64,000 nucleotides of DNA from Takakia lepidozioides (Eukaryota; Plantae; Bryophyta), in the NCBI GenBank assembly GCA_030704615.1, contig CM060732.1:9052001-9116000 (forward strand). Direction: 5' to 3'. The position numbers were made by a program, and so were the translations under genes. Shown in pieces: positions 1 through 64,000 of the stretch. The notes below the pieces were generated by a model. The model made no database searches, was not told the origin of the DNA, and saw only the letters and a list, made by a program, of their open reading frames with translations. The stretch's first letter is position 1; every line of letters starts with the position of its first letter.

Positions 1-1559
1 ACATTGAAGCACCTGAGGGACAAAGCGGGTGGTTAGTAGCATGCGGCATGCAATTGCAATCGGGCCAGGGGACAAAATGTGCACGTGAAGGCTTACCCGT
101 GCCGCATGTGAGGTCAAGAATCCGCCCTTGGACATCCGAGCACGTCTCCATGAGGGTTTGGATGAAAGCAGGGCTCCGGGTCCGGCTGTACCACCACGGT
201 TTGCCTGTCTTTGTGTCCTTCGGCATACTGGATTGGGGCACATAGTTGTAGAGGACATCGTAGGTAACAGGGTCCACAGCGGCATCAACAAGACGACCGT
301 CATTGCGGAATTTGAACGTAGACCCTCTCTTCACAAAACAATATGCCTCAAACACCAATGTCTGCACATCCAACAAAAGAGGGATCCACTCCAGGGTCTA
401 GTTTAGATACACCACAATATGAAGTGAATGCAATAGATTGATAACTTACACTCTGGCCCTCTGTTCGCAACCCCTGCGTATTGATGCAGAACCATTTTTT
501 CAGGAGGACCGGGGTGACACTTTTTGGTGTCCACCTTGCCACAACATTCTCTGTGGTCTTCCCTCTTGTGGCAAGGACCACCATACATCCACCGTCATCC
601 AAGAGCATCCCTGCCAGCCCAAACCCGGCTCTCCAGTAGTCCTCCCTAAACCTGTTCCAGGTGGGCACACCATCCAGGCCCTCCAATAGCTCCCCATCTG
701 GAATATCGAGGAGAATCATAACGCAGGCTCTCTCCACCTCACCCCCCCCCCCCCGAGTGCTCTTGCAATCCGTGCTCACAGCCGTGAAGAATTCCATCAT
801 GGCTTCCAAACCAGGGGTGTCTTTAGGCTCTGTAGCAGCAGCCCTCTTCTTGGCTTTCCCCTTCAGCTCCTCCAGAGACTTGCTGTGTGCCACCTTCTTC
901 GCCCTGGCAGCCAGAGCATCAAGAAAGCTCTCATTGACGCATTGGATGATAGTTGGGGATTCTAACTTTGGCCTTTGCGGAAACGTCACCGCCGAATACC
1001 GTTGTGTAGGCTCGCCCTCAAATGCCAACTTCTTGGCAGAGCCAGTCCAAGTCCGAACTGACTTGGGAACCCGGACGACCGGTGACTTGGTAGTAGCAGC
1101 AGTAGTCGCAGGACCTCGCACAAAGTCGTCGTCGGAGTCACTCCCTTGGGGCCCCTTCTGCGCCTCCTCTGGTGCCCCGGTGGTTTTCTGTTTTTTGGGG
1201 GTTACTTTACTCCCCTGTTTCCGTGTCCTTTTCATTTGTCTTTTATTCTTCTCATTCAAATTCTCCTGAATACCTGCCTAAGCAAGCTCTGCCGCTTTCC
1301 TGGACTTGACAAGTGCTTTCGCCTCCTTTGGACCCAGCGGAGGCAGCGGAGCTCGGTTTGGTCGGGCCTCCGCATCCAGCTTCAATTGGAACTCGGATGA
1401 GTCGAGCGAGCCGGGCGGAAGGTCCACATACCAAGGGCAGTCGCGCAAATGCTCCAGATGCCACTCCTTCACGATAACGTCAGTGTACATGGAGTCAGCT
1501 CCAGGCTTCCTCCATGCGAGGAAGAATGGCGGCTGGAAGGACAGATGACCTTTCTCCAA
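1..1559 (-). pseudogene. Divergent homologue of the TE-borne amino-DNA-methyltransferase-like cargo gene (spliced, frameshifted; runs off the left edge)
   Basis: The translation contains FLAWRKPGADSMYTDVIVKEWHLEHLRDCPWYVDLP (cargo: FIYSWADPSNDKTMYTAGIAKDWSRAHFRDCGWYLDLP) and MILLDIPDG...PTWN...LLDDGGCMVV...WFCINT. After an intron it reads TLVFEAYCFV...SPAFIQTLMETCSDVQGRILDLTCGT|GASM. Two intron positions match the cargo gene at 34-38 kb. Confidence 0.8.
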
Positions 1560-2139
1560 GTGGATGCATGACGTGTAGTGAGTGGCTTAAGGGCAGAGTG
1601 ACGTGGATGCATGTAAAGTGGTTTAACTGAAGTGGAACTTATTGACTATGTTCCATGATGTCTAGTATACGGTTTGACTGTAAATCAGTGATAGTGAGTT
1701 TGCTTGACTTTGTATATTTTAATATTCTACTGTGAAGCAGTAAAAGAGGACACATTTTTGTAAATATGTTTCACTCTGGAGGTGTATATACATATATACA
1801 TATAAATATAATAATACATATATATATATATGAATTGGGAGGCTTTTTATTTAATATTTGGTTTTTTGTTTATTACTGTTATTTCGTTTCTTTCATTTAC
1901 TTTTAGTTTATATCTGTACTTATGTGAATTAGTGGATATTGTATTTAATTTTTTTGATTCGCTGCACTGCATTGAAAATATATTACAAATACAACAAAAC
2001 ATAGAATACAAATACAGGTCGGAACCAAAAACATTTGGATGGCTCAAAACTGGTTTTATATCAAGAGTGATTTGCAAAACAAGTTTTGGCCACATTCTAC
2101 AAATGACCAACATGAGGGCCATGTTGCCATATCCATAGA

Positions 2140-5100
2140 TCACTGCCCAACTGAAGTCATTGAGTAAGGATAATCTGCTGTGCAGCTAGGTCCAGCACTA
2201 TCGTGGACATGTCAAGAGAACATTAGAAATCATTTTGAGAATGAATTCAGGTAGTTCCAGAGAATGGTGGTGCCAGCTACCTTGTCACCCAAAGTGACAT
2301 CCACTTCCAGGGCTGCCTTGAAATACATATCCACCAAGGCAGTGTTTAGAGTGACAACTCCAGCTTTGACGATGTCATCATGGACCTTTGTGCCCTTTTG
2401 ATGGCTGCCAGGCTCTCTGGTACAATTCCAGCTTGGATAATGTCACCATAAACCTCTTTGCCCCTTCCCAGGGCTGCTAGGCTCGCATATGCATATTACA
2501 AAAACAAATGAACATGACGGCCTGGTCTGGCTTCATCCCTTCCCATATCATTTGCTCTTATGTTTCCAAAGCCTTAATCCCATACCCATGCTGCACATAC
2601 CTTGCAATCATGGCACTCCAGAATACCACAACTCGTTCAGCCATATTGTCAAACTCTCCCTTCACATCAGGCTTGCTGCACCCACATTTGGCATACATGT
2701 CCACCAAGGCAGAGTTCAGAATGACAATTTCCCCTTTAACGATCGGCATAAGCAAGGGGAAGGAGACAGCAGAACTGCTGCTCTCTCCCAGCGCCAAAAA
2801 AACCAAAAGAAAAAAAAATGGAGGGGCTGAGAGAGCCGCCATGGCTGTGAAGTACCAGTATGCTGCAAAGTGATGTGGTTGGGCTTCACCCCTTCCCCCA
2901 TCAATATTTGATCATAGGTCTCCAAAGCCTCCATACCATGTCCCTGTTGTGCATACCCTGCAAGCATCACCCATTCACAATCTCCAAAGCCTCCTTGCCA
3001 ACCCAGTATATAGTACACATAAGTTCCTTGCTTTGCATCCTCAATGCACCCACATTGGGCATACATGTCCACCAGGGCAGAGTTCAGAATGATATCTGGT
3101 ACAATTCCAGCTTTGACAATGTCAACATAGACCTCTTTGACCTTTTCCAGGGCTGCCAGGCTTGCATAAGCATTGCAATCACACAAAAACGTGATGTGGT
3201 TGGGGCTTCACCCCTTCCCCCATCATTTGATCATAGGTCTCCAAATCCACCATCCCACGCCCTGCTCTGCATACCCTGCAATGCTTGTGAGTGTGTACCT
3301 GATTTCCAGCTTCCAGACCTTTTTGGTGTGAATCCACATCATTTGTTGGCACTAGGAAAGGGTTGAGACTGAGCTGCTCAACTACTCCTTGGTCTTACAT
3401 AGTGGGTTTACATAGTGTGCCAAGCACAACATCTGGAGCCAAAGCCTCCATCCAGTGCCCCTGCTGTGCATACCCTGCAAGCATCGAGTTCTACGACACC
3501 ACATCAGCTCTGACAATGTTGCCATGGGCCTCTTTGCCCTTTTCCAGGGCTGCCAGGCTTGCACACGCACTGCAACCGCACACAAACCTGATCAACCCAA
3601 AACCAATGGCCAGCCTCTCACTGTGGTGGCAAAGAGAAAATTCCTTTTCCTCCTCCCCCACATCATGCAATACAAAGCGCGTATCAGACACATACCCCGC
3701 CTCCTTTCATCTGCCCAGACAATCTTCTCAGCTCAGCATGGATTTCCTTAATTGGGATGCAACTTGTCATCTACAGCAAGGTGTGCACAATGTTGCCAAC
3801 CCCAATGCAGCAGCGACCTGGCTGCTTTCTAACCCCTCTGACCTTCATCATTCTTCTCACCTTTGCAGTATCATCCCACCTGCCAGCTGCAGCATACATG
3901 TTTGATACCAACACATAAGTCACAGCATCCTGTTCATCCCATTTGAGGATAGATGTTGCCGCACGTTCAGCCATCTCCACATTGCCATGGATTCTGCAGG
4001 CACCAAGCACGGCCTTCCACACCACAAGATCTGGATTGATTGGCATCTTATTAATCAGATCCACTGCCTCATCCAGTTGTCCCGCACGTCCAAGAAGGTC
4101 CACCATACAGCCAAAGTGCTTTACTGTCGGAGTGACACCATGATCTTGATTTCCTTCATTCAGTAGGCCAGTGTGGCTGCATGCAGAGAGAACACATATA
4201 AAGGTGAGACTGTCCGGCTTCAAGCCATTCTTTTGCATTTCCTTCAAATAGTTGCAGGACCTCCCTATGACCATGCTGGGCATATCCTGCGATCATCACG
4301 TTCCACGACACCACATTTCGTTCAGCCATATTGTCGAACTCTCCCTATGCATCCTCAATGCACCCACATTTGGCATACATGTCCACGAGGGTATTGTTCA
4401 TAATCACATTTGGTACAATTCTAGCTTTGGCGATGCAACCATGCACCTCTTTGCCCTTTTCCAGGGCTGCCAGGCTTGCACACGCACTGCAAACGCACAC
4501 AAACACGATGTGGTTGCGCTTCACCCCTTCCACCATCATTTGCTCATAGGTCTCCAAGGCCTCCATCCCGCCCCCCTGTAGTGCATACCCTGCAAGCATG
4601 GCGTTCCATGACACCAAATCTCGTTCAGCCATATTGTTGAACACTCCCTCCATGTCCTCAATGCCCACATTTGACATGCATGTCCCCGAGGGTGTTGTTC
4701 AGAATCACATCTGGTACAATTCCAGCTTTCACGATGTCATCATGGACCTCTTTCCCCTTTTCCAGGGCTCCCAGGCTTGCACACGAATTGCAAACACAAA
4801 AGAACGTGATGTGCAACATTTGCTCATAGGTCTCCAAAGCATTCCTACCACACCCATGCTTGGTAAATCCTGCCAACATTATATTCCACGTGATCAAAGA
4901 TGGTCGAGGCATTCGGTGGAAAACCTGGTGAGCATGCAGGATGCTCCCACACTTAACATACATGTTGACAAGGGTGTTGAGTAGAAAAACATTTGGAGTT
5001 AATCACTTTGGATAATGTGAAAGTGCACCTGTTTCCAGCTTCCAGACCTTTCATCTTGATGCACTTAAGCAAGAGACAAAAGACTTATCTGAATCTGCTG

Positions 5101-5400
5101 AAATGCCTTGTTAGTTTAAAGTTGTAGAGCCTCTGTCAGTCTGCATGCCTCACAAAGCATCTTCACATGCCCAGCAGAAGAGGCATTGTGGACTCCCTCT
5201 CTTGATCCTCTTTCAGAAGCTGTGGTCATGGTTGAGGTGCTTGATTTTATCAACCGTGCCGCTGCAGCTGCTACCTTTACTTGACCATCTAACCATGCAG
5301 GTTTCTTGTAGCTATCGATCCACATGGAATCATAGGTAATCTGGAGCTTGAAGTCCAGCCCTCTTGGATGAACCTGGACCCACACTCTATCCCTGCTCCT
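2140..5400 (-). pseudogene. PLS-class PPR protein with E/E+ and truncated DYW domain (RNA-editing factor type); fragmented and rearranged pseudogene
   Basis: Repeated motifs NSALVDMYAKCGCIEDA, AERDLVSWNAMLAGYAQHG and [18 protein letters not shown] domain HFGCMVDLLGRAGQLDEA...WKAVLGACRIHGNVE (3771-4283), PG box KQPG and DYW start [29 protein letters not shown] (3491-3691). Many stops and frameshifts. Confidence 0.9.
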
Positions 5401-5920
5401 TCAGCTATCCATGCCTCTGCACAAATCATGCATACTGCATCCTTGCCTTACTGCTAGCACCTGACAATGACAGCCTAGATTTGTTCTAGGAAACACCTAA
5501 CTCAACTTATCACACTAGTTCATATGGTCAATTGCATCTGCTACTCTTTGTAATCCAACAAGAATTCACCTTTTTGCCTCGATTGTCCCGCCGTTGCCTG
5601 GGGTCAGAAAAGTATCAGAATTCAACATGAAAATTTAGGGCCAATTCTGATAAGAGGGAAAAACAGGGTGAAATCTGTTGAAGAAGGTACCTTCATTAGC
5701 AGTGCCTGATTTTATCAATTGAGCCGCTGGTGCTGTGGCTTCCAGTTCACCATCTACCCATGCAGGTTTCGTGTAGCTATCCTTCCACAGGGAATCATAG
5801 GTAATCTGGAGCTTGAAATTCGGCCCTCTTGGATGAATCTGGACCCACACTCTATCCCTGCTCCTTCAGCTATCCAGACCTCTGCACAAATCATGCACAC
5901 ATCCTTGCCTTGCTGCAGCT
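5270..5920. repeat. Local diverged direct duplication (~5270-5455 vs ~5730-5915) at the PPR 5' region
   Basis: The block ccatgcaggtttc...ggaatcataggtaatctggagcttgaa...cttggatgaa...ggacccacactctatccctgctccttcagctatcc occurs twice. Confidence 0.8.
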
Positions 5921-6135
5921 AGCAGCTGAAGCAGCTGACACTGACGCCCTAACCCTACCTACAGTAACATGTCAGAATCGCTCCAAAACCACCATAGATC
6001 CACCAACGAGCTTCTCCTAATCTATATTATCTGTTTTTGGATACTTTCCTGCTGCCACATCGGCAGTAACTTGTCAAAGTCACTCCTAACCACCACAAAT
6101 CCACCCAACGAGCTAACTTACAGAATTCAATATGC

Positions 6136-6925
6136 ATCTCAGGGCCGAGTCTGATGAGAGGGTAAAACAGGCAGAAATAGGTTGAAGAAGAAGGTGCCCT
6201 CACCACATTGTCGACCTTGACCTTGTGTCATGACCCATGGAGGATTTGACAGACCATCAACCCAAAGATCCTCTTGTGTGTGCTGCTTGTGTCCATCGTC
6301 AGGAACTGTCGGATTGGTTTGTGAGAACAACCACGGTGCAGCTGAGCAGAGATTGAAACACGGCATGCTAAGACCAAGCTCTCTCCCAAGAACCTTGTAA
6401 ACATCAGGAAGAATACCAAATCATGGTACTAACAGGAGCCAACAGCCCACATTTACATGATGGACAAACTTCTTCACATCGTACATTAAGAAAAAGCCAC
6501 ACCTTGCGATTACGGTTGTCGCACCATCGTGAAGGATCTTTACAAAATTCATGCCTGCTCTGCTCCGTGCTGCAAATTCAGGGCCGAGTCTGATGAGCGG
6601 GCAAAACAGGCTGAAAGACGTCGAAGAAGGTGCCCTCACCACATTGTCCTCGACCTTGTGTCATGACCCATCGAGGATTTGACTGACCACCTCTTATGTG
6701 TGCTGCTTGTGTCTGTAGTCAGGTAATGTCGGATTGGTCTGCGAGAACCACCACGATGCAGCTGAGCGGGCGGAGATTGAAACACGGCCTGCTAAGACCA
6801 AGCCGACTCTCCCAAGAACGTTGTAAACATCAGGAAGAATACCATGGTACTAAGAGCCCACATTTGCAGGATGGACAAACATCTTCACATCGTACATTAA
6901 GAAAAGCCACACCTTGCGATTGCGG
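6136..6925. repeat. Diverged direct duplication (~6138-6510 vs ~6578-6925)
   Basis: The block tcagggccgagtctgatgag...gaagaaggtgccctcaccacattgtc...catcgtacattaagaaa(a)gccacaccttgcgatt occurs twice. Confidence 0.8.
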
Positions 6926-7699
6926 TTGTCCACCCAAGCTACTGCATATCCTGCAGATCCTCCCACGCAAACACAGCAAAACGATGAAGTCCCATAACTT
7001 ACTCATCGCTGAACGCAATCCCGCAACCCTAAATCCATTTTGAATTATTTGGATGAATGTATCGTAGATGGATCGATTTTGGGTTTTCCATCAATCTATC
7101 CATCCATTTAATTTTCCGTTCATCCAACAGTTGCCAGCAAGGCGTTTGCTTTATCGTTCATTTATACGTTCATCCAGAGCACACAAATTATATTTCATAC
7201 GTTTCATCCAACAGCTGCCAGCAAGGCGTTTGTTTATCATTCGTTCAGATAATTCAGTTGTTCTGTTTCACTAACCTTTCATACGTTCGTCCAATAGCTG
7301 CCAGCAAGGCGTTTGTTTATCATTCGTTTAGATAATTCAGTTTTTGTTTCACTAACCTTAACCAGCACACGATTAGTTTACTATTAATGTGCTGGGTCAG
7401 TGAAAAAATAGTTAAATGTTTTTACTTCTTATTATATAGTTTATATATTGTTATATATAGTTTATATATTGCGATTACACATGCCATTGCTTAACTGGTT
7501 GTCTCAGTCAGCTCATTTTAGGTAGTCAAAATCTCTCACTACAGTCAAAATTTTCGCGGTTGTCTAGCACCTCGAATATTTTAATATAAAATTTGACTGC
7601 AAAATGGTTGGAACAGTCGAAAGTGACAACAGTCAACGCCAGCGTCAAACTAAATCGTCGAAATTACATAGGGTGTGTTGTAGTGAAAAGGAGATTCTC

Positions 7700-8226
7700 T
7701 CGATGTTAGAAAGGAGCTTGAGGAGCAGGGTCGTATGCGCCATCTATGGGCCGAACAAAATGGTGTGGACCCAAAGGGTGTTGTACGGTGGAAGTATAGG
7801 CGCGCACCTTGGCAATGTACAAAGGAGGAATACAACAAAGTGAGAGCCACCATAGGTGCTATCCGGACACCAACCGGGTATGGATCATCCCTCCGTACAA
7901 AATTGAGCGAAGGCACTGTCCATGGTTTGAAGTCTCACGACTACCACAATATATTGCAAGACATCATTGCAGTACGTGAGACATTGACTCCCGAGGTTCG
8001 CGAGACAATCTATAGATTGGGAGGCTTATTCCGGTGGATTTGCTCCAAAGAGTTGGAGGAAGCGGATTTTCCACGCATGAAGAAGGAGGCGGCGGAGGTA
8101 ATGTGTATGTTGGAGATGAACCTTCATCCCTCCTTCTTTGACATCCAAGTGCATTTGGTAGTGCACTTAGTGGAAGAGGCTTCGATTGCCGGCCTCGTTC
8201 ATTCTCGGTGGATGTACTTCCTTAAG
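7700..8226 (+). pseudogene. CACTA (En/Spm) transposase C-terminal fragment (DUF4216/DUF4218-type region)
   Basis: TPTGYGSSL...GLKSHDYHNILQ...PSFFDIQVHLVVHLVEEASIAGLVHSRWMYF, a typical Tnp2/TnpD C-terminal signature. A CACTACAG pentamer-start at 7537 is a possible terminus. Confidence 0.85.
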
Positions 8227-8259
8227 CGCAGTCGCTCTGTTAAGTTTTTCTAAAAGTGA

Positions 8260-10320
8260 ACCGACCATCCTATGGCCGTCACTACATTTAAAATAAACAA
8301 CAAAAAAGCGACCGCCAGTAGCGGTCACTCTAATTAAAAAAATTAAACAATAAAAGCGACCGCCAGTAGCGGTCACTCTAATTAAAAAAATTAAACAATA
8401 AAAGCGACCGCCAATAACCACGGTCGCTCTATTAATTTTTTTTAAAAACGACCGCCATTACTTGCAGTCGCAACATTTTCAGAAATTAAAAATATGCAAG
8501 CGACCACCAGTAATGACGGTCGCTCTATTTAAAAAAATGAAAAATAAAAGCGACCGCCATAACTGGCGGTCGCAACATTTTCAGAAATTAAAAATATACA
8601 AGCGACCGCCAGTAATGGCCGTCGCTATATTTAAAAAATAAATAAAAAACAAAAGCGACCGCCAATAATGGCGGTCGCACATAAGTTGTATGGAGAGGAA
8701 GTGAGGGGAGAATGAGCCTCATTTGGCTTATCTGCGCCGGCCCCCGTCCCTCATTCCTCGGCCCACGCGTAAGGCACACCTTCTAAAAGTGACCGCCACC
8801 ATGGCGGTCGCTACATTTTTAAAAAATAATAATAAAGTGACCGCTAAAAAAAAAACGACCGCCATAACTGGCGGACGCAGCATTTTCAGAAATTAAAAAC
8901 ATACAAGTGACCGCCAGTAATGGCCGTCGTTATATTTAAAAATAAATAAAAAACAAAAGCGACCGCCAATAATGGCGGTCACACATAAGTTGTGTGGAGA
9001 GGAAGTGATGGGAGAATGAGCCTTCCTTGGCTTATCTCTACCCCACCCCCTCTCATTCATCTGTCCACGCGTAAGGCACACCTTCTAGAAGCGACCGCCA
9101 CCATGGCGGTCTCTACATTTTAAAAAAATAACAAAAAAACGACCGCTAGTAATGAGGGTTGCGCTATTAAAAAAACCAAAAAAAATAATAGCGACCGCCA
9201 CTACTGGCAGTCGCAACATTTTCAGAAAATAAAAATATACGAGCGACCCCCAGTAATGTCGTTCGCTCTATTAAAAAAAAAAAAAAAAAAAAACCGACCG
9301 CCAATAATGGCGGTCGCACATAAGTTGTGTGGAGAGGAAGTGAGGGGAGAATGACATTCTCTTGGCTTATCTGCCCCTCCCCTCTCATTCCTCGGTCCAC
9401 GCGTAAGGCACACCTTCTAGAAGCGACCGCCACCATGGCGGTCGCTACATTTTAAAAAAACAACAAAAAAACGACTGCCACAAACGACGGTCGCTCTATT
9501 AAAAAAAACAAACAAATAAAAGCGACGGCCATAACTGGCAGTAGCAACATTTTCAAAAATTAAAAATATACAAGCGACCACCAGTAATGGCAGTCGCTCT
9601 ATATAAAAAAATGAAAAATAAAGGTGATCGCCATAACTGGCGGTCGCAGCATTTTCAGAAATTTAAAATATACAAGCGACCGTCAGTAATGGCCGTCGCT
9701 CTATTTAAAAAATAATAAAAAACAAAAGCGATCGCCAATAATGGCGGTCGCTCTATTTTTGTTTAAAAAAAAAATGCGACCGCCATTTTCAGAAATTAAA
9801 AATATACAAGCGACCGCCAATAATGGCGGTCGGTCTATTTTGTTTTTAAAAAAATGACCACCAATAATGGCGGTCGCTGCATTTTCAGAAATTAAAAATA
9901 TACAAGCGACCGCCAGTAATGGCGGTCGCTCTATTTTAAATTTTCAGGGCCTCTCATCCCTTTCAAAAAAAAAAAAAAACACAAACAAAAGCGACCGCCA
10001 ATAATGGCGGTCGCTCTATTTAAAAAAATAAAAAATAAATGCGACCGCCATTACTGGCGGTCGCTGCATTTTCTGAAATTAAAAATATTTTTTAATAGTT
10101 TTAATAGTTTTTTAATATTTTAAAGTAAAGCGTCCCCCATATTATGACGGTCGCTTGCTTTTTATGTATTATTTATAAAAAAAATTTAAGCGAACGCCAT
10201 GTTGGCGGTCGCTCTTATTTCTAAAATTCCGAAATATAAAGCGACCGCCAGAATTGGCGGTCGCTTACATTTTATTAGTTTCCAAAATCTATTTACCACC
10301 GCCACCGTGTCGGCGACGTG
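8260..10320. repeat. ~2 kb array of short palindromes GCGACCGCCA-N(3-6)-TGGCGGTCGC in A/T-rich spacers, with three higher-order units (near 8680, 8985, 9320); probable CACTA subterminal repeat region
   Basis: Dozens of gcgaccgcca / tggcggtcgc motifs. The block cataagttgt..ggagaggaagtga..ccacgcgtaaggcacaccttcta occurs three times. The array directly follows the CACTA transposase fragment. Confidence 0.85.
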
Positions 10321-10359
10321 TCTGCTAAAGGGCCAATATTTTATCTGGTACTTTTTTTA

Positions 10360-10397
10360 CTAGAATATTCCCGGAACCTTACGTGACAGAGGTACCG
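10360..10397 (-). mobile_element. Possible Helitron 3' terminus (hairpin + CTAG followed by T)
   Basis: The minus strand reads CGGTACCT-CTGTCACGTA-AGGTTCCG-GGAATATT-CTAG-T: an 8-bp stem with one mismatch ending 12 nt before the terminus. No 5' end was found. Confidence 0.4.
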
Positions 10398-10896
10398 TCA
10401 GTGTCAGGTCTGACGTGACCTGACGCTGACTGACGGACGTGACGCTGATAACCAAGAAGAACTCTGCCAATACTGCTGTGAGTCTCTTCCAACATTTGAT
10501 TCTCTGCACTCTGAAAATCCGCCTACGACATTTTTGGGGGTGGGGGAAGGGGCTGTTCAAATGGACCACCCAGAGCCGTGCCTGTATTCTTGAGAATGTA
10601 GCCGGACAGATCATGTGGGAGAATGTAGTTGTCCATACCTCCCCTATTGTCAGGAAAGTCCTATTCTACGTAGGAGAAGTCGAGCTCCCCATGCTAAGAA
10701 ACAACACCTTCATCCGCTGAAAGATCGACTAGGACAGGAGTGCTAGAGATCGTCGTCGGAGGAGCTGCCTGAACTTCTGCAGAGTTGCCCCCGGTTTCCT
10801 TCTGAAACTCCTGCAATAACTGAGCTTCAACTCGTGGAGGGGTTTTGCTGGAGACTGCTCTGCCCTTGCTTTCGCCCCCTTCTGCTTCTTACTCTT

Positions 10897-11435
10897 TCCG
10901 TCCCCACTGTAGTGAAGGCAAGGTCCAATGGCAGTCCGGATGGAAATTCAGCATTTCTGTCCGTCCCCACTGTAATGATGGCAAGGTCCAATGGCAGTCG
11001 GGACGGAAATGCGACACCGCATTTCCGTCCGTCCCCATTGTCATGAAGGCAAGGTCCAATGGCAGTCCGGACGGAAATGCGGCACCGCATTTCCGTCCCC
11101 AATGTCATGAAGGAAGGGTCTCAGGGCAGTTTGGACGGAAATGCAAAACCGATTTTCCGTCCCCATTGTCATGAAGGCAAGGGTGTATAGTAGGTGGGAC
11201 GAAAATGCGGTGCCGCATTTCCGTCCTACTATTATGGAGGCAAAGGTAACTGGTAGTGGAGACTGAAATGCGGCACCACATATCCGTCCCCACTGTCATG
11301 AAGGCAAGGTCTAATGGCAGTCCGGACGGAAATGCGGCACCGCATTTCCATCCCCTCTGTCATGAAGGCAAGGGTGTATGGTTGTCCGAACGGATATGCG
11401 ATGCGGCATTTCTGTCCCATTGTCATGAAGGCAAC
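10897..11435. repeat. ~60-bp minisatellite, about 9 diverged units
   Basis: Unit approximately ccgtccccactgtcatgaaggcaaggtccaatggcagtccggacggaaatgcggcaccgcattt. Confidence 0.9.
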
Positions 11436-11686
11436 GGTAAGTGGTAGTGGGGACGACCGTCCCCACCACAAGCTCGAATGGCAGTCCGCCCACCTCACTT
11501 CCCCAAAATCCACTGAAGGGGTACATGTTGATGGCAGCCTGGACAAAAATGCATCATCGGAGTTCCGTCCCCTTGACATCCACCCATACTCGCTCTTCGG
11601 TGGATCAAATTTGGTGTCAGTCTGCGGCACCCCATATGAGGCAAGTGTTCTGCAATTCGAGTGATACACGACAACATTGTGGATAG

Positions 11687-12481
11687 ATGATAAGAAGGAA
11701 TCCAGTTGGGGCTGTCCCTGCTCCTACTTTCACGGGAAAATTTGTCCATGCAAAGTTTGCGGAGGCGACGACGACCCAGTTCTGGTTCTGTAGGCATGAC
11801 ATTATGACTTGTGTCTATGGAAAGCCCAAGTACGGCATACAAGCCATGCCAGAGGCTCCCCCGGTGTGGCCGGTGGAACCGGGATACAATTTGAGTCAGG
11901 TTGAGGCCGACGCCCTTACTGTAGCAGGATTTTGGATGGTGCAGCGCACTGACGTCCCCAGACAACCATTTCCGATTCCACAGCCTCCACCACCGACCCC
12001 TATGAGAGCAAGAACACACATACGTGACAACTCTAAGCATCCTACACACCGTTGGGGAAAACCGAAGAGACGACGACCTCCCTCAAAAGTGAACGAGACA
12101 AGGATAGGGAATGCATTTGGGATGAACTATATAATCCAGAGCTCAACAGAAGTGCCCCCACCAGGCTTCGGGCGTGTGTATCAGATGGCCACGGCAGGCT
12201 CAGTTGTCCGCAATGAAGTGTACACCATCACCATTTCAGAATTACCCACCTGCAATTGCACCAACTTCCAGATCATGGCGAAGAAGGGGGCATCATACTG
12301 CCCTTGCAAGCATCTGTACTACGTGTACCTAAAGAGACTCTGGTGTAATTCCACAACTCATCACTTCATACATGCACTAGCGTTGAGCCCCGACAATATG
12401 TACACTCTTCTGTACCTGTTCGGTAGAAAAGATGTGGGATTAGAGACACAGGGAAGGGAATCAACGTTATATCAGCGATGA
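11687..12481 (+). CDS. SWIM zinc-finger protein fragment homologous to the C-terminal third of the Mutator-like transposase at 29-30 kb and 39.6-40.5 kb
   Basis: APTFTG...FWFC...PPVWPV...AGF...PPGFGRVY...YTITISELPTCNCTNF...CPCKHLYYVYL...FIHA aligns by eye with APTFTG...FWFC...PTVWPV...AGF...DPGYGRVF...YEITVSNFPNCTCPNF...IPCKHLYFVFL...FIHQ. Confidence 0.8.
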   Translation: MIRRNPVGAVPAPTFTGKFVHAKFAEATTTQFWFCRHDIMTCVYGKPKYGIQAMPEAPPVWPVEPGYNLSQVEADALTVAGFWMVQRTDVPRQPFPIPQPPPPTPMRARTHIRDNSKHPTHRWGKPKRRRPPSKVNETRIGNAFGMNYIIQSSTEVPPPGFGRVYQMATAGSVVRNEVYTITISELPTCNCTNFQIMAKKGASYCPCKHLYYVYLKRLWCNSTTHHFIHALALSPDNMYTLLYLFGRKDVGLETQGRESTLYQR

Positions 12482-12675
12482 ATTGGGCGTTCCAAAAATT
12501 TACCTGAAACACATACGTTTTGAAGAGGTTTACTATTTCATGAGCAGAAACCATGAGCCATGAGCCTAGTGCAATTCTACAAAGTGTTTGCTTACATGAC
12601 AGTGTTTAAATGAAATTTCATAATCTGGGAGTTTTGAAAAAAGCCTGTTCATCGTATCCCAATTTATGATTTCAT

Positions 12676-14670
12676 TTGCGTTCACAGGGCTACATTACAT
12701 CCGACTTTGAAGTGGAGGCTGAATGTAGCCTAGAGAGTGTTGCAAACGACGTCAATTTGGATGGACAAGACGGCAATGGGCTACGGGGCCAGATTGCCCG
12801 TGCTGTGCAAGATGCATTTGAAATATCAGATACCCTCCGGGAGAATCCCACACCTGCCCCAAATGCCCTTCACTTGGACAATGATGAGGCTGTTGAGAAT
12901 GGTGCAAATCCCTCTGAAATGCCTGATGGGGAAAATATGGGCGGAGAAGAAGCAGGCGCGCCAAATGATCTTCACCATGGAAAACTCATGCGAGAGTCCC
13001 AAATCCCCTTATACGATGGGAGCATTCACAACCGATTGACTGCCACATTGATGTTGCTCAATTCTTGCGCCACTCACAGATGTACCAACGCATTTGTGGA
13101 TGAGTTATTTTCATTGTTGAGGCTGGAGATTTTGCCCAAACAAAACACCTTGCCCAAATCGCAGTATGAGGCCAAAAATATGATCGCCATGATGGGTCTA
13201 GGATACAAACAGATCCATGCCTGTGAGCGTGGATGTGTATTGTTTCGTGGAGACCTCAAAAAGGCTGCTAATTGCCCCAAGTGCTATAGTTGTCGATACA
13301 TGGACGGCCGTGGGAAGGTGCCCAAGAAGGTGTTGCGATACTTTCCTCTCATACCTAGATTGAAACGGATGTTTCGAGTTAAGACGCTGGCAGAGCTCAT
13401 GAAGTGGCACAACAATCATAGAAGTGCAGATGGCATGGTCTGGCATGCTGCAGACAGTAAGGCTTGGTGCCATATTGACAACACATGGCCGGATTTTGCT
13501 TCAGATCCAAGAAATCTGCGTCTTGGATTGGCACTGGATGGGGTCAATCCTTATGGCACCAAATCCACTTCTTGGTCCACCTGGCCCATCATGGTGCTCA
13601 ATTATAATCTACCTCCATGGTTGGTAATGAAGATTTTTTTTGTCATGTTAACACTCCTCATTCCTGGAAAGGAATCTGTGACAAGTGAAAATGTGGATGT
13701 TTACCTGCAACCACTAGTGGAGGAGCTAACGACATTGTGGGTGGGAGTTGCAGCCGTGGATGTGGCAGCCATTGAAGGAGAGCGGGCTTTTAACATGCGT
13801 GCAGTCCTCATGTGGTCCATACATGACTTCCCCGCCTATGGCTTGTTATCAGGTCAGGTTCACCAAGGGTACTCTGCTTGTCCAGCATGTGGACCTCAAG
13901 TCGATTCCAGATATTCCCCAGCTTGTAAGAAATTGATATTCCAGGGGCATCGACGCTATCTTCCCCACAATCATGCCTATAGAAGATCCAGACTTTTTAA
14001 TGGGGCGCGAGACATGAGACCTGCTCCACATACAGTGACAGCCACTGAAATCAAGGAGCGTGCACGACATTACAAACAATGGATTGATGATGGTGGGACT
14101 GTAGGCGCACAGAACGATCCCTCCAAGCTCCATGGCGTAAAACGATTGTCCATTCTGTTTGACTTGCCTTACTGGGAGGTGCGATTACCACACATGTGTT
14201 TTGGAAACAAAACAGTGCATTGGTTTTTCATTGTGCATGATTGTTTGTTTACTGAACCTGTGCTGTAAACATCATTCATGACTGCATTGCAATGTGCCTA
14301 ATTTGTTAGACCACATGGTGCAGCATCTTATCATCCGCCACACTTTTGATACCATGCATTGCGAGAAGAACGTGACGGAGAACATAATCAAGACTATTTT
14401 CGGCGAGAAGGACACGATGCAAGTTCGCCGCGATATGGAATTGCAGGGCATTCGAAAGCCTCTTTGGTTACGACGCCATCCCATCAGAGTGGATACATTG
14501 GTAATGCCTGATGCGCCATATGTGCTCACAAAACCAGAGCAGCGGGTGTTCCTGGAGATTATCACGAATCTGAAAGTACCCACTGGCTATGCCTCTGCTT
14601 TCAAAAAACATGTGGTCAAACAAAAGTTGAGCCAATTGAAGTCACATGATTATCACGTGCTAATGCAATA
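12676..14670 (+). pseudogene. CACTA transposase (Transposase_21/Tnp2), two exons, 3'-truncated
   Basis: IHACERGCVLF...PKKVLRYFPLIPRLKRMF...DPRNLRLGLALDGVNPY...WPIMVLNYNLPPW...DVYLQPLVEEL...WSIHDFPAYG...LPYWE, then an intron, then HTFDTMHCEKNV...PTGYASAF...LKSHDYHVLMQ and an abrupt break. Confidence 0.92.
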
Positions 14671-15160
14671 TCAAGCGAATTACAAATCACCAGTGGGTGA
14701 CAATGGGTGCACATGTCTATGCGCATCACCTCCATTTCTGTTTGAGGGTCCCATTTGCAGAAAAGAACAAAGCAACCCCCATCGTCTAGTAAATGTCCGG
14801 ACAAGGCGAGAACGTAGTTCAGAATCTGCTCTCGCTTCACATTCCATGGTGGAATCCCAACAAACCCAGTTTCAGGCACCTTATGACTATCAGGAATATC
14901 TACCAGAATAAGATCTGCTCTTGTCTTAATGGAATCCACTGCAAGGGAACGCCGCACAGACTGTCTCAAGGGGCTGGGGTGTTTTTTCAGAAAAGTAGAG
15001 AGTCGAGACCGACTTTGTTTCTTTCGACCATGGTGCATTCCCTCCTCTCGTTTGTAGACGCTGGACAACAAGCTTGTAAAAATCACAGGCCATGCAGATT
15101 ACCTCTGTAGCAGGAACTATCTCTTGCAACAGCCGCGCCTCCAACGTATGCATCCGTCAG
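14670..15160 (-). pseudogene. Third divergent fragment of the amino-MTase-like cargo (N-terminal catalytic-motif half)
   Basis: RADLILVDIPDSHKVPETGFVGIPPWNVKREQILNYVLALSGHLLDDGGCFVLF...LVICNSL matches ATDLVVLDIPDGFPVPDVLPSNSIPTWN...NKFLSDSGALLL...WTCINTL. It is truncated at about the point where the convergent CACTA transposase is truncated. Confidence 0.75.
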
Positions 15161-15399
15161 AAGAATCATCTGTCCGCCTCCTGTGTCTGTGCCTGTTCTT
15201 TGAAAGGCGTGTCGTGACAATGAGTGTTGCCTTCTCTGTAGGTGCATATTCGTCAGTTGGTTTGTAATGGCTTCCTCGGTTGCCACCGTTGAAGGACCGT
15301 TATTTCCCTGCTCGCCCCCCTCCCCAGTTTCTTCGTCATGGTTTTGTCCGCGTCTCCCCCGTGTGAGAGCTCCTGGAGAAGTGTCGATCTCCGTACGCG

Positions 15400-16056
15400 T
15401 CACCTTCTTTTGCTTCTATTTGGACAAGGCTTCATATCCGCCTCCATGAGGCCCAAACATACAATAACAGCTCTGCCCAGCATCAGTGGCTGAGCTCCCG
15501 AGTCCAACAAGACCCGCAATGGCCGGTACCTCTTGTCTGCCGGTCCACTCAAAGAGAAAATGTCATTCTGGTTGTCTAACAAGACAACTCTAGGTGTCAC
15601 CATGACGCGCTCAATGGCTGGCCTAGCTGGCAGCTCCGTCAACCTGACAGCTGCAACTTGCCATGGCGCAACCGTGGCAGTCTTGACCCTCAAATCCGAG
15701 GATCCCTCCGCCACTACACCTTCCACTAACTCCGCAGAAGATGAAGTGACTTCCCCACTCTCACAGAGTGTTGCTGCTAGTCTGAACATTGCAGCTGGTC
15801 TTATCCCCGGCGTCGCAATCATGGTTGCCGAGAATAGTGGGGCCTGACACACAGAGGTGGCCGTCCCCAACAGCACACTGGCTGCACTAGCCTTGGCAGT
15901 AGGTATTGGTGATGCATGTGTAGCTCTCCCCAATGGCACAATAACCTCCGCCTCGATATTCGTCAGGCGAGAACTAGGTGCCATGGATGGCATCGACACT
16001 GTCTCTGCCAAATGTGAATGATTGAGACAGCCTGGCCTGACGGCTTGCCTCCCCAC
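15400..16056 (-). pseudogene. Ty3/Gypsy gag-protease fragment
   Basis: Retropepsin active-site motif RPLRVLLDSGAQPLMLG. Confidence 0.7.
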
Positions 16057-17309
16057 GCTGTGGATCTAACTCCACCTCTGCTAGTTCTGTTTTCAGTGCA
16101 CATGGTGCTACTTACAAAAGTATTCGATCAGAAATACAGGGTGATGAACTTGTGCCCTTAGATTGTGTTTTGAGGAGCCAGATTTTGGGACAACAATGCT
16201 ATTTTGTAAATCTGACTGGCAGTTGTTTAAGAGAATCTCCTTTTACATCTGTTGTTGTCTTCAGTGCCTCTGTTATGTCATTTGCACTTTGTTACTTTGT
16301 TCTTTCTTGTGAATGATGGTGTGTTATGATTTTCCAAATAATATTAAAAACCAAAATTTGATGCCACACGTCCAACCCAACAAACCACTTTACAGCAGGC
16401 ACCATGACTACACAACATCGCATGGGAATGACTTTAAATACATTTAAAATTCAAAATAAACTAATCATACGATGCCACGTGTCCAGATATCAGCATGTTG
16501 ATAGTCAGGATAATGACTGCAAGGCCTCCTCATAATATACCACGTGTCAATTTTTGGAGACGCCATATGGCGCACATCCACGAAAACCACCTGGACTTAT
16601 TAAAAAGAGACACATGTACAGTTTGTAGCAGCACACTAAGTCATGTATGGTAGAAGTACATATGACTGCCAAATGATAGTGAGATGTACAATCGGGTGTA
16701 CTGATTCATGTGACAGAGCTCTGGATGGTATGTGCATGCTTGCATTGGCCTCCTCTGCGCGTACCTCTGCACCTGCTACAACAAGGCTTGCCTTTTCTGA
16801 GTTGCACACCCCCTAAACTGAGTAAGCTGTGAGAGGAGAGGAGAATATCATCTAGGCTTAAAATGAGGCTTTACAGGCCGATTGTCCCACTGTGAGAAGG
16901 CTGCAGGGAGGTACGTCGGAAATTGCCATGTGTGTAGTGTGTCGGTATACAGCCTCGTGCAGGGCGCTCATTCCGCCGCTCCTCGAAACAACAATTTTTT
17001 TACCACCTGGACGGCTTAGATTGAATATAATGGATGGTTCACATTGGAGGAGGAAGCTCACAAACCATAACCGATTTTTAGAGCAGACTCGCTGATGTGG
17101 CGTGTTTCTACTGGATTTCAGGAGGGGTGCTATATGGTATTCTACGACCTACTAGATATTAACTACCTACCTACCTGCTACGGGGATGAAAACTTCATAT
17201 CACAGCTCCAAATGGATAGAAAACGTGGTGGTAGGTACGTACAAGGGTAAACTGACTGGCTCGCTGCCCTAAAATAATTGGCTCGCTGCCCTAAAAACCG
17301 GTTATGTCC

Positions 17310-17436
17310 GGTAGCGCTCGAGAGGAGCCCCTGCTACCGGAATAGCAGGTCGCCATGACATCTCGCCGCTAACGCGGCTCGGTAGGTCCTGGCTCCCTGC
17401 TATATCCGGTAGCAGGGGCTCCTCTCGAATGCTACC
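17310..17436. repeat. 127-bp fold-back element (MITE-like or pre-miRNA-like) upstream of the NDT gene
   Basis: The left arm ggtagcgctcgagaggagcccctgctaccggaatagcagg.. is the near-perfect reverse complement of ..cctgctatatccggtagcaggggctcctctcgaatgctacc. Confidence 0.8.
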
Positions 17437-17670
17437 TAGTCCGTAGGTAGCTGGAGAGGAGGAATCTACAACACCCATTCTGCACTACTTCATTTTTTTT
17501 TGCCGCAAGGCGTGACTAGCAGACGACCACCTCCCAATTCCATTCAGGGCTGTATATCCGTGCGATGAGTGCAATTCCTTTGCTTCCTTGTTTCCTCGTC
17601 CTCCATGAGACACAACTTTCGCGCATGACGCGGTAGACTTACGCACCCTGGCAGACTTGCGTTACAGCAC

Positions 17671-20600
17671 ATGAGAAAGTGGATTGAAGACATGCCAGAG
17701 GAGCAGCGATCCAAGCTGTTCAATGCTGCTGCGGGTGCTGGCGCAGGTTTTCTATTATCCCTTATGTATCCGTTGGTTTTCTGGGAGTCATGAAGACAGA
17801 GAGGAGACGGGGTGGAGTTGCCTTTTTCTCCCAGCTTCATACCTACACAATTGAGGGGAAGGTGGCTGTTTGACATCAGATTGTACAAATGCCATCTGCA
17901 TGCCAGATGCATGCAAGCTGGAACTGTAGAGGGGTACAGCTTAGGGTTGTTTTTCTAGGGTGCTTGCATTATGCCGATGACTATATAATGTAGCTCTATT
18001 TCCCGAAGGCACTTTTCCTGACTTAGGTAATGCCAATGTGCTGAACTTGCATGAACTACTGTCCCAACTAACGGTGTGCACGTGACTGGGGCTTTGAGAA
18101 ACTGCTTGCGATACCTTCACTGCCACTCTTACAAGCATCCGCGCCAGATGCCGATCCCGCGTAGGCAAAGTGTGGTTTTTGGTTTGCAGTCTGGCATGTG
18201 ATTATTAGCCAGATTTCTCTACTGTAGTAAGTTCAAGGCAGTAATTATTTTGTCCAGTCTAGATTTCTGTGTGTATGAAGTGAAGGGTCAGAGTATAAAC
18301 CAGCACAGAAGGGCCATAGTTCAGTGAGAATTGATTTTCTGGGGCACTTTGGGATGGGTTCAGGAGCAATAGCTGCAACTTTTGTGTGCCCCCTTGATGT
18401 TGTTAAGACTCGTCTACAAGTTAATCGCCTCCCTACAACTGGCAACATAGGGATCAAAGGTAGTGTGATACATGGTTAATGAATGCTTAGTTATAAAATT
18501 TGGTCATGCAGCTGGAATCTTCACAATGACATTAGTCCTTGTGGGGGAAATTTTAGTTTGAGTGTATGATACTGGTGTGGATGGAATAACAACCCTCAAG
18601 AAATTCAAATTGGTTTAGCAGTGTCTCTTATGGTTTGACAGAATCATATGTTGGGATGCATATGGACTTGGTTCAGACCTTGATGGGAATCATGCCTGGA
18701 TCTTAGTTCTTAATGAAAATTCTAGTCTTTTGGTCTGTAGATTTCATCTTACAAGTCTGTTGGATATTGCAGGTGGAGTTATATTGGGAAGTTTGGGGCA
18801 GATTTTTAGGGAGGAGGGTGTAAGGGGTCTTTATCGTGGGTTATCTCCAACCATGGTGGCTTTGCTCCCGAATTGGGCGGTCTCTCTCTCTCTGTCTCTC
18901 TGTCTCTCTCTCTTTTTCCTTGAAATGTGGATATGTTCTGTGTAACAACATTCAAGAACTGCGTGATCCCTGTGGCTCTTTCTCCATCCTTGAATATACA
19001 GGACAGTTAATGATGGCAAACTAATACATGATATCTTGTGCTAGGCCCTGTAGCAGCAGCACAATAGAGTATACATGTACACCTTCTACATGATCCGGTC
19101 AATGTACATTGCTCTCTTGGCTGGTCTACTGTACCAAATGCCTTCTATCAGCATTAGGAAACCTGAAAATGAGAGGCTTGTGAGAATTTTTTTTCTCTCT
19201 CTTTCCTCTTGAATGTTGCTAAGATCTTTATAGACAGCATTGAAGAATTGCCTGATCCCGTTATTCTGTTCAGATTTTTTTTGTCTAGAATGCAACGGGG
19301 TGTTGGATAATGGGATGGTCACTAGGGTGATTCATTAGGGTTCACCCTAGAAGTCTTAACCTAAAGCTGCTGCCCTATATGGTTAGTATGCTTGACCACT
19401 CTCCTCATTTGGAAGAGGAGCAAGCAAGCTGAAGGAGCTGACTACATTATGGCTACAAGCAAGGTATCCATTCAGACTCCTTCAACACTGTGATGGGCTG
19501 CTTAGTATGGCATCACAAAGAGAGTTGACACTATGAGGAACTTACATGAACTTGACTAAGCTCTACTCTGGGGATACTTGTGCAAAACCAAGGGCTTCTA
19601 TATGTGCCCTTGCTTGAGTACTTGGTCTTCGTTTTGGGAATAGGTGCTTGTTGTCATGCTTACTTTCATGGACTTGATTAGCTCTACTCTGATTTTATGA
19701 CTACTTTCGTAAACCGAAGACCTTTATGTGTCCCCTTGCTTGAGTACTAGGCTCTAGCAACACCTTCCTTTTGGGAATGGGTGCTTACTGACATGAGACC
19801 ACCCCCCCTCCATCTGGAGCATGGGCTGAACCGAGCTCTGTACCTATGTTGACTGAAATGGCTGAAAGCACCTCCCTTACCTCTCCTCTCTTTGCTAGTA
19901 TGACCTGTGGCAGGGATGACATTGATAACAAATGTGAAGTGGTTTAAGCCTGGGGTCCACAGGGATCACTAACCTGTTGGTTGGTTGGTTGCATGTGATG
20001 GATCCAGGTGATGCCACTTCACCTTCTATTGTTGCAGGAAATGCTACTAAGGGCAAGAGACTAAGGGATTGAGGCTTTGAGCTCTCTCAAACCTCAAATC
20101 TGTTTGTATGTGTTGGTTATGTACACATACTACTGCTGTTTTTGCTCTGTTTGGTTTGATGATCTACCTACATGGAAAGAGTTAGTTTGAAGGAGACAGT
20201 TGTGCTCCTCCTACTACTACTGTCGCTTCCTATAATATGACAGTGAGGAGGGAGATCTGTTCCTTAGAAAGGCCTACCTAGTGTGCATCTGCTTGCCACT
20301 TCGTACACCGAAAAACTTGTTTTCCAGCAAGGTTATGTAAAGGGAGGTATGGAGGTAGATCTGGGTAGAGACAGTTTGATGGTGCCTAGATTAGGCTCTC
20401 TGATGTCGTTAAAAAGAGGCAAACACAGCACATCGTGCTTAGTGTTTCCTTGTCTAGCTTTGACATGCTATGTGAATCTCTCTCTCTCTCTATATATATA
20501 TATATTCGGGGTGAGTTTGGCATTCCTCCCTTAAGCTCCCGATGAGATGAATTCAAGGTCAGATGGTGGGGTCAGCTGCAACGTATGACTAATATCAGAT

Positions 20601-23600
20601 ATCCTACGTTAATCGACTCTATACCTTGGAAGCAGGATTGCCCTCCTCCTACGGAAGAGGGTAGGAGAGATTCTCAAGGATCTAATCTAAGTCCGCAAGT
20701 CTTGACCCTGCTGGATAAATCTCACTTAGAGGCTGTAGTGTCCAAAGCCATGTCTGTTGCCAGGAAATTGACGTTAGGCAATTTTTCCCTGAACTTGGTT
20801 CCAGTCTGTGACATGGGGGAGGCCATCATGGATGACCTCAACGGTTTTCCCACTCTCGGCACCAGACTGAAATTTAAACTCGGGGCGGGAAGCCTACCTT
20901 TGAACAGCAAACGATGCAAAGAGGAAAGGGGGATTGCAAATGCCCGTTGTGTGAGCAACCTGAAGACAATATGCACTTTCTGATTCATTGTCCTGGGTAC
21001 TCTCACCAGAGAGACGCTCTCTTCAAATCCATCGAGGGATTTGTTCCTGTACCTCTGTTAACCAACTTTGAAAATCTCGAGGCTGAGCCAAAAGCCCAGG
21101 CCCTTTTGGGGCCTAGTTATTGGGTAAATCACGCACAGCAGATTAATGCTTGTGTAAAGTGATTTCTAGAGGATATCTAGAAAACTCGGATCAATTGTCT
21201 GTTCCAAGGTAAGTCATACTACGAGCATCAGCCCCTGACAAAGGTAGTTTCTGTCCCTTTGTGTTCCGCTCAAACTGCGCGCGGGGTCAATGGCCACAAA
21301 GCTACGGAAAACGTCTTATGAGTACATTCTCTCTCTCTCTCTCTGTGGTGTGCCCTGCCTTGTTGCGGTTACCATGCTTACCTTGTTTCCTGGGTCTGGC
21401 AATTTCTTATCTTATCCTCATCTTCTGTGCTGTCCCTGCACATCTGGAGCCGTTCATGACTTACTTGACTATGCTACAGAAATTGGTTCATCCTTCATTG
21501 CAACTCTTAAAGTAGAGCCGATTAATGACATCACAAAGGTTCAGAACAGGGTATCTTGCTTATGCTTTTGTAGCTTCCCAGTTTTTGCTAATCAGCTGCT
21601 TTGTGGTCATGCGTTGTTCTTTCCATACTGTGAGGTGTTATCCTATGCTACATCCCCTTGTTGTTTTCTTTGATCTTTAATTTCCTGTCCTGTATATCAT
21701 CTGGAGATCTACTTTTTGTGTGGGAATAGCCTAGCAGAATGGATTCTCTTGGATTCTCTAGTTGCTTTCTGTGACTGTGATCAACAATTGGAGGTGGAAG
21801 AAGGATGTAGTGGTGGTGATAGTATGAATTGCCTACTCTTTGCAGGTTTACTTCACAGTGTATGAGCAGCTGAAGAGGTTACTGCAGTCAGAACAGGCTC
21901 CTGCTCATGGTTAGTTGTGATCCCTGCAGCTTTATGCTTTGCTTGGGTTCTGTGGTGGGTCATGTGTTCTCTTGCGACCCTGTAGAAAGAGCACGTTTTG
22001 AGACAGGTCTCATGCTGAGTTGCTATTTTAGTGTCAGCATTTCAAGATGTGTGATGCCACAACATATTGAGTCCTCTGGGATCAGGTTGCCCTCATCTCA
22101 CTCAAGTGACACTCTTCACCCTTCTTTCGGCAAATGGGTTTTGGTACTGACATTTATGGATGAATATTTGCTGTGGAGGCACAACCAGCAAGCACTTAAT
22201 TAGACGTGGTCATTTTTAATGAATATCAGTATGCTCCCTGGCTGCTCTACGGTGGTTGAAGTTAGGCAGCACTGTCCAGACATCCAATTTGGCTGCTATA
22301 GGGCTGTAGGTTTGTAATACTGTTTATTCTTTACTGCTGCTCTTCATTGTAACCACCCATTTTTTTGGTGTCATATTGCAGACCTAGAGTATGCTACTTC
22401 TACAGGGCTTCTTCTGTGATCTATTGACAGCTATCAGTGGCTAACATTGAGTCCTTTTCATTGAGGTTAATAGTGGTCTTCTTAAGAGGTCATTGAAATC
22501 CTCAAGTGGCAGTTGAAGGAGGCCATGGAGGGACTTCAAAAAATCATCACAGGATGTCGCTAGGTGCCAATGTCTTGGCAGCTGCAGGGGCTGGGGCTGC
22601 TACAATTGTTGCCACTAACCCTTTGTGGGTTGTCAAGACCCGACTTCAAGTGAGTTCGTCTGATGTTCTCTTACCTTCACACTTTTCCCTTCTCGTGGAT
22701 TTGCATGTGACTCGTTTGATACTCATGTGGCATAGTTTATCAATCAACTCTGCCATGTGAATGAGGATCAAAGATGTCTTGTGCATCTTGTTGTGGGTTG
22801 TATGTTGAACCATTCCCTGTCATGAGTCAACTTAGCTGGGATTAAATTGAGAGATTTGTCTACTTATACCTTTCAGTGTGTTTCAGTCAGCTTGGAAGTG
22901 CAAGTGACGCTTGATTGGGCTTGTTCCTGTGCAGACGCAGCGGCTGAGACCTGAATTGGTGCCCTACAAGAGCACTTTTTCTGCTCTTCATCGAATATTT
23001 CGGGAGGAGGGTATCCGAGGGCTTTACAGGTCTTCTAGAACCGAACCCGCTTTTACATGGACCCGTTGATTGTGACCTTCTTGTCTTCAAAGAGTTGTAT
23101 GATGGGAGTTATCTGGATACTTCGACTCAGATTGATCATCCAGGATTGGTCGTTGTGGATTACCACTGTTTGTACACTTTGTAGAGTAACAAACATGCTT
23201 CATTGACGATTCTCCGGTGATTTTTGAGCAGTGGACTGGTACCGGCACTAGCAGGAATTAGCCATGTGGCAATTCAGTTTCCTGTCTATGAATACATGAA
23301 ACAATATTTTGCCGATAAAGGTACTGTCCTGCTTTATCCATGAATTACCAGGTTTTGGGACAGGGTTTATGTTGGCCTATGAGCAAGTCATATACATGGC
23401 AAGGAATGTCTTAGGGGAGTTGATGTGGTTCAAGTGATTGGAGGTACTTAAATTAGAAGAGGGGTTAGGTTAGGAAGGGTATGTGTCTATTGTGGTTGCA
23501 TGGTATCATCAGATTGTGGGGGTCCTGTTTCAACTGAGCTGCTCCTGGCTGGTATAAAGATAATGCATAGAGCAATTGCAGGGACAGAGGGGATCTTGTA

Positions 23601-24581
23601 GAACTCTTTAGTTGGGAAGGAGGTTCAACTCTCTTTTTCGTTTTCTATCAGTTCTTGAAAGTCCAATTGCCCACATGAAGAGCGTTGGCATGCTTGGTTG
23701 TATATCGCAACTGGTATTGTCGTTCTTCGAGGATGACATCAGCTGACACTCCCAGTGCCGTTGATGTCTCTTTCTATGTCTCTTTCTATGGCCCTCTCTC
23801 TGCTTGGCTAGGAAGGTGATGATGTCCTGTGATAGTTATACAAGTTAGTGTTATGCTCCGTTGTGCTTTTCAGAGGGAACAACACCGGAGAGGTTGAGTA
23901 CAGGGCATGTAGCGATTGCATCGTCAGTGTCCAAGGTCATTGCGTCCACTCTCACCTATCCTCACGAGGTGTGTTCTCCTACCCTCATAGACTTGCATGT
24001 TTCTGCTCCCAGATAACTTTCTTGTATGGGCAGCTTGCACATGTAACGGCATGCTGCCCATCTTAGCTAACTTGTGATGATCATCACAAATTTGTGCCAA
24101 TTGTGGCACTCTGAAGTTTCCTTTGTTATTTTTGGGCTCTTGGTTCCTTTAGCTTGATGAGTACTCTGTATGGTAGGTGGTACGATCAAGACTGCAAGAG
24201 CAAGGACACTCTAAGCTGGTGCAGCTGAGGTACACAGGTGTATTGGATTGTATTAGGAAAATATCAATGGAGGAAGGCGTTGCAGGATACTATCGTGGCT
24301 GTGCTACCAACTTGATGAGAACCACTCCTGCAGCTGTCATCACTTTCACAAGCTTTGAGCTAATTTTGAGGCATTTGCAAACCATCTTTCCTCCAAAGCA
24401 TGTCAATGCCAAGTCTCAACCAGGACCGTCAGGAAATGCTCCTGAGGAAGTAACAGAGCAGCAAAGTGAAAGCATGCCACTCCCACCTGCCGACAATGAG
24501 CCGGTATTCAAGCAGCATCGTGGTGCTTCCAACAACGGTTTGTCTCTCTCCCACAATGATTCTTTACCAGCAAGACGATGA
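17671..24581 (+). CDS. NDT1: Mitochondrial carrier family NAD+ transporter (NDT1/NDT2-like), 9 exons: 17671-17746, 18364-18459, 18773-18879, 21846-21909, 22507/22513-22649, 22935-23029, 23232-23320, 23874-23968, 24177-24581
   Basis: The spliced product reads [31 protein letters not shown]...[41 protein letters not shown]...[15 protein letters not shown]...[11 protein letters not shown]...[18 protein letters not shown]...[23 protein letters not shown]. It has three carrier repeats, and all introns are GT-AG and in frame. Confidence 0.95.
20505..21343 (+). mobile_element. 5'-truncated copy of the LINE at 59-63 kb, inside NDT intron 3, flanked on both sides by (CT)n
   Basis: Matches the reverse complement of ~59071-59900 (gagtttggcattcc...ttatgagtacattctctctctctc) and encodes [14 protein letters not shown]...CPLC...HFLIHCPG. 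Confidence 0.9.
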
Positions 24582-26707
24582 ATAATTGCATCTGATAATT
24601 GCAATCAAATGCAAGATTAGTTAGTTCAATAACAGCCATCAGAATCTGTCACAGCTTGAGTGGCACAATTAAACATCTCCAGATTCTGGAATTGAATAGT
24701 GGTTCAACAAGTGCCGTGCCTCTCTCAACTGCACTGCAATTGTCATATTGCCCAGTTTCTTCTGAATTTGAGGCTGTTGATGTGATTTCCATTATTTAGA
24801 TCTGTATACAATTCTGAATATTCAGTCCTGGAGATATTGCTGATGATCACTTAGAAATGTGCTCTATAGCATGACCTGAACTGCCAAGCAGCTTTATAGG
24901 TAGTCTTGGCCTAAAAGTCCACCTGAATTTTTCTATGACTAGCAGGTTTTGCAGCACAAAATGCAGGAACCTTCAAAGACGTATTTTGTGCCTGGATGAG
25001 GTTTGCCTCTCCTCACAAGGCATGGCTTAAGCTAGGGGTGCGCAGCTCAGGAAATAGCATCAATGCAAAAGCAGAGACAAAGGTACCCATAGAGGAACAA
25101 TTCACAATGTCATGAATGTCAAGCATGCAAGAGAAACAACACATCCACAAAGCTGTAGAGCCACAGGTACACCAGGCTGTACATATGAGAAGTGGATCTT
25201 TTGACTCCAGGTGAGAGTGACCATATATCCAAACCCTAGGTTGAGATGAGCCACCACCTGGCAGCTTAACATAGGTCAACCAAATTCCCCTGCATCTTGG
25301 CCATTGAAGCTTGAAAGGTTGGAATGAAGCCAGCTTCATTCCACGGTTAGCTGTACGGTGAGAAGACACCAGCCGAAACCGGCATAACTAGGAGCCACTA
25401 GGAGCCACTTTGCCTCATGACTACTGACCCCTTTTGGGAGTGGGCCGATAGCTGTACACAACATGTGACAGGCCAGGTATAATGGCCTAACCCTTGTCTT
25501 CTACTAAAGGCCTAGGATGAATCCTGACAGGTACATAATGATAAAGCAGATTCTAAGGCTAGGGGATTATGGGCCATCACTTATGTGAAGACGTCCTCCC
25601 CTTCGCAAACCGGAGCTCCTGCGAGGGAAAATATAAGAAAGTTATCCCGCCGTTCATCATCGGTCGGGTGAAAAACCTCTCATGGGAAAACTTAGTGGGA
25701 CGTAATCCATGATGAGGAAAATCTTACGCAATGAACAAGTTGGAATACCATGTTATACTAACTAGACTTCAAATAAACACATGATTGTGAACTAAAACGA
25801 AGACTAGAGGATTAGAAATTCAGCCAAGCCTACACTGAAATTCCAAAAGAATTCAGAAGACCAGATCCTCCTTCTAAGACTTCTAAGTCCAAATTACTGC
25901 CTCAAGGATCAGATTCCTTCATTGCATGCAAACCTGTGAAGCCTTAACACAAGCCTGAAGCATATACTCATTTCCTCTCAAGAAGCAAGGTTTCACAGCA
26001 AAAGGGTGAGCGGAAAGAGCAGGCAACGTGCGAGAGGAGGATCAAACACACGGATCTGACGCAAAGCAGCTCTCAGTACACCAATTTCACATATACACTA
26101 ACACCCGAGTACACCGCCCCGACCTTGTGTCAGGGCGCCGTCTTTATACAAAAGACCTAGCTTCAGTTGCCCGCCGCGTGATGAGGCGTCACAAGCCAAA
26201 ACCCACGGCGCCGTTTTATCACCTTAGATTAGATGAAGGCCAGGATGTGGCCACCAGCCAAAATAACCCTAACCTAGATATCATTGTAACGGTTTAACGG
26301 CATTATATGCCAAAAAATTATACTATGGATGTGTATCGCCGTTTTGGATGAAACGGGTCATTTCTAGCCTAGCCAAATATGGGCCATCACATCTGTGAAG
26401 CCTACCTCCCACGAAAAATCTTGAGCTCCGCGAAGGAAAACAAATAATAAGGAAATATCACCCTCCACTGCTGGGTAAAAAAACTACCAAGGGAAAACCT
26501 GGCACCTGCAAGTTGGACCGAGGACAAAACCCTTGGCTAGGAAAACCGTTCAGGGAGTACAGATGGTGATATACCATGAAACTAAAATGTTTTCCAAATC
26601 CTAGAGAGGTCAAGTCATAGGACCCCAAGAGTCACCATCTGCAAATTAAGACTAAGCCGCTGAGAAGATGATCAAGTTGAAGTAGATCGGCTAATAAGAT
26701 CAAGACA

Positions 26708-28697
26708 TCACCCCACCGTGCGCCCCTCCACATTGATACATGTAAGATAAAAAACTAGCTCAGAATGCACCAACTCTGTCAAGGAAACAAGTGTATCCCG
26801 CACTATAATGTTAGAGCCTTGTGGAAGAAGGAGAGCACGTCGCCCACGTAAAATCTGATAGATCAAGTATGGACCGTCGATCTTGAGCTTAGATTCATGC
26901 TTGCCATGCTGTAATCGAACGCACACGGTCTGTCCCACCTGAAACAGGTTAGAATACTTGACACGCTTGTTAAAATTACGGGTATGGGTTTAGACTGAGC
27001 CTTACCAATGTTCGTTTTGGCATCATGGATAGACACCGCATGCCCGAGCATGAAGATCCTCAACAAATGTATCAATGATCAACCGGATCAGCAACAGTAG
27101 AGATAAGAGGGGTAGAATGCAAAAGAGAAACACACTTGCGACCATACAACAACTCAAAATGAATCTTCTTGGGGCTAGCATGCACGGCGGTGCAATAAGC
27201 AAAGAGAATAGGGGGAAGAAATGTATCTCACTCCCTGGTAAGTGCGCCATTCTTCTCCAACATTCGGCAAAGAGTTTGGTTGAAGCGTTCCGTAAGGCTA
27301 TTGGTCTGGGGATAGTATGGGGCTGTCGTGGAATGCTTAACACCGAAATTGAAGCAAACCACCGTGAGGAGCTGGTTACAAAACTCCTTGCCCTGATCCG
27401 TTAGTATCTCCCAAGGACACCCATATCGCATAAGGATATCATTGAAGAAGAACCGAGCTACAACATCACTAGCCTTGGAACGCAAAGGCCGGACTTCTAT
27501 CACTTAGTCAAGTAGTCGGTAGCAACACAAAGGCTTCGACCCTTTGATGTGAGTGCGAGGGGTCCTACTAAGTCAATGCCAACACGAGCAAAAGCATGGG
27601 TGACAGGCAAAGGCTGCAGCTCATACAAGATCCAGGCCCTAGGGAGAGCAATGTTAGCACGACAACCTTCACACTTAGAGATGAACTCCGTGACGTCACA
27701 GTGAATGCCCAGCCAATAGTAAGCCTCTTGGATGCGGGCCACAGTTTTCTTGATACCAAGGTGATCTGCATACAAGGAACAATGAAATCGCTCCAATAAA
27801 GCATTCAGCTGGCTCCATGGTGGCACCTCCAAATAGCATGGCACTCCCCCTCTAGTGAGTTCCTTGAAAAGCTAATCACCCATGAAACGGTGAGTAGACA
27901 CATGATAGAGAATTTGTTTACGCAAGGACTCGGAAATGCCTACTGGTGAACGCCTTGATTGGCATCGCTGGAGTAGCGCAACATGTAGCTGATCATCCAA
28001 GACTGCATAAGAGGTAGACAATGGCTTTTTAGAGAAGGTGGTCTGGAGTGCCTACACCTATGATCTCCAGCCATGGATACCTTCACCTCATATGTTACTA
28101 CTCATGGACAGGCAAATCAGGCCTTGAGGCTCAAGCCAATAGTCACACCGGACTGCAGCAGCTGAATCACAAGAAAGAGAAGAGCTGAAACACAACAAGG
28201 AATTTCCACCAAACCATCTGAATTCCCTCTAAGCGATAAATCCACCACACATACTAACACACGAATAAATCAACCAGGATCATCAAGAAGGCTAGACCAG
28301 CCCCAAGCAGCCAATATGCCATTGGAATCCAAGGGAGGGGTGTTGATCAGCACAAAGAAGGTTGAGAATAGGGGCAGGATCAGGAGGAGGGGCTACATCA
28401 GCAGCAGCAAGGTCATCCAAGGTGAGCATAGGCCTGCTGACATGAGGATCAACCCGTGTAAGCGCATCAGCAGTTGTGTTTTCCTTGCCATTCTTGTAGA
28501 CTATATCCATGTCAAATTCTTGCAGGTACATAGCCCATCTAACAAGTCCCATGAAGTTCCCTTGGCTTAACAAGAGCCTTAAGTGGAAGATGATCAGTCT
28601 CTACCACAAACCGGCTGCCATGTAAATATTGCCTGAAATGCTTCAAACCAAATACTAGGGCCAGACCCTCCTTATCAGATATGGATTAGTTCCTTTC
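26708..28697 (-). pseudogene. Gypsy A pol remnant (RNase H + integrase with GPY motif)
   Basis: EGLALVFGLKHFRQYLHGSRFVVETDH, VRWAMYLQEFDMDIVYKNGKENTTADALTR, HLGIKKT..YYW..C..C, GIDLVGPL, ILTDQGKEF, YYPQTNSLTERFN and KIDGPY. Interrupted inside RNase H by MULE copy 1. Confidence 0.9.
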
Positions 28698-29221
28698 CAA
28701 CGACGCTACCGCGTGAGCCTGGCGCGTGAGCGTGTGAGCGTACGCTCACACAACGATGACGTGGCATGAGCCTACACTCACGCAGCTGACATGGCGCTGA
28801 TGCTGACGTGGCGTGAGCCTGGTCGAGGTCATGCCACGTCACCACAAAGAAGGTGGGCCTATAACCGTGGGGCCCCCAACTGCTAATTTCACCACATGAA
28901 GGTGAAACGGATGAAGGGTTTCGGGCTTTCTTGGAGTTCAACCTTCTGTTAACAGGAGCTTCATTTCACGATGTTGTTTTCTTAGAACTAAAATCAACCT
29001 TGTGTCGGCACAAGGGGGATTTGGAAAACTCCAAGTAAACCTTGTGTTAACACGAGGTTGATTTGATCATCTGTCTATCTGAGGTAGTTTCTTGTGCTTG
29101 CTAATGAAAACAGAATGACAAACCAATGCGACAAATGCATTGACCCACGCATAGCAAAGATGTTAGACGACATACATTGAGAGACACTGGACTGGAACAG
29201 TCATTCCATTACAAGTTGTAG

Positions 29222-32200
29222 TCAAGGAAAACACAGATTTCGGAGTGTCAAGTGCATGCTTTCTATGGGCTTGTATCCCGCTGTAGAAGTATGTTGACTT
29301 CGTTGAAACTCATAGTGGCTTGGTGAATGAAGAAGTCCCGCTTTGGATCACAAACCATCCTTCTCAAGAAGACGAAGTAAAGGTGTTTGCACGGTATGAA
29401 CTTCCCTCTCTTTCCCAAACTACTTGAAAGCATACCAACAAAATCAAGTCATGTACAATTGGGAAAATTGGAAACAGTGATGTCGTACGTCTTGTCCTGC
29501 AGCGGAGATGCGAATGAGATCATGGTGAAGACCCGACCATACCCTGGATCAGGCACTTCCATTGTTCCCGCAACACGAGCATGAAGCATTTTCGCGGACT
29601 CGATTTTGCCATAGTGTTCTGCGGTTGGAGGGAATCGTCAAACCAGCTTCCCATTCCGTCTGGTTGGCCACAAGTGAGCGTCAGGCGGAGGTACCCGTGA
29701 ACCGCTTGTACTTGAAGCACCTTCATGTGTAATGGAATGTCTGGCTAGGGAGAAACCGGCCTCTTCCAGCATTACGATCTCTTGGTGAGTGAGACATGTG
29801 CCCATCTTCACAGGCCACACGGTTGGTGGAGTAGGCTTCCTCACCACGGAGGGCCTCACTGTCCCACGCACATATCTCCCGCAATCGTCAGCGCAAAACC
29901 AGAACTTGTGGTTCTTTGCCTCTCCTTGGCCGTTAGGGAGAAACAAACCAGTGAATATAGGAGCTGCAGTGCGTTCTTTCCCTATGGATATTAATGATGT
30001 ACATTTTTCATGATTGGTGGCCCTGATCACCGCGCATTTAACACGCGATCCAGCACTTGTGCGTTCTATATGTCAAACCTCGTCCAAGCACATGGACTCT
30101 ATTACATGCGGCACCACGTTTTGGTCTTCAACCATTGCAGTGACAATGCTTGATGTAGGGGTCCGGTCTGGGGCAGAATGGCCCTCACCTGTGGATGTTC
30201 CACAATTCCATCTCTGATCCAAGGGAACACGTGGCATTGAGAAGTTGACCCGGTCCGCCCTATGGGAATCTGCATCCGATCCGGGAGGGGTATCCAATTT
30301 CCGTTTGCAAGCCCCGAATCTCTCTTCGCCTTCCAGATGGGGAACTCTTCCCACGAGAGGGGTGCCATCTGCACATATGCTCACTGCCCGCGCTATTTTG
30401 CTGGGATCCCCCGATCTTTGGGCTGCCCACAACATCAACTCGCTCCTGTCTGGGCCTTTGCCTCCAAGGCCACCCCTCAAGAATGACCTGTATCTGGTTT
30501 GCTGCTGCAGAGCACGGATAAGGTCATCGGCCGTAGCCGCATACAAATCTCTTCCCTTTTGCTGCAACCACGCATTGTGCACTGTCTCCGCTAGATTGCA
30601 AGACGACATGTCCGCCATCTCCTCAATGGACATATGCTGCAAGGCAAAAAAACACAAAGCCGATATTAGGATGGGACCCTGAAAGATATATCCGAAGCAC
30701 CCAAAGGAAGGTGAATGCAAACCGCTCACCGTTGTCATGGCCGCTCCCCACTGTCGGTAACGGAAGTGCCAAAATGCGAACCAGTATTCGCTTCCCCCAT
30801 AGTTTTGGCGTCTTTGTATTGTTTGCACAGTTGACGATGCATACTCTGCATATCTGGCTTGATGTCTGCCTTTGTGTGTTTGTCCAGGGATTGTGTCCAA
30901 TGGAAAAGACACGTACGTTCTCTTCCAGGCATTGGCACTTTTGGATCTCCCGTCCCGAATACAATGCAGACAGCGTTGAAGTTAGCTTGAGCACTGTCGG
31001 CCATAAAACCAACAAAATTGGGAGATGGGAGACCATTGGAGGCCATAACACGAATGAGAGCTTCCCACATGAGGTGATATGAATTTGTGTCCTCTGACTG
31101 CATGTCACACACTGCAATTGTCATGACACGCTGGTACACAGGGTCGTAAACATGACATGCCATTGTGGTCCAGTCTTTAACCCTCTTAACGTGATCGAAC
31201 ACAAGGAAGCAGTTGCCTAGATCGCCACCATTCTGCATACGTTTAACTAGGCTGACGCCGCTGCCCTCACCTTTTGTAAACATTTTGAACAAGAAAACTT
31301 TCCTGGCTCCTTGCCCCGGGAAAACGTTGTCTTGGATGTAGTCGTACATGCTCCTTTTCTTCAAATCCATAATATTGTCCATATAACCTCGGCTCCCAAA
31401 GCCCATTCTTAAAGTGTTCACCTGATTCCTAATGTTTGGAGAAGTCAAAGTTGAGAAATGGTCCATAACAGTGTCCAAAGCTGGTCCCTCCAATTTTCCT
31501 CCAACCGAATCCGATGCACACAAAATACGGCTTTCCAGAAAGGACTTGCTCGCCCCCATGGCAATTGCAGATGTGGTTCCAGTTGGATTGGTATCCAACT
31601 CTTGCCTTATCAAACGCGAGACTGTCTCAACGCTCTCCCTGTAATCCCCCTTGGACACAGGGTGGTTGTGAAAACCGAAATGGACACAGGCTCTAGTCAG
31701 GGTTTTGAATCGATGCACCACATAGTACATTCTGGCGCCACACATTGTAAGGCAGCAAGGTGGTACCCTACAGAACTTGCACACAAAAGTGTTACTGTAT
31801 GGTGGTGTCACACCAAGCTTGAATGGATTCTCACTGACACCATCCCATTCGCTTTGGTTTTGCACACCCGACAATGCGAAGTGTCTGCATTTCATGTTCT
31901 CGCATTTCAGGTGCCCATTACAGACTGTTCGCCTGAATATGAGGTTGTCATGGTTGTGAATATTGGAGGTTTTTGTGCGGCACCAAGGGTGCCCATCGTG
32001 CTTTTTGTCCATTCCTTCCATGAGACTGGAAATGCCCCCCACGCGACCAGGAGGAGGCAGCTCGAAAACAGTATTACCAGCAAAAGATTCCGGCAAGAAT
32101 GCCACCCTCTGAACATTGAAAGTGCTCCAGTCGATCCCCTCAACTCACTCTTGAATCCTGCCATCCCACCCATGGCTTTCAGTTTAGGAATGACACTGGT

Positions 32201-32680
32201 GATCTCCTCCACATCTGCTTCCTGATGTAGACATGGCTGATCCACTGGCGGTATTTCACAGGCGTCATCGGAGGATGAGTCCGAAAGCTCAACTACAGTG
32301 TTAACGGTACTTGACTCCTTCTTGACAACCACGGGTGTTTTCTCTTGGGCCACAGATGCTGTCGTGCCAGGAGTAACGAACGATCCTGCAGACGGTCTCC
32401 GAGGAGCATTGAGCACCCTGTATCTGCCTGGTCACTCTCCATTGTGTGTGGTTGGTGCAGTATGCGAAGGTTTCTGGAACGCGTACTTGAGCAATTTTCC
32501 ATTGGCATCGTACACTTCCCTTTCAAGGAATAGAGTTCCATTTTCCAACCGAAACTGCGTTGCGAGCACGTGTTCATGCACCACCGCAAAACCGTCATCT
32601 TCCACCTCGTAAGAAAAGGGGACAGGGTGGTCCTCACTAAAGAAGTCCGCGTCAAGGGAGCCCATGGGCTGGGAGGCCAT
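29222..32680 (-). pseudogene. MULE transposase with N-terminal GCM-type zinc domain, DDE core and C-terminal SWIM finger (copy 1; frameshifts, small deletion)
   Basis: GCM-like W..T..N...C.G.L.C...C...CKFC..P...C...G.HNHP. D1 in FDHVKRV, D2 in FMADSAQA, CxxH in CLFHW and E in CNLAETVHNAW (after an intron at ~30637-30727). SWIM-type C-x-(C)...CKH (degenerate in this copy, intact in copy 2). Confidence 0.88.
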
Positions 32681-33367
32681 CTGTCAATGTTGCTTCAAAA
32701 CGCACAGTTCAGAGTCCGACGTTGCTTCTGATTGCAGATTGTACTAGAGCGGAGTTTTTTGGCTGTATAGAAGACGTCCTTACACACAATTGTAGGTGTC
32801 GCTCTCGCATGCAGGCCTCCTAATGCGGTTCGGCACATCATAGAAATGTGTCCCCATGCGAACCAAGTGGATGGTCGCAGAGTGCCCAAATGCGGAGTGG
32901 ATAATGTCAGCCCTAATCAAAGAATCCAACTGTTTTCTCACAGGTGCCCCACCAGTGCATTGGACAACCAACTTAGCAAGAATGACTGACAGAGCCGCCA
33001 TTTGCCTGTCATGTCAGAGATTCCAGATGAGATGCCCATTTCCATTCAATTTTAACGGCACCTGCACCGCTGTACAACTGTACATACTTCACATTCCTCT
33101 GAAACATCCCAAAAGCTATTACTCAACAATGAACTTTTTCGGATGAGAGGTGGATCCGAACGAATTTCGGTGGATGAGAAAAAAATGATTTCCGGAGATA
33201 TTCATAACGGTTAGATGGACACGTGTTTGCCATGCATGTGGAATGAGTTTGTGGCGCACAGGTCGTTCCGAGCGATCATCTTGGCGTGGAAGGCCTTGCG
33301 ATGAACCCACCGTAGCCCCCTTTTTTCCTTCTTCTCCTTATTGTCCTTACAACCCTGGATTCTGTAG

Positions 33368-36300
33368 AGACGGTGACCACATCCCGAGGGAGAAGAAAAC
33401 GTCGAAGAACACTTTACTTCACATCAAACAAGCAAAGGGTACCTGCTAAGGAGAGGATGAGGAAGGCGAGACGGGAACTTAGAATGGGAGAAGAAACCTC
33501 CGGCGGAGATGAGGACGAACGCCAAAACCCGATTCTGCAACCACCGTTTGGAGAGGAAGGTTGATGTCGACCTCCAAAGTGTATGTTCTGGGCATGAAAC
33601 GAGTGCAGATGCTACACTCGAATCAACCTTGCGTTGACACGAGGTTGATTCGTGTGCCTTTTTTGTTCATTCCCACCAACCCTAAACGCCTGGCAGCCAT
33701 GGAACTGTTGAATGCTCCCGGTGCATCATCAAGTGTCAAGAAGAAACCATAAGTTGCAATGTGCTTTTCCATCTGATTTTTTTGTTTGTTGAACACCAAT
33801 CTGAGAGCTCGACATCAACCTTGCGTCAACGCAAGGTTGATGTCGACCTCCAAATTGTTTATGAAGGTGACATGAAGCAGATTCAGCACTCGAATCAACC
33901 TTGCGTTGACGCGAGGCTGATTTTGATGCCACTCCCAACATCCGAAGTCTCGCACCAGGAACCGCAAAGTAGGGAAAGTCGATTATCTGAAGCCCCCAAA
34001 AGAACCCTGCGTCAACGCAAAGCATTTAGTGGGTCCAATGGACTGTTGCGGTATGCATTTCAGACTAAGCTACATCCCCATCAATCAACCTTGCGTCAAC
34101 GCGAGGTTGATCCATGGGAGCTCAATCTGTCACTCACAGGGATATTCATTATCTGCAGAGGAAAAGAAAAAAGAAATCCATGGGGGGAGATGCGGCAGTG
34201 GCAGAAGGTGATGGTGAGGAAGAGTCATTTGAGGGACACTATGAAAACAAGGCCGAGGAGGTTATGGGTGGGCAGAAAGTGAACTCCTCGAAGGTGATTC
34301 TGTCGATGGAGGTTCCCGGCGGAAACCTGGTTATCCCACTATGCAGGATGATCTCCATGCCCGTGGTTCGACCCGCATTGAGGAACGACATCACGAAGTT
34401 GAAGAACGATTTTGTTCATGGCTATGTCAAGGGATCTGCAGTGTTCTATGTATCCACTGTGAACACGAAAGGAGAGGAGTGTCTTGTAACAGAGGACATA
34501 GAGCAAAATTGGGATGCATGCTGGCGGGATGTAAACAGGGAGTTCGAGTTCAAGCTGTCCAAAAAGGCCTCCACAAAAGCGTTTATGGGAAAGATATTTT
34601 TTGTTTGGGATGGAAACCATAGACTGCTTGCCTGGATAGATTACATTTCAAGCTTGCACTCGGACGAGATTGAATGGCACTGGAGCGTGGTTTCCATGGT
34701 ACTCGACCACAAAGGACGTGTCACGCAGCTCTTGACAACCATGCACGACATAAACAAGTAAGTTACCAACATTGTTCCTGTTCCGATCTGCGTTTGCACA
34801 ATTAGAAATCATCTTATGAGTTGAAGGTTTTTCCAGGTCCAATGAAACCTCCCATGTGACGACAAATCTCTGCCACACTCTATTCCGTATCCAGAAGATA
34901 GGGCTGATGCCACTGGAGTCATTCACAAACGTGCTCAGTCCTCAGCAGATGAAGAGGTGTGCTAAAAAGAAGACAAGCACATGGTACAGCCTGACAAGGG
35001 AGGCTTTTCTTGACTACATGTACACGGTAAGCTTCTTGACATCTGTTTGATTGTTGTTACTGCAAATTTTATCAAGAAACGACAGTGTTTGATTCTTTCT
35101 CCCTATAATGTATGCAGCAAGAAATAGCAGAAACTGGTTTGAAGGCAAAAGCAGAGTACTATGCTTCCCACACAGAAGAACAGAGGTCTGCAACTGGGCT
35201 TGAGGACATTATGAAATTCGAGATGAACAATTAAAGGAAGAACCTCATGAGTGCGTTTGACAAACAAATCGCGCATAGCAGATCCAAGTCTTGGCACGGA
35301 ATTTCTGGAACAAGTGAAAGCACATTATGACAAGTATGGCTCCAAGCCAGAGATGACCCAAGAGAAACTGCATCGCCTTTCCATTTCAATGGTAGACAAT
35401 GCAACCAAAATCAGGTGGTTGCAGATCTGGAATTCCGATCCACTTGTGAGAGACACCAACATGTTCCCATCTCCTGAGAGGGACTCGAAGACACAAGCAA
35501 TAAAAGTTGTTAGCGACCACACATTCGACCAATGGCTACACAAAGCAACCTTCTGGAGCCAGGTAAGGTTTCCACAAAACCATTTTCAAATGCTTGTGCT
35601 GCTCCGTGCTCTCTCCACAATTCTTATGATCTTTGTTGCTGCAGTTGGAAAAACGAGCGGTGGCTGCACTTGGGGAGTCAATGGCAGACTACAAAATCCA
35701 GATGGCTTGCCCCCGGATCACACTGGAGGCCTATATCAGGAGATGGAAGCTCGGTGTCTGGAATAATTGTTTCTTCAGGGAGTTCGAGAGAGACAAAGGA
35801 ATCTCCAGGTCCTACGAACTCAAAAACCGGTACAACAGCGAGCAAGCAATGAAACGAGTGTTGTACCGGTGTGACCTCCAAGAAACAAATTTGGTACTTG
35901 AAGTGTTTGTGTATTCTTGTGTCGTTTTTTCCATGTAGAACTGCGAATTTGGAGGTTTTGAGGGAGCTCTGAAGGCTCTGGACATGCAGCCGAGCAACAT
36001 TGCGTTAACGCAAGCTTGTATCCCGTTGTTTTGGTTTCACTTTCATGTACCTGGGGTATCCAATGATGTCATTTTTCTGCATGTGAGAGGGCAAAAACTG
36101 ACAGGCAAATCAACCTTGCGTCAACGCAAGGTTGATGAAGGGCCAGGCTATGTAGGTTTTCTTGTGTTCTTGGGCTTTTTTTTGTGGTTTCCAGTTCTCA
36201 TTCTGCCAGGATGAACTTAAAGTCTGTTTGGAGTCTGTTTGAAATGTTGTTTAGAGCTTACACTGTACCAACAAACAGCCTTGCGTTGACGCAACGTTGT

Positions 36301-38620
36301 TTGACGGTATGGATTGCTAGAAATGTCCCGCAGAAATACCCCGATTTCCATACAATTGTAGGAAAGTTAAGGTTATCAAATACCATGGACAAGTGTTTCA
36401 GCAGAGGAATTCAACCTTGCGTCAACGCAAGGTTGAATATCCATACCAGCAGATCTTTGGATGGTTGTTTTCAAGCACTGTTTTCCATTTCCTCTGTTAA
36501 TGAAAACAACCTTGCGTTGATGCAATGTTGAATTCCGTTGTCAATCACTGTCTCTTTCAATGCTACATTATCATAGGTGTATCCGCCAATCTTCTTTGTG
36601 TCAACGCAAGGTTGATTGGGGTTCCATGTTGTGCATGAGATGTTTTAGGATAATGGGCTTTCCCTCTCGTAGGTGCTTGTTGAAAGTGCAGTTCTCCAAA
36701 TTTGGTGTTTTCCATTTCAGCTCGAATCAACATTGCGTCAACGCAAGGTTGATTCGGGCTTTCAAACGTTAGTTTATCAGTGATACTGACCTGCATGCCA
36801 ATACCCTTTTCGTGATGTGTGATTTGTGTCATGATCAGATCGATTGACTGTCTGGATTTTGGGTGTGTGTGTCATTCAGGTACATGTATCATGTCCTCAT
36901 ACCAGGGAAGTACCTTAGCGATGACCCAGACTTCATCTATCATGGGCTGACCCCTCCAATGACAAGACAATGTACACGACTGGTATTGCCAGAGACTGGA
37001 GCAGGGCGCACTTCAGAGACTGTGGTTGGTACCTCGATCTGCCAAAATAGGACACACCATTCGATGAAGTTGTTTTGAGAAACCTTAACGACAACGCCAC
37101 GACACTTGCCCCACTGGCTGACAAAGACATTCAGGACAGAATCATTGCTGCTTTGGCTGCAAAAGAGCCTGAGAAATCTGCTACTCCAAAACGGAAGAGG
37201 AAGATTGCCGAGGATCCGAAGGGGAAGGGGAAGAGTGCAGCTCCGCAGGAACAGGGCCCGTCAGAGGTCGCTGAAAGACAACCTTTTCCAACTAGGAGGG
37301 ATAGGAGAACAACAAAGTCGAGGGAGCAGCCTTTCGATGCGAGAAAACATCCGTCCAGGGTTTTGGGCCAGTTCCATCGTAAGGTGGTGAATGAAAGTTT
37401 TCTGGCAATGATGGAATCCAGGAAGTCCATATTCAAAGGGGTGCCCTCGAAATCATGGGACATGCTTGTTTCGTTCCTCACTAAGGTAAGCACATATGTC
37501 TTAACTGTTGTGTGAATAATTTTGTTTTGACAACTTGTTCTGGCTTGTCGAGGGGATTGATTTCTTGTTGGATCTGGATTGGGCTTGTGACACTGTCTCC
37601 TGTTTTTGGCTGTAGGTCACAAAAAGGCCGGATTGGGTGAATGGAGTTCAGCAGGCATACGCAACTGACCTTGTGGTGCTGGACATTCCTGACGGTTTCC
37701 CTGTCCCTGATGTGTTGCCTTCCAATTCGATCCCCACTTGGAACATATCGGATTCTCGTTACTGGCAGTGGGCTTTCTCATTCAGCAACAAATTCCTTTC
37801 TGACTCGGGGGCTCTTCTTCTCATGCAATCAAAGGACATGTCGGCACGGAGAACTCTTTTCAGCTACATGAAAGCTTCCGGGTTTCGTGTCATCAAAACT
37901 TGGACATGCATCAACACTCTGCCTCTTACAAAGGGCGAGTTCCCGGGGCAGAAAGTGAGTTGGTTCCTTTGAATTAAAGTTTCGTGGTTCTTCAAAAAAA
38001 GTCAAAAGTTGGTTCGTGTCTTTTGCCTCATGCTCTCTTCGTGATTATTGACAGACTCGGGTGTTTGAAGCTTTGTGCCTGGTGAGGGTGCGTAAGGACA
38101 CTCTTCCTCTTGGTATTGTTGAGTTCCAGTTGATGGACCTTGCAGTTGACATTGACCCCACCTGCGAGCCTATGGAGGATGATATAATCTTCAATTACGT
38201 GGACTCGGGTCGAACTACGAAAAGTTCGACTGGTGTCCCTTGGAGAGGTGCACGGGAGAAATTCCCAGCTTTCATGCAGACTTTGGTGGAGACATGCAGC
38301 CGTCACGGTGGACGAGTGGTTGACTTGTCTATGGGAACAGGTGGGGCCCTGAACACTATGTTTGAAATGTGGGCAGTGAGCTTAGGGAAGCCCTGTTTTG
38401 ATTTCTTGTTCATCTTCGATTTGCAGGAGCATCTTTTCATGCATGCAAAAGCGCCGGAAAGCACTTCTTCGGCATGGAGGCTGATACGGAGCTCTTCTCA
38501 AGCGAGCTTCATCAGCTTGAGTCGGGCACTACTTCTGCCCCATCCACAGAGGGACTTCTTGAGGAGCCCGAAGCGCCTGACGAGGATCTCGACGTGGACT
38601 CCGATCTTGAGTGTGAGTAA
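33368..38620 (+). pseudogene. MULE cargo gene: ParB/Srx-like domain fused to a beta-class N6A/N4C DNA methyltransferase-like domain (copy 1); exons ~34159-34757, 34837-35025, 35118-35562, 35645-35868, 36880-37485, 37616-37955, 38055-38340, 38426-38620 plus upstream exon(s)
   Basis: ParB motif FFVWDGNHRLLAW. MTase motif-IV region DLVVLDIPDG, FLSDSGALLL, and REKFPAFMQTLVETCSRHGGRVVDLSMGT|GASFHACKSAGKHFFGMEAD (compare TEKP..L...I..S..GD.VLDPF.GSG....A....GR.F.G.E.D). GT-AG introns keep one frame. One internal stop and frameshifts in this copy. Confidence 0.8.
33620..36755. repeat. Dispersed 26-bp palindromes TCAACCTTGCGT-YR-ACGCAAGGTTGA in cargo-gene introns (copy 1)
   Basis: Perfect copies at 33815, 36110 and 36411. 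Variants at about 33623, 33895, 34003, 34085, 35995, 36276, 36507, 36590 and 36727, and also near the left end at ~28994 and ~29038. Confidence 0.92.
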
Positions 38621-39591
38621 GTTTGGCTCTAGTCGTGCAAAATATGTTGCATTTCCTTGTATCATTCCCGTTCGACAGATGGTTGCTTACATTGTCTATT
38701 TCTGGATGATAACATCTACCACCATTCCTCTTCTTGCTTTCCAGAGTTCGGCACCAGTCATCGAATACGCAGACACCTTTCAGTTTCCAAGGATACTACA
38801 TGTCCCCGAGTCCCACTAGAGCTTACCTGTCGTGCACATACATATCGCTACACAACTACATCGCTGTCCAAAACCACACAACATATGTGCACACCAAACA
38901 CTAGTCTATCACTAGTCCACCACTAGTGCGCCACTAGGCTGCCACTAGACAACCACCAACGACGCTACCGCGTGAGCCTGGCGCGTGAGCGTGTGAGTGT
39001 ACGCCCACACAATGATGACGTGGCGTGAGCCTACGCTCACGCTGCTGACATGGCGCTGATGCTGACGTGGCGTGAGCCTGGTCCAGGTCATGCCACGTCA
39101 CCACAAAGAAGGTGGGCCTATAACCGTGGAGCCCCGAACTGCTGATTTCACCACATGAAGGTGAAACGGATGAAGGGTTTTGGGCTTCTGGAGTTCAACC
39201 TTCTGTTAACAGGAGCTTCATTTCGTAGAACTGAAATGAACCTCGTGTCGACACAAGGGGGATTTGGAGAACTTCAACAAAACCTCGTGTTAACACAAGG
39301 TTGTTTTCCTGGAACAAAAATGAACTTCGTGTTGACACGATGTTGTTTTCTGAGAACTAAAATCATCCTTGTGTCAACACAAGGAGGATTTGGAGAACTT
39401 CAAGTAAACCTCGTGTTGAGACGAGGTTGATTTGATCATCTGTCTATCTGAAGGTAGTTTCTTGTGTTTGCTAATGAAAAGAGAATGACAAACCAATGCG
39501 ACAAATGCATTGACCCACGCATAGCAAAGATGTTTGACGTCATACATTGAGAGTCACTGGACTTGAATAGTCATTCCATTACAAGTTGTAG

Positions 39592-42500
39592 TCAAGGAAA
39601 ACACCGATTTTTATGGGCTTGTATCCCGTGTAGAAGTGTGTTGACTTCGTTGAAACTCATAGTGGCTTGGTGAATGAAGAAGTCGCGCTTTGGATCACAA
39701 ACCATCCTTCTCAAGAAGACGAAGTAAAGGTGTTTGCACGGTATGAACTTCCCTCTCTTTCCCAAACTACTTGAAAGCATACCAACAAAATTTGGACATG
39801 TACAATTGGGAAAATTGGAAACAGTGATTTCGTACGTCCTGTCCTGCAGCGCAGATGCGGATGAGATCATGGTGAAGACCCGACCATACCCTGGATCAGG
39901 CACTTCCATTGTTCCCGCAACACGAGCGTGAAGCATTCTGGCGGACTCAATTTTGCCGTAGTGTTCTGCGGTTGGAGGGAATCGTCGAACAAGCTTCCCG
40001 TTCCGTCTGGTTGGCCACAAGTGAGCGTCAGGCGGAGGTACCCGTGAACCGCTTCCACTTGAAGCACCTTCACGTGCAATGGAATGTCTGGCTAGGGAGA
40101 AACCCGCCTCTTCCAGCATTGCAATCTCTTGGTGAGTGAGACCTGTGCCCATCTTCACAGGCCACACGGTTGGTGGAGTAGGCTTCCTTACCACGGAAGG
40201 CCTCACTGTACCATGCACATCTCCCACAATCGTCAGCGCAGAACCAGAACTTGTGGTTCTTTGCCTCGCCTTGTCCGTAAGGGAGAAACAAACCCGTGAA
40301 TGTAGGAGCTGCAGTGCGTTCTTTCCCTCTGGAGATTAATGATGTACATTTTTCATGATTGGTGGCCCTGATCGCCGCGCATTTCACACGAGATCCAGCA
40401 CTTGTGCGTTCTATATGCCAAACCTCGTCCAAGCCCATGGACTCGATTATATGCGGCACCACGTTCTGGTCTTCAACCATTGCAGTGACAATGCTTGATG
40501 CAGGGGTCCGGTTGGGCCAGAGTAGCCCTCACCTGTGGATGTTCCGCAATTCCATCTCTGATCCAAGTGAACACGTGGCGTCGAGAAGTTCACCCTGTCC
40601 GGCCTATGGGAATCTGCATCCGATCCGGGAGGGGTGTCCAATTTCCGTTTGCAAGACCCGAATCTCTCTTCGCCTTCCAGATGGGGAACTCTTCCCACGA
40701 GAGGGGTGCCATCTGCACATATGCTCACTGCCCCCGCTATTTTGCTGGGATCCCCTGATCTTCCAGCTGCCCGCAACATCAACTCGCTCCTGTCCGGACC
40801 TTTGCCACCAAGGCCACCCCTCAAGAATGACCTATATCTGGTTTGCTGCTGCAGAGCACGAATGAGGTCATCGGCCGTCGCCGCATACAAATCTCTCCTT
40901 TTTTTGCCGGATTGCTGCAACCAGGCATTGTGCACTGTCTCTGCAAGATTGCAAGAAGGCATGTCCGCCATCTCCTCAATGGACATATGCTGCAAGGAAA
41001 AAAAACAGAAACCCGATATTAGGATTGGACCTGAAAGATATATCCGAAGCACCCCAAACGAAGGTGAATACAAACCACTCACCGTTGTCATGGCCGCTCC
41101 CCACTGTCGGTAACGGAAGTGCCAAAATGCGAACCAGTCTTGCAGTGCCCTCATGCTGTCCTCCGATGCCGCTCCAGATGAGTACCACCAGGCACGAATT
41201 GTCTGGAACAATGTATTCGCTTCCCCCATAGTTTGGCGTCCTTGTACTGGTTGCACAGTTGCGATGCATAGTCTGCATATCTGGCTTGATGTATGTCTTT
41301 GTGTGTTTGTCCAGGGATTGTGTCCAATGGAAAAGACATGTACGTTCTCTTCCAGGCATTGGCACTTTTGGGTCTCCCGTCCCGAACACAATGCGGACAG
41401 CGTTGAAGTTAGCTTGAGCACTATCGGCCATGAAACCAACGAAATTGGGAGATGGGAGACCATTGGAGCCATAACGAATGAGAGCTTCCCACATGAGGTG
41501 TGAATGTGTCCTCTGACTGCATGTCACACACTGCAATTGTCATGACCCGCTGGTACACAGGGTCGTAAACATGACATGCCATTGTGGTCCAGTCTTTAAC
41601 CCTCTTGACATGATCGAACATAAGGAAGCAGTTGCCAAGATCGCCACCTTCTGCATACGTTTAACCAGGCTGACCCCGCTGCCCTCACCTTTTGTGGACA
41701 TTTTGAACAAGAACACTTTCCTGGCTCCTTGTCCCGGGAAAACGCTGTCTTGGATGTAGTCATACATGCTCCTTTCTTCAAATCCATAATATTGTCCATA
41801 TAACCTCGGCTCCCAGAGCCCATTCTTAAAGCGTTCACTGATTCCTAATGTTTGGAGAAGTCAAAGTTGAGAAATGGTCCATAACAGTGTCCAAAGCCGA
41901 TCCCTCCAGTATTCCTCCAACCGAATTTGATGCACACAGAATACGGCTTTCCAGAAAGGACTTGCTCGCCCCCATGGCAATTGCAGATGTGGTTCCAGTT
42001 GGATTGGTATCCAACTCTTGCCTTATCAGACGCGAGACTGTGTCAACGCTCTCCCTATAATCCCCCTTGGACACAGGGTGGTTGTGAAAACCGAAATGGA
42101 CACAGGCTCTAGTCAGGGTTTTGAATCGATGCACCACATAATACATTCTGGCGCCACACAAAGCAAGGCAGCAAGGTGGTACCCTACAGAACTTGCACAC
42201 AAAAGTGTTACTGTATGGTGGTGTCACCCCAGGCTTGAATGGATTCTCACTGACACCATCCCATTCGCTTTGGTTTTGCACACCTGACAATGCGAAGTGT
42301 CTGCATTTCATTCTCGCATTTCAGGTGCCCATTACAGACTGTTCGCCTGAATATGAGTTTGTCGTTGTTGTGAATATTGGAGGTTTTGTGCGGCACCAAG
42401 GGTGCCCATCGTGCTTTTTGTCCATTCCTTCCAGGAGACTAGAAATGCCCCCCAAGCGACCAGGAGGAGGCAGCTCGAAAACAGTATTACCATCAAAAGA

Positions 42501-43093
42501 TTCCGGCAAGAATGCCACCCTCTGAATATTGAAAGTGCTCCAGTCTATCCCCCTCAACTCACTCTTGAAACCTGCCATCCCTCCCATGGCTTTCAGTTTA
42601 GGAATGACACTGGTGATCTCCTCCACATCTGCTTCTACAGGTGGACATGGCTGATCCACGGGCGGTATTGCACATGTGTCATCGGAGGATGAGTCCGAAA
42701 GCTCAACTACAGTGTTAACGGTACTCGTCTCCTTCTTGACAACCACGGGTGTTTTCTCCTGGGCCACTGATGCTGCCGTGCCAGGAGTAACGAAAGATCC
42801 TGCAGACTGTCTCAGAGGGGCACTGAGCACCCTGTATCTGCCTGGAGGCACTCTCCATTGTGTGGCTGGTGCAGTATGCGAAGGTTTCTGGAACACGTAC
42901 TTGAGCAGTTTTCCATTGGCATCGTACACTTCCCTTTGAAGGAATAGAGTTCCATTTTCCAACCGAAACTGCGTTGCGAGGACGTGTTCATGCACCAGCG
43001 CAAAACCATCATCTTCCACCTCGTAAGAAAATGGCACAGGGTGGTCCTCACTGAAGAAGTCCGCGTCAAGGAGCCCATGGCCTGGGAGGCCAT
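39592..43093 (-). pseudogene. MULE GCM-DDE-SWIM transposase (copy 2; multiple frameshifts)
   Basis: Same motifs as copy 1, spread over ORFs 42321-43037, 41835-42311, 41421-41621, 40447-41472 and 39592-40227, including SWIM FPNCTCPNF...PCKHLYFV. Confidence 0.88.
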
Positions 43094-43710
43094 ATGTCGA
43101 TGTTGCTTCAGAAAGTAGAGTTCACAGTCCGACGGTGCTTGTGAATGCAAATTGTGTGGGAGCGGAGTTTTTGGCGTCCTCACAGAGAATTGCAGGTATC
43201 GCTCCGGCTTGCAGATCTCCTAACGGGTTTCCACTTCTGTGAAATGTCTCCCCATGAAACCAAGCGCATGGTCATAATGTCAGCCCTAATCCTAGAATCC
43301 AACTGTTTTCACAAGTGCCCCACCAGTGCATTCGTTGACAGATTGACTGACAGAGCCGCCGTTTGGTTGTCATGTCAGAGAGGCCAGAAGAGATGCCCAT
43401 TTCCATTTAATTTTAACGGCACCTGCACCGCTGTACAACTGTACATACTTGACATTCCTCTGGAACATGCCAGAATAACGAACTTTTTCAGATGGGAGGT
43501 GATTAGACCCCAACGGTTTTTGAATGGATGAGGATCCAATGATCTCCGCCGATATTTCATAACGATTAGATGGGACACGTGTTCGCCATGCATGTGGAAT
43601 GAGTCAGTGGCGCACTGAACGTTGCGAGCGAACATCTTGGCGTTGAAGGCCTTGCGATGAACCTCCCATAGTCCTCTTCTCTTATTGTCTTTGCAACCCT
43701 GGATTCTGCA

Positions 43711-46700
43711 GAGACGGTGACCCCATTCCGAGGGAGAAGCAAGCGTCGAAGAACACTTTATTTCACATCAAAGAAGCAAAGGGCACGCGCTAAGGAGAGG
43801 ATGAGGAAGGCGAGACGGGAACTTAGAATGGGAGAAGAAACATCCGGCGTAGAGGAAGACGAAGGGCAAACAGGATTCTGCAACCGCAGTGTGGAGAGGA
43901 AGGTCTTGAAGTGATCCCGGAGGCGACCGATGAGCAACCTCCAATAGAAGGGGGGGAGGACGAGGAAGTGAGCTGGGCTAGGGAGGAAGCACTGCGAGTA
44001 GAGAAACAGGTCTTCAAAGAGCAGGGGAGAACAAACGGACGCGGAAACGATGCCGTCTGCCCTTGTTTCGCACCATCGGGACCTCCTTGGAAGCATGCTA
44101 CCTCCAGACAAATGGAAAGATTGAATGCGTCAGGAGCATCATCAAGTGCAAAGAAGAAACCGGAGGTGGCTATGAACTCTCTTTCTCTCTCTCTGATTCT
44201 TTCTGGTTCTTGCTAAGCATTGAGGTCGACATCAACCTTGCGTCAACGCAAGGTTGAAGTCGACCTCCAAGTGTATATATTGGGCATCAAAACAGTGCAG
44301 ATGCTGCTCTACAATCAAGCTAGACAGACATGGATGCTTGCGACGCATCATCAAGTTCGAAGAAGAAGAAGACACACAATCAACTTTTCCTGTAGCTTTT
44401 GTGTGTTTGTTCAACACCGATCCGAGAGCTCGCAATCAACCTTGCGTCAACGCAAGGTTGATGCCTACCTCCATTGTGTATGTGATAGAACTTCTAGTGA
44501 AACGAACAGATGCCGCACAGGAATCAACATTGCGTTGACGCAAGGCTGGTTTTGATGATTTTTTGTTCAATGGAGCGTCCGATCTCTCATATCCTGAAAT
44601 GTAAGGTAGGGAAAGTTGATTAGTTGAAGCTCCCAAAAGAACCCTGCGTCAACGCAAAGCATTTTTTGCTTGAAAAGTTTTCCTGTATGCTTTTCAGTCT
44701 AAACTACATCCCCATCAATCAACCTTGCGTCAAAGCAATGTTGATCCATGGGTGCTCAATCTGTCACTCACAGATAATTCATTCTGTGCAGAGGAAAAGA
44801 AAAAGGAAATCCGAGGGGGAAGATTTGGCCGCGTCAGAAGGTGAAGGTGAGGAAGACTCATTGGAGGGAAACTATGAAGACAAGGCCGAGGAGATAATTG
44901 GTGGGCAAAAAGTGAACTCGTCGAAGGTGATTCTGTCGATGGAGGTTCCGGCGGAAACCTGGTCATTCCGCTGTGCAGGATGATCTCCATGCCCGCTGTT
45001 CGACCGGCTTTGAGGAATGATATAACGAAGTTGAAGAACGACTTTGTTCACGGCTATGTCAAGGGATCAGCAGTGTTCTACGTATCCACTATGAACACGA
45101 AAGGAGAGGAGTGTCTTGTAACAGAGGACATTGAGCAAGGTTGGGATGCATGCTGGCGGGATGTAAACAGGGAGTTCGAGTTCAAGCTGTCCAAAAAGGC
45201 CTCCACAAAAGCATTCATGGGAAAGATGTTTTTTGTCTGGGATGGGAACCACAGACTGCTTGCCTGGATGGATTACATTTCAAGCTTGCACTCGGACGAC
45301 ATCGAATGGCACTGGAGCGTGGTTTCCATGGTTCTCGATCACAAAGGACGTGTCACGCAGCTCTTGACAGCCATGCACGACATAAACAAGTAAGTTTCCA
45401 ACTTTGTGTCTGTTACTTGTTTCGACAATTTGAAATCATCTTATGAGTTGAAGGTTTTTCCAGGTCCAATGAAACATCTCATGTGACGACCAATCTGTGC
45501 CACACTCTATTCCGCATCCAGAAGGTAGGGCTGATGCCACTGGAGTCATTCACGAACGTGCTCAGTCCTCAGCAGATGAAGAGGTGTGCTGAGAAGAAGA
45601 CAAGCACATGGTACAGCTTGACAAGGGAGGCTTTTCTTGAGTACATGTACACTGTAAGCTTTTTGACACCTTTTGCCTGTTAATACTGCAAATTTTGTGA
45701 TGAAATTGCAGTCTTTGATTCTTTTTACCTGTTATGTATGCAGCAAGAAATAGCAGAAACTGGATTGAAGGCGAAAGCGAAAGCAGAGTACTATGATTCC
45801 CACACAGAAGAGCAGCGGTCTGCAACTGGGCTTGAGGACATGATGAAGTTCGAGATGAAAAATCAAAGGAAGAACCTCATGAGTGCATTCGACAAACAGA
45901 TCCGGATAGCAGACCCAGGTCTTGGCACGGAATTTCTGGAACAGGTGAAAGCACACTATGATAAGTATGGCTCCAAGCCAGAAATGACTCAAGAGAAACT
46001 ACATCGCCTTTCCATTTCAATGGTGGACAATGCAACCAAAATCAGGTGGTTGGAGATATGGAATTCGGATCCTCTTGTGAGAGACACGAACATGTTCCCA
46101 ACTCCAGAGAGGGACCCGAAGACACAAGCAATAAGAGTTGTTAGCGACCACACATTCGACCAGTGGCTACACAAAGCCACATTCTGGAGCCAGGTAAGGT
46201 TTGAACCAAACCATTTTCAGACATTTTGTTGCTCCGTAACCTCTTGAAAATTCTTACGAGCTTTCTTGTTGCAGTTAGAAAAACGTGCAGTGGCTGCACT
46301 TGCTGAGTCGATGGCAGACTACAAAATCCAGATGGCTTGCCCCCGGATCACACTGGAGGCCTATCAGGAGATGGAAGCTCGCTGTCTGGAACAACTGCTT
46401 CTTCAGGGAGTTTGAGAAAGAGAAAGGAATCTCCAGGTCTTACGAATTCAAAAACCAGTACAACAGCGAGCAAGCAATGAAGCGAGTGTTGTACAGGTGT
46501 GACCTCCTTGAATCAAAATTGGTGCTTGAAGGGCATTTTTCTGCAATCTTGTGTCGTTCTTTCCATAAAGAATTGCGAATTGCAGTGCTTTGCGAGATCT
46601 CTGAGGGCTCTGCATGTGCAGTCGAGCAACATTGCGTTAACGCAAGGTTGTTTCCCATTGTCCTGGTTTCACTTACCTATACCTGGGTATCCCATAATGC

Positions 46701-49094
46701 CGTTTTTCTGAATGTGAAAGGGGATAAACTGACAGGAAAATCAGCCTTGCGTCAACGCAAGGTTGATGAAGTGGCAGGCTATGTAGCTTTTCCTGTGGTT
46801 TTGGGTAGTTCAAATCCAGTTCCAATGCTGCCAAGATGAACATAAGACTGTTTGGAGTCGGTTTGAAATGCTTACAACTTTCACTGTACCAACAAACAGA
46901 CTTGCGTTGACGCAAGGTGTTTGGCGGTATGGATTGCTGGAAATTTCCCGTAGCCATCCCCGATTTCAATACAATTGTAGGAAACTTATGATTATCAGAT
47001 AGCATTGACATGTGTTTCAACAGAGGATTTCAACATTGCGCCAACGCAATGTTGAATATCCGCACCAGTACATAGTCTGATGGTAGTTTTCAGGCAGTGT
47101 TTTCCATTTCCTCTCTGAATGAAAAAACCTTGCGTTGAAGCAATGTTGAATTGCGCTTCTCAGTCGTTGTCTCTATCAATACAACATTATCATTTGGTGT
47201 TCCCCATTTCTGCTCGAATGAACATTGCGTCAACGCAAGGTTGATTCGGGATTTCAAAAGTAGAATTCTCAGTGTTGCCTTCCTGCATTTCAATATCTTT
47301 TTCCGGATGTGTGTTCTTTTCGTTTTCTGATCGAATGACTGTCTGGGTTTTTTGTGTGTGATTCAGGTATATGTATCATATCCTCATACCGGGAAAGTAC
47401 CTTAGCGATGACCCAGACTTCATCTATTCATGGGCTGACCCCTCCAATGACAAGACAATGTACACGGCTGGTATTGCCAAAGACTGGAGCAGGGCGCACT
47501 TCCGAGACTGTGGGTGGTACCTCGACCTGCCAAAACAGGACACCCATTCGATGAAGTTGTTTTGAGAAACCTGAACGACAATGCCGCAGCGATTGCCCCA
47601 TTGGCTGAGAAAGACATCCAGGACAAATCATTTCGGCTCTGGCTGCAAAAGAGCCCGAGAAAACTGCTACTCCAAAACGAAAGGGGAAGGTTGTCGGGGA
47701 TCCGAAGGGGAAGGGGAAAAGTGCAGCTCCGCAAGGACAGGGACCGTCAGAGGTTCCTGAAAGACAGCCTTCTCCGCAAGGAGGGATAGGAGAACTTCAA
47801 AGTCAGGGAGCAAGTTTTCGAGGCGAGAGAACATCCCTCCAGGGTTTTGGGCCAGTTCAATCGTAAGGTGCTGAATGAAAGTTTTCTTCAATGATGGAGT
47901 CGAGGAAGTCCACATTCAAAGGGGTGCCCTCGAAATCGTGGGACATGCTTGTTTCGTTCCTCACTCAGGTGAAAACTTATGTCTAAACTGTTGTATGAAT
48001 AATTGTGTTTGGCAGCTTGTTGTGGCTTGTCCAGGGGATTGATCTCCTGTTAGATTTGGATTGGGCTTCTTACAATGTCTCATGTTTTTGGCTGTAGGTC
48101 ACAAAAAGTCCGGAATGGGTGAATGGAGTTCAACAGGCATACGCGACTGACCTTGTGGTGCTGGACATTCCTGACGGTTTTGCTGTCCCTGATGTGTTTC
48201 CTTCCAATTCGACCCCGACTTGGAACAAATCGGATTCTCGTTACTGGCAGTGGGCTTTCTCGTTCAGCAACAAGTTCCTTTCGGACTCGGGGGCTCTTCT
48301 TCTCATGCAGTCAAAGGACATGTCGGCTCGAAGAACTCTTTTCAGCTACATGAAAGCTTCCGGGTTTCGTGTCATCAAAACTTGGACATGCATCAATACT
48401 CTGCCTCTTACGAAGGGCGAGTTCCCGGGGCAGAAAGTGAGTTGGTTCCTTTCAATTGATGTTTCGTGGTTTTCCGGTAAATCAAAATGGTGGGTTATGT
48501 CTTCTGTCTCATTCCCTCTTCGTGATTAATGACAGACACGAGTGTCGAAGCTTTGTGCCTGGTGAGGCGGACGGACACTCTTCCTGCTGGTGTTGCTGAG
48601 TTTCAGTTGAGGGACCTTGCAGCTCACATTGACCCCACCTGCGAGCTGTGGAGGATGATGTTATCTTCAATTACGTCGACTCGGGTCGGACTATGAAAAG
48701 GTCGATGGTGTCCCTTGGAGAGGTGCACGGGAGAAATCTCCAGCTTTCATGCAGACTTTGGTGGAGACATGCAGCCGTCATGGTGGACGAGTGGTTGACT
48801 TGTCTATGGGCACAGGTGGGGCCCTTCACATTGTGTTTGACATATGGGCAGTGACCTTAGGGAAACCTGGTTTTTATTTCTCGTTCTTCTTGGATTTGCA
48901 GGAGCATGTTTTCATGCTTGCAAGAGCGCCGGAAGGCACTTCTTCGGCATGGAAGCTGATACGGAGCTCTTCTCAAGCGAGCTTCGTCAGCTTGAGTCGG
49001 GCACTACTTCTGCCCATCCACAGAGGGACTTCTGGAGGAGCCCGAAGCGCCTGACGAGGATCTGGACGTGGACTCCGATTTTGAGTGTGAGTAA
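43711..49094 (+). pseudogene. ParB-like + amino-MTase-like cargo gene (copy 2; possible extra exon to 49415)
   Basis: WDGNHRLLAW (44980-45393), DLVVLDIPDG (48119-48529), MQTLVETCSRHGGRVVDLSMGT|GACFHACKSAGRHFFGMEADTELF (48749-48970). Same intron set as copy 1. Confidence 0.8.
44232..47245. repeat. Dispersed 26-bp palindromes in cargo-gene introns (copy 2)
   Basis: Perfect copies at 44232 and 44436. Variants at about 44524, 44640, 44719, 46627, 46741, 46900, 47031, 47126 and 47221, plus five variants at 39238-39430. Confidence 0.92.
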
Positions 49095-51422
49095 GTTCTT
49101 GTGTAGTCGTGCAAAATATGTTGCATTTCCTTGTGTCGTTCCCATTCGAGAAATAGTGGCTTCGTTGTCTATATCTGGATGTTAACATATACCACCATTC
49201 CTCTTCTTGCTTTGCAGAGTTCAGCACCAGTCATCGAATCAGCAGACGCCTTTCGGTTTCCAAGGATACTACATGTCCCCGAGCCCCCTAGATCCAACCG
49301 CTTGCCGGTTTACGCGGAAGCTTGCGCACGGGTATTATCCGAACAAACACTGTACTCGCATCTCCATGAAGGTCGAGGAAAAAAAAACGTCATGGATGTG
49401 CTGCTGTATTCATAGATGATATTGCTGTACACTGGAAGTGGTTCCTCTGAAACCCTCCAATATTTCTTTAGGTTCAAGTACCGAGGCTCAATAAATTGTA
49501 TTTTGGTTTTGCTTCCATCTCCAAACTGTTTTTCAAGTTCTTTGCGCGTTCCCGTAAGTAGTTGGGGATTGCCTAAATAGGTCTTCGGATTGCGGAATTG
49601 AAAAATGATTTGTGTTGGAATGAATGTACTGCTTTGCCCAAAAAAAATGTTTGATTTTAATATTCAGTTCTCTAGTGGACGATCTCCTCATTCCAAAGTC
49701 ATGACCTCAATCATAATTCATCCGCAAACCTGCCATTGTTCTCGGCCACAAAGAATATTCATGTGGGGGCCTTGAAGAGGGATAAAAAATTAGGACATAG
49801 GCGACAGCTGATCCGCGGTAATAGGGGGGGTAAGCACGGAATTACGGCCTGAACACGTGGAAGCTTGCTGACGTGGCGTGAGCCTAGCCAGGCTCACAGG
49901 CTCACAGGCTCACGCGGCCAGGCTCACGCGCAAGCATTCCCCGACAACCACTAGTCCACTAGTCCACCACTAGGCTGCCACTAGCCACCACTAGTGCAGC
50001 CACTAGTCCAACCACTAGGCTGCCACTAGCCACCATTAGTCCATCACTAGGCTGCCACTAGTCCATCACAATCGCCCCCCTAGCTGGCGCTTAGGTCCCT
50101 CTAAGTCCAGGTAGCCACAAGATGTGATAGTAGCCATAGCCTCACCAAGTCCTCCACCACTGTCCCTACTACACTCAAACTCAATAGATCAAGAGGCCGG
50201 GTACAAGAGTTGCCCCATCGTTAGTCGCTGTCTTGCAACCTGTGAACTTGAGCCTGAGATCTTGGGTATTGACTCCTATGAGCTTGGCCTCCTATGTCTT
50301 GTGAGCTGTCACTAGTCATATCCACTGCCACTATCCCAAGCAGTGTGGACATAACCAATCTCCATCAGGAACCCTCTCAAGAGGTGGTGTCAAGCATCCC
50401 ATGTGCCAACCTTTTGAGCATCGATCACACACCAGCATAGTGGCGGCACCACGAGCATGCCCACATAGCATGCAACGCAACCCTGCAGGTACCACTGCAA
50501 GGTTGGGATCTATCCTCCCATCCACATGTGGAAGGTGACATGGCGCACAATTACGCACATGGTCCTTCCATACCATGCCATCTCGACCCTCTAGAATCAA
50601 CACTCCTGAAGGCAACACCTCCCTGACCCTTAGAATCACACGTCCTGCTGTGACATCCAAGGTCGTAGGCGTTGTCTGCTGCAGATACACATAGTCCCCA
50701 AGGTGGAACACCTAGCCGATATCCCCCTCCACGTATAGTGACATACCTCAATGTGTCTCGGTGTTGGGCAATAGCAAGATTCTCAAAAGCCATAGGCATG
50801 ACTCTCTTGAACGACTCTGCCCGCTGGGCACATGTTTGTGTCCACACATCCGGATCATCAAGGTTGAGGACTACTGCAGCCTCTCTGCGAATAGACGCAG
50901 GCAAATCCGGCTCTCGGCCAAAGAGAAGGAAATATGGTGAGAAGGAGGCAAGTGATGTTTGCTTGCTAAACCTGTAGCCCATGACTAACCAAGGTACCTG
51001 AAGATCCCAATCTCCTAGGTGTCCCTTTTGCAAGCCATACTTGCGCAAACCCCTCTTCATCGTCTGAACCACTCTCTCTGCCAAGCCATCGGCCTCAGGA
51101 TGATCCCGAGAAGTGGTACGGTGGTCTATCAAGGCTTTATCACACAAAGCCTGAAACTCCCCAAGAACTCTCTCCCTTGGTCCGTGAGTACCTAGCTGGA
51201 GCACCGAATCGGCTAAGCACACGATCTAGGAATGCATACGCAGCCCCCTCACTAGCCTTGTCAGGGCAATGGAACCAACTCAATCCACTTGGAGAAGTGC
51301 TCCACCATCACCAACACATATCTGTGGTGACGCATCGTCAGTGACAAAGGCCCTGCGAAGTCAAGACTCCACCTGTAGCCCAATCCCATGATGGGTAAAG
51401 GATGCAACTGTGGTGTAGGGGC

Positions 51423-51507
51423 TGTCGTGCGCATACATATCGCTACACAACTACATCGCTGTCCAAACCACACCACACATATATGCACAATAAAGTAGTC
51501 TGCCACA
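51423..51507 (-). repeat. 85-bp LTR of the Gypsy B family (identical to 51867-51951)
   Basis: tgtcgtgcgcatac...gtagtctgccaca is present twice, with TG..CA ends. Confidence 0.88.
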
Positions 51508-51866
51508 ATGATAAGAAAGCTAAAAGACACACACTCTCGACACAAGAAATATGAAATCCATCGCCATCACTCTTTAAAAATAGAAGTCGAGCCAGGGGCA
51601 CCCCAAGCTATGGGGACTCCACCCCACAACAACCTACACTCCCATCATAAGCACACTCAGATCTAAATGCATGAAGGAGCTCGGTCGCGTAGGCTCAACT
51701 CGAGAGAGATGAGCTACGCGACTGCCGCTCTCGTGAAGATAAGGCGGTTCAGGTGTCAAACTAAACTTGACACCTGATTTAACACTTGACCTAAATCCAA
51801 GTGTTAAATACAAATAACTAGCTTTATTCTAGTTGTTTTCACACTGTGCTTATTTAACTTGACAGC

Positions 51867-54400
51867 TGTCGTGCGCATACATATCGCTACACAACTACAT
51901 CGCTGTCCAAACCACACCACACATATATGCACAATAAAGTAGTCTGCCACAATCGCCCCCCTAGCTGGTGGATAGGTCCCTCTAACTCCAGATAACTACA
52001 AGATGTAATAGCCACAGCCGTACTAAGTCCTCTATCACTGTCCCTATTGCACTCAAACCCTATAGACCAAGAGGCCGGGTACAAGAGTAGCCCCATCGTT
52101 AGTCGCCGTCTTGCAATCTGTGAACTTGAGCCAGGACCTCGTGTGTTCAAGGGCTCCTAGTAGTTGGGCCTTGCGTTTCTTGTTAGCCTTCCATGGTTGT
52201 ATCCACTCCCACTATCCAATGCAATGTGGACATAACCAATCCCCATCCGGAACCATCTCAAGAGGTGGAGTCAAGCATCCCATATGCTAACCTCTAGAGC
52301 ATCGATCACACACTAGCATGGTGGTTGCCCCTCTAGCAGACCCACACAACATGCACCTCAAACCTGCAGATACCACTGCCAAGTTTGGGTCTATCCTGCC
52401 ATCGACATTCGGAAGGTGACATGGCGCGCACAATTACACACATGGTCCTTCCAAGTTATGCCATCCCGACCTTCCAAGACCAAGACGCCTGAGGGCAAGA
52501 CCTCTCGAACCCTCAAAATAACACGTCCTGCAGTCACATCCAAAGTCGTAGGAGCAGTCTGTTGTAGATAGACATAGTCACCAGGGTTGAATCTCCGAAC
52601 CCCAGGACGATAGCCCCCACCACGTATGGTCGCATACCTCAACGTATCACGGTGTTGTGCAATGGCAAGGTTCTCGAAAGCCATGGGCATGACTTTCTTG
52701 AACAACTCTGCACGCTGCTCACATGCACGTGCCCACACGTCCGGATCGTCAAGGTTAAGAACTGTAGCAGCTTCTCTGCGAATGGATGTAGGCAAATCCG
52801 GCTCTCGGCCAAAGAGAAGAAAGTATGGTGAGAAGGAGGCAAGTGATGCTTGCTTGCTGAACCTGTAGCCCATGGCTAACCAGGGTAACTGAAGATCCCA
52901 ATCTCCTAGGTGTCCCTTCTGCAAGCCGTACTTGCGCAAACCCATCTTTACTGTCTGAACAACTCTCTCTGCCAAGCCATCGGCCTCAGGATGATCCCGA
53001 GAAGTGGTGCGGTGGTCTATCAAGGCCTTGTCACACAAAGCCTGAAACTCCCCCAAGAACTCTCTCCCTTGGTCCGTGAGTACCTCAGCTGGAGCACCGA
53101 ATCGGCTAAGCACACAATCCAAGAATGCATACGCAGCTCCCTCACTAGCCTTATCAGGCAATGGAACCAATTCAATCCACTTGGAGAAGTGCTCCACCAT
53201 CACCAACACGTACTTGTTGTGGCGCATGGTCAGTGGCAACGGCCCTGCGAAGTCAAGACTTCACCTGTAGCCCAATCCCATGATCGGAAGAGGGTGCAAT
53301 TGTGGAGTATGGGCGTTGAATGAAGCACGCACCCTGTCACACACCATGCACCTAGCCACAAATTGTTGCACCTCTGTGTGCATACCACGCCACCAATACT
53401 GCCCCTGCAGTAGACTATGAGTGCGTCGCACCCCAAAATGCCCCAACTCCTCATGGGCATGCCGCACTAACCGTGCCCGCTGTGTTGGGTGAGGCACAAT
53501 CCTCACTCGACCATCCTCCTACACTCGGAGCAGGTGTGTCCCCTCCCACTTGAACCTCTTGGCTCGTTGTAGGATCCGATCCCTCTCCTTGGTAGTCACA
53601 GTGGCTGCAGTGTCTCCAGTGCGGAGGTAGTCCAACACAACTGAATCCTCATGTATATCTTTGGCGCCACCTTGCTCATTGCTGGCCTCAGGGTCCTCAG
53701 ACACTTGATCTACAGTCATCCTTGTTGCAGGTCCAACCTGGCCTTCCGTTGCCAAGATACACAGAAATGCAGATGCATTCGGGCACCATCTCCTCGTCCG
53801 TCTCACCATGCCACCGAGCTCCAGTGTCATCCTGCTGGCTCGTGCATGGATTGCGACTCAACCCATCTGCATTGCGATTGACCAAACCCGGTCGATGCAC
53901 CACCTGAAAGTCATACTCTTGAAGGATGAGTGCCCACCGTGCAAGCTTCCCCGTAAGCTTGTCTGACTCCATCAACCACTTGAGTGGTTGGTGATCCGTG
54001 ACAAGGGTGAAGAGATTGCCGTATAGATAGCACCTGAAGTGTGCCACGGCCCACACTGCAGCTAAGCATTCTCCCTCATATGAGCTATACTTAGACTCTG
54101 CAGCATTGTTCGAGCGGCTAGCATAAGCCACTACGAACTCTCTTCCCTCATCATCCACCTGTGTGAGCACCGCTCCAACCCCCAGCATGCTCCAATCTGT
54201 ATGCAGCTGAAAAGGACGCCCCCTGATAGGTCGTCTCAAGATGGGCGCCGAGGTCAACCTCGCATTGAGCTCTTGAAAAGCTTGTTCTTGCTCATCTTTC
54301 CACTGCCACTCCTGGTCCACCTTGGTCAGCTTGGTTAGAGCCTTTGCAATGGCACTAAATCCCTTAACAAACCGTCTGTAATAGTTTGCTAACCCCATGA
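51867..54400 (-). mobile_element. Second Gypsy B-family copy (B'): 3' LTR 51867-51951, PPT, PHD-integrase, RNase H and RT C-terminus; 5' part deleted
   Basis: GLANYYRRFVKGFS, LHTDWS..GVGAVL, YASRSNN.AE.KYSSYEGECLA, TDHQPLKWL, HEELGHFG..YWWRG..CMVC, LTDQGREF. Degenerate PHD at 52210-52360. Confidence 0.92.
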
Positions 54401-57400
54401 AAGCTCAAGAACAATACTAACATTGCTAGCATGTGTACCTATAGCCTGATTGGCTGCAATCTGTGGCAACCTCCCCATCTGTTGAAACAGAAGAGCCCCC
54501 ACATGACGTGCATGACCAACAGACGAGGTGGAGGGCACTGGTACTACTGTCCCTCCACCCGCAGCAAGACTGGAGACATTCAACAAAGAGACAGCACTCG
54601 GATGCAAACTTGAATTCAAAGAACTAGTCCCTCCCCCGAGAGTGGGATTAGGGAGACTAGTCACAGGCACATACATCATACTCGTCACTGGGGCCGGCAT
54701 ACCACTCATAGTAGCCCAAACATCTGAACCATACCTGTCTACCCCCTGAATATGAACAGGATGAGAGGGCAGACCGATCAATTCCCGAGCCGGCGTGGGC
54801 TCAGTTCGTCCAGCCACCATGGCTTCATCACCTTGAACATAAACAGAGAGGCCCTCGGGGTTGGCTATCCCAGACCCCTCATCTACCAATGCAATACCAA
54901 CTGGGGGCTCTACTATCGCTCCCAACGTACCACTGTTCAAAATTTCATCATCATTGGTCACAAAATTACCTGCCTGCAGGTTATCCGAACGCTCGTTCAT
55001 TTCCACTACACCTTCAGCCAGCGGCTCTCTTGAACTATTCATGATCCTTTGCCTGCCTGATCATAGCTAAGTAGTTCTAGAATTACCTAGCATGCAAGAA
55101 ATGAAAGTAGATTGGAGAGTTAACTTTTAAGCAGCATGGATATGGAGTGTGGGCCGAGCGCTTGGCGAGCTAACCTCTGGAACCCAAGTGGAGCAATACA
55201 CGACCTTCAGCACCTTGTGTGACTGCAGCTCGTAGACTCCCAAAGCCAGCCACTCCCAGCCGTCAGCTCTCTTAAGCCAAAAACCCACGTGGGCAGTGTC
55301 ACCCTCTCTCCACGTGCGCGAAAGCACAGCCGAGTCCGAATAGTCACCCAAATTCTCAAACGCACTTGGGCGAACCACCCGTTGTGATGCAAAGGTAGTA
55401 CCCACACCCAAGACTACTAGATCAGATGACTGTACCACCAAGGCCCCACCTCTCAAACCATCAACCAACTGTGAATAGGCACGTGCCAAGGCGCAAGGTC
55501 GGAGCTGAAACCGCAACGCCCTCAAGATCAGAGCCCCCGTGCCTTGTAACATCAACGACAACCAACTTCGCCCCACTAGACCAGGGCATGATGAAGCTCC
55601 GCACTTCGAACACCAGAAAGAGGCAAATACAAACCTACTTCTAACTAGGTCAATTCTCGGTGATGCAGGAAGCACGACTTAATCGCTCTGGACGGCAAAC
55701 GTTCATCATTACGTAATTCAAATTCTTTCCTAGCAAGTTGTCTGGCTCTAGACACCACCGCACCAGGCTCATCGTAATCGTGAACAGGGCTTCGTGATGA
55801 CTGGTTAACGCAGCAAGGTCACCCACGACAGCCCTTTCTATGCGCTCAAACCAAAACTGATCCTCATCACAGATCTCACACAACAGGTCATCCACTTCTT
55901 GTGACAACTCGATATCCCTTTCCAACTCTGCTGCTTGCTGCCTACTCTCAAAATACTCAGGTCCAGGATCAACAAAGTTGTCAGAGTTATAGTATTCCGG
56001 ATCCTGTCAGATTTCTCAGACCTTGGCGACCACGCCTCTGCCTCATCTAGATTAGCATAGTCATTACTACCAGGAGAACCCAACGAAACAACAAGGGCTA
56101 GAATGCAAGCAATAGGCTCAGGAAGTGGCGATGCTAGCAAGGCAACACTGCCAGGCCGTGCGCCGTTAGTTGTGTTAGCAACAGCAAGAACGTCAGCAGG
56201 GTGAGACACAACAGGGTTGGTTTCAACAACGGGAGGAGCAACATCATAACACCAGCAGAATGGGAAGTGGCAGCAAGGTTAGCCTCCACACTAGGATTAG
56301 CTTCAACAATAAGCGCCACACTAATCTGAAGAAATAAACTCTCCCCCTCTCTGCGAGCTACACAAGACAAGTCACGAACGGCAGCCATCCCTGCAATCAC
56401 ACCCCAACGCGCATCGTGAGACGGCAATATCGCGATAGCAGGAGAAAATATGGCAAGGCGAGGAGCCGCCATTGATAACACGCATTAGCGAACCACTTAG
56501 GATGTAGAGCACATCCCGCGAAAAAGACCTAACTGACCCACCCGGCTTCTCTCCACCATAAAACAAGCTTGAAGCATATACTCCTTTCCTCTCAAGAAGC
56601 AAGGTTTCACAGCAAAGGGGCGAGCGGAAAGAGCAAGCAACGCGCGAGAGGAGGATCAAACACACGGATCTGACACAAAGCAGCTCTCATCCAAAGCTTG
56701 TACACCAATTACACATATACACTAACACCCGAGTACACCGCCTTGACCTTGTGTCAGGGCGCCGTCTTTATACAAAAGACCTAGCTTCAGTTGCCCGTCG
56801 CGTGGCGAGGCGTCACAAGCCAAAAACCGCGGCCGTTCTATCACCCTAGAATAGATGAAGGGCCAGGATGTGGCCACCAGCCAAAACTAACCCTAACCTA
56901 GATATCATTGTAACGGTTTGACGGCATTATACCCCAAAAAAATTATACTATGGATGTGTATCGCCGTTTTAGATGATGAAGCGGGTCATTTCTAGCCTAG
57001 GCAAATATGGGCCATCACAAACCCCACGGAATAATCTCCACCCCAAAGACCAATTTTGAATGGATTGGATTTGTAAACACCACCAGCTCCTTGTGAATCT
57101 TAGTATTATGCCTTTGTGACAAGGTCAATGCACGTTGACTCCGGATTATCTTGTAGATCAAATAGGAGCCATTGATCTTCAATCTGGATTTGCATGCATG
57201 CTTGCCATGCTAAAGACGTAGGCTGATCCACCTGAAACTGATATGTATACTTGAAACTTCTTGGGCTTGACTTTTAGGCCAGCCGATCTCTTTTGTTGTG
57301 TTGTCAAAATGAATGGACAGAGGATGAAAGGGGGTAGGTGGAGATCATCCGAACTGTGATGCAGAGATGAATGATAAGATGATGCGGGACAAGTTATAGG

Positions 57401-58459
57401 ACTCATTCATCGGCACATTATATAAGGGGATGGATGAACGTACAGCTAGTGATGTGCACTGTCATGGTTCATCCGGATGTTATTTCGACTTGGCTTGCAG
57501 ATTAAGTGGGGAGCAGGGACTAAAATCCCTCACCACAACCTGGGCCAACAAAATAGTGTACTCTTGCAGCCTTGTGAGGCAAAAGGACAGCAATTCCTAA
57601 AGAACATCCGTAGTTCTGTTGACAGCTGATTTCTCTCTACCAACCTGGTCTAATTGACTCTCATGACTTGCGCCACACCAAACCAACAGAGCTTTGACAG
57701 TGAAGTCAATCCACATATACTTTAATGCAGCCTGACACCCACCTAAACCCTAAACTAATATTGCCCATAAAGTGTTATTATCACCAAGAAACCAGCAGCC
57801 TGCGGGTACAAAGTATGCATGAAAGGAATAGTCAGAGAGTCACCATTTAGGTTTCTTTATTCTCTTTCTCTGCCCTGTGGTTCTTCCTGCAACATCATAT
57901 CTCCTCCATCCAATCAGTAACATTGGGCAGCAAGCACTCTCGCTCTGTCTACATATGTGTGTACTTTTGTTCTACTGTGAGGGAATACAACTAAATACCT
58001 CTCTTAAGCTCTCTGATTGTAAGACCATGACTAGAGGATGGAATACTTATTGCTATAATCTCTCTCTCTGTGAGGTGTACCTTAAATGGAAAAGTGATTG
58101 CAAAGGGATGTGCTTGTAGATATGCACTCTTCTCTCCTTCTTCAAGACAAACAAGGCCCTATGTTCTCTATCTCACACTTTTCTCTGTTGGAAACCTGTA
58201 GCTGGTCAATGCTGAGGCGTGTGAGAGAGTGCCAAGTCCATATCCAGCTTTCTTTTCAAATATGATCGGTCGGTACTGTCCCATCCACCCTCACAGTACA
58301 AAACCATCAGAATATCCTCCAGCAATTTTGGATTAAAGGGTACTTAAGGGCTTTAATCCTAAAAATTGGTAGTTTCCTGCACTGCTAATGTCTTCCCGAC
58401 ATTTCCACAGATGTGACACGTTGCTCTAGCTGCAATATTACTCACAATGTCATGTGTGT

Positions 58460-59060
58460 GAGAAAGACGCTGTTTGCCATAGCCTTGTAGCCATAGACCC
58501 TGTGAGAGGGAGAATGTACTCATAAGACTTTGTTTGCTGTAACCTTGTGGCCATAGACCCCGTGCCCAGGTTGGACTGCAGAGAGAGAAGGTACTCATGA
58601 GACGTTCGCCGTACCCTTGTGGCCATCGACCCCGCTCCCAGTTTGATCAGAACACAAAGGGACAGAAACTACCTTTGTCAGGGGCTGACACCGGTAGTAT
58701 GACTTAACTTGAAATAGACAATTGATCCGAGTTTTGCAGATATCCTCTAGAAATCCCTTCACAAGCATCAATCTGCTGTGTGTGATTTGCCCAATATCTA
58801 GACCCCAAAAGGGCCCAGGCTTTTGGCCCAGCCACAAGACTTTCGAAGTTGGTAAACAGAGGTACAGGAACAATTCCCGTGATGGATTTGAAGAGGGTGT
58901 CTCTCGTGAGAGTACCCAGGACAATGAATCAGAAAGTGGACATAGTCTTCAGGTTGCCAACACAACGGGCATTGCAATCCCCCTTTCTCCTCTGCTGTTC
59001 AAAGGTAAGGCTTCCCCAGAGTTTAAGTTTCAGTCTACTGCTGAGAGTGGGTGCACCCTT
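58460..59060 (-). mobile_element. Three 5'-truncated LINE 3' ends in tandem (~58460-58500, ~58503-58579, ~58590-59060)
   Basis: Repeated 3'-terminal motif gtactcat..gacg/ctt..tttgc.gta.ccttgt.gccat.gacccc, each preceded by a short (GA)n. Confidence 0.8.
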
Positions 59061-59070
59061 GAGAGAGAGA

Positions 59071-62000
59071 TTGTACTCATAGGACGTTGTTTGCCGTAGC
59101 CTTGTGGCCATTGACCCCGCGCCCAGTTTGAGCGGGAACAAAAGGGACAGAACCTACCTCTGTCAGGGGCTGACGTTGGTAGTGTGACTTACCATCATAT
59201 ATAGAATTAATCCGGTTTTCCAGATATCCTAGAAATCCCTTCACACAAGCATCAATCTGCTGTGTGTGATTTGCCCAAAAACTAGGCATCAGGAGGGCCT
59301 GGGCTTTTGGCTCAGCCTCGAGGCTTTCAAAGTGTTAAAACAGGGGTACAGGCACAATTCCCTTGATAGATTGAAAGAGAGCGTCTCTTAGGTGAGAGAA
59401 ACCCGGACAGTGTATCAGAAAGTGAATACTGTCTTCAGATTGCCCACACAGCGGGCAATTGGCACTCTCCCTTTCCTCTCTGCTTCTGTTTGCAGGTAGG
59501 CTTCCTGCCCTGAGTTTAAATTTCAGTCTAGTGCCGAGTAGATCCTTGAGGTCATAGATGTCCTCCCCATGTCACTGACTGGAAACAAGTTCAGGGAAGT
59601 TTTCTGCCTAACTTCATTTTCATCAGACAATCTCATGGCAACAGACATGGCTGAGGACACTACAGCCTCTAAGTCAGATTTATCCAGCAGGGTCAAGACT
59701 TGCGGATCCAGGTCCTTGAGAATCTCTTCTACTCTTCTGCCAGGACTTAGCCTGTTTGACAGGGCGGTCCTGTTTCCAAGATATAGAGTCGATTAACTTA
59801 GGATATCTGGTGTTGGGCATATGTTGCAGCTGACCCCACCATCTGACCTTGAATTCATCTCGTCGGGAGCTTAAGGACGGAATGCCAAACTCACCCCAAA
59901 CAGCCACATTGGCTGTTTTGGAGCAGGCTGACATACACTCCTTAAGCACCCCCACTTGAATGGATTCTAGAGACTTAGCCTGGTTAGAGTTATCAACCCA
60001 TATAGCAGATCCGTACTCCAAGGCAGGTCTAATAACGCGACAAAGCTATGGTTTTCTTAACCTCAGAGGTGACCCTCTGCAGTGGAAAAAATTTAGTGAG
60101 CCCCAGAGCTTTGCCCTTGCCAGTTTGAACAACTTTCCGGATATGTGCATCCCAATTACAATTGGAGGAAAACTCAACGCCCAGGTAAGTGTAGGAAGGG
60201 AGGACCGGGATCTCTTGGCTACCCCACTGCCACTTAAGATCACTTCCTCCCTCTCCTCTGTCGTTGAATGCTACCACTGCACATTTGCTGACATAAGCCT
60301 CTAGCCCCCAAAGATCAAAGTATCTCTTCGCGCAATCAATCAACTCCTGGAGATTGGTTGGAGTCTCCCCTATGCCCGCGAAGTCATCCGCAAACATAAG
60401 GGCTGGTATGGTGGTATCACCCACCCTTAACCCAAATCCCTCCCTTTCCACATCCTCGAGGAGTTGATTGATGAAAACATTGAAGAGCAGAGGGGAGAGA
60501 GAGAGTACATCCTTGAGCTACACCTTGGTCTATGTCAAAGAAGTGGACTTCTGTCCGTTAACAGTGACACAGCTTTTGGTGTGAGCATACAAGTTGTGGA
60601 CAACTCTCCACATCTTTCCCTTGATCCCACAAGACCAGAGGCGGAACCATAGGCCATCTCTCCACACTGTGTCATAAGCCTTTTTGACATCCAGGAAAAA
60701 GACATAAGTGGGTTTCCCTTCTTTTTTCCTTCCCTGGATAATCTGGCTTAGAGTGAAGATATGATCCACACAGCCCCTGTTTCGCCGAAAGCCAGCTTGG
60801 CCTTCGTGGAAACAACCTCTAGACTCCAGATCAACCTCGAGACGAGTACTTATAACTCTGCAGAATGTCTTGCCAACAGCATTGAGGAGCGTGATGCCAC
60901 GGTAGTTCCCCGGTTCTTCTCTGTCACCCTTCTTGTATAGATTGACAATGACCCCTGTCGCCAGCGAAAGGGGATCATTTCAGTCTTCCAGATAAGGTTA
61001 AAGAGGAGAACTAGGGCCTCTATCATGGGATCGCCACCGTGCTTGATAAGCTCGTTGACAATACCATCAGGTCCACCAGCTTTATATCCATTTAAATGTT
61101 CAATTGCTTCCACAATCTCAGAAGAACTAATGGGAGCATTATAAGCCATTGAAATATACTCCAGTTCATCAGGGCTGTTTTGAATCATAGGAACAGTTTT
61201 TCCAACTGTGTCCCTCCATTCAGCAGAAGACCCCTCACTGTTAGACCTAGAAGTTCTGCCAAGGATACTGTAGTGAGTTTCAAAGGTTTTGACAATGTCA
61301 ACCGATGAAGTCACCACTGCACCTTTAGTAGTCTTCAGTGCATGTACTTGCTGACCGTTTTTCGGTTTGTACAAACGTTGAAGGGCCAACCAGAATTTCT
61401 TGTCATTACCACCATGGTGGTTTGAGTTTATTTCACTGTATAACTTGTCCCAGTATAATTTCTTCTGAGACCTAACAAGCTGATTGATATCTTTACGGAG
61501 CTGGTAGTACCTCGCCCACAATTCTCTGTTGGTTTCCAAATTGCAGCACACTCTTTATAGAGGGCTCGTCTCTCAGCTATCTTGAGTTTAATCTCATTAG
61601 TCCACCAATTAACTGCTCTACCGCAGACAATTAGTTTCCTCCCAATGATCTTGTCAGCCACGGAGGAAACAAAACTCCCAAGAGTCCACTGCTCTTTCGA
61701 CTTCATTTCTTGCGTTAACAGAGCGTGACTGAAGTTCTTGGAGCGATTGGACAAAATGAGGGAGAGCCTCTTGCAAGGCCTGGACGTACTCAGCCTTGAC
61801 CTCCTCATTGTGGAATTTTTCTATGCGCCACTTCCGAATTGAACGTTTCACAGATCTCTTGGTGGTGGGAAAACACTTTTGATCTCAGTCCAAACCAGGA
61901 AGTGGTCAGAGGTACCAATATCAGTTCTGTCGATCAACACATTGGCACACTGGGGGAACAAAATTTTGTCCATTATGATATAGTCCACAATGGAACGTTC

Positions 62001-63312
62001 CCCAGTTTGGGTTTCCTCACGAATCCACTGCACTTGGTCACCTCTTGTCCTGTTATTCAAGGTCAAAAGCTGAAGCTCTTCTAGACAGTTAATTAACCGT
62101 CTGCCATTAGAATTCAGCTCGTCCTCACCAAAAGGTCCAATGATATCGTCCTGATGGATCCCTTTGCCCACCCGGCATTGAAGTCCCCCAATAGTACCAC
62201 CTGACCTTTGGCAAGGAACGAAGCACAGTCCAGCTTTACATCTTCGAAGGCCTTGTCTGCGTCAGCACTAAGGGTCCCCTCTGTGGGCATGTAAACACAA
62301 CCAACAAAGAGGTCCTTTGTACTCATGCCGCCCTTCAAATTCAGTTTTAGCCAGATACTATGCTCGTACCTCAAACCCTTGTTGATAATTTCACATTGTC
62401 AAACAAGAAATCACGGACAAAGAATCCGACCCCTTTTTGACCGCGTTTGGCAGAGGCTGCCTTGAGAGTACACATCTTACCTGCCCATTTATAACCAATG
62501 ACATCTCCAACCAGTTTATCCGACGTTTCCCATGTTTCTTGCCCAGCACAGATATGAATATCATTAGTCCGAAAGAACTTGTCCCACTTCAAGTTGTTTC
62601 CTTTGGTTGGTCAACCCTGAGAAGTTGAAAGTGGCCAGCCGCAAGCCAGCCCTTTGCGTGTGAATTGTTTGTTTGTCGTCTAGGTAGCTTGTGATTGCTC
62701 CTGGACGGCCAACCGTTCTGCAAAGGGGGGACAGTTACCCCATGTGTAGATTTTGCTCGTCTTGTGTAAACTTTGAGAATTGGTAAACCATTCAGGGTAC
62801 CAAATCTTTCAGTTACACGACGCACAGGCTCCGCACACATAGGGGCAGATTGTCCGTCAGACTGCTTGGGGACAATTACCCCGTGTATAGATTTTGCTCG
62901 TCTTGTGTAGACTTTGAGGATTGGTAAACCATTTAGAGTACCAAATCCTTCAGTTACACGACGTTCAGGCTCTGCACACTTAGGGACAGATTGTCCATCT
63001 GACGGCTTGGGGACAATTACCCCGTGTATAGAATTTGTTCGTCTTGTGTAAACCTTGAGGATTGGCAAACCATTCAGAGTACCAAATCCTTCAGATTCAG
63101 GACGTTCAGGTTCCGTACACTTAGGGGCATCTTGTCCTTCTGGCTGTTTGGATTCAACCTCATCCAGAGCATCAAACCGATTAGAAACTCTCAAGTTGAA
63201 GTTGTTGCCCTTGGTTGTCTTCCTAGAGCGCCCCATTGAATCACCAATGTCTAAGACCGCTCTCCAGCCAGTCAAGGGACGAACTTCTTTGAGATTGAAT
63301 TGATGCCGGACT

Positions 63313-63315
<3 letters not shown>
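59071..63315 (-). mobile_element. Non-LTR retrotransposon (APE endonuclease + RT + C-terminal CCHC-like finger), near full length, frameshifted; clade not determined
   Basis: APE motifs AGQETW, GCVYMP, LLGDFNA, SIVDYII and TSDH. RT motifs KAGGPDGIVNELIK, FLDVKKAYDTVWRDGL, LMFADDF and YTYLGVEF. CPLC..E...HFL.HCP. The ORF ends ~10 nt from a (CT)n tail. Confidence 0.92.
62730..63130 (-). repeat. 141-bp (47-aa) tandem repeat x~3 in the LINE N-terminal coding region
   Basis: PKC.EPER..TEGFGTLNGLPILKVYTRR.KSIHGVIVPK.SDGQS occurs three times; the gaca(a/g)ttacc anchor is at 62730, 62871 and 63012. Confidence 0.9.
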
Positions 63316-63364
<49 letters not shown>

Positions 63365-64000
63365 CTCATAAAGACGTTGTTTGCCGTAGCCTTGTGCCAT
63401 TGACCCCGCGCCCAGTTTGAGCGGGAACAAAAGGGACAGAACCTACCTCTGTCAGGGGCTCACGTTGGTAGTAAGACTTACCTCCATATAAAGAATTAAT
63501 CCGGGTTTTCCAGATATCCTCTAGAAATCCCTTCACACAAGCATCAATCTGCTGTGTGTGATTTGCCCAAAAACTAGGCCTCAGGAGGGCCTGGGCTTTT
63601 GGCTCAGCCTCGAGACTTTCAAAATTGTTAAACAGGGGTACAGGCACAATTCCCTTGATAGAATTGAAGAGAGCGTCTCTTTGGTGAGAGAACCCCGGAC
63701 AGTGTATCAGAAAATGAATACTGTCTTCAGATTGCCCACACAACGGGCAATTGCACTCTCCCTTTCCTCTCTGCTTCTGTTTGCTGTTCAAAGGTAGGCT
63801 TCCTGCCCTGAGTTTAAATTTCAGTCTAGTGCCGAGAGTGGGTAGACCCTTGAGGTCATCCAAGATGTCCTCCCCCATGTCACAGACTGGAAACAAGTTC
63901 AGGGAAGTTTTCTGCCTAACTTCATTTTCATCAGACAATCTCATGGCAACAGACATGGCTGAGGACACTACAGCCTCTAAGTCAGATTTATCCAGCAGGG
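63316..64000 (-). mobile_element. (GA)n tract 63316-63359 followed by the 3' end of another copy of the same LINE (runs off the window)
   Basis: 63360-64000 is nearly identical to 59071-59690. ORF 63366-63968. Confidence 0.92.

What the first reader, a model, noticed from the sequence alone, without database searches (positions are those of the whole stretch)
1..1559. The MTase cargo is a diversified family with a conserved non-canonical DIPD catalytic motif
Seen: three strongly diverged lineages occur in 64 kb (1-1559; 14670-15160; the two MULE copies). All have D-I-P-D where amino-MTases have (D/N/S)PP(Y/F), followed by P.WN and L.D.G. The 1-1559 copy also shares an upstream W..P...MYT..I.K.W...H.RDC.WY.DLP block and two intron positions with the MULE cargo. 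Inference: DIPD is under selection rather than decay. Loss of the base-stacking aromatic suggests either a catalytically dead reader/shield of DNA or altered chemistry or substrate. The downstream conserved Trp (P.WN) could compensate.
Basis: partly seen in the sequence, partly recalled or inferred. Interest (0 to 1): 0.75.

Follow-up and report, generated by a model that had tools for sequence, protein, structure and literature searches.

The report
Plant transposon ParB-pseudomethylase with rewired pocket
A family of plant jumping genes carries a conserved, spliced gene predicted to join a bacterial-type ParB module to a DNA-methyltransferase fold whose base-gripping residues have been swapped for a pair of opposite charges, so the protein likely no longer methylates adenine and likely serves instead to recognise the palindromes that stud its own element.

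Summary
In detail: DIPD, P.WN, L.D.G, the upstream block and two shared introns are all there. The window copies are broken, but related RNA-type contigs are spliced at the predicted junctions. DIPD sits at motif IV of a beta-class amino-methyltransferase fold (model Z about 15 to CcrM). The exon is under purifying selection (dN/dS 0.13). The family motif is D-x-P-[E/D]: literal DIPD occurs in 8 of 113 relatives, an acid at position 4 in 98. 'DIP' and the downstream Trp already occur in phage methyltransferases, and the corresponding Trp contacts the cofactor in solved structures, so Trp compensation is not supported. The real change is paired: Tyr to Asp/Glu and Thr/His to Arg/Lys, the two residues that sandwich the flipped adenine. 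Cofactor-contact residues are largely kept. The domain ends a roughly 1,100-aa ParB-fold fusion lying head-to-head with a MULE-like transposase, and the element carries 32 non-coding palindromes. Best reading: a SAM-binding pseudo-methyltransferase for self-recognition and anti-silencing (0.5). Altered substrate remains open (0.22). ParB-methylase transposon genes are already described from algae; the rewired pocket was not found in print.

The parts
450..1559 (-). Copy A exon: upstream conserved block (about 1410-1559), low-complexity linker, N-half of methyltransferase fold; premature stop at 1278-1280; appears 5'-truncated at 1559
   Evidence: an RNA-type contig matches 788-1559 and runs on with letters not in the window
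696..707 (-). Copy A motif IV, D-I-P-D
362..449 (-). Copy A intron, phase 0, same position as C 37955-38054
   Evidence: contig X1 record 1 joins 450-748 directly to 95-361
97..361 (-). Copy A exon with the R-x-[RK] segment (HPTQK equivalent) and motif I DLTCGTG
13..96 (-). Copy A intron, phase 1, same position as C 38341-38426; the next exon runs off the window
14700..15060 (-). Copy B fragment, N-half of the fold, DIPD at 14889-14900; abuts a CACTA transposase on the other strand
28698..28830 (.). Left end of element C with a short imperfect terminal inverted repeat (partner near 49890-49930)
29200..32431 (-). MULE-like transposase gene of C with C-terminal SWIM finger, head-to-head with the accessory gene; broken
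   Evidence: Pfam MULE E 0.011-0.015, below cut-off; SWIM E 4.9e-5 in the D copy; dN/dS 0.15
33622..36753 (.). 12 dispersed 28-bp quasi-palindromes of C: 5 between the two genes and 7 in the large intron of the accessory gene (3 more at 28937-29062)
   Evidence: none in mapped C exons
34111..34761 (+). ParB/sulfiredoxin-fold exon of the accessory gene, copy C (WDGNHR motif)
   Evidence: 46% identity to the N-part of P0145; model pLDDT 87; fold matches; dN/dS 0.07
34820..37485 (+). Middle exons (helical region, upstream conserved block, linker) with introns; frame change and stop near 36940-37050
37616..37954 (+). Copy C DIPD exon (DIPD at 37682-37693); preceding intron 37486-37615
   Evidence: intron spliced in contig run X1
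38055..38620 (+). Copy C last two exons: GAREK segment, motif I DLSMGTG, motif II acid (FGME), stop; intron 38341-38426
   Evidence: intron spliced in X1 and X2
38957..49935 (.). Element D, tandem sister copy 86-92% identical to C: transposase (minus strand), ParB exon 44878-45393, 17 palindromes, DIPD at 48164-48175, right terminal repeat

Best explanation
The DIPD domain is the C-terminal part of a conserved accessory protein of a MULE-like plant DNA transposon, predicted to be a ParB-fold domain joined to a beta-class amino-methyltransferase fold that likely still binds SAM but likely no longer methylates adenine or cytosine, and that likely works as a self-recognition scaffold on the element's own palindromes. 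Shown: (1) the gene is spliced, under purifying selection and lies head-to-head with the transposase; (2) the residue that stacks the flipped base (Tyr/Phe of motif IV) is Asp/Glu, and the residue that stacks the other face (Thr/His of HPTQK) is Arg/Lys; (3) residues that contact the cofactor in solved relatives (Asp and third-position Pro of motif IV, the loop Trp, Lys, Ser/Thr-Gly of motif I, the motif II acid) are largely kept; (4) the element carries dispersed non-coding palindromes. Inferred: the acid and the base pair up and plug the base pocket; SAM or SAH stays as a structural ligand; a dimer loads through the ParB part on the palindromes; bound protein keeps host 5mC silencing off the element's two promoters, in the manner of VANC.
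For: Fold: model of relative P0072 (pLDDT 80.7) matches CcrM Z 15.0 (rmsd 4.0, 204 aligned), BceJIV 14.8, MboII 14.8 and PvuII 14.5. The Asp ends strand 36-42 of the model. P0145 matches PF01555 positions 2-217 above the cut-off, with DTPF where DPPY falls. Position 4: E 66, D 32, aromatic 1 of 113. The HPTQK-Thr position is R/K in 17 of 17 acid-type sequences with that segment (cluster mates collapsed) and H in DTPF-type P0145/P0150, as in a phage enzyme with DPPF and HPHEK. The target adenine is stacked between Tyr34 and Thr191 in CcrM (PMC6787082) and between Tyr62 and Thr216 in BceJIV (PMC11380664). Tyr-to-Gly in DPPY inactivates HP0593 (PMC3036652). Position 1 drifts to E or Q in 12 of 113 relatives, including 3 of 19 long ones. 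dN/dS C versus D: DIPD exon 0.13, ParB exon 0.07, transposase core 0.15. Splicing of related copies. N-domain: the 8 best of 15 fold matches are ParB/Srx proteins, Z 5.6-7.7. Palindromes: 22 matches against 0 in 100 shuffles; 32 of 32 looser matches lie inside C or D. Arrays of 4 or more copies lie upstream of the ParB exon in 14 of 35 related loci, against 0 of 35 shuffles and 0 of 17 downstream stretches. A related transposase is head-to-head in 8 of 18 loci with at least 5 kb upstream.
Against: No activity, binding or methylome data. Strict conservation of a first-position Asp (97 of 113) and of an acid at position 4 is equally what a new active site would show. The Tyr mutant data are for Gly, not Asp/Glu. 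The first Gly of motif I is Ser, Ala or Asn in most relatives, so SAM binding may be weak. The palindromes could be transposase sites. ParB Z-scores are under 8 and Foldseek gave no match at E 0.001 or better. 10 of 18 loci showed no related transposase upstream. Several arrays share a motif and are not independent. The 113-protein tally came from a DIPD query that missed DTPF-type P0145, so aromatic-keeping members are undercounted. The RNA label of runs X1 and X2 is a guess.
Confidence: 0.5

Rival explanations
1. The domain is an active SAM-dependent enzyme with a remodelled pocket. The new acid would read the pairing edge of a different flipped base (cytosine, 5mC or guanine) while Arg/Lys stacks on it, or the D-x-x-[D/E] pair would bind an amine substrate such as a lysine or polyamine; the ParB part would aim it at the element.
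For: The two pocket walls changed together and were then kept. The first Asp and cofactor contacts are retained. Aminopropyltransferases use a D-x-x-D pair, the first Asp to deprotonate and the second to anchor the amine (PMC10146546). The palindromes keep their CpG sites (left arm 22 of 23, right arm 19 of 23) in DNA whose CpG observed/expected ratio is 0.44-0.67.
Against: The fold is clearly beta-class amino-methyltransferase; spermine synthase scores only Z 4.5, so the D-x-x-D likeness would be convergent. Position 1 tolerates E or Q. CpG retention is also explained by selection on a binding site or by recent copying.
Confidence: 0.22
2. It is still an ordinary, perhaps slow, 6mA or 4mC writer that marks its own element; another aromatic residue or the Arg would replace the stacking Tyr.
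For: Asp, the backbone carbonyl at position 2 and the Lys that binds N7 in BceJIV are kept. One family member keeps Phe (P0145 DTPF). The Ectocarpus ParB-methylase is predicted to write 4mC or 6mA (PMC12477816).
Against: The aromatic is needed in tested enzymes. The candidate compensating Trp is ancestral and its counterpart contacts the cofactor. Both stacking residues are lost in the acid-type members.
Confidence: 0.13
3. The protein is a transposition cofactor rather than an anti-silencing factor: a ParB-like clamp that bridges or compacts the element to bring its ends together, with the methyltransferase fold serving only as a dimerising DNA-binding module.
For: Palindromes also lie near the left ends of C (3) and D (6). 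The terminal repeats are short and imperfect. Spm TnpA is an accessory needed for transposition (10.64898/2026.08.24.746577). Beta-class enzymes dimerise.
Against: 23 of 32 palindromes lie between the two promoters and in an intron, the layout of VANC targets (PMC5735166). None was found at the right end.
Confidence: 0.12
4. The motif is neutral decay of a captured gene.
For: All four window copies are broken, and most metagenome loci are relics with eroded motifs such as DVPR, DILG and DVPS.
Against: dN/dS 0.13 in the exon; an acid at position 4 in 19 of 19 long proteins; conservation across sequences of about 30-45% identity; spliced transcripts.
Confidence: 0.03

Closest known systems
Sola1-1_Ec32 accessory gene of Ectocarpus (PMC12477816; passages and supplement rows seen)
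   Same: 1104-aa protein with a ParB-like domain plus an N4/N6 methyltransferase domain, transcribed opposite to the transposase, and proposed to bind and modify its own element.
   Different: Here a land-plant-type MULE-like element, motif IV without its aromatic, a paired Arg/Lys change and dispersed palindromes. The passages seen give no motif state. Sequence homology to that protein was not tested.
Plavaka/Mutator accessory genes PAG2 and PAG3 of red algae (10.1101/2025.02.11.637652; passages seen)
   Same: PF01555 methylase and ParB-like domains carried by DNA transposons; arrays of inverted repeats beside the ParB gene, proposed as its targets.
   Different: There the methylase is joined to SET and the ParB domain to a 2OG oxygenase, in separate genes. 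Here they are one fusion with an altered pocket.
VANDAL/VANC anti-silencing system (PMC5735166; passages seen)
   Same: A Mutator-like element with an accessory gene; short motifs heaped in introns, intergenic and terminal non-coding regions, differing between families.
   Different: VANC has DUF1985/DUF287 domains and binds a 9-base motif arrayed in one orientation. No such Pfam match here. Anti-silencing is shown for VANC and only inferred here.
Beta-class amino-methyltransferases (CcrM, M.BceJIV, M1.MboII, M.PvuII, rotifer N4CMT; phage PF01555 enzymes)
   Same: Fold, motif order IV before I, cofactor-contact residues; natural DIPY and DFTMGSG variants in phages.
   Different: Tyr/Phe of motif IV is Asp/Glu, Thr/His of HPTQK is Arg/Lys, and His is Gly.
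Marchantia MpDN4MT1 (10.1101/2021.02.12.428880; passages seen)
   Same: Prokaryote-type beta-class enzyme in a seed-free plant.
   Different: It has an intact TSPPY motif and is an active sperm-specific host gene. No sequence comparison was made.
Inactive amino-methyltransferase domains: METTL14 and the DIRS1 retrotransposon domain (PMC4738411; passages seen)
   Same: Conserved methyltransferase folds with disrupted active sites; the DIRS1 case is transposon-borne.
   Different: Different clades; no ParB fusion or palindromes were described in the passages seen.

Membership tests
beta-class amino-methyltransferase (PF01555) | Permuted Rossmann fold with motif IV before motif I | tested here: met
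   Proxy P0072 model: Z 15.0 CcrM, 11 beta-class chains at Z 12.7-15.0; order seen in window exons
beta-class amino-methyltransferase (PF01555) | Pfam profile above the gathering score | tested here: inconclusive
   Window exons alone: no match; P0072 20.8 bits, below 26.7; P0145 30.4 bits, above
beta-class amino-methyltransferase (PF01555) | Catalytic motif IV ending in an aromatic residue | tested here: not met
   Aromatic in 1 of 113 relatives and 0 of 4 window copies; kept in P0145/P0150
beta-class amino-methyltransferase (PF01555) | Cofactor-binding residues (motif I Gly loop, motif II acid, Lys of HPTQK) | tested here: met
   By alignment only: D.[SA].GTG / D..A.TG, acid after the next strand, Lys mostly kept; the first Gly varies
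beta-class amino-methyltransferase (PF01555) | SAM-dependent 6mA or 4mC formation | not testable with these tools
   Needs an assay
ParB-methyltransferase transposon accessory genes (Sola1-1_Ec32 type) | ParB-like domain fused N-terminally to an N4/N6 methylase fold, about 1,100 aa | tested here: met
   P0145, 1147 aa, carries both; same order in C and D; methylase half downstream on the same strand in 22 of 48 distinct loci, many of them short; ParB fold Z 5.6-7.7
ParB-methyltransferase transposon accessory genes (Sola1-1_Ec32 type) | Lies opposite to a DDE transposase inside one element | tested here: met
   C, D and 8 of 18 loci with at least 5 kb upstream
ParB-methyltransferase transposon accessory genes (Sola1-1_Ec32 type) | Common descent with the algal proteins | not tested
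   Algal sequences not retrieved
Mutator/MULE superfamily | MULE DDE domain and SWIM finger | tested here: inconclusive
   PF10551 E 0.011-0.015, below cut-off; SWIM E 4.9e-5, above cut-off
Mutator/MULE superfamily | Terminal inverted repeats with a target-site duplication of about 9 bp (length recalled) | tested here: inconclusive
   Short imperfect inverted repeat of about 35 nt found; no clear duplication
VANC proteins | DUF1985/DUF287 domains | tested here: not met
   No such Pfam match in window ORFs or P0145
VANC proteins | Family-specific short motifs accumulated in non-coding parts of the element | tested here: met
VANC proteins | Sequence-specific loss of 5mC on expression | not testable with these tools
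   Needs transgenics and methylomes
Marchantia DN4MT1-type 4mC writers | TSPPY motif | tested here: not met

The most novel reading that the evidence does not exclude
A transposon-borne amino-methyltransferase fold has evolved a new active site. The Asp/Glu plus Arg/Lys pair that replaced the adenine sandwich flips and reads host-methylated cytosine (or another non-adenine target) at the element's CpG-containing palindromes and uses SAM to modify or cap it, guided by a eukaryotic ParB/parS-like clamp. That would be a sequence-targeted counter-silencing enzyme with chemistry not yet described.
Probability: 0.15. Interest if true: 0.88.

Novelty: new variant of a known kind. Interest (0 to 1): 0.52.

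Why it matters
Transposon proteins that recognise and epigenetically protect their own copies are shown for only a few systems. ParB-methylase accessory genes were proposed from algae without tests. This family supplies a natural pair for a direct test: a member with a canonical-looking pocket (DTPF with His) and many with a charge-swapped pocket, each element carrying its own candidate binding palindrome. The result would show whether methyl transfer is needed at all for self-protection, or whether a dead or re-purposed methylase fold suffices, and whether a ParB/parS-like logic works in plant chromatin.

Tried and rejected
No whole genome is held for this window, so copy number and intact copies in this genome were not counted. 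Pfam found nothing on the window's single exons. An alignment search for longer homologues covered only 2009-5000 aa and found none, which is weak evidence. Sequence searches of solved structures gave only weak DpnA/CcrM hits or none. Pattern scans for the ParB and methylase parts found no confirmed relative in viral contigs or prokaryote genomes; these reach only close relatives. Alignment A5 misplaced the mid-region fragments, so the helical middle was not folded. The ESM Atlas likeness of the N-terminal half to fungal DUF3723 (score 0.96) was not confirmed by Pfam and stays a lead. No RNA holder of the window's own sequence was listed. A single core motif shared by all lineages' palindromes was sought: enrichment was slight (0.17 versus 0.10 per kb), so it is not claimed. 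Sequence shared upstream of loci without the transposase gave no Pfam transposase match apart from CACTA pieces and looks like other repeats. In one search the transposase-core dN/dS was computed in the wrong frame and was redone. The profile-to-sequence alignment to phage L003 puts DIPE on DIPY and WN on WD but is weak (probability 2%, E 0.025). Trp compensation and neutral decay were considered and rejected. No complex prediction was run.

Full report
Observation. The window is eukaryotic, plant-like DNA, with PPR-like fragments (my reading of the translations), CACTA and retroelement pieces and spliceosomal introns; no genome is held for it. DIPD occurs four times, each followed by P.WN and L.D.G: A (minus, 696-707), B (minus, 14889-14900), C (37682-37693) and D (48164-48175). 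C and D are tandem copies 86-92% identical. A, B and C/D are 31-44% identical in the DIPD exon. A and C share two intron positions and phases, and A and D share the upstream block (49% over 45 aa, E 3e-9). All copies are damaged. Contigs from two runs of the same species label, guessed to be RNA, come from related copies and skip introns 37486-37615 and 38341-38426; one joins 450-748 straight to 95-361. Relatives of both lineages therefore appear to be transcribed and spliced as predicted.

Family and motif. A profile-free search with the C exon found 121 proteins; one (P0121) is an unrelated repeat protein and was left out, and 113 have all four motif positions. Position 1 is D 97, E 10, N 3, Q 2, H 1. 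Position 3 is P 94, L 16, other 3. Position 4 is E 66, D 32, K 5, N 4, S 4, T 1, W 1. Literal DIPD is 8 and DIPE 21. All 19 proteins of 200 aa or more have P and an acid. W and N of P.WN stand in 115 and 117 of the 121 aligned rows. Of 20 clusters looked up, three are named: two from the moss Ceratodon purpureus and one from the liverwort Riccia sorocarpa. The tally is biased toward the query: the Ceratodon protein P0145, which has DTPF, was missed by it and found only through the N-terminal domain. Between C and D, dN/dS is 0.13 for the DIPD exon (p 5e-5), 0.07 for the ParB exon, 0.15 for the transposase core and 0.38 for the motif I exon (p 0.04). In a 21-row tree with six phage enzymes, P0145 branches outside the acid-type members with moderate support (91/86, midpoint root), and A and C group together (98/94). 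The literal DIPD of the window is thus partly shared descent.

Position in the fold. A model of relative P0072 (pLDDT 80.7) matches beta-class amino-methyltransferases: CcrM Z 15.0, BceJIV 14.8, MboII 14.8, PvuII 14.5 (Foldseek E 3.5e-11). The Asp ends the catalytic strand. P0145 matches PF01555 over positions 2-217 above the cut-off. Alignment with six phage methyltransferases puts DIPD on DPPY/DPPF/SPPY; two of the six have DIPY, two have a W-D after the motif that aligns with W-N, and two have DFTMGSG against the window's DLSMGTG. So DIP, the Trp and the unusual motif I are ancestral. In solved relatives the loop Trp contacts the cofactor (CcrM W57, PMC10359602; N4CMT W142 and P109, PMC10406627); I equate it with the P.WN Trp by position only. 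The target adenine is stacked between Tyr and Thr (CcrM Y34/T191; BceJIV Y62/T216). In this family both changed: Tyr to Asp/Glu, and the Thr position to Arg/Lys in 17 of 17 acid-type sequences covering it, whereas DTPF-type P0145 keeps His like a phage DPPF enzyme. Loss of the Tyr inactivates HP0593 (PMC3036652).

The whole gene and element. The exon at 34111-34761 is 46% identical to the N-part of P0145, and the intervening exons match in order, so the domain ends a fusion of about 1,100 aa. The N-exon model (pLDDT 87) matches ParB/sulfiredoxin proteins in its 8 best of 15 rows (PadC Z 7.7, rmsd 2.7, 95 aligned). These Z-scores are middling and Foldseek found nothing at E 0.001. The gene lies head-to-head with a MULE-like, SWIM-bearing transposase, between short imperfect terminal repeats. 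A metagenome scan confirmed 144 matches and returned 80 loci, 48 distinct. The methylase half lies downstream on the same strand in 22 of the 48, many of which are short. A related transposase is head-to-head in 8 of the 18 with at least 5 kb upstream, absent in 10, and tail-to-tail in one further locus. Most of these loci are relics with eroded motifs.

Palindromes. C and D carry a 28-bp quasi-palindrome with 13-bp arms: 22 matches at up to 3 mismatches against 0 in 100 shuffles. All 32 looser matches lie inside C or D, between the genes, in the large intron or near the left ends, and none in mapped C exons. In 35 of the 48 loci (13 lacked enough upstream DNA), arrays of 4 or more copies lie within 2.5 kb upstream of the ParB exon in 14, against 0 of 35 shuffles and 0 of 17 downstream stretches. 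The motifs differ between lineages, and some loci share one, so they are not independent.

Mechanism. Most likely (0.5) the protein binds the palindromes and the methylase fold is a cofactor-bound but non-methylating module, the whole acting VANC-like against silencing. VANC targets likewise pile up in introns and intergenic and terminal regions (PMC5735166). Rivals: a remodelled active site for another base or an amine (0.22; D-x-x-D precedent in PMC10146546); residual 6mA/4mC writing (0.13); a transposition scaffold (0.12); decay (0.03). Binding, activity and effect on silencing are all untested.

What is known. A ParB plus N4/N6 methylase gene opposite a transposase is described in Ectocarpus Sola1-1 (PMC12477816). 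Red-algal elements carry PF01555 and ParB genes with inverted-repeat arrays (10.1101/2025.02.11.637652). Phage ParB-methylase loci are noted in PMC4738411, whose supplement gave DIPD/DIPE only in unrelated proteins. Ten literature searches listed no description of the land-plant family or of the acid/base pocket. The library lacks most subscription journals, the 2011 chapter cited for green algae was not seen, and bioRxiv supplements are closed and could bear on this. All papers were seen as search listings and passages only. Earlier AI notes from this scan, read late (two searches gave nothing), describe the same design in other genomes, some with an apparently active and some with an eroded motif; they are unchecked and not counted as support.

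Verdict. Real, conserved and selected; a new variant of a recently recognised kind. The contribution is the precise active-site change and a testable natural contrast. Interest 0.52.

Noticed in passing
window 8231-10273: Array of about 23 palindromic units (period about 51) just after a CACTA DUF4218 fragment at 7687-8253; probably a CACTA subterminal array, but it also lies between copy A and a SWIM fragment.
   Followed up: partly
window 10410-12481: A short repeat resembling the C/D end region (10410-10448), a 64-bp palindromic array of 8.4 copies (10895-11431) and a SWIM-bearing 3' piece of a related transposase (33% identity to the D copy); perhaps a deleted element of a third lineage.
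   Followed up: partly
window 12670-14911: CACTA transposase (PF02992, E 4.7e-72) abutting copy B on the opposite strand; CACTA pieces also lie upstream in L034 and L037, so the accessory gene may ride CACTA elements too.
   Followed up: partly
P0145 residues 200-730: ESM Atlas likeness (0.96) to fungal DUF3723, a conserved Starship cargo gene; if real, DUF3723 would be a ParB-fold transposon accessory. A search for DUF3723 with ParB listed no paper.
   Followed up: partly
L001:547-1314 and L003:259-987: Phage methyltransferases with a natural DIPY motif IV.
   Followed up: yes
P0039, P0042, P0045, P0048, P0077, P0117, P0119: A subfamily with EYPD at motif IV (7 of 113), having lost the first Asp as well.
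   Followed up: no
P0149 (Riccia sorocarpa): Annotated 570-aa protein with the ParB-like and middle parts but no methylase domain; either a truncated gene model or a real loss.
   Followed up: no
window 2000-6950: Tandem, broken PPR-like fragments, matched by thousands of RNA-type contigs.
   Followed up: no
window 38899-38956 and 49956-50069: Short 11-bp tandem repeats containing CACTAG flank the C/D junction and the right end of D.
   Followed up: no
window 50067-55000 and 58500-64000: LTR-retrotransposon pieces (integrase-like, PHD-like finger, RNase H) and LINE-like reverse transcriptase pieces, read from translations only.
   Followed up: no
window 24177-24581: ORF resembling the end of a mitochondrial carrier protein, probably a host gene (recalled motif, not tested).
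   Followed up: no
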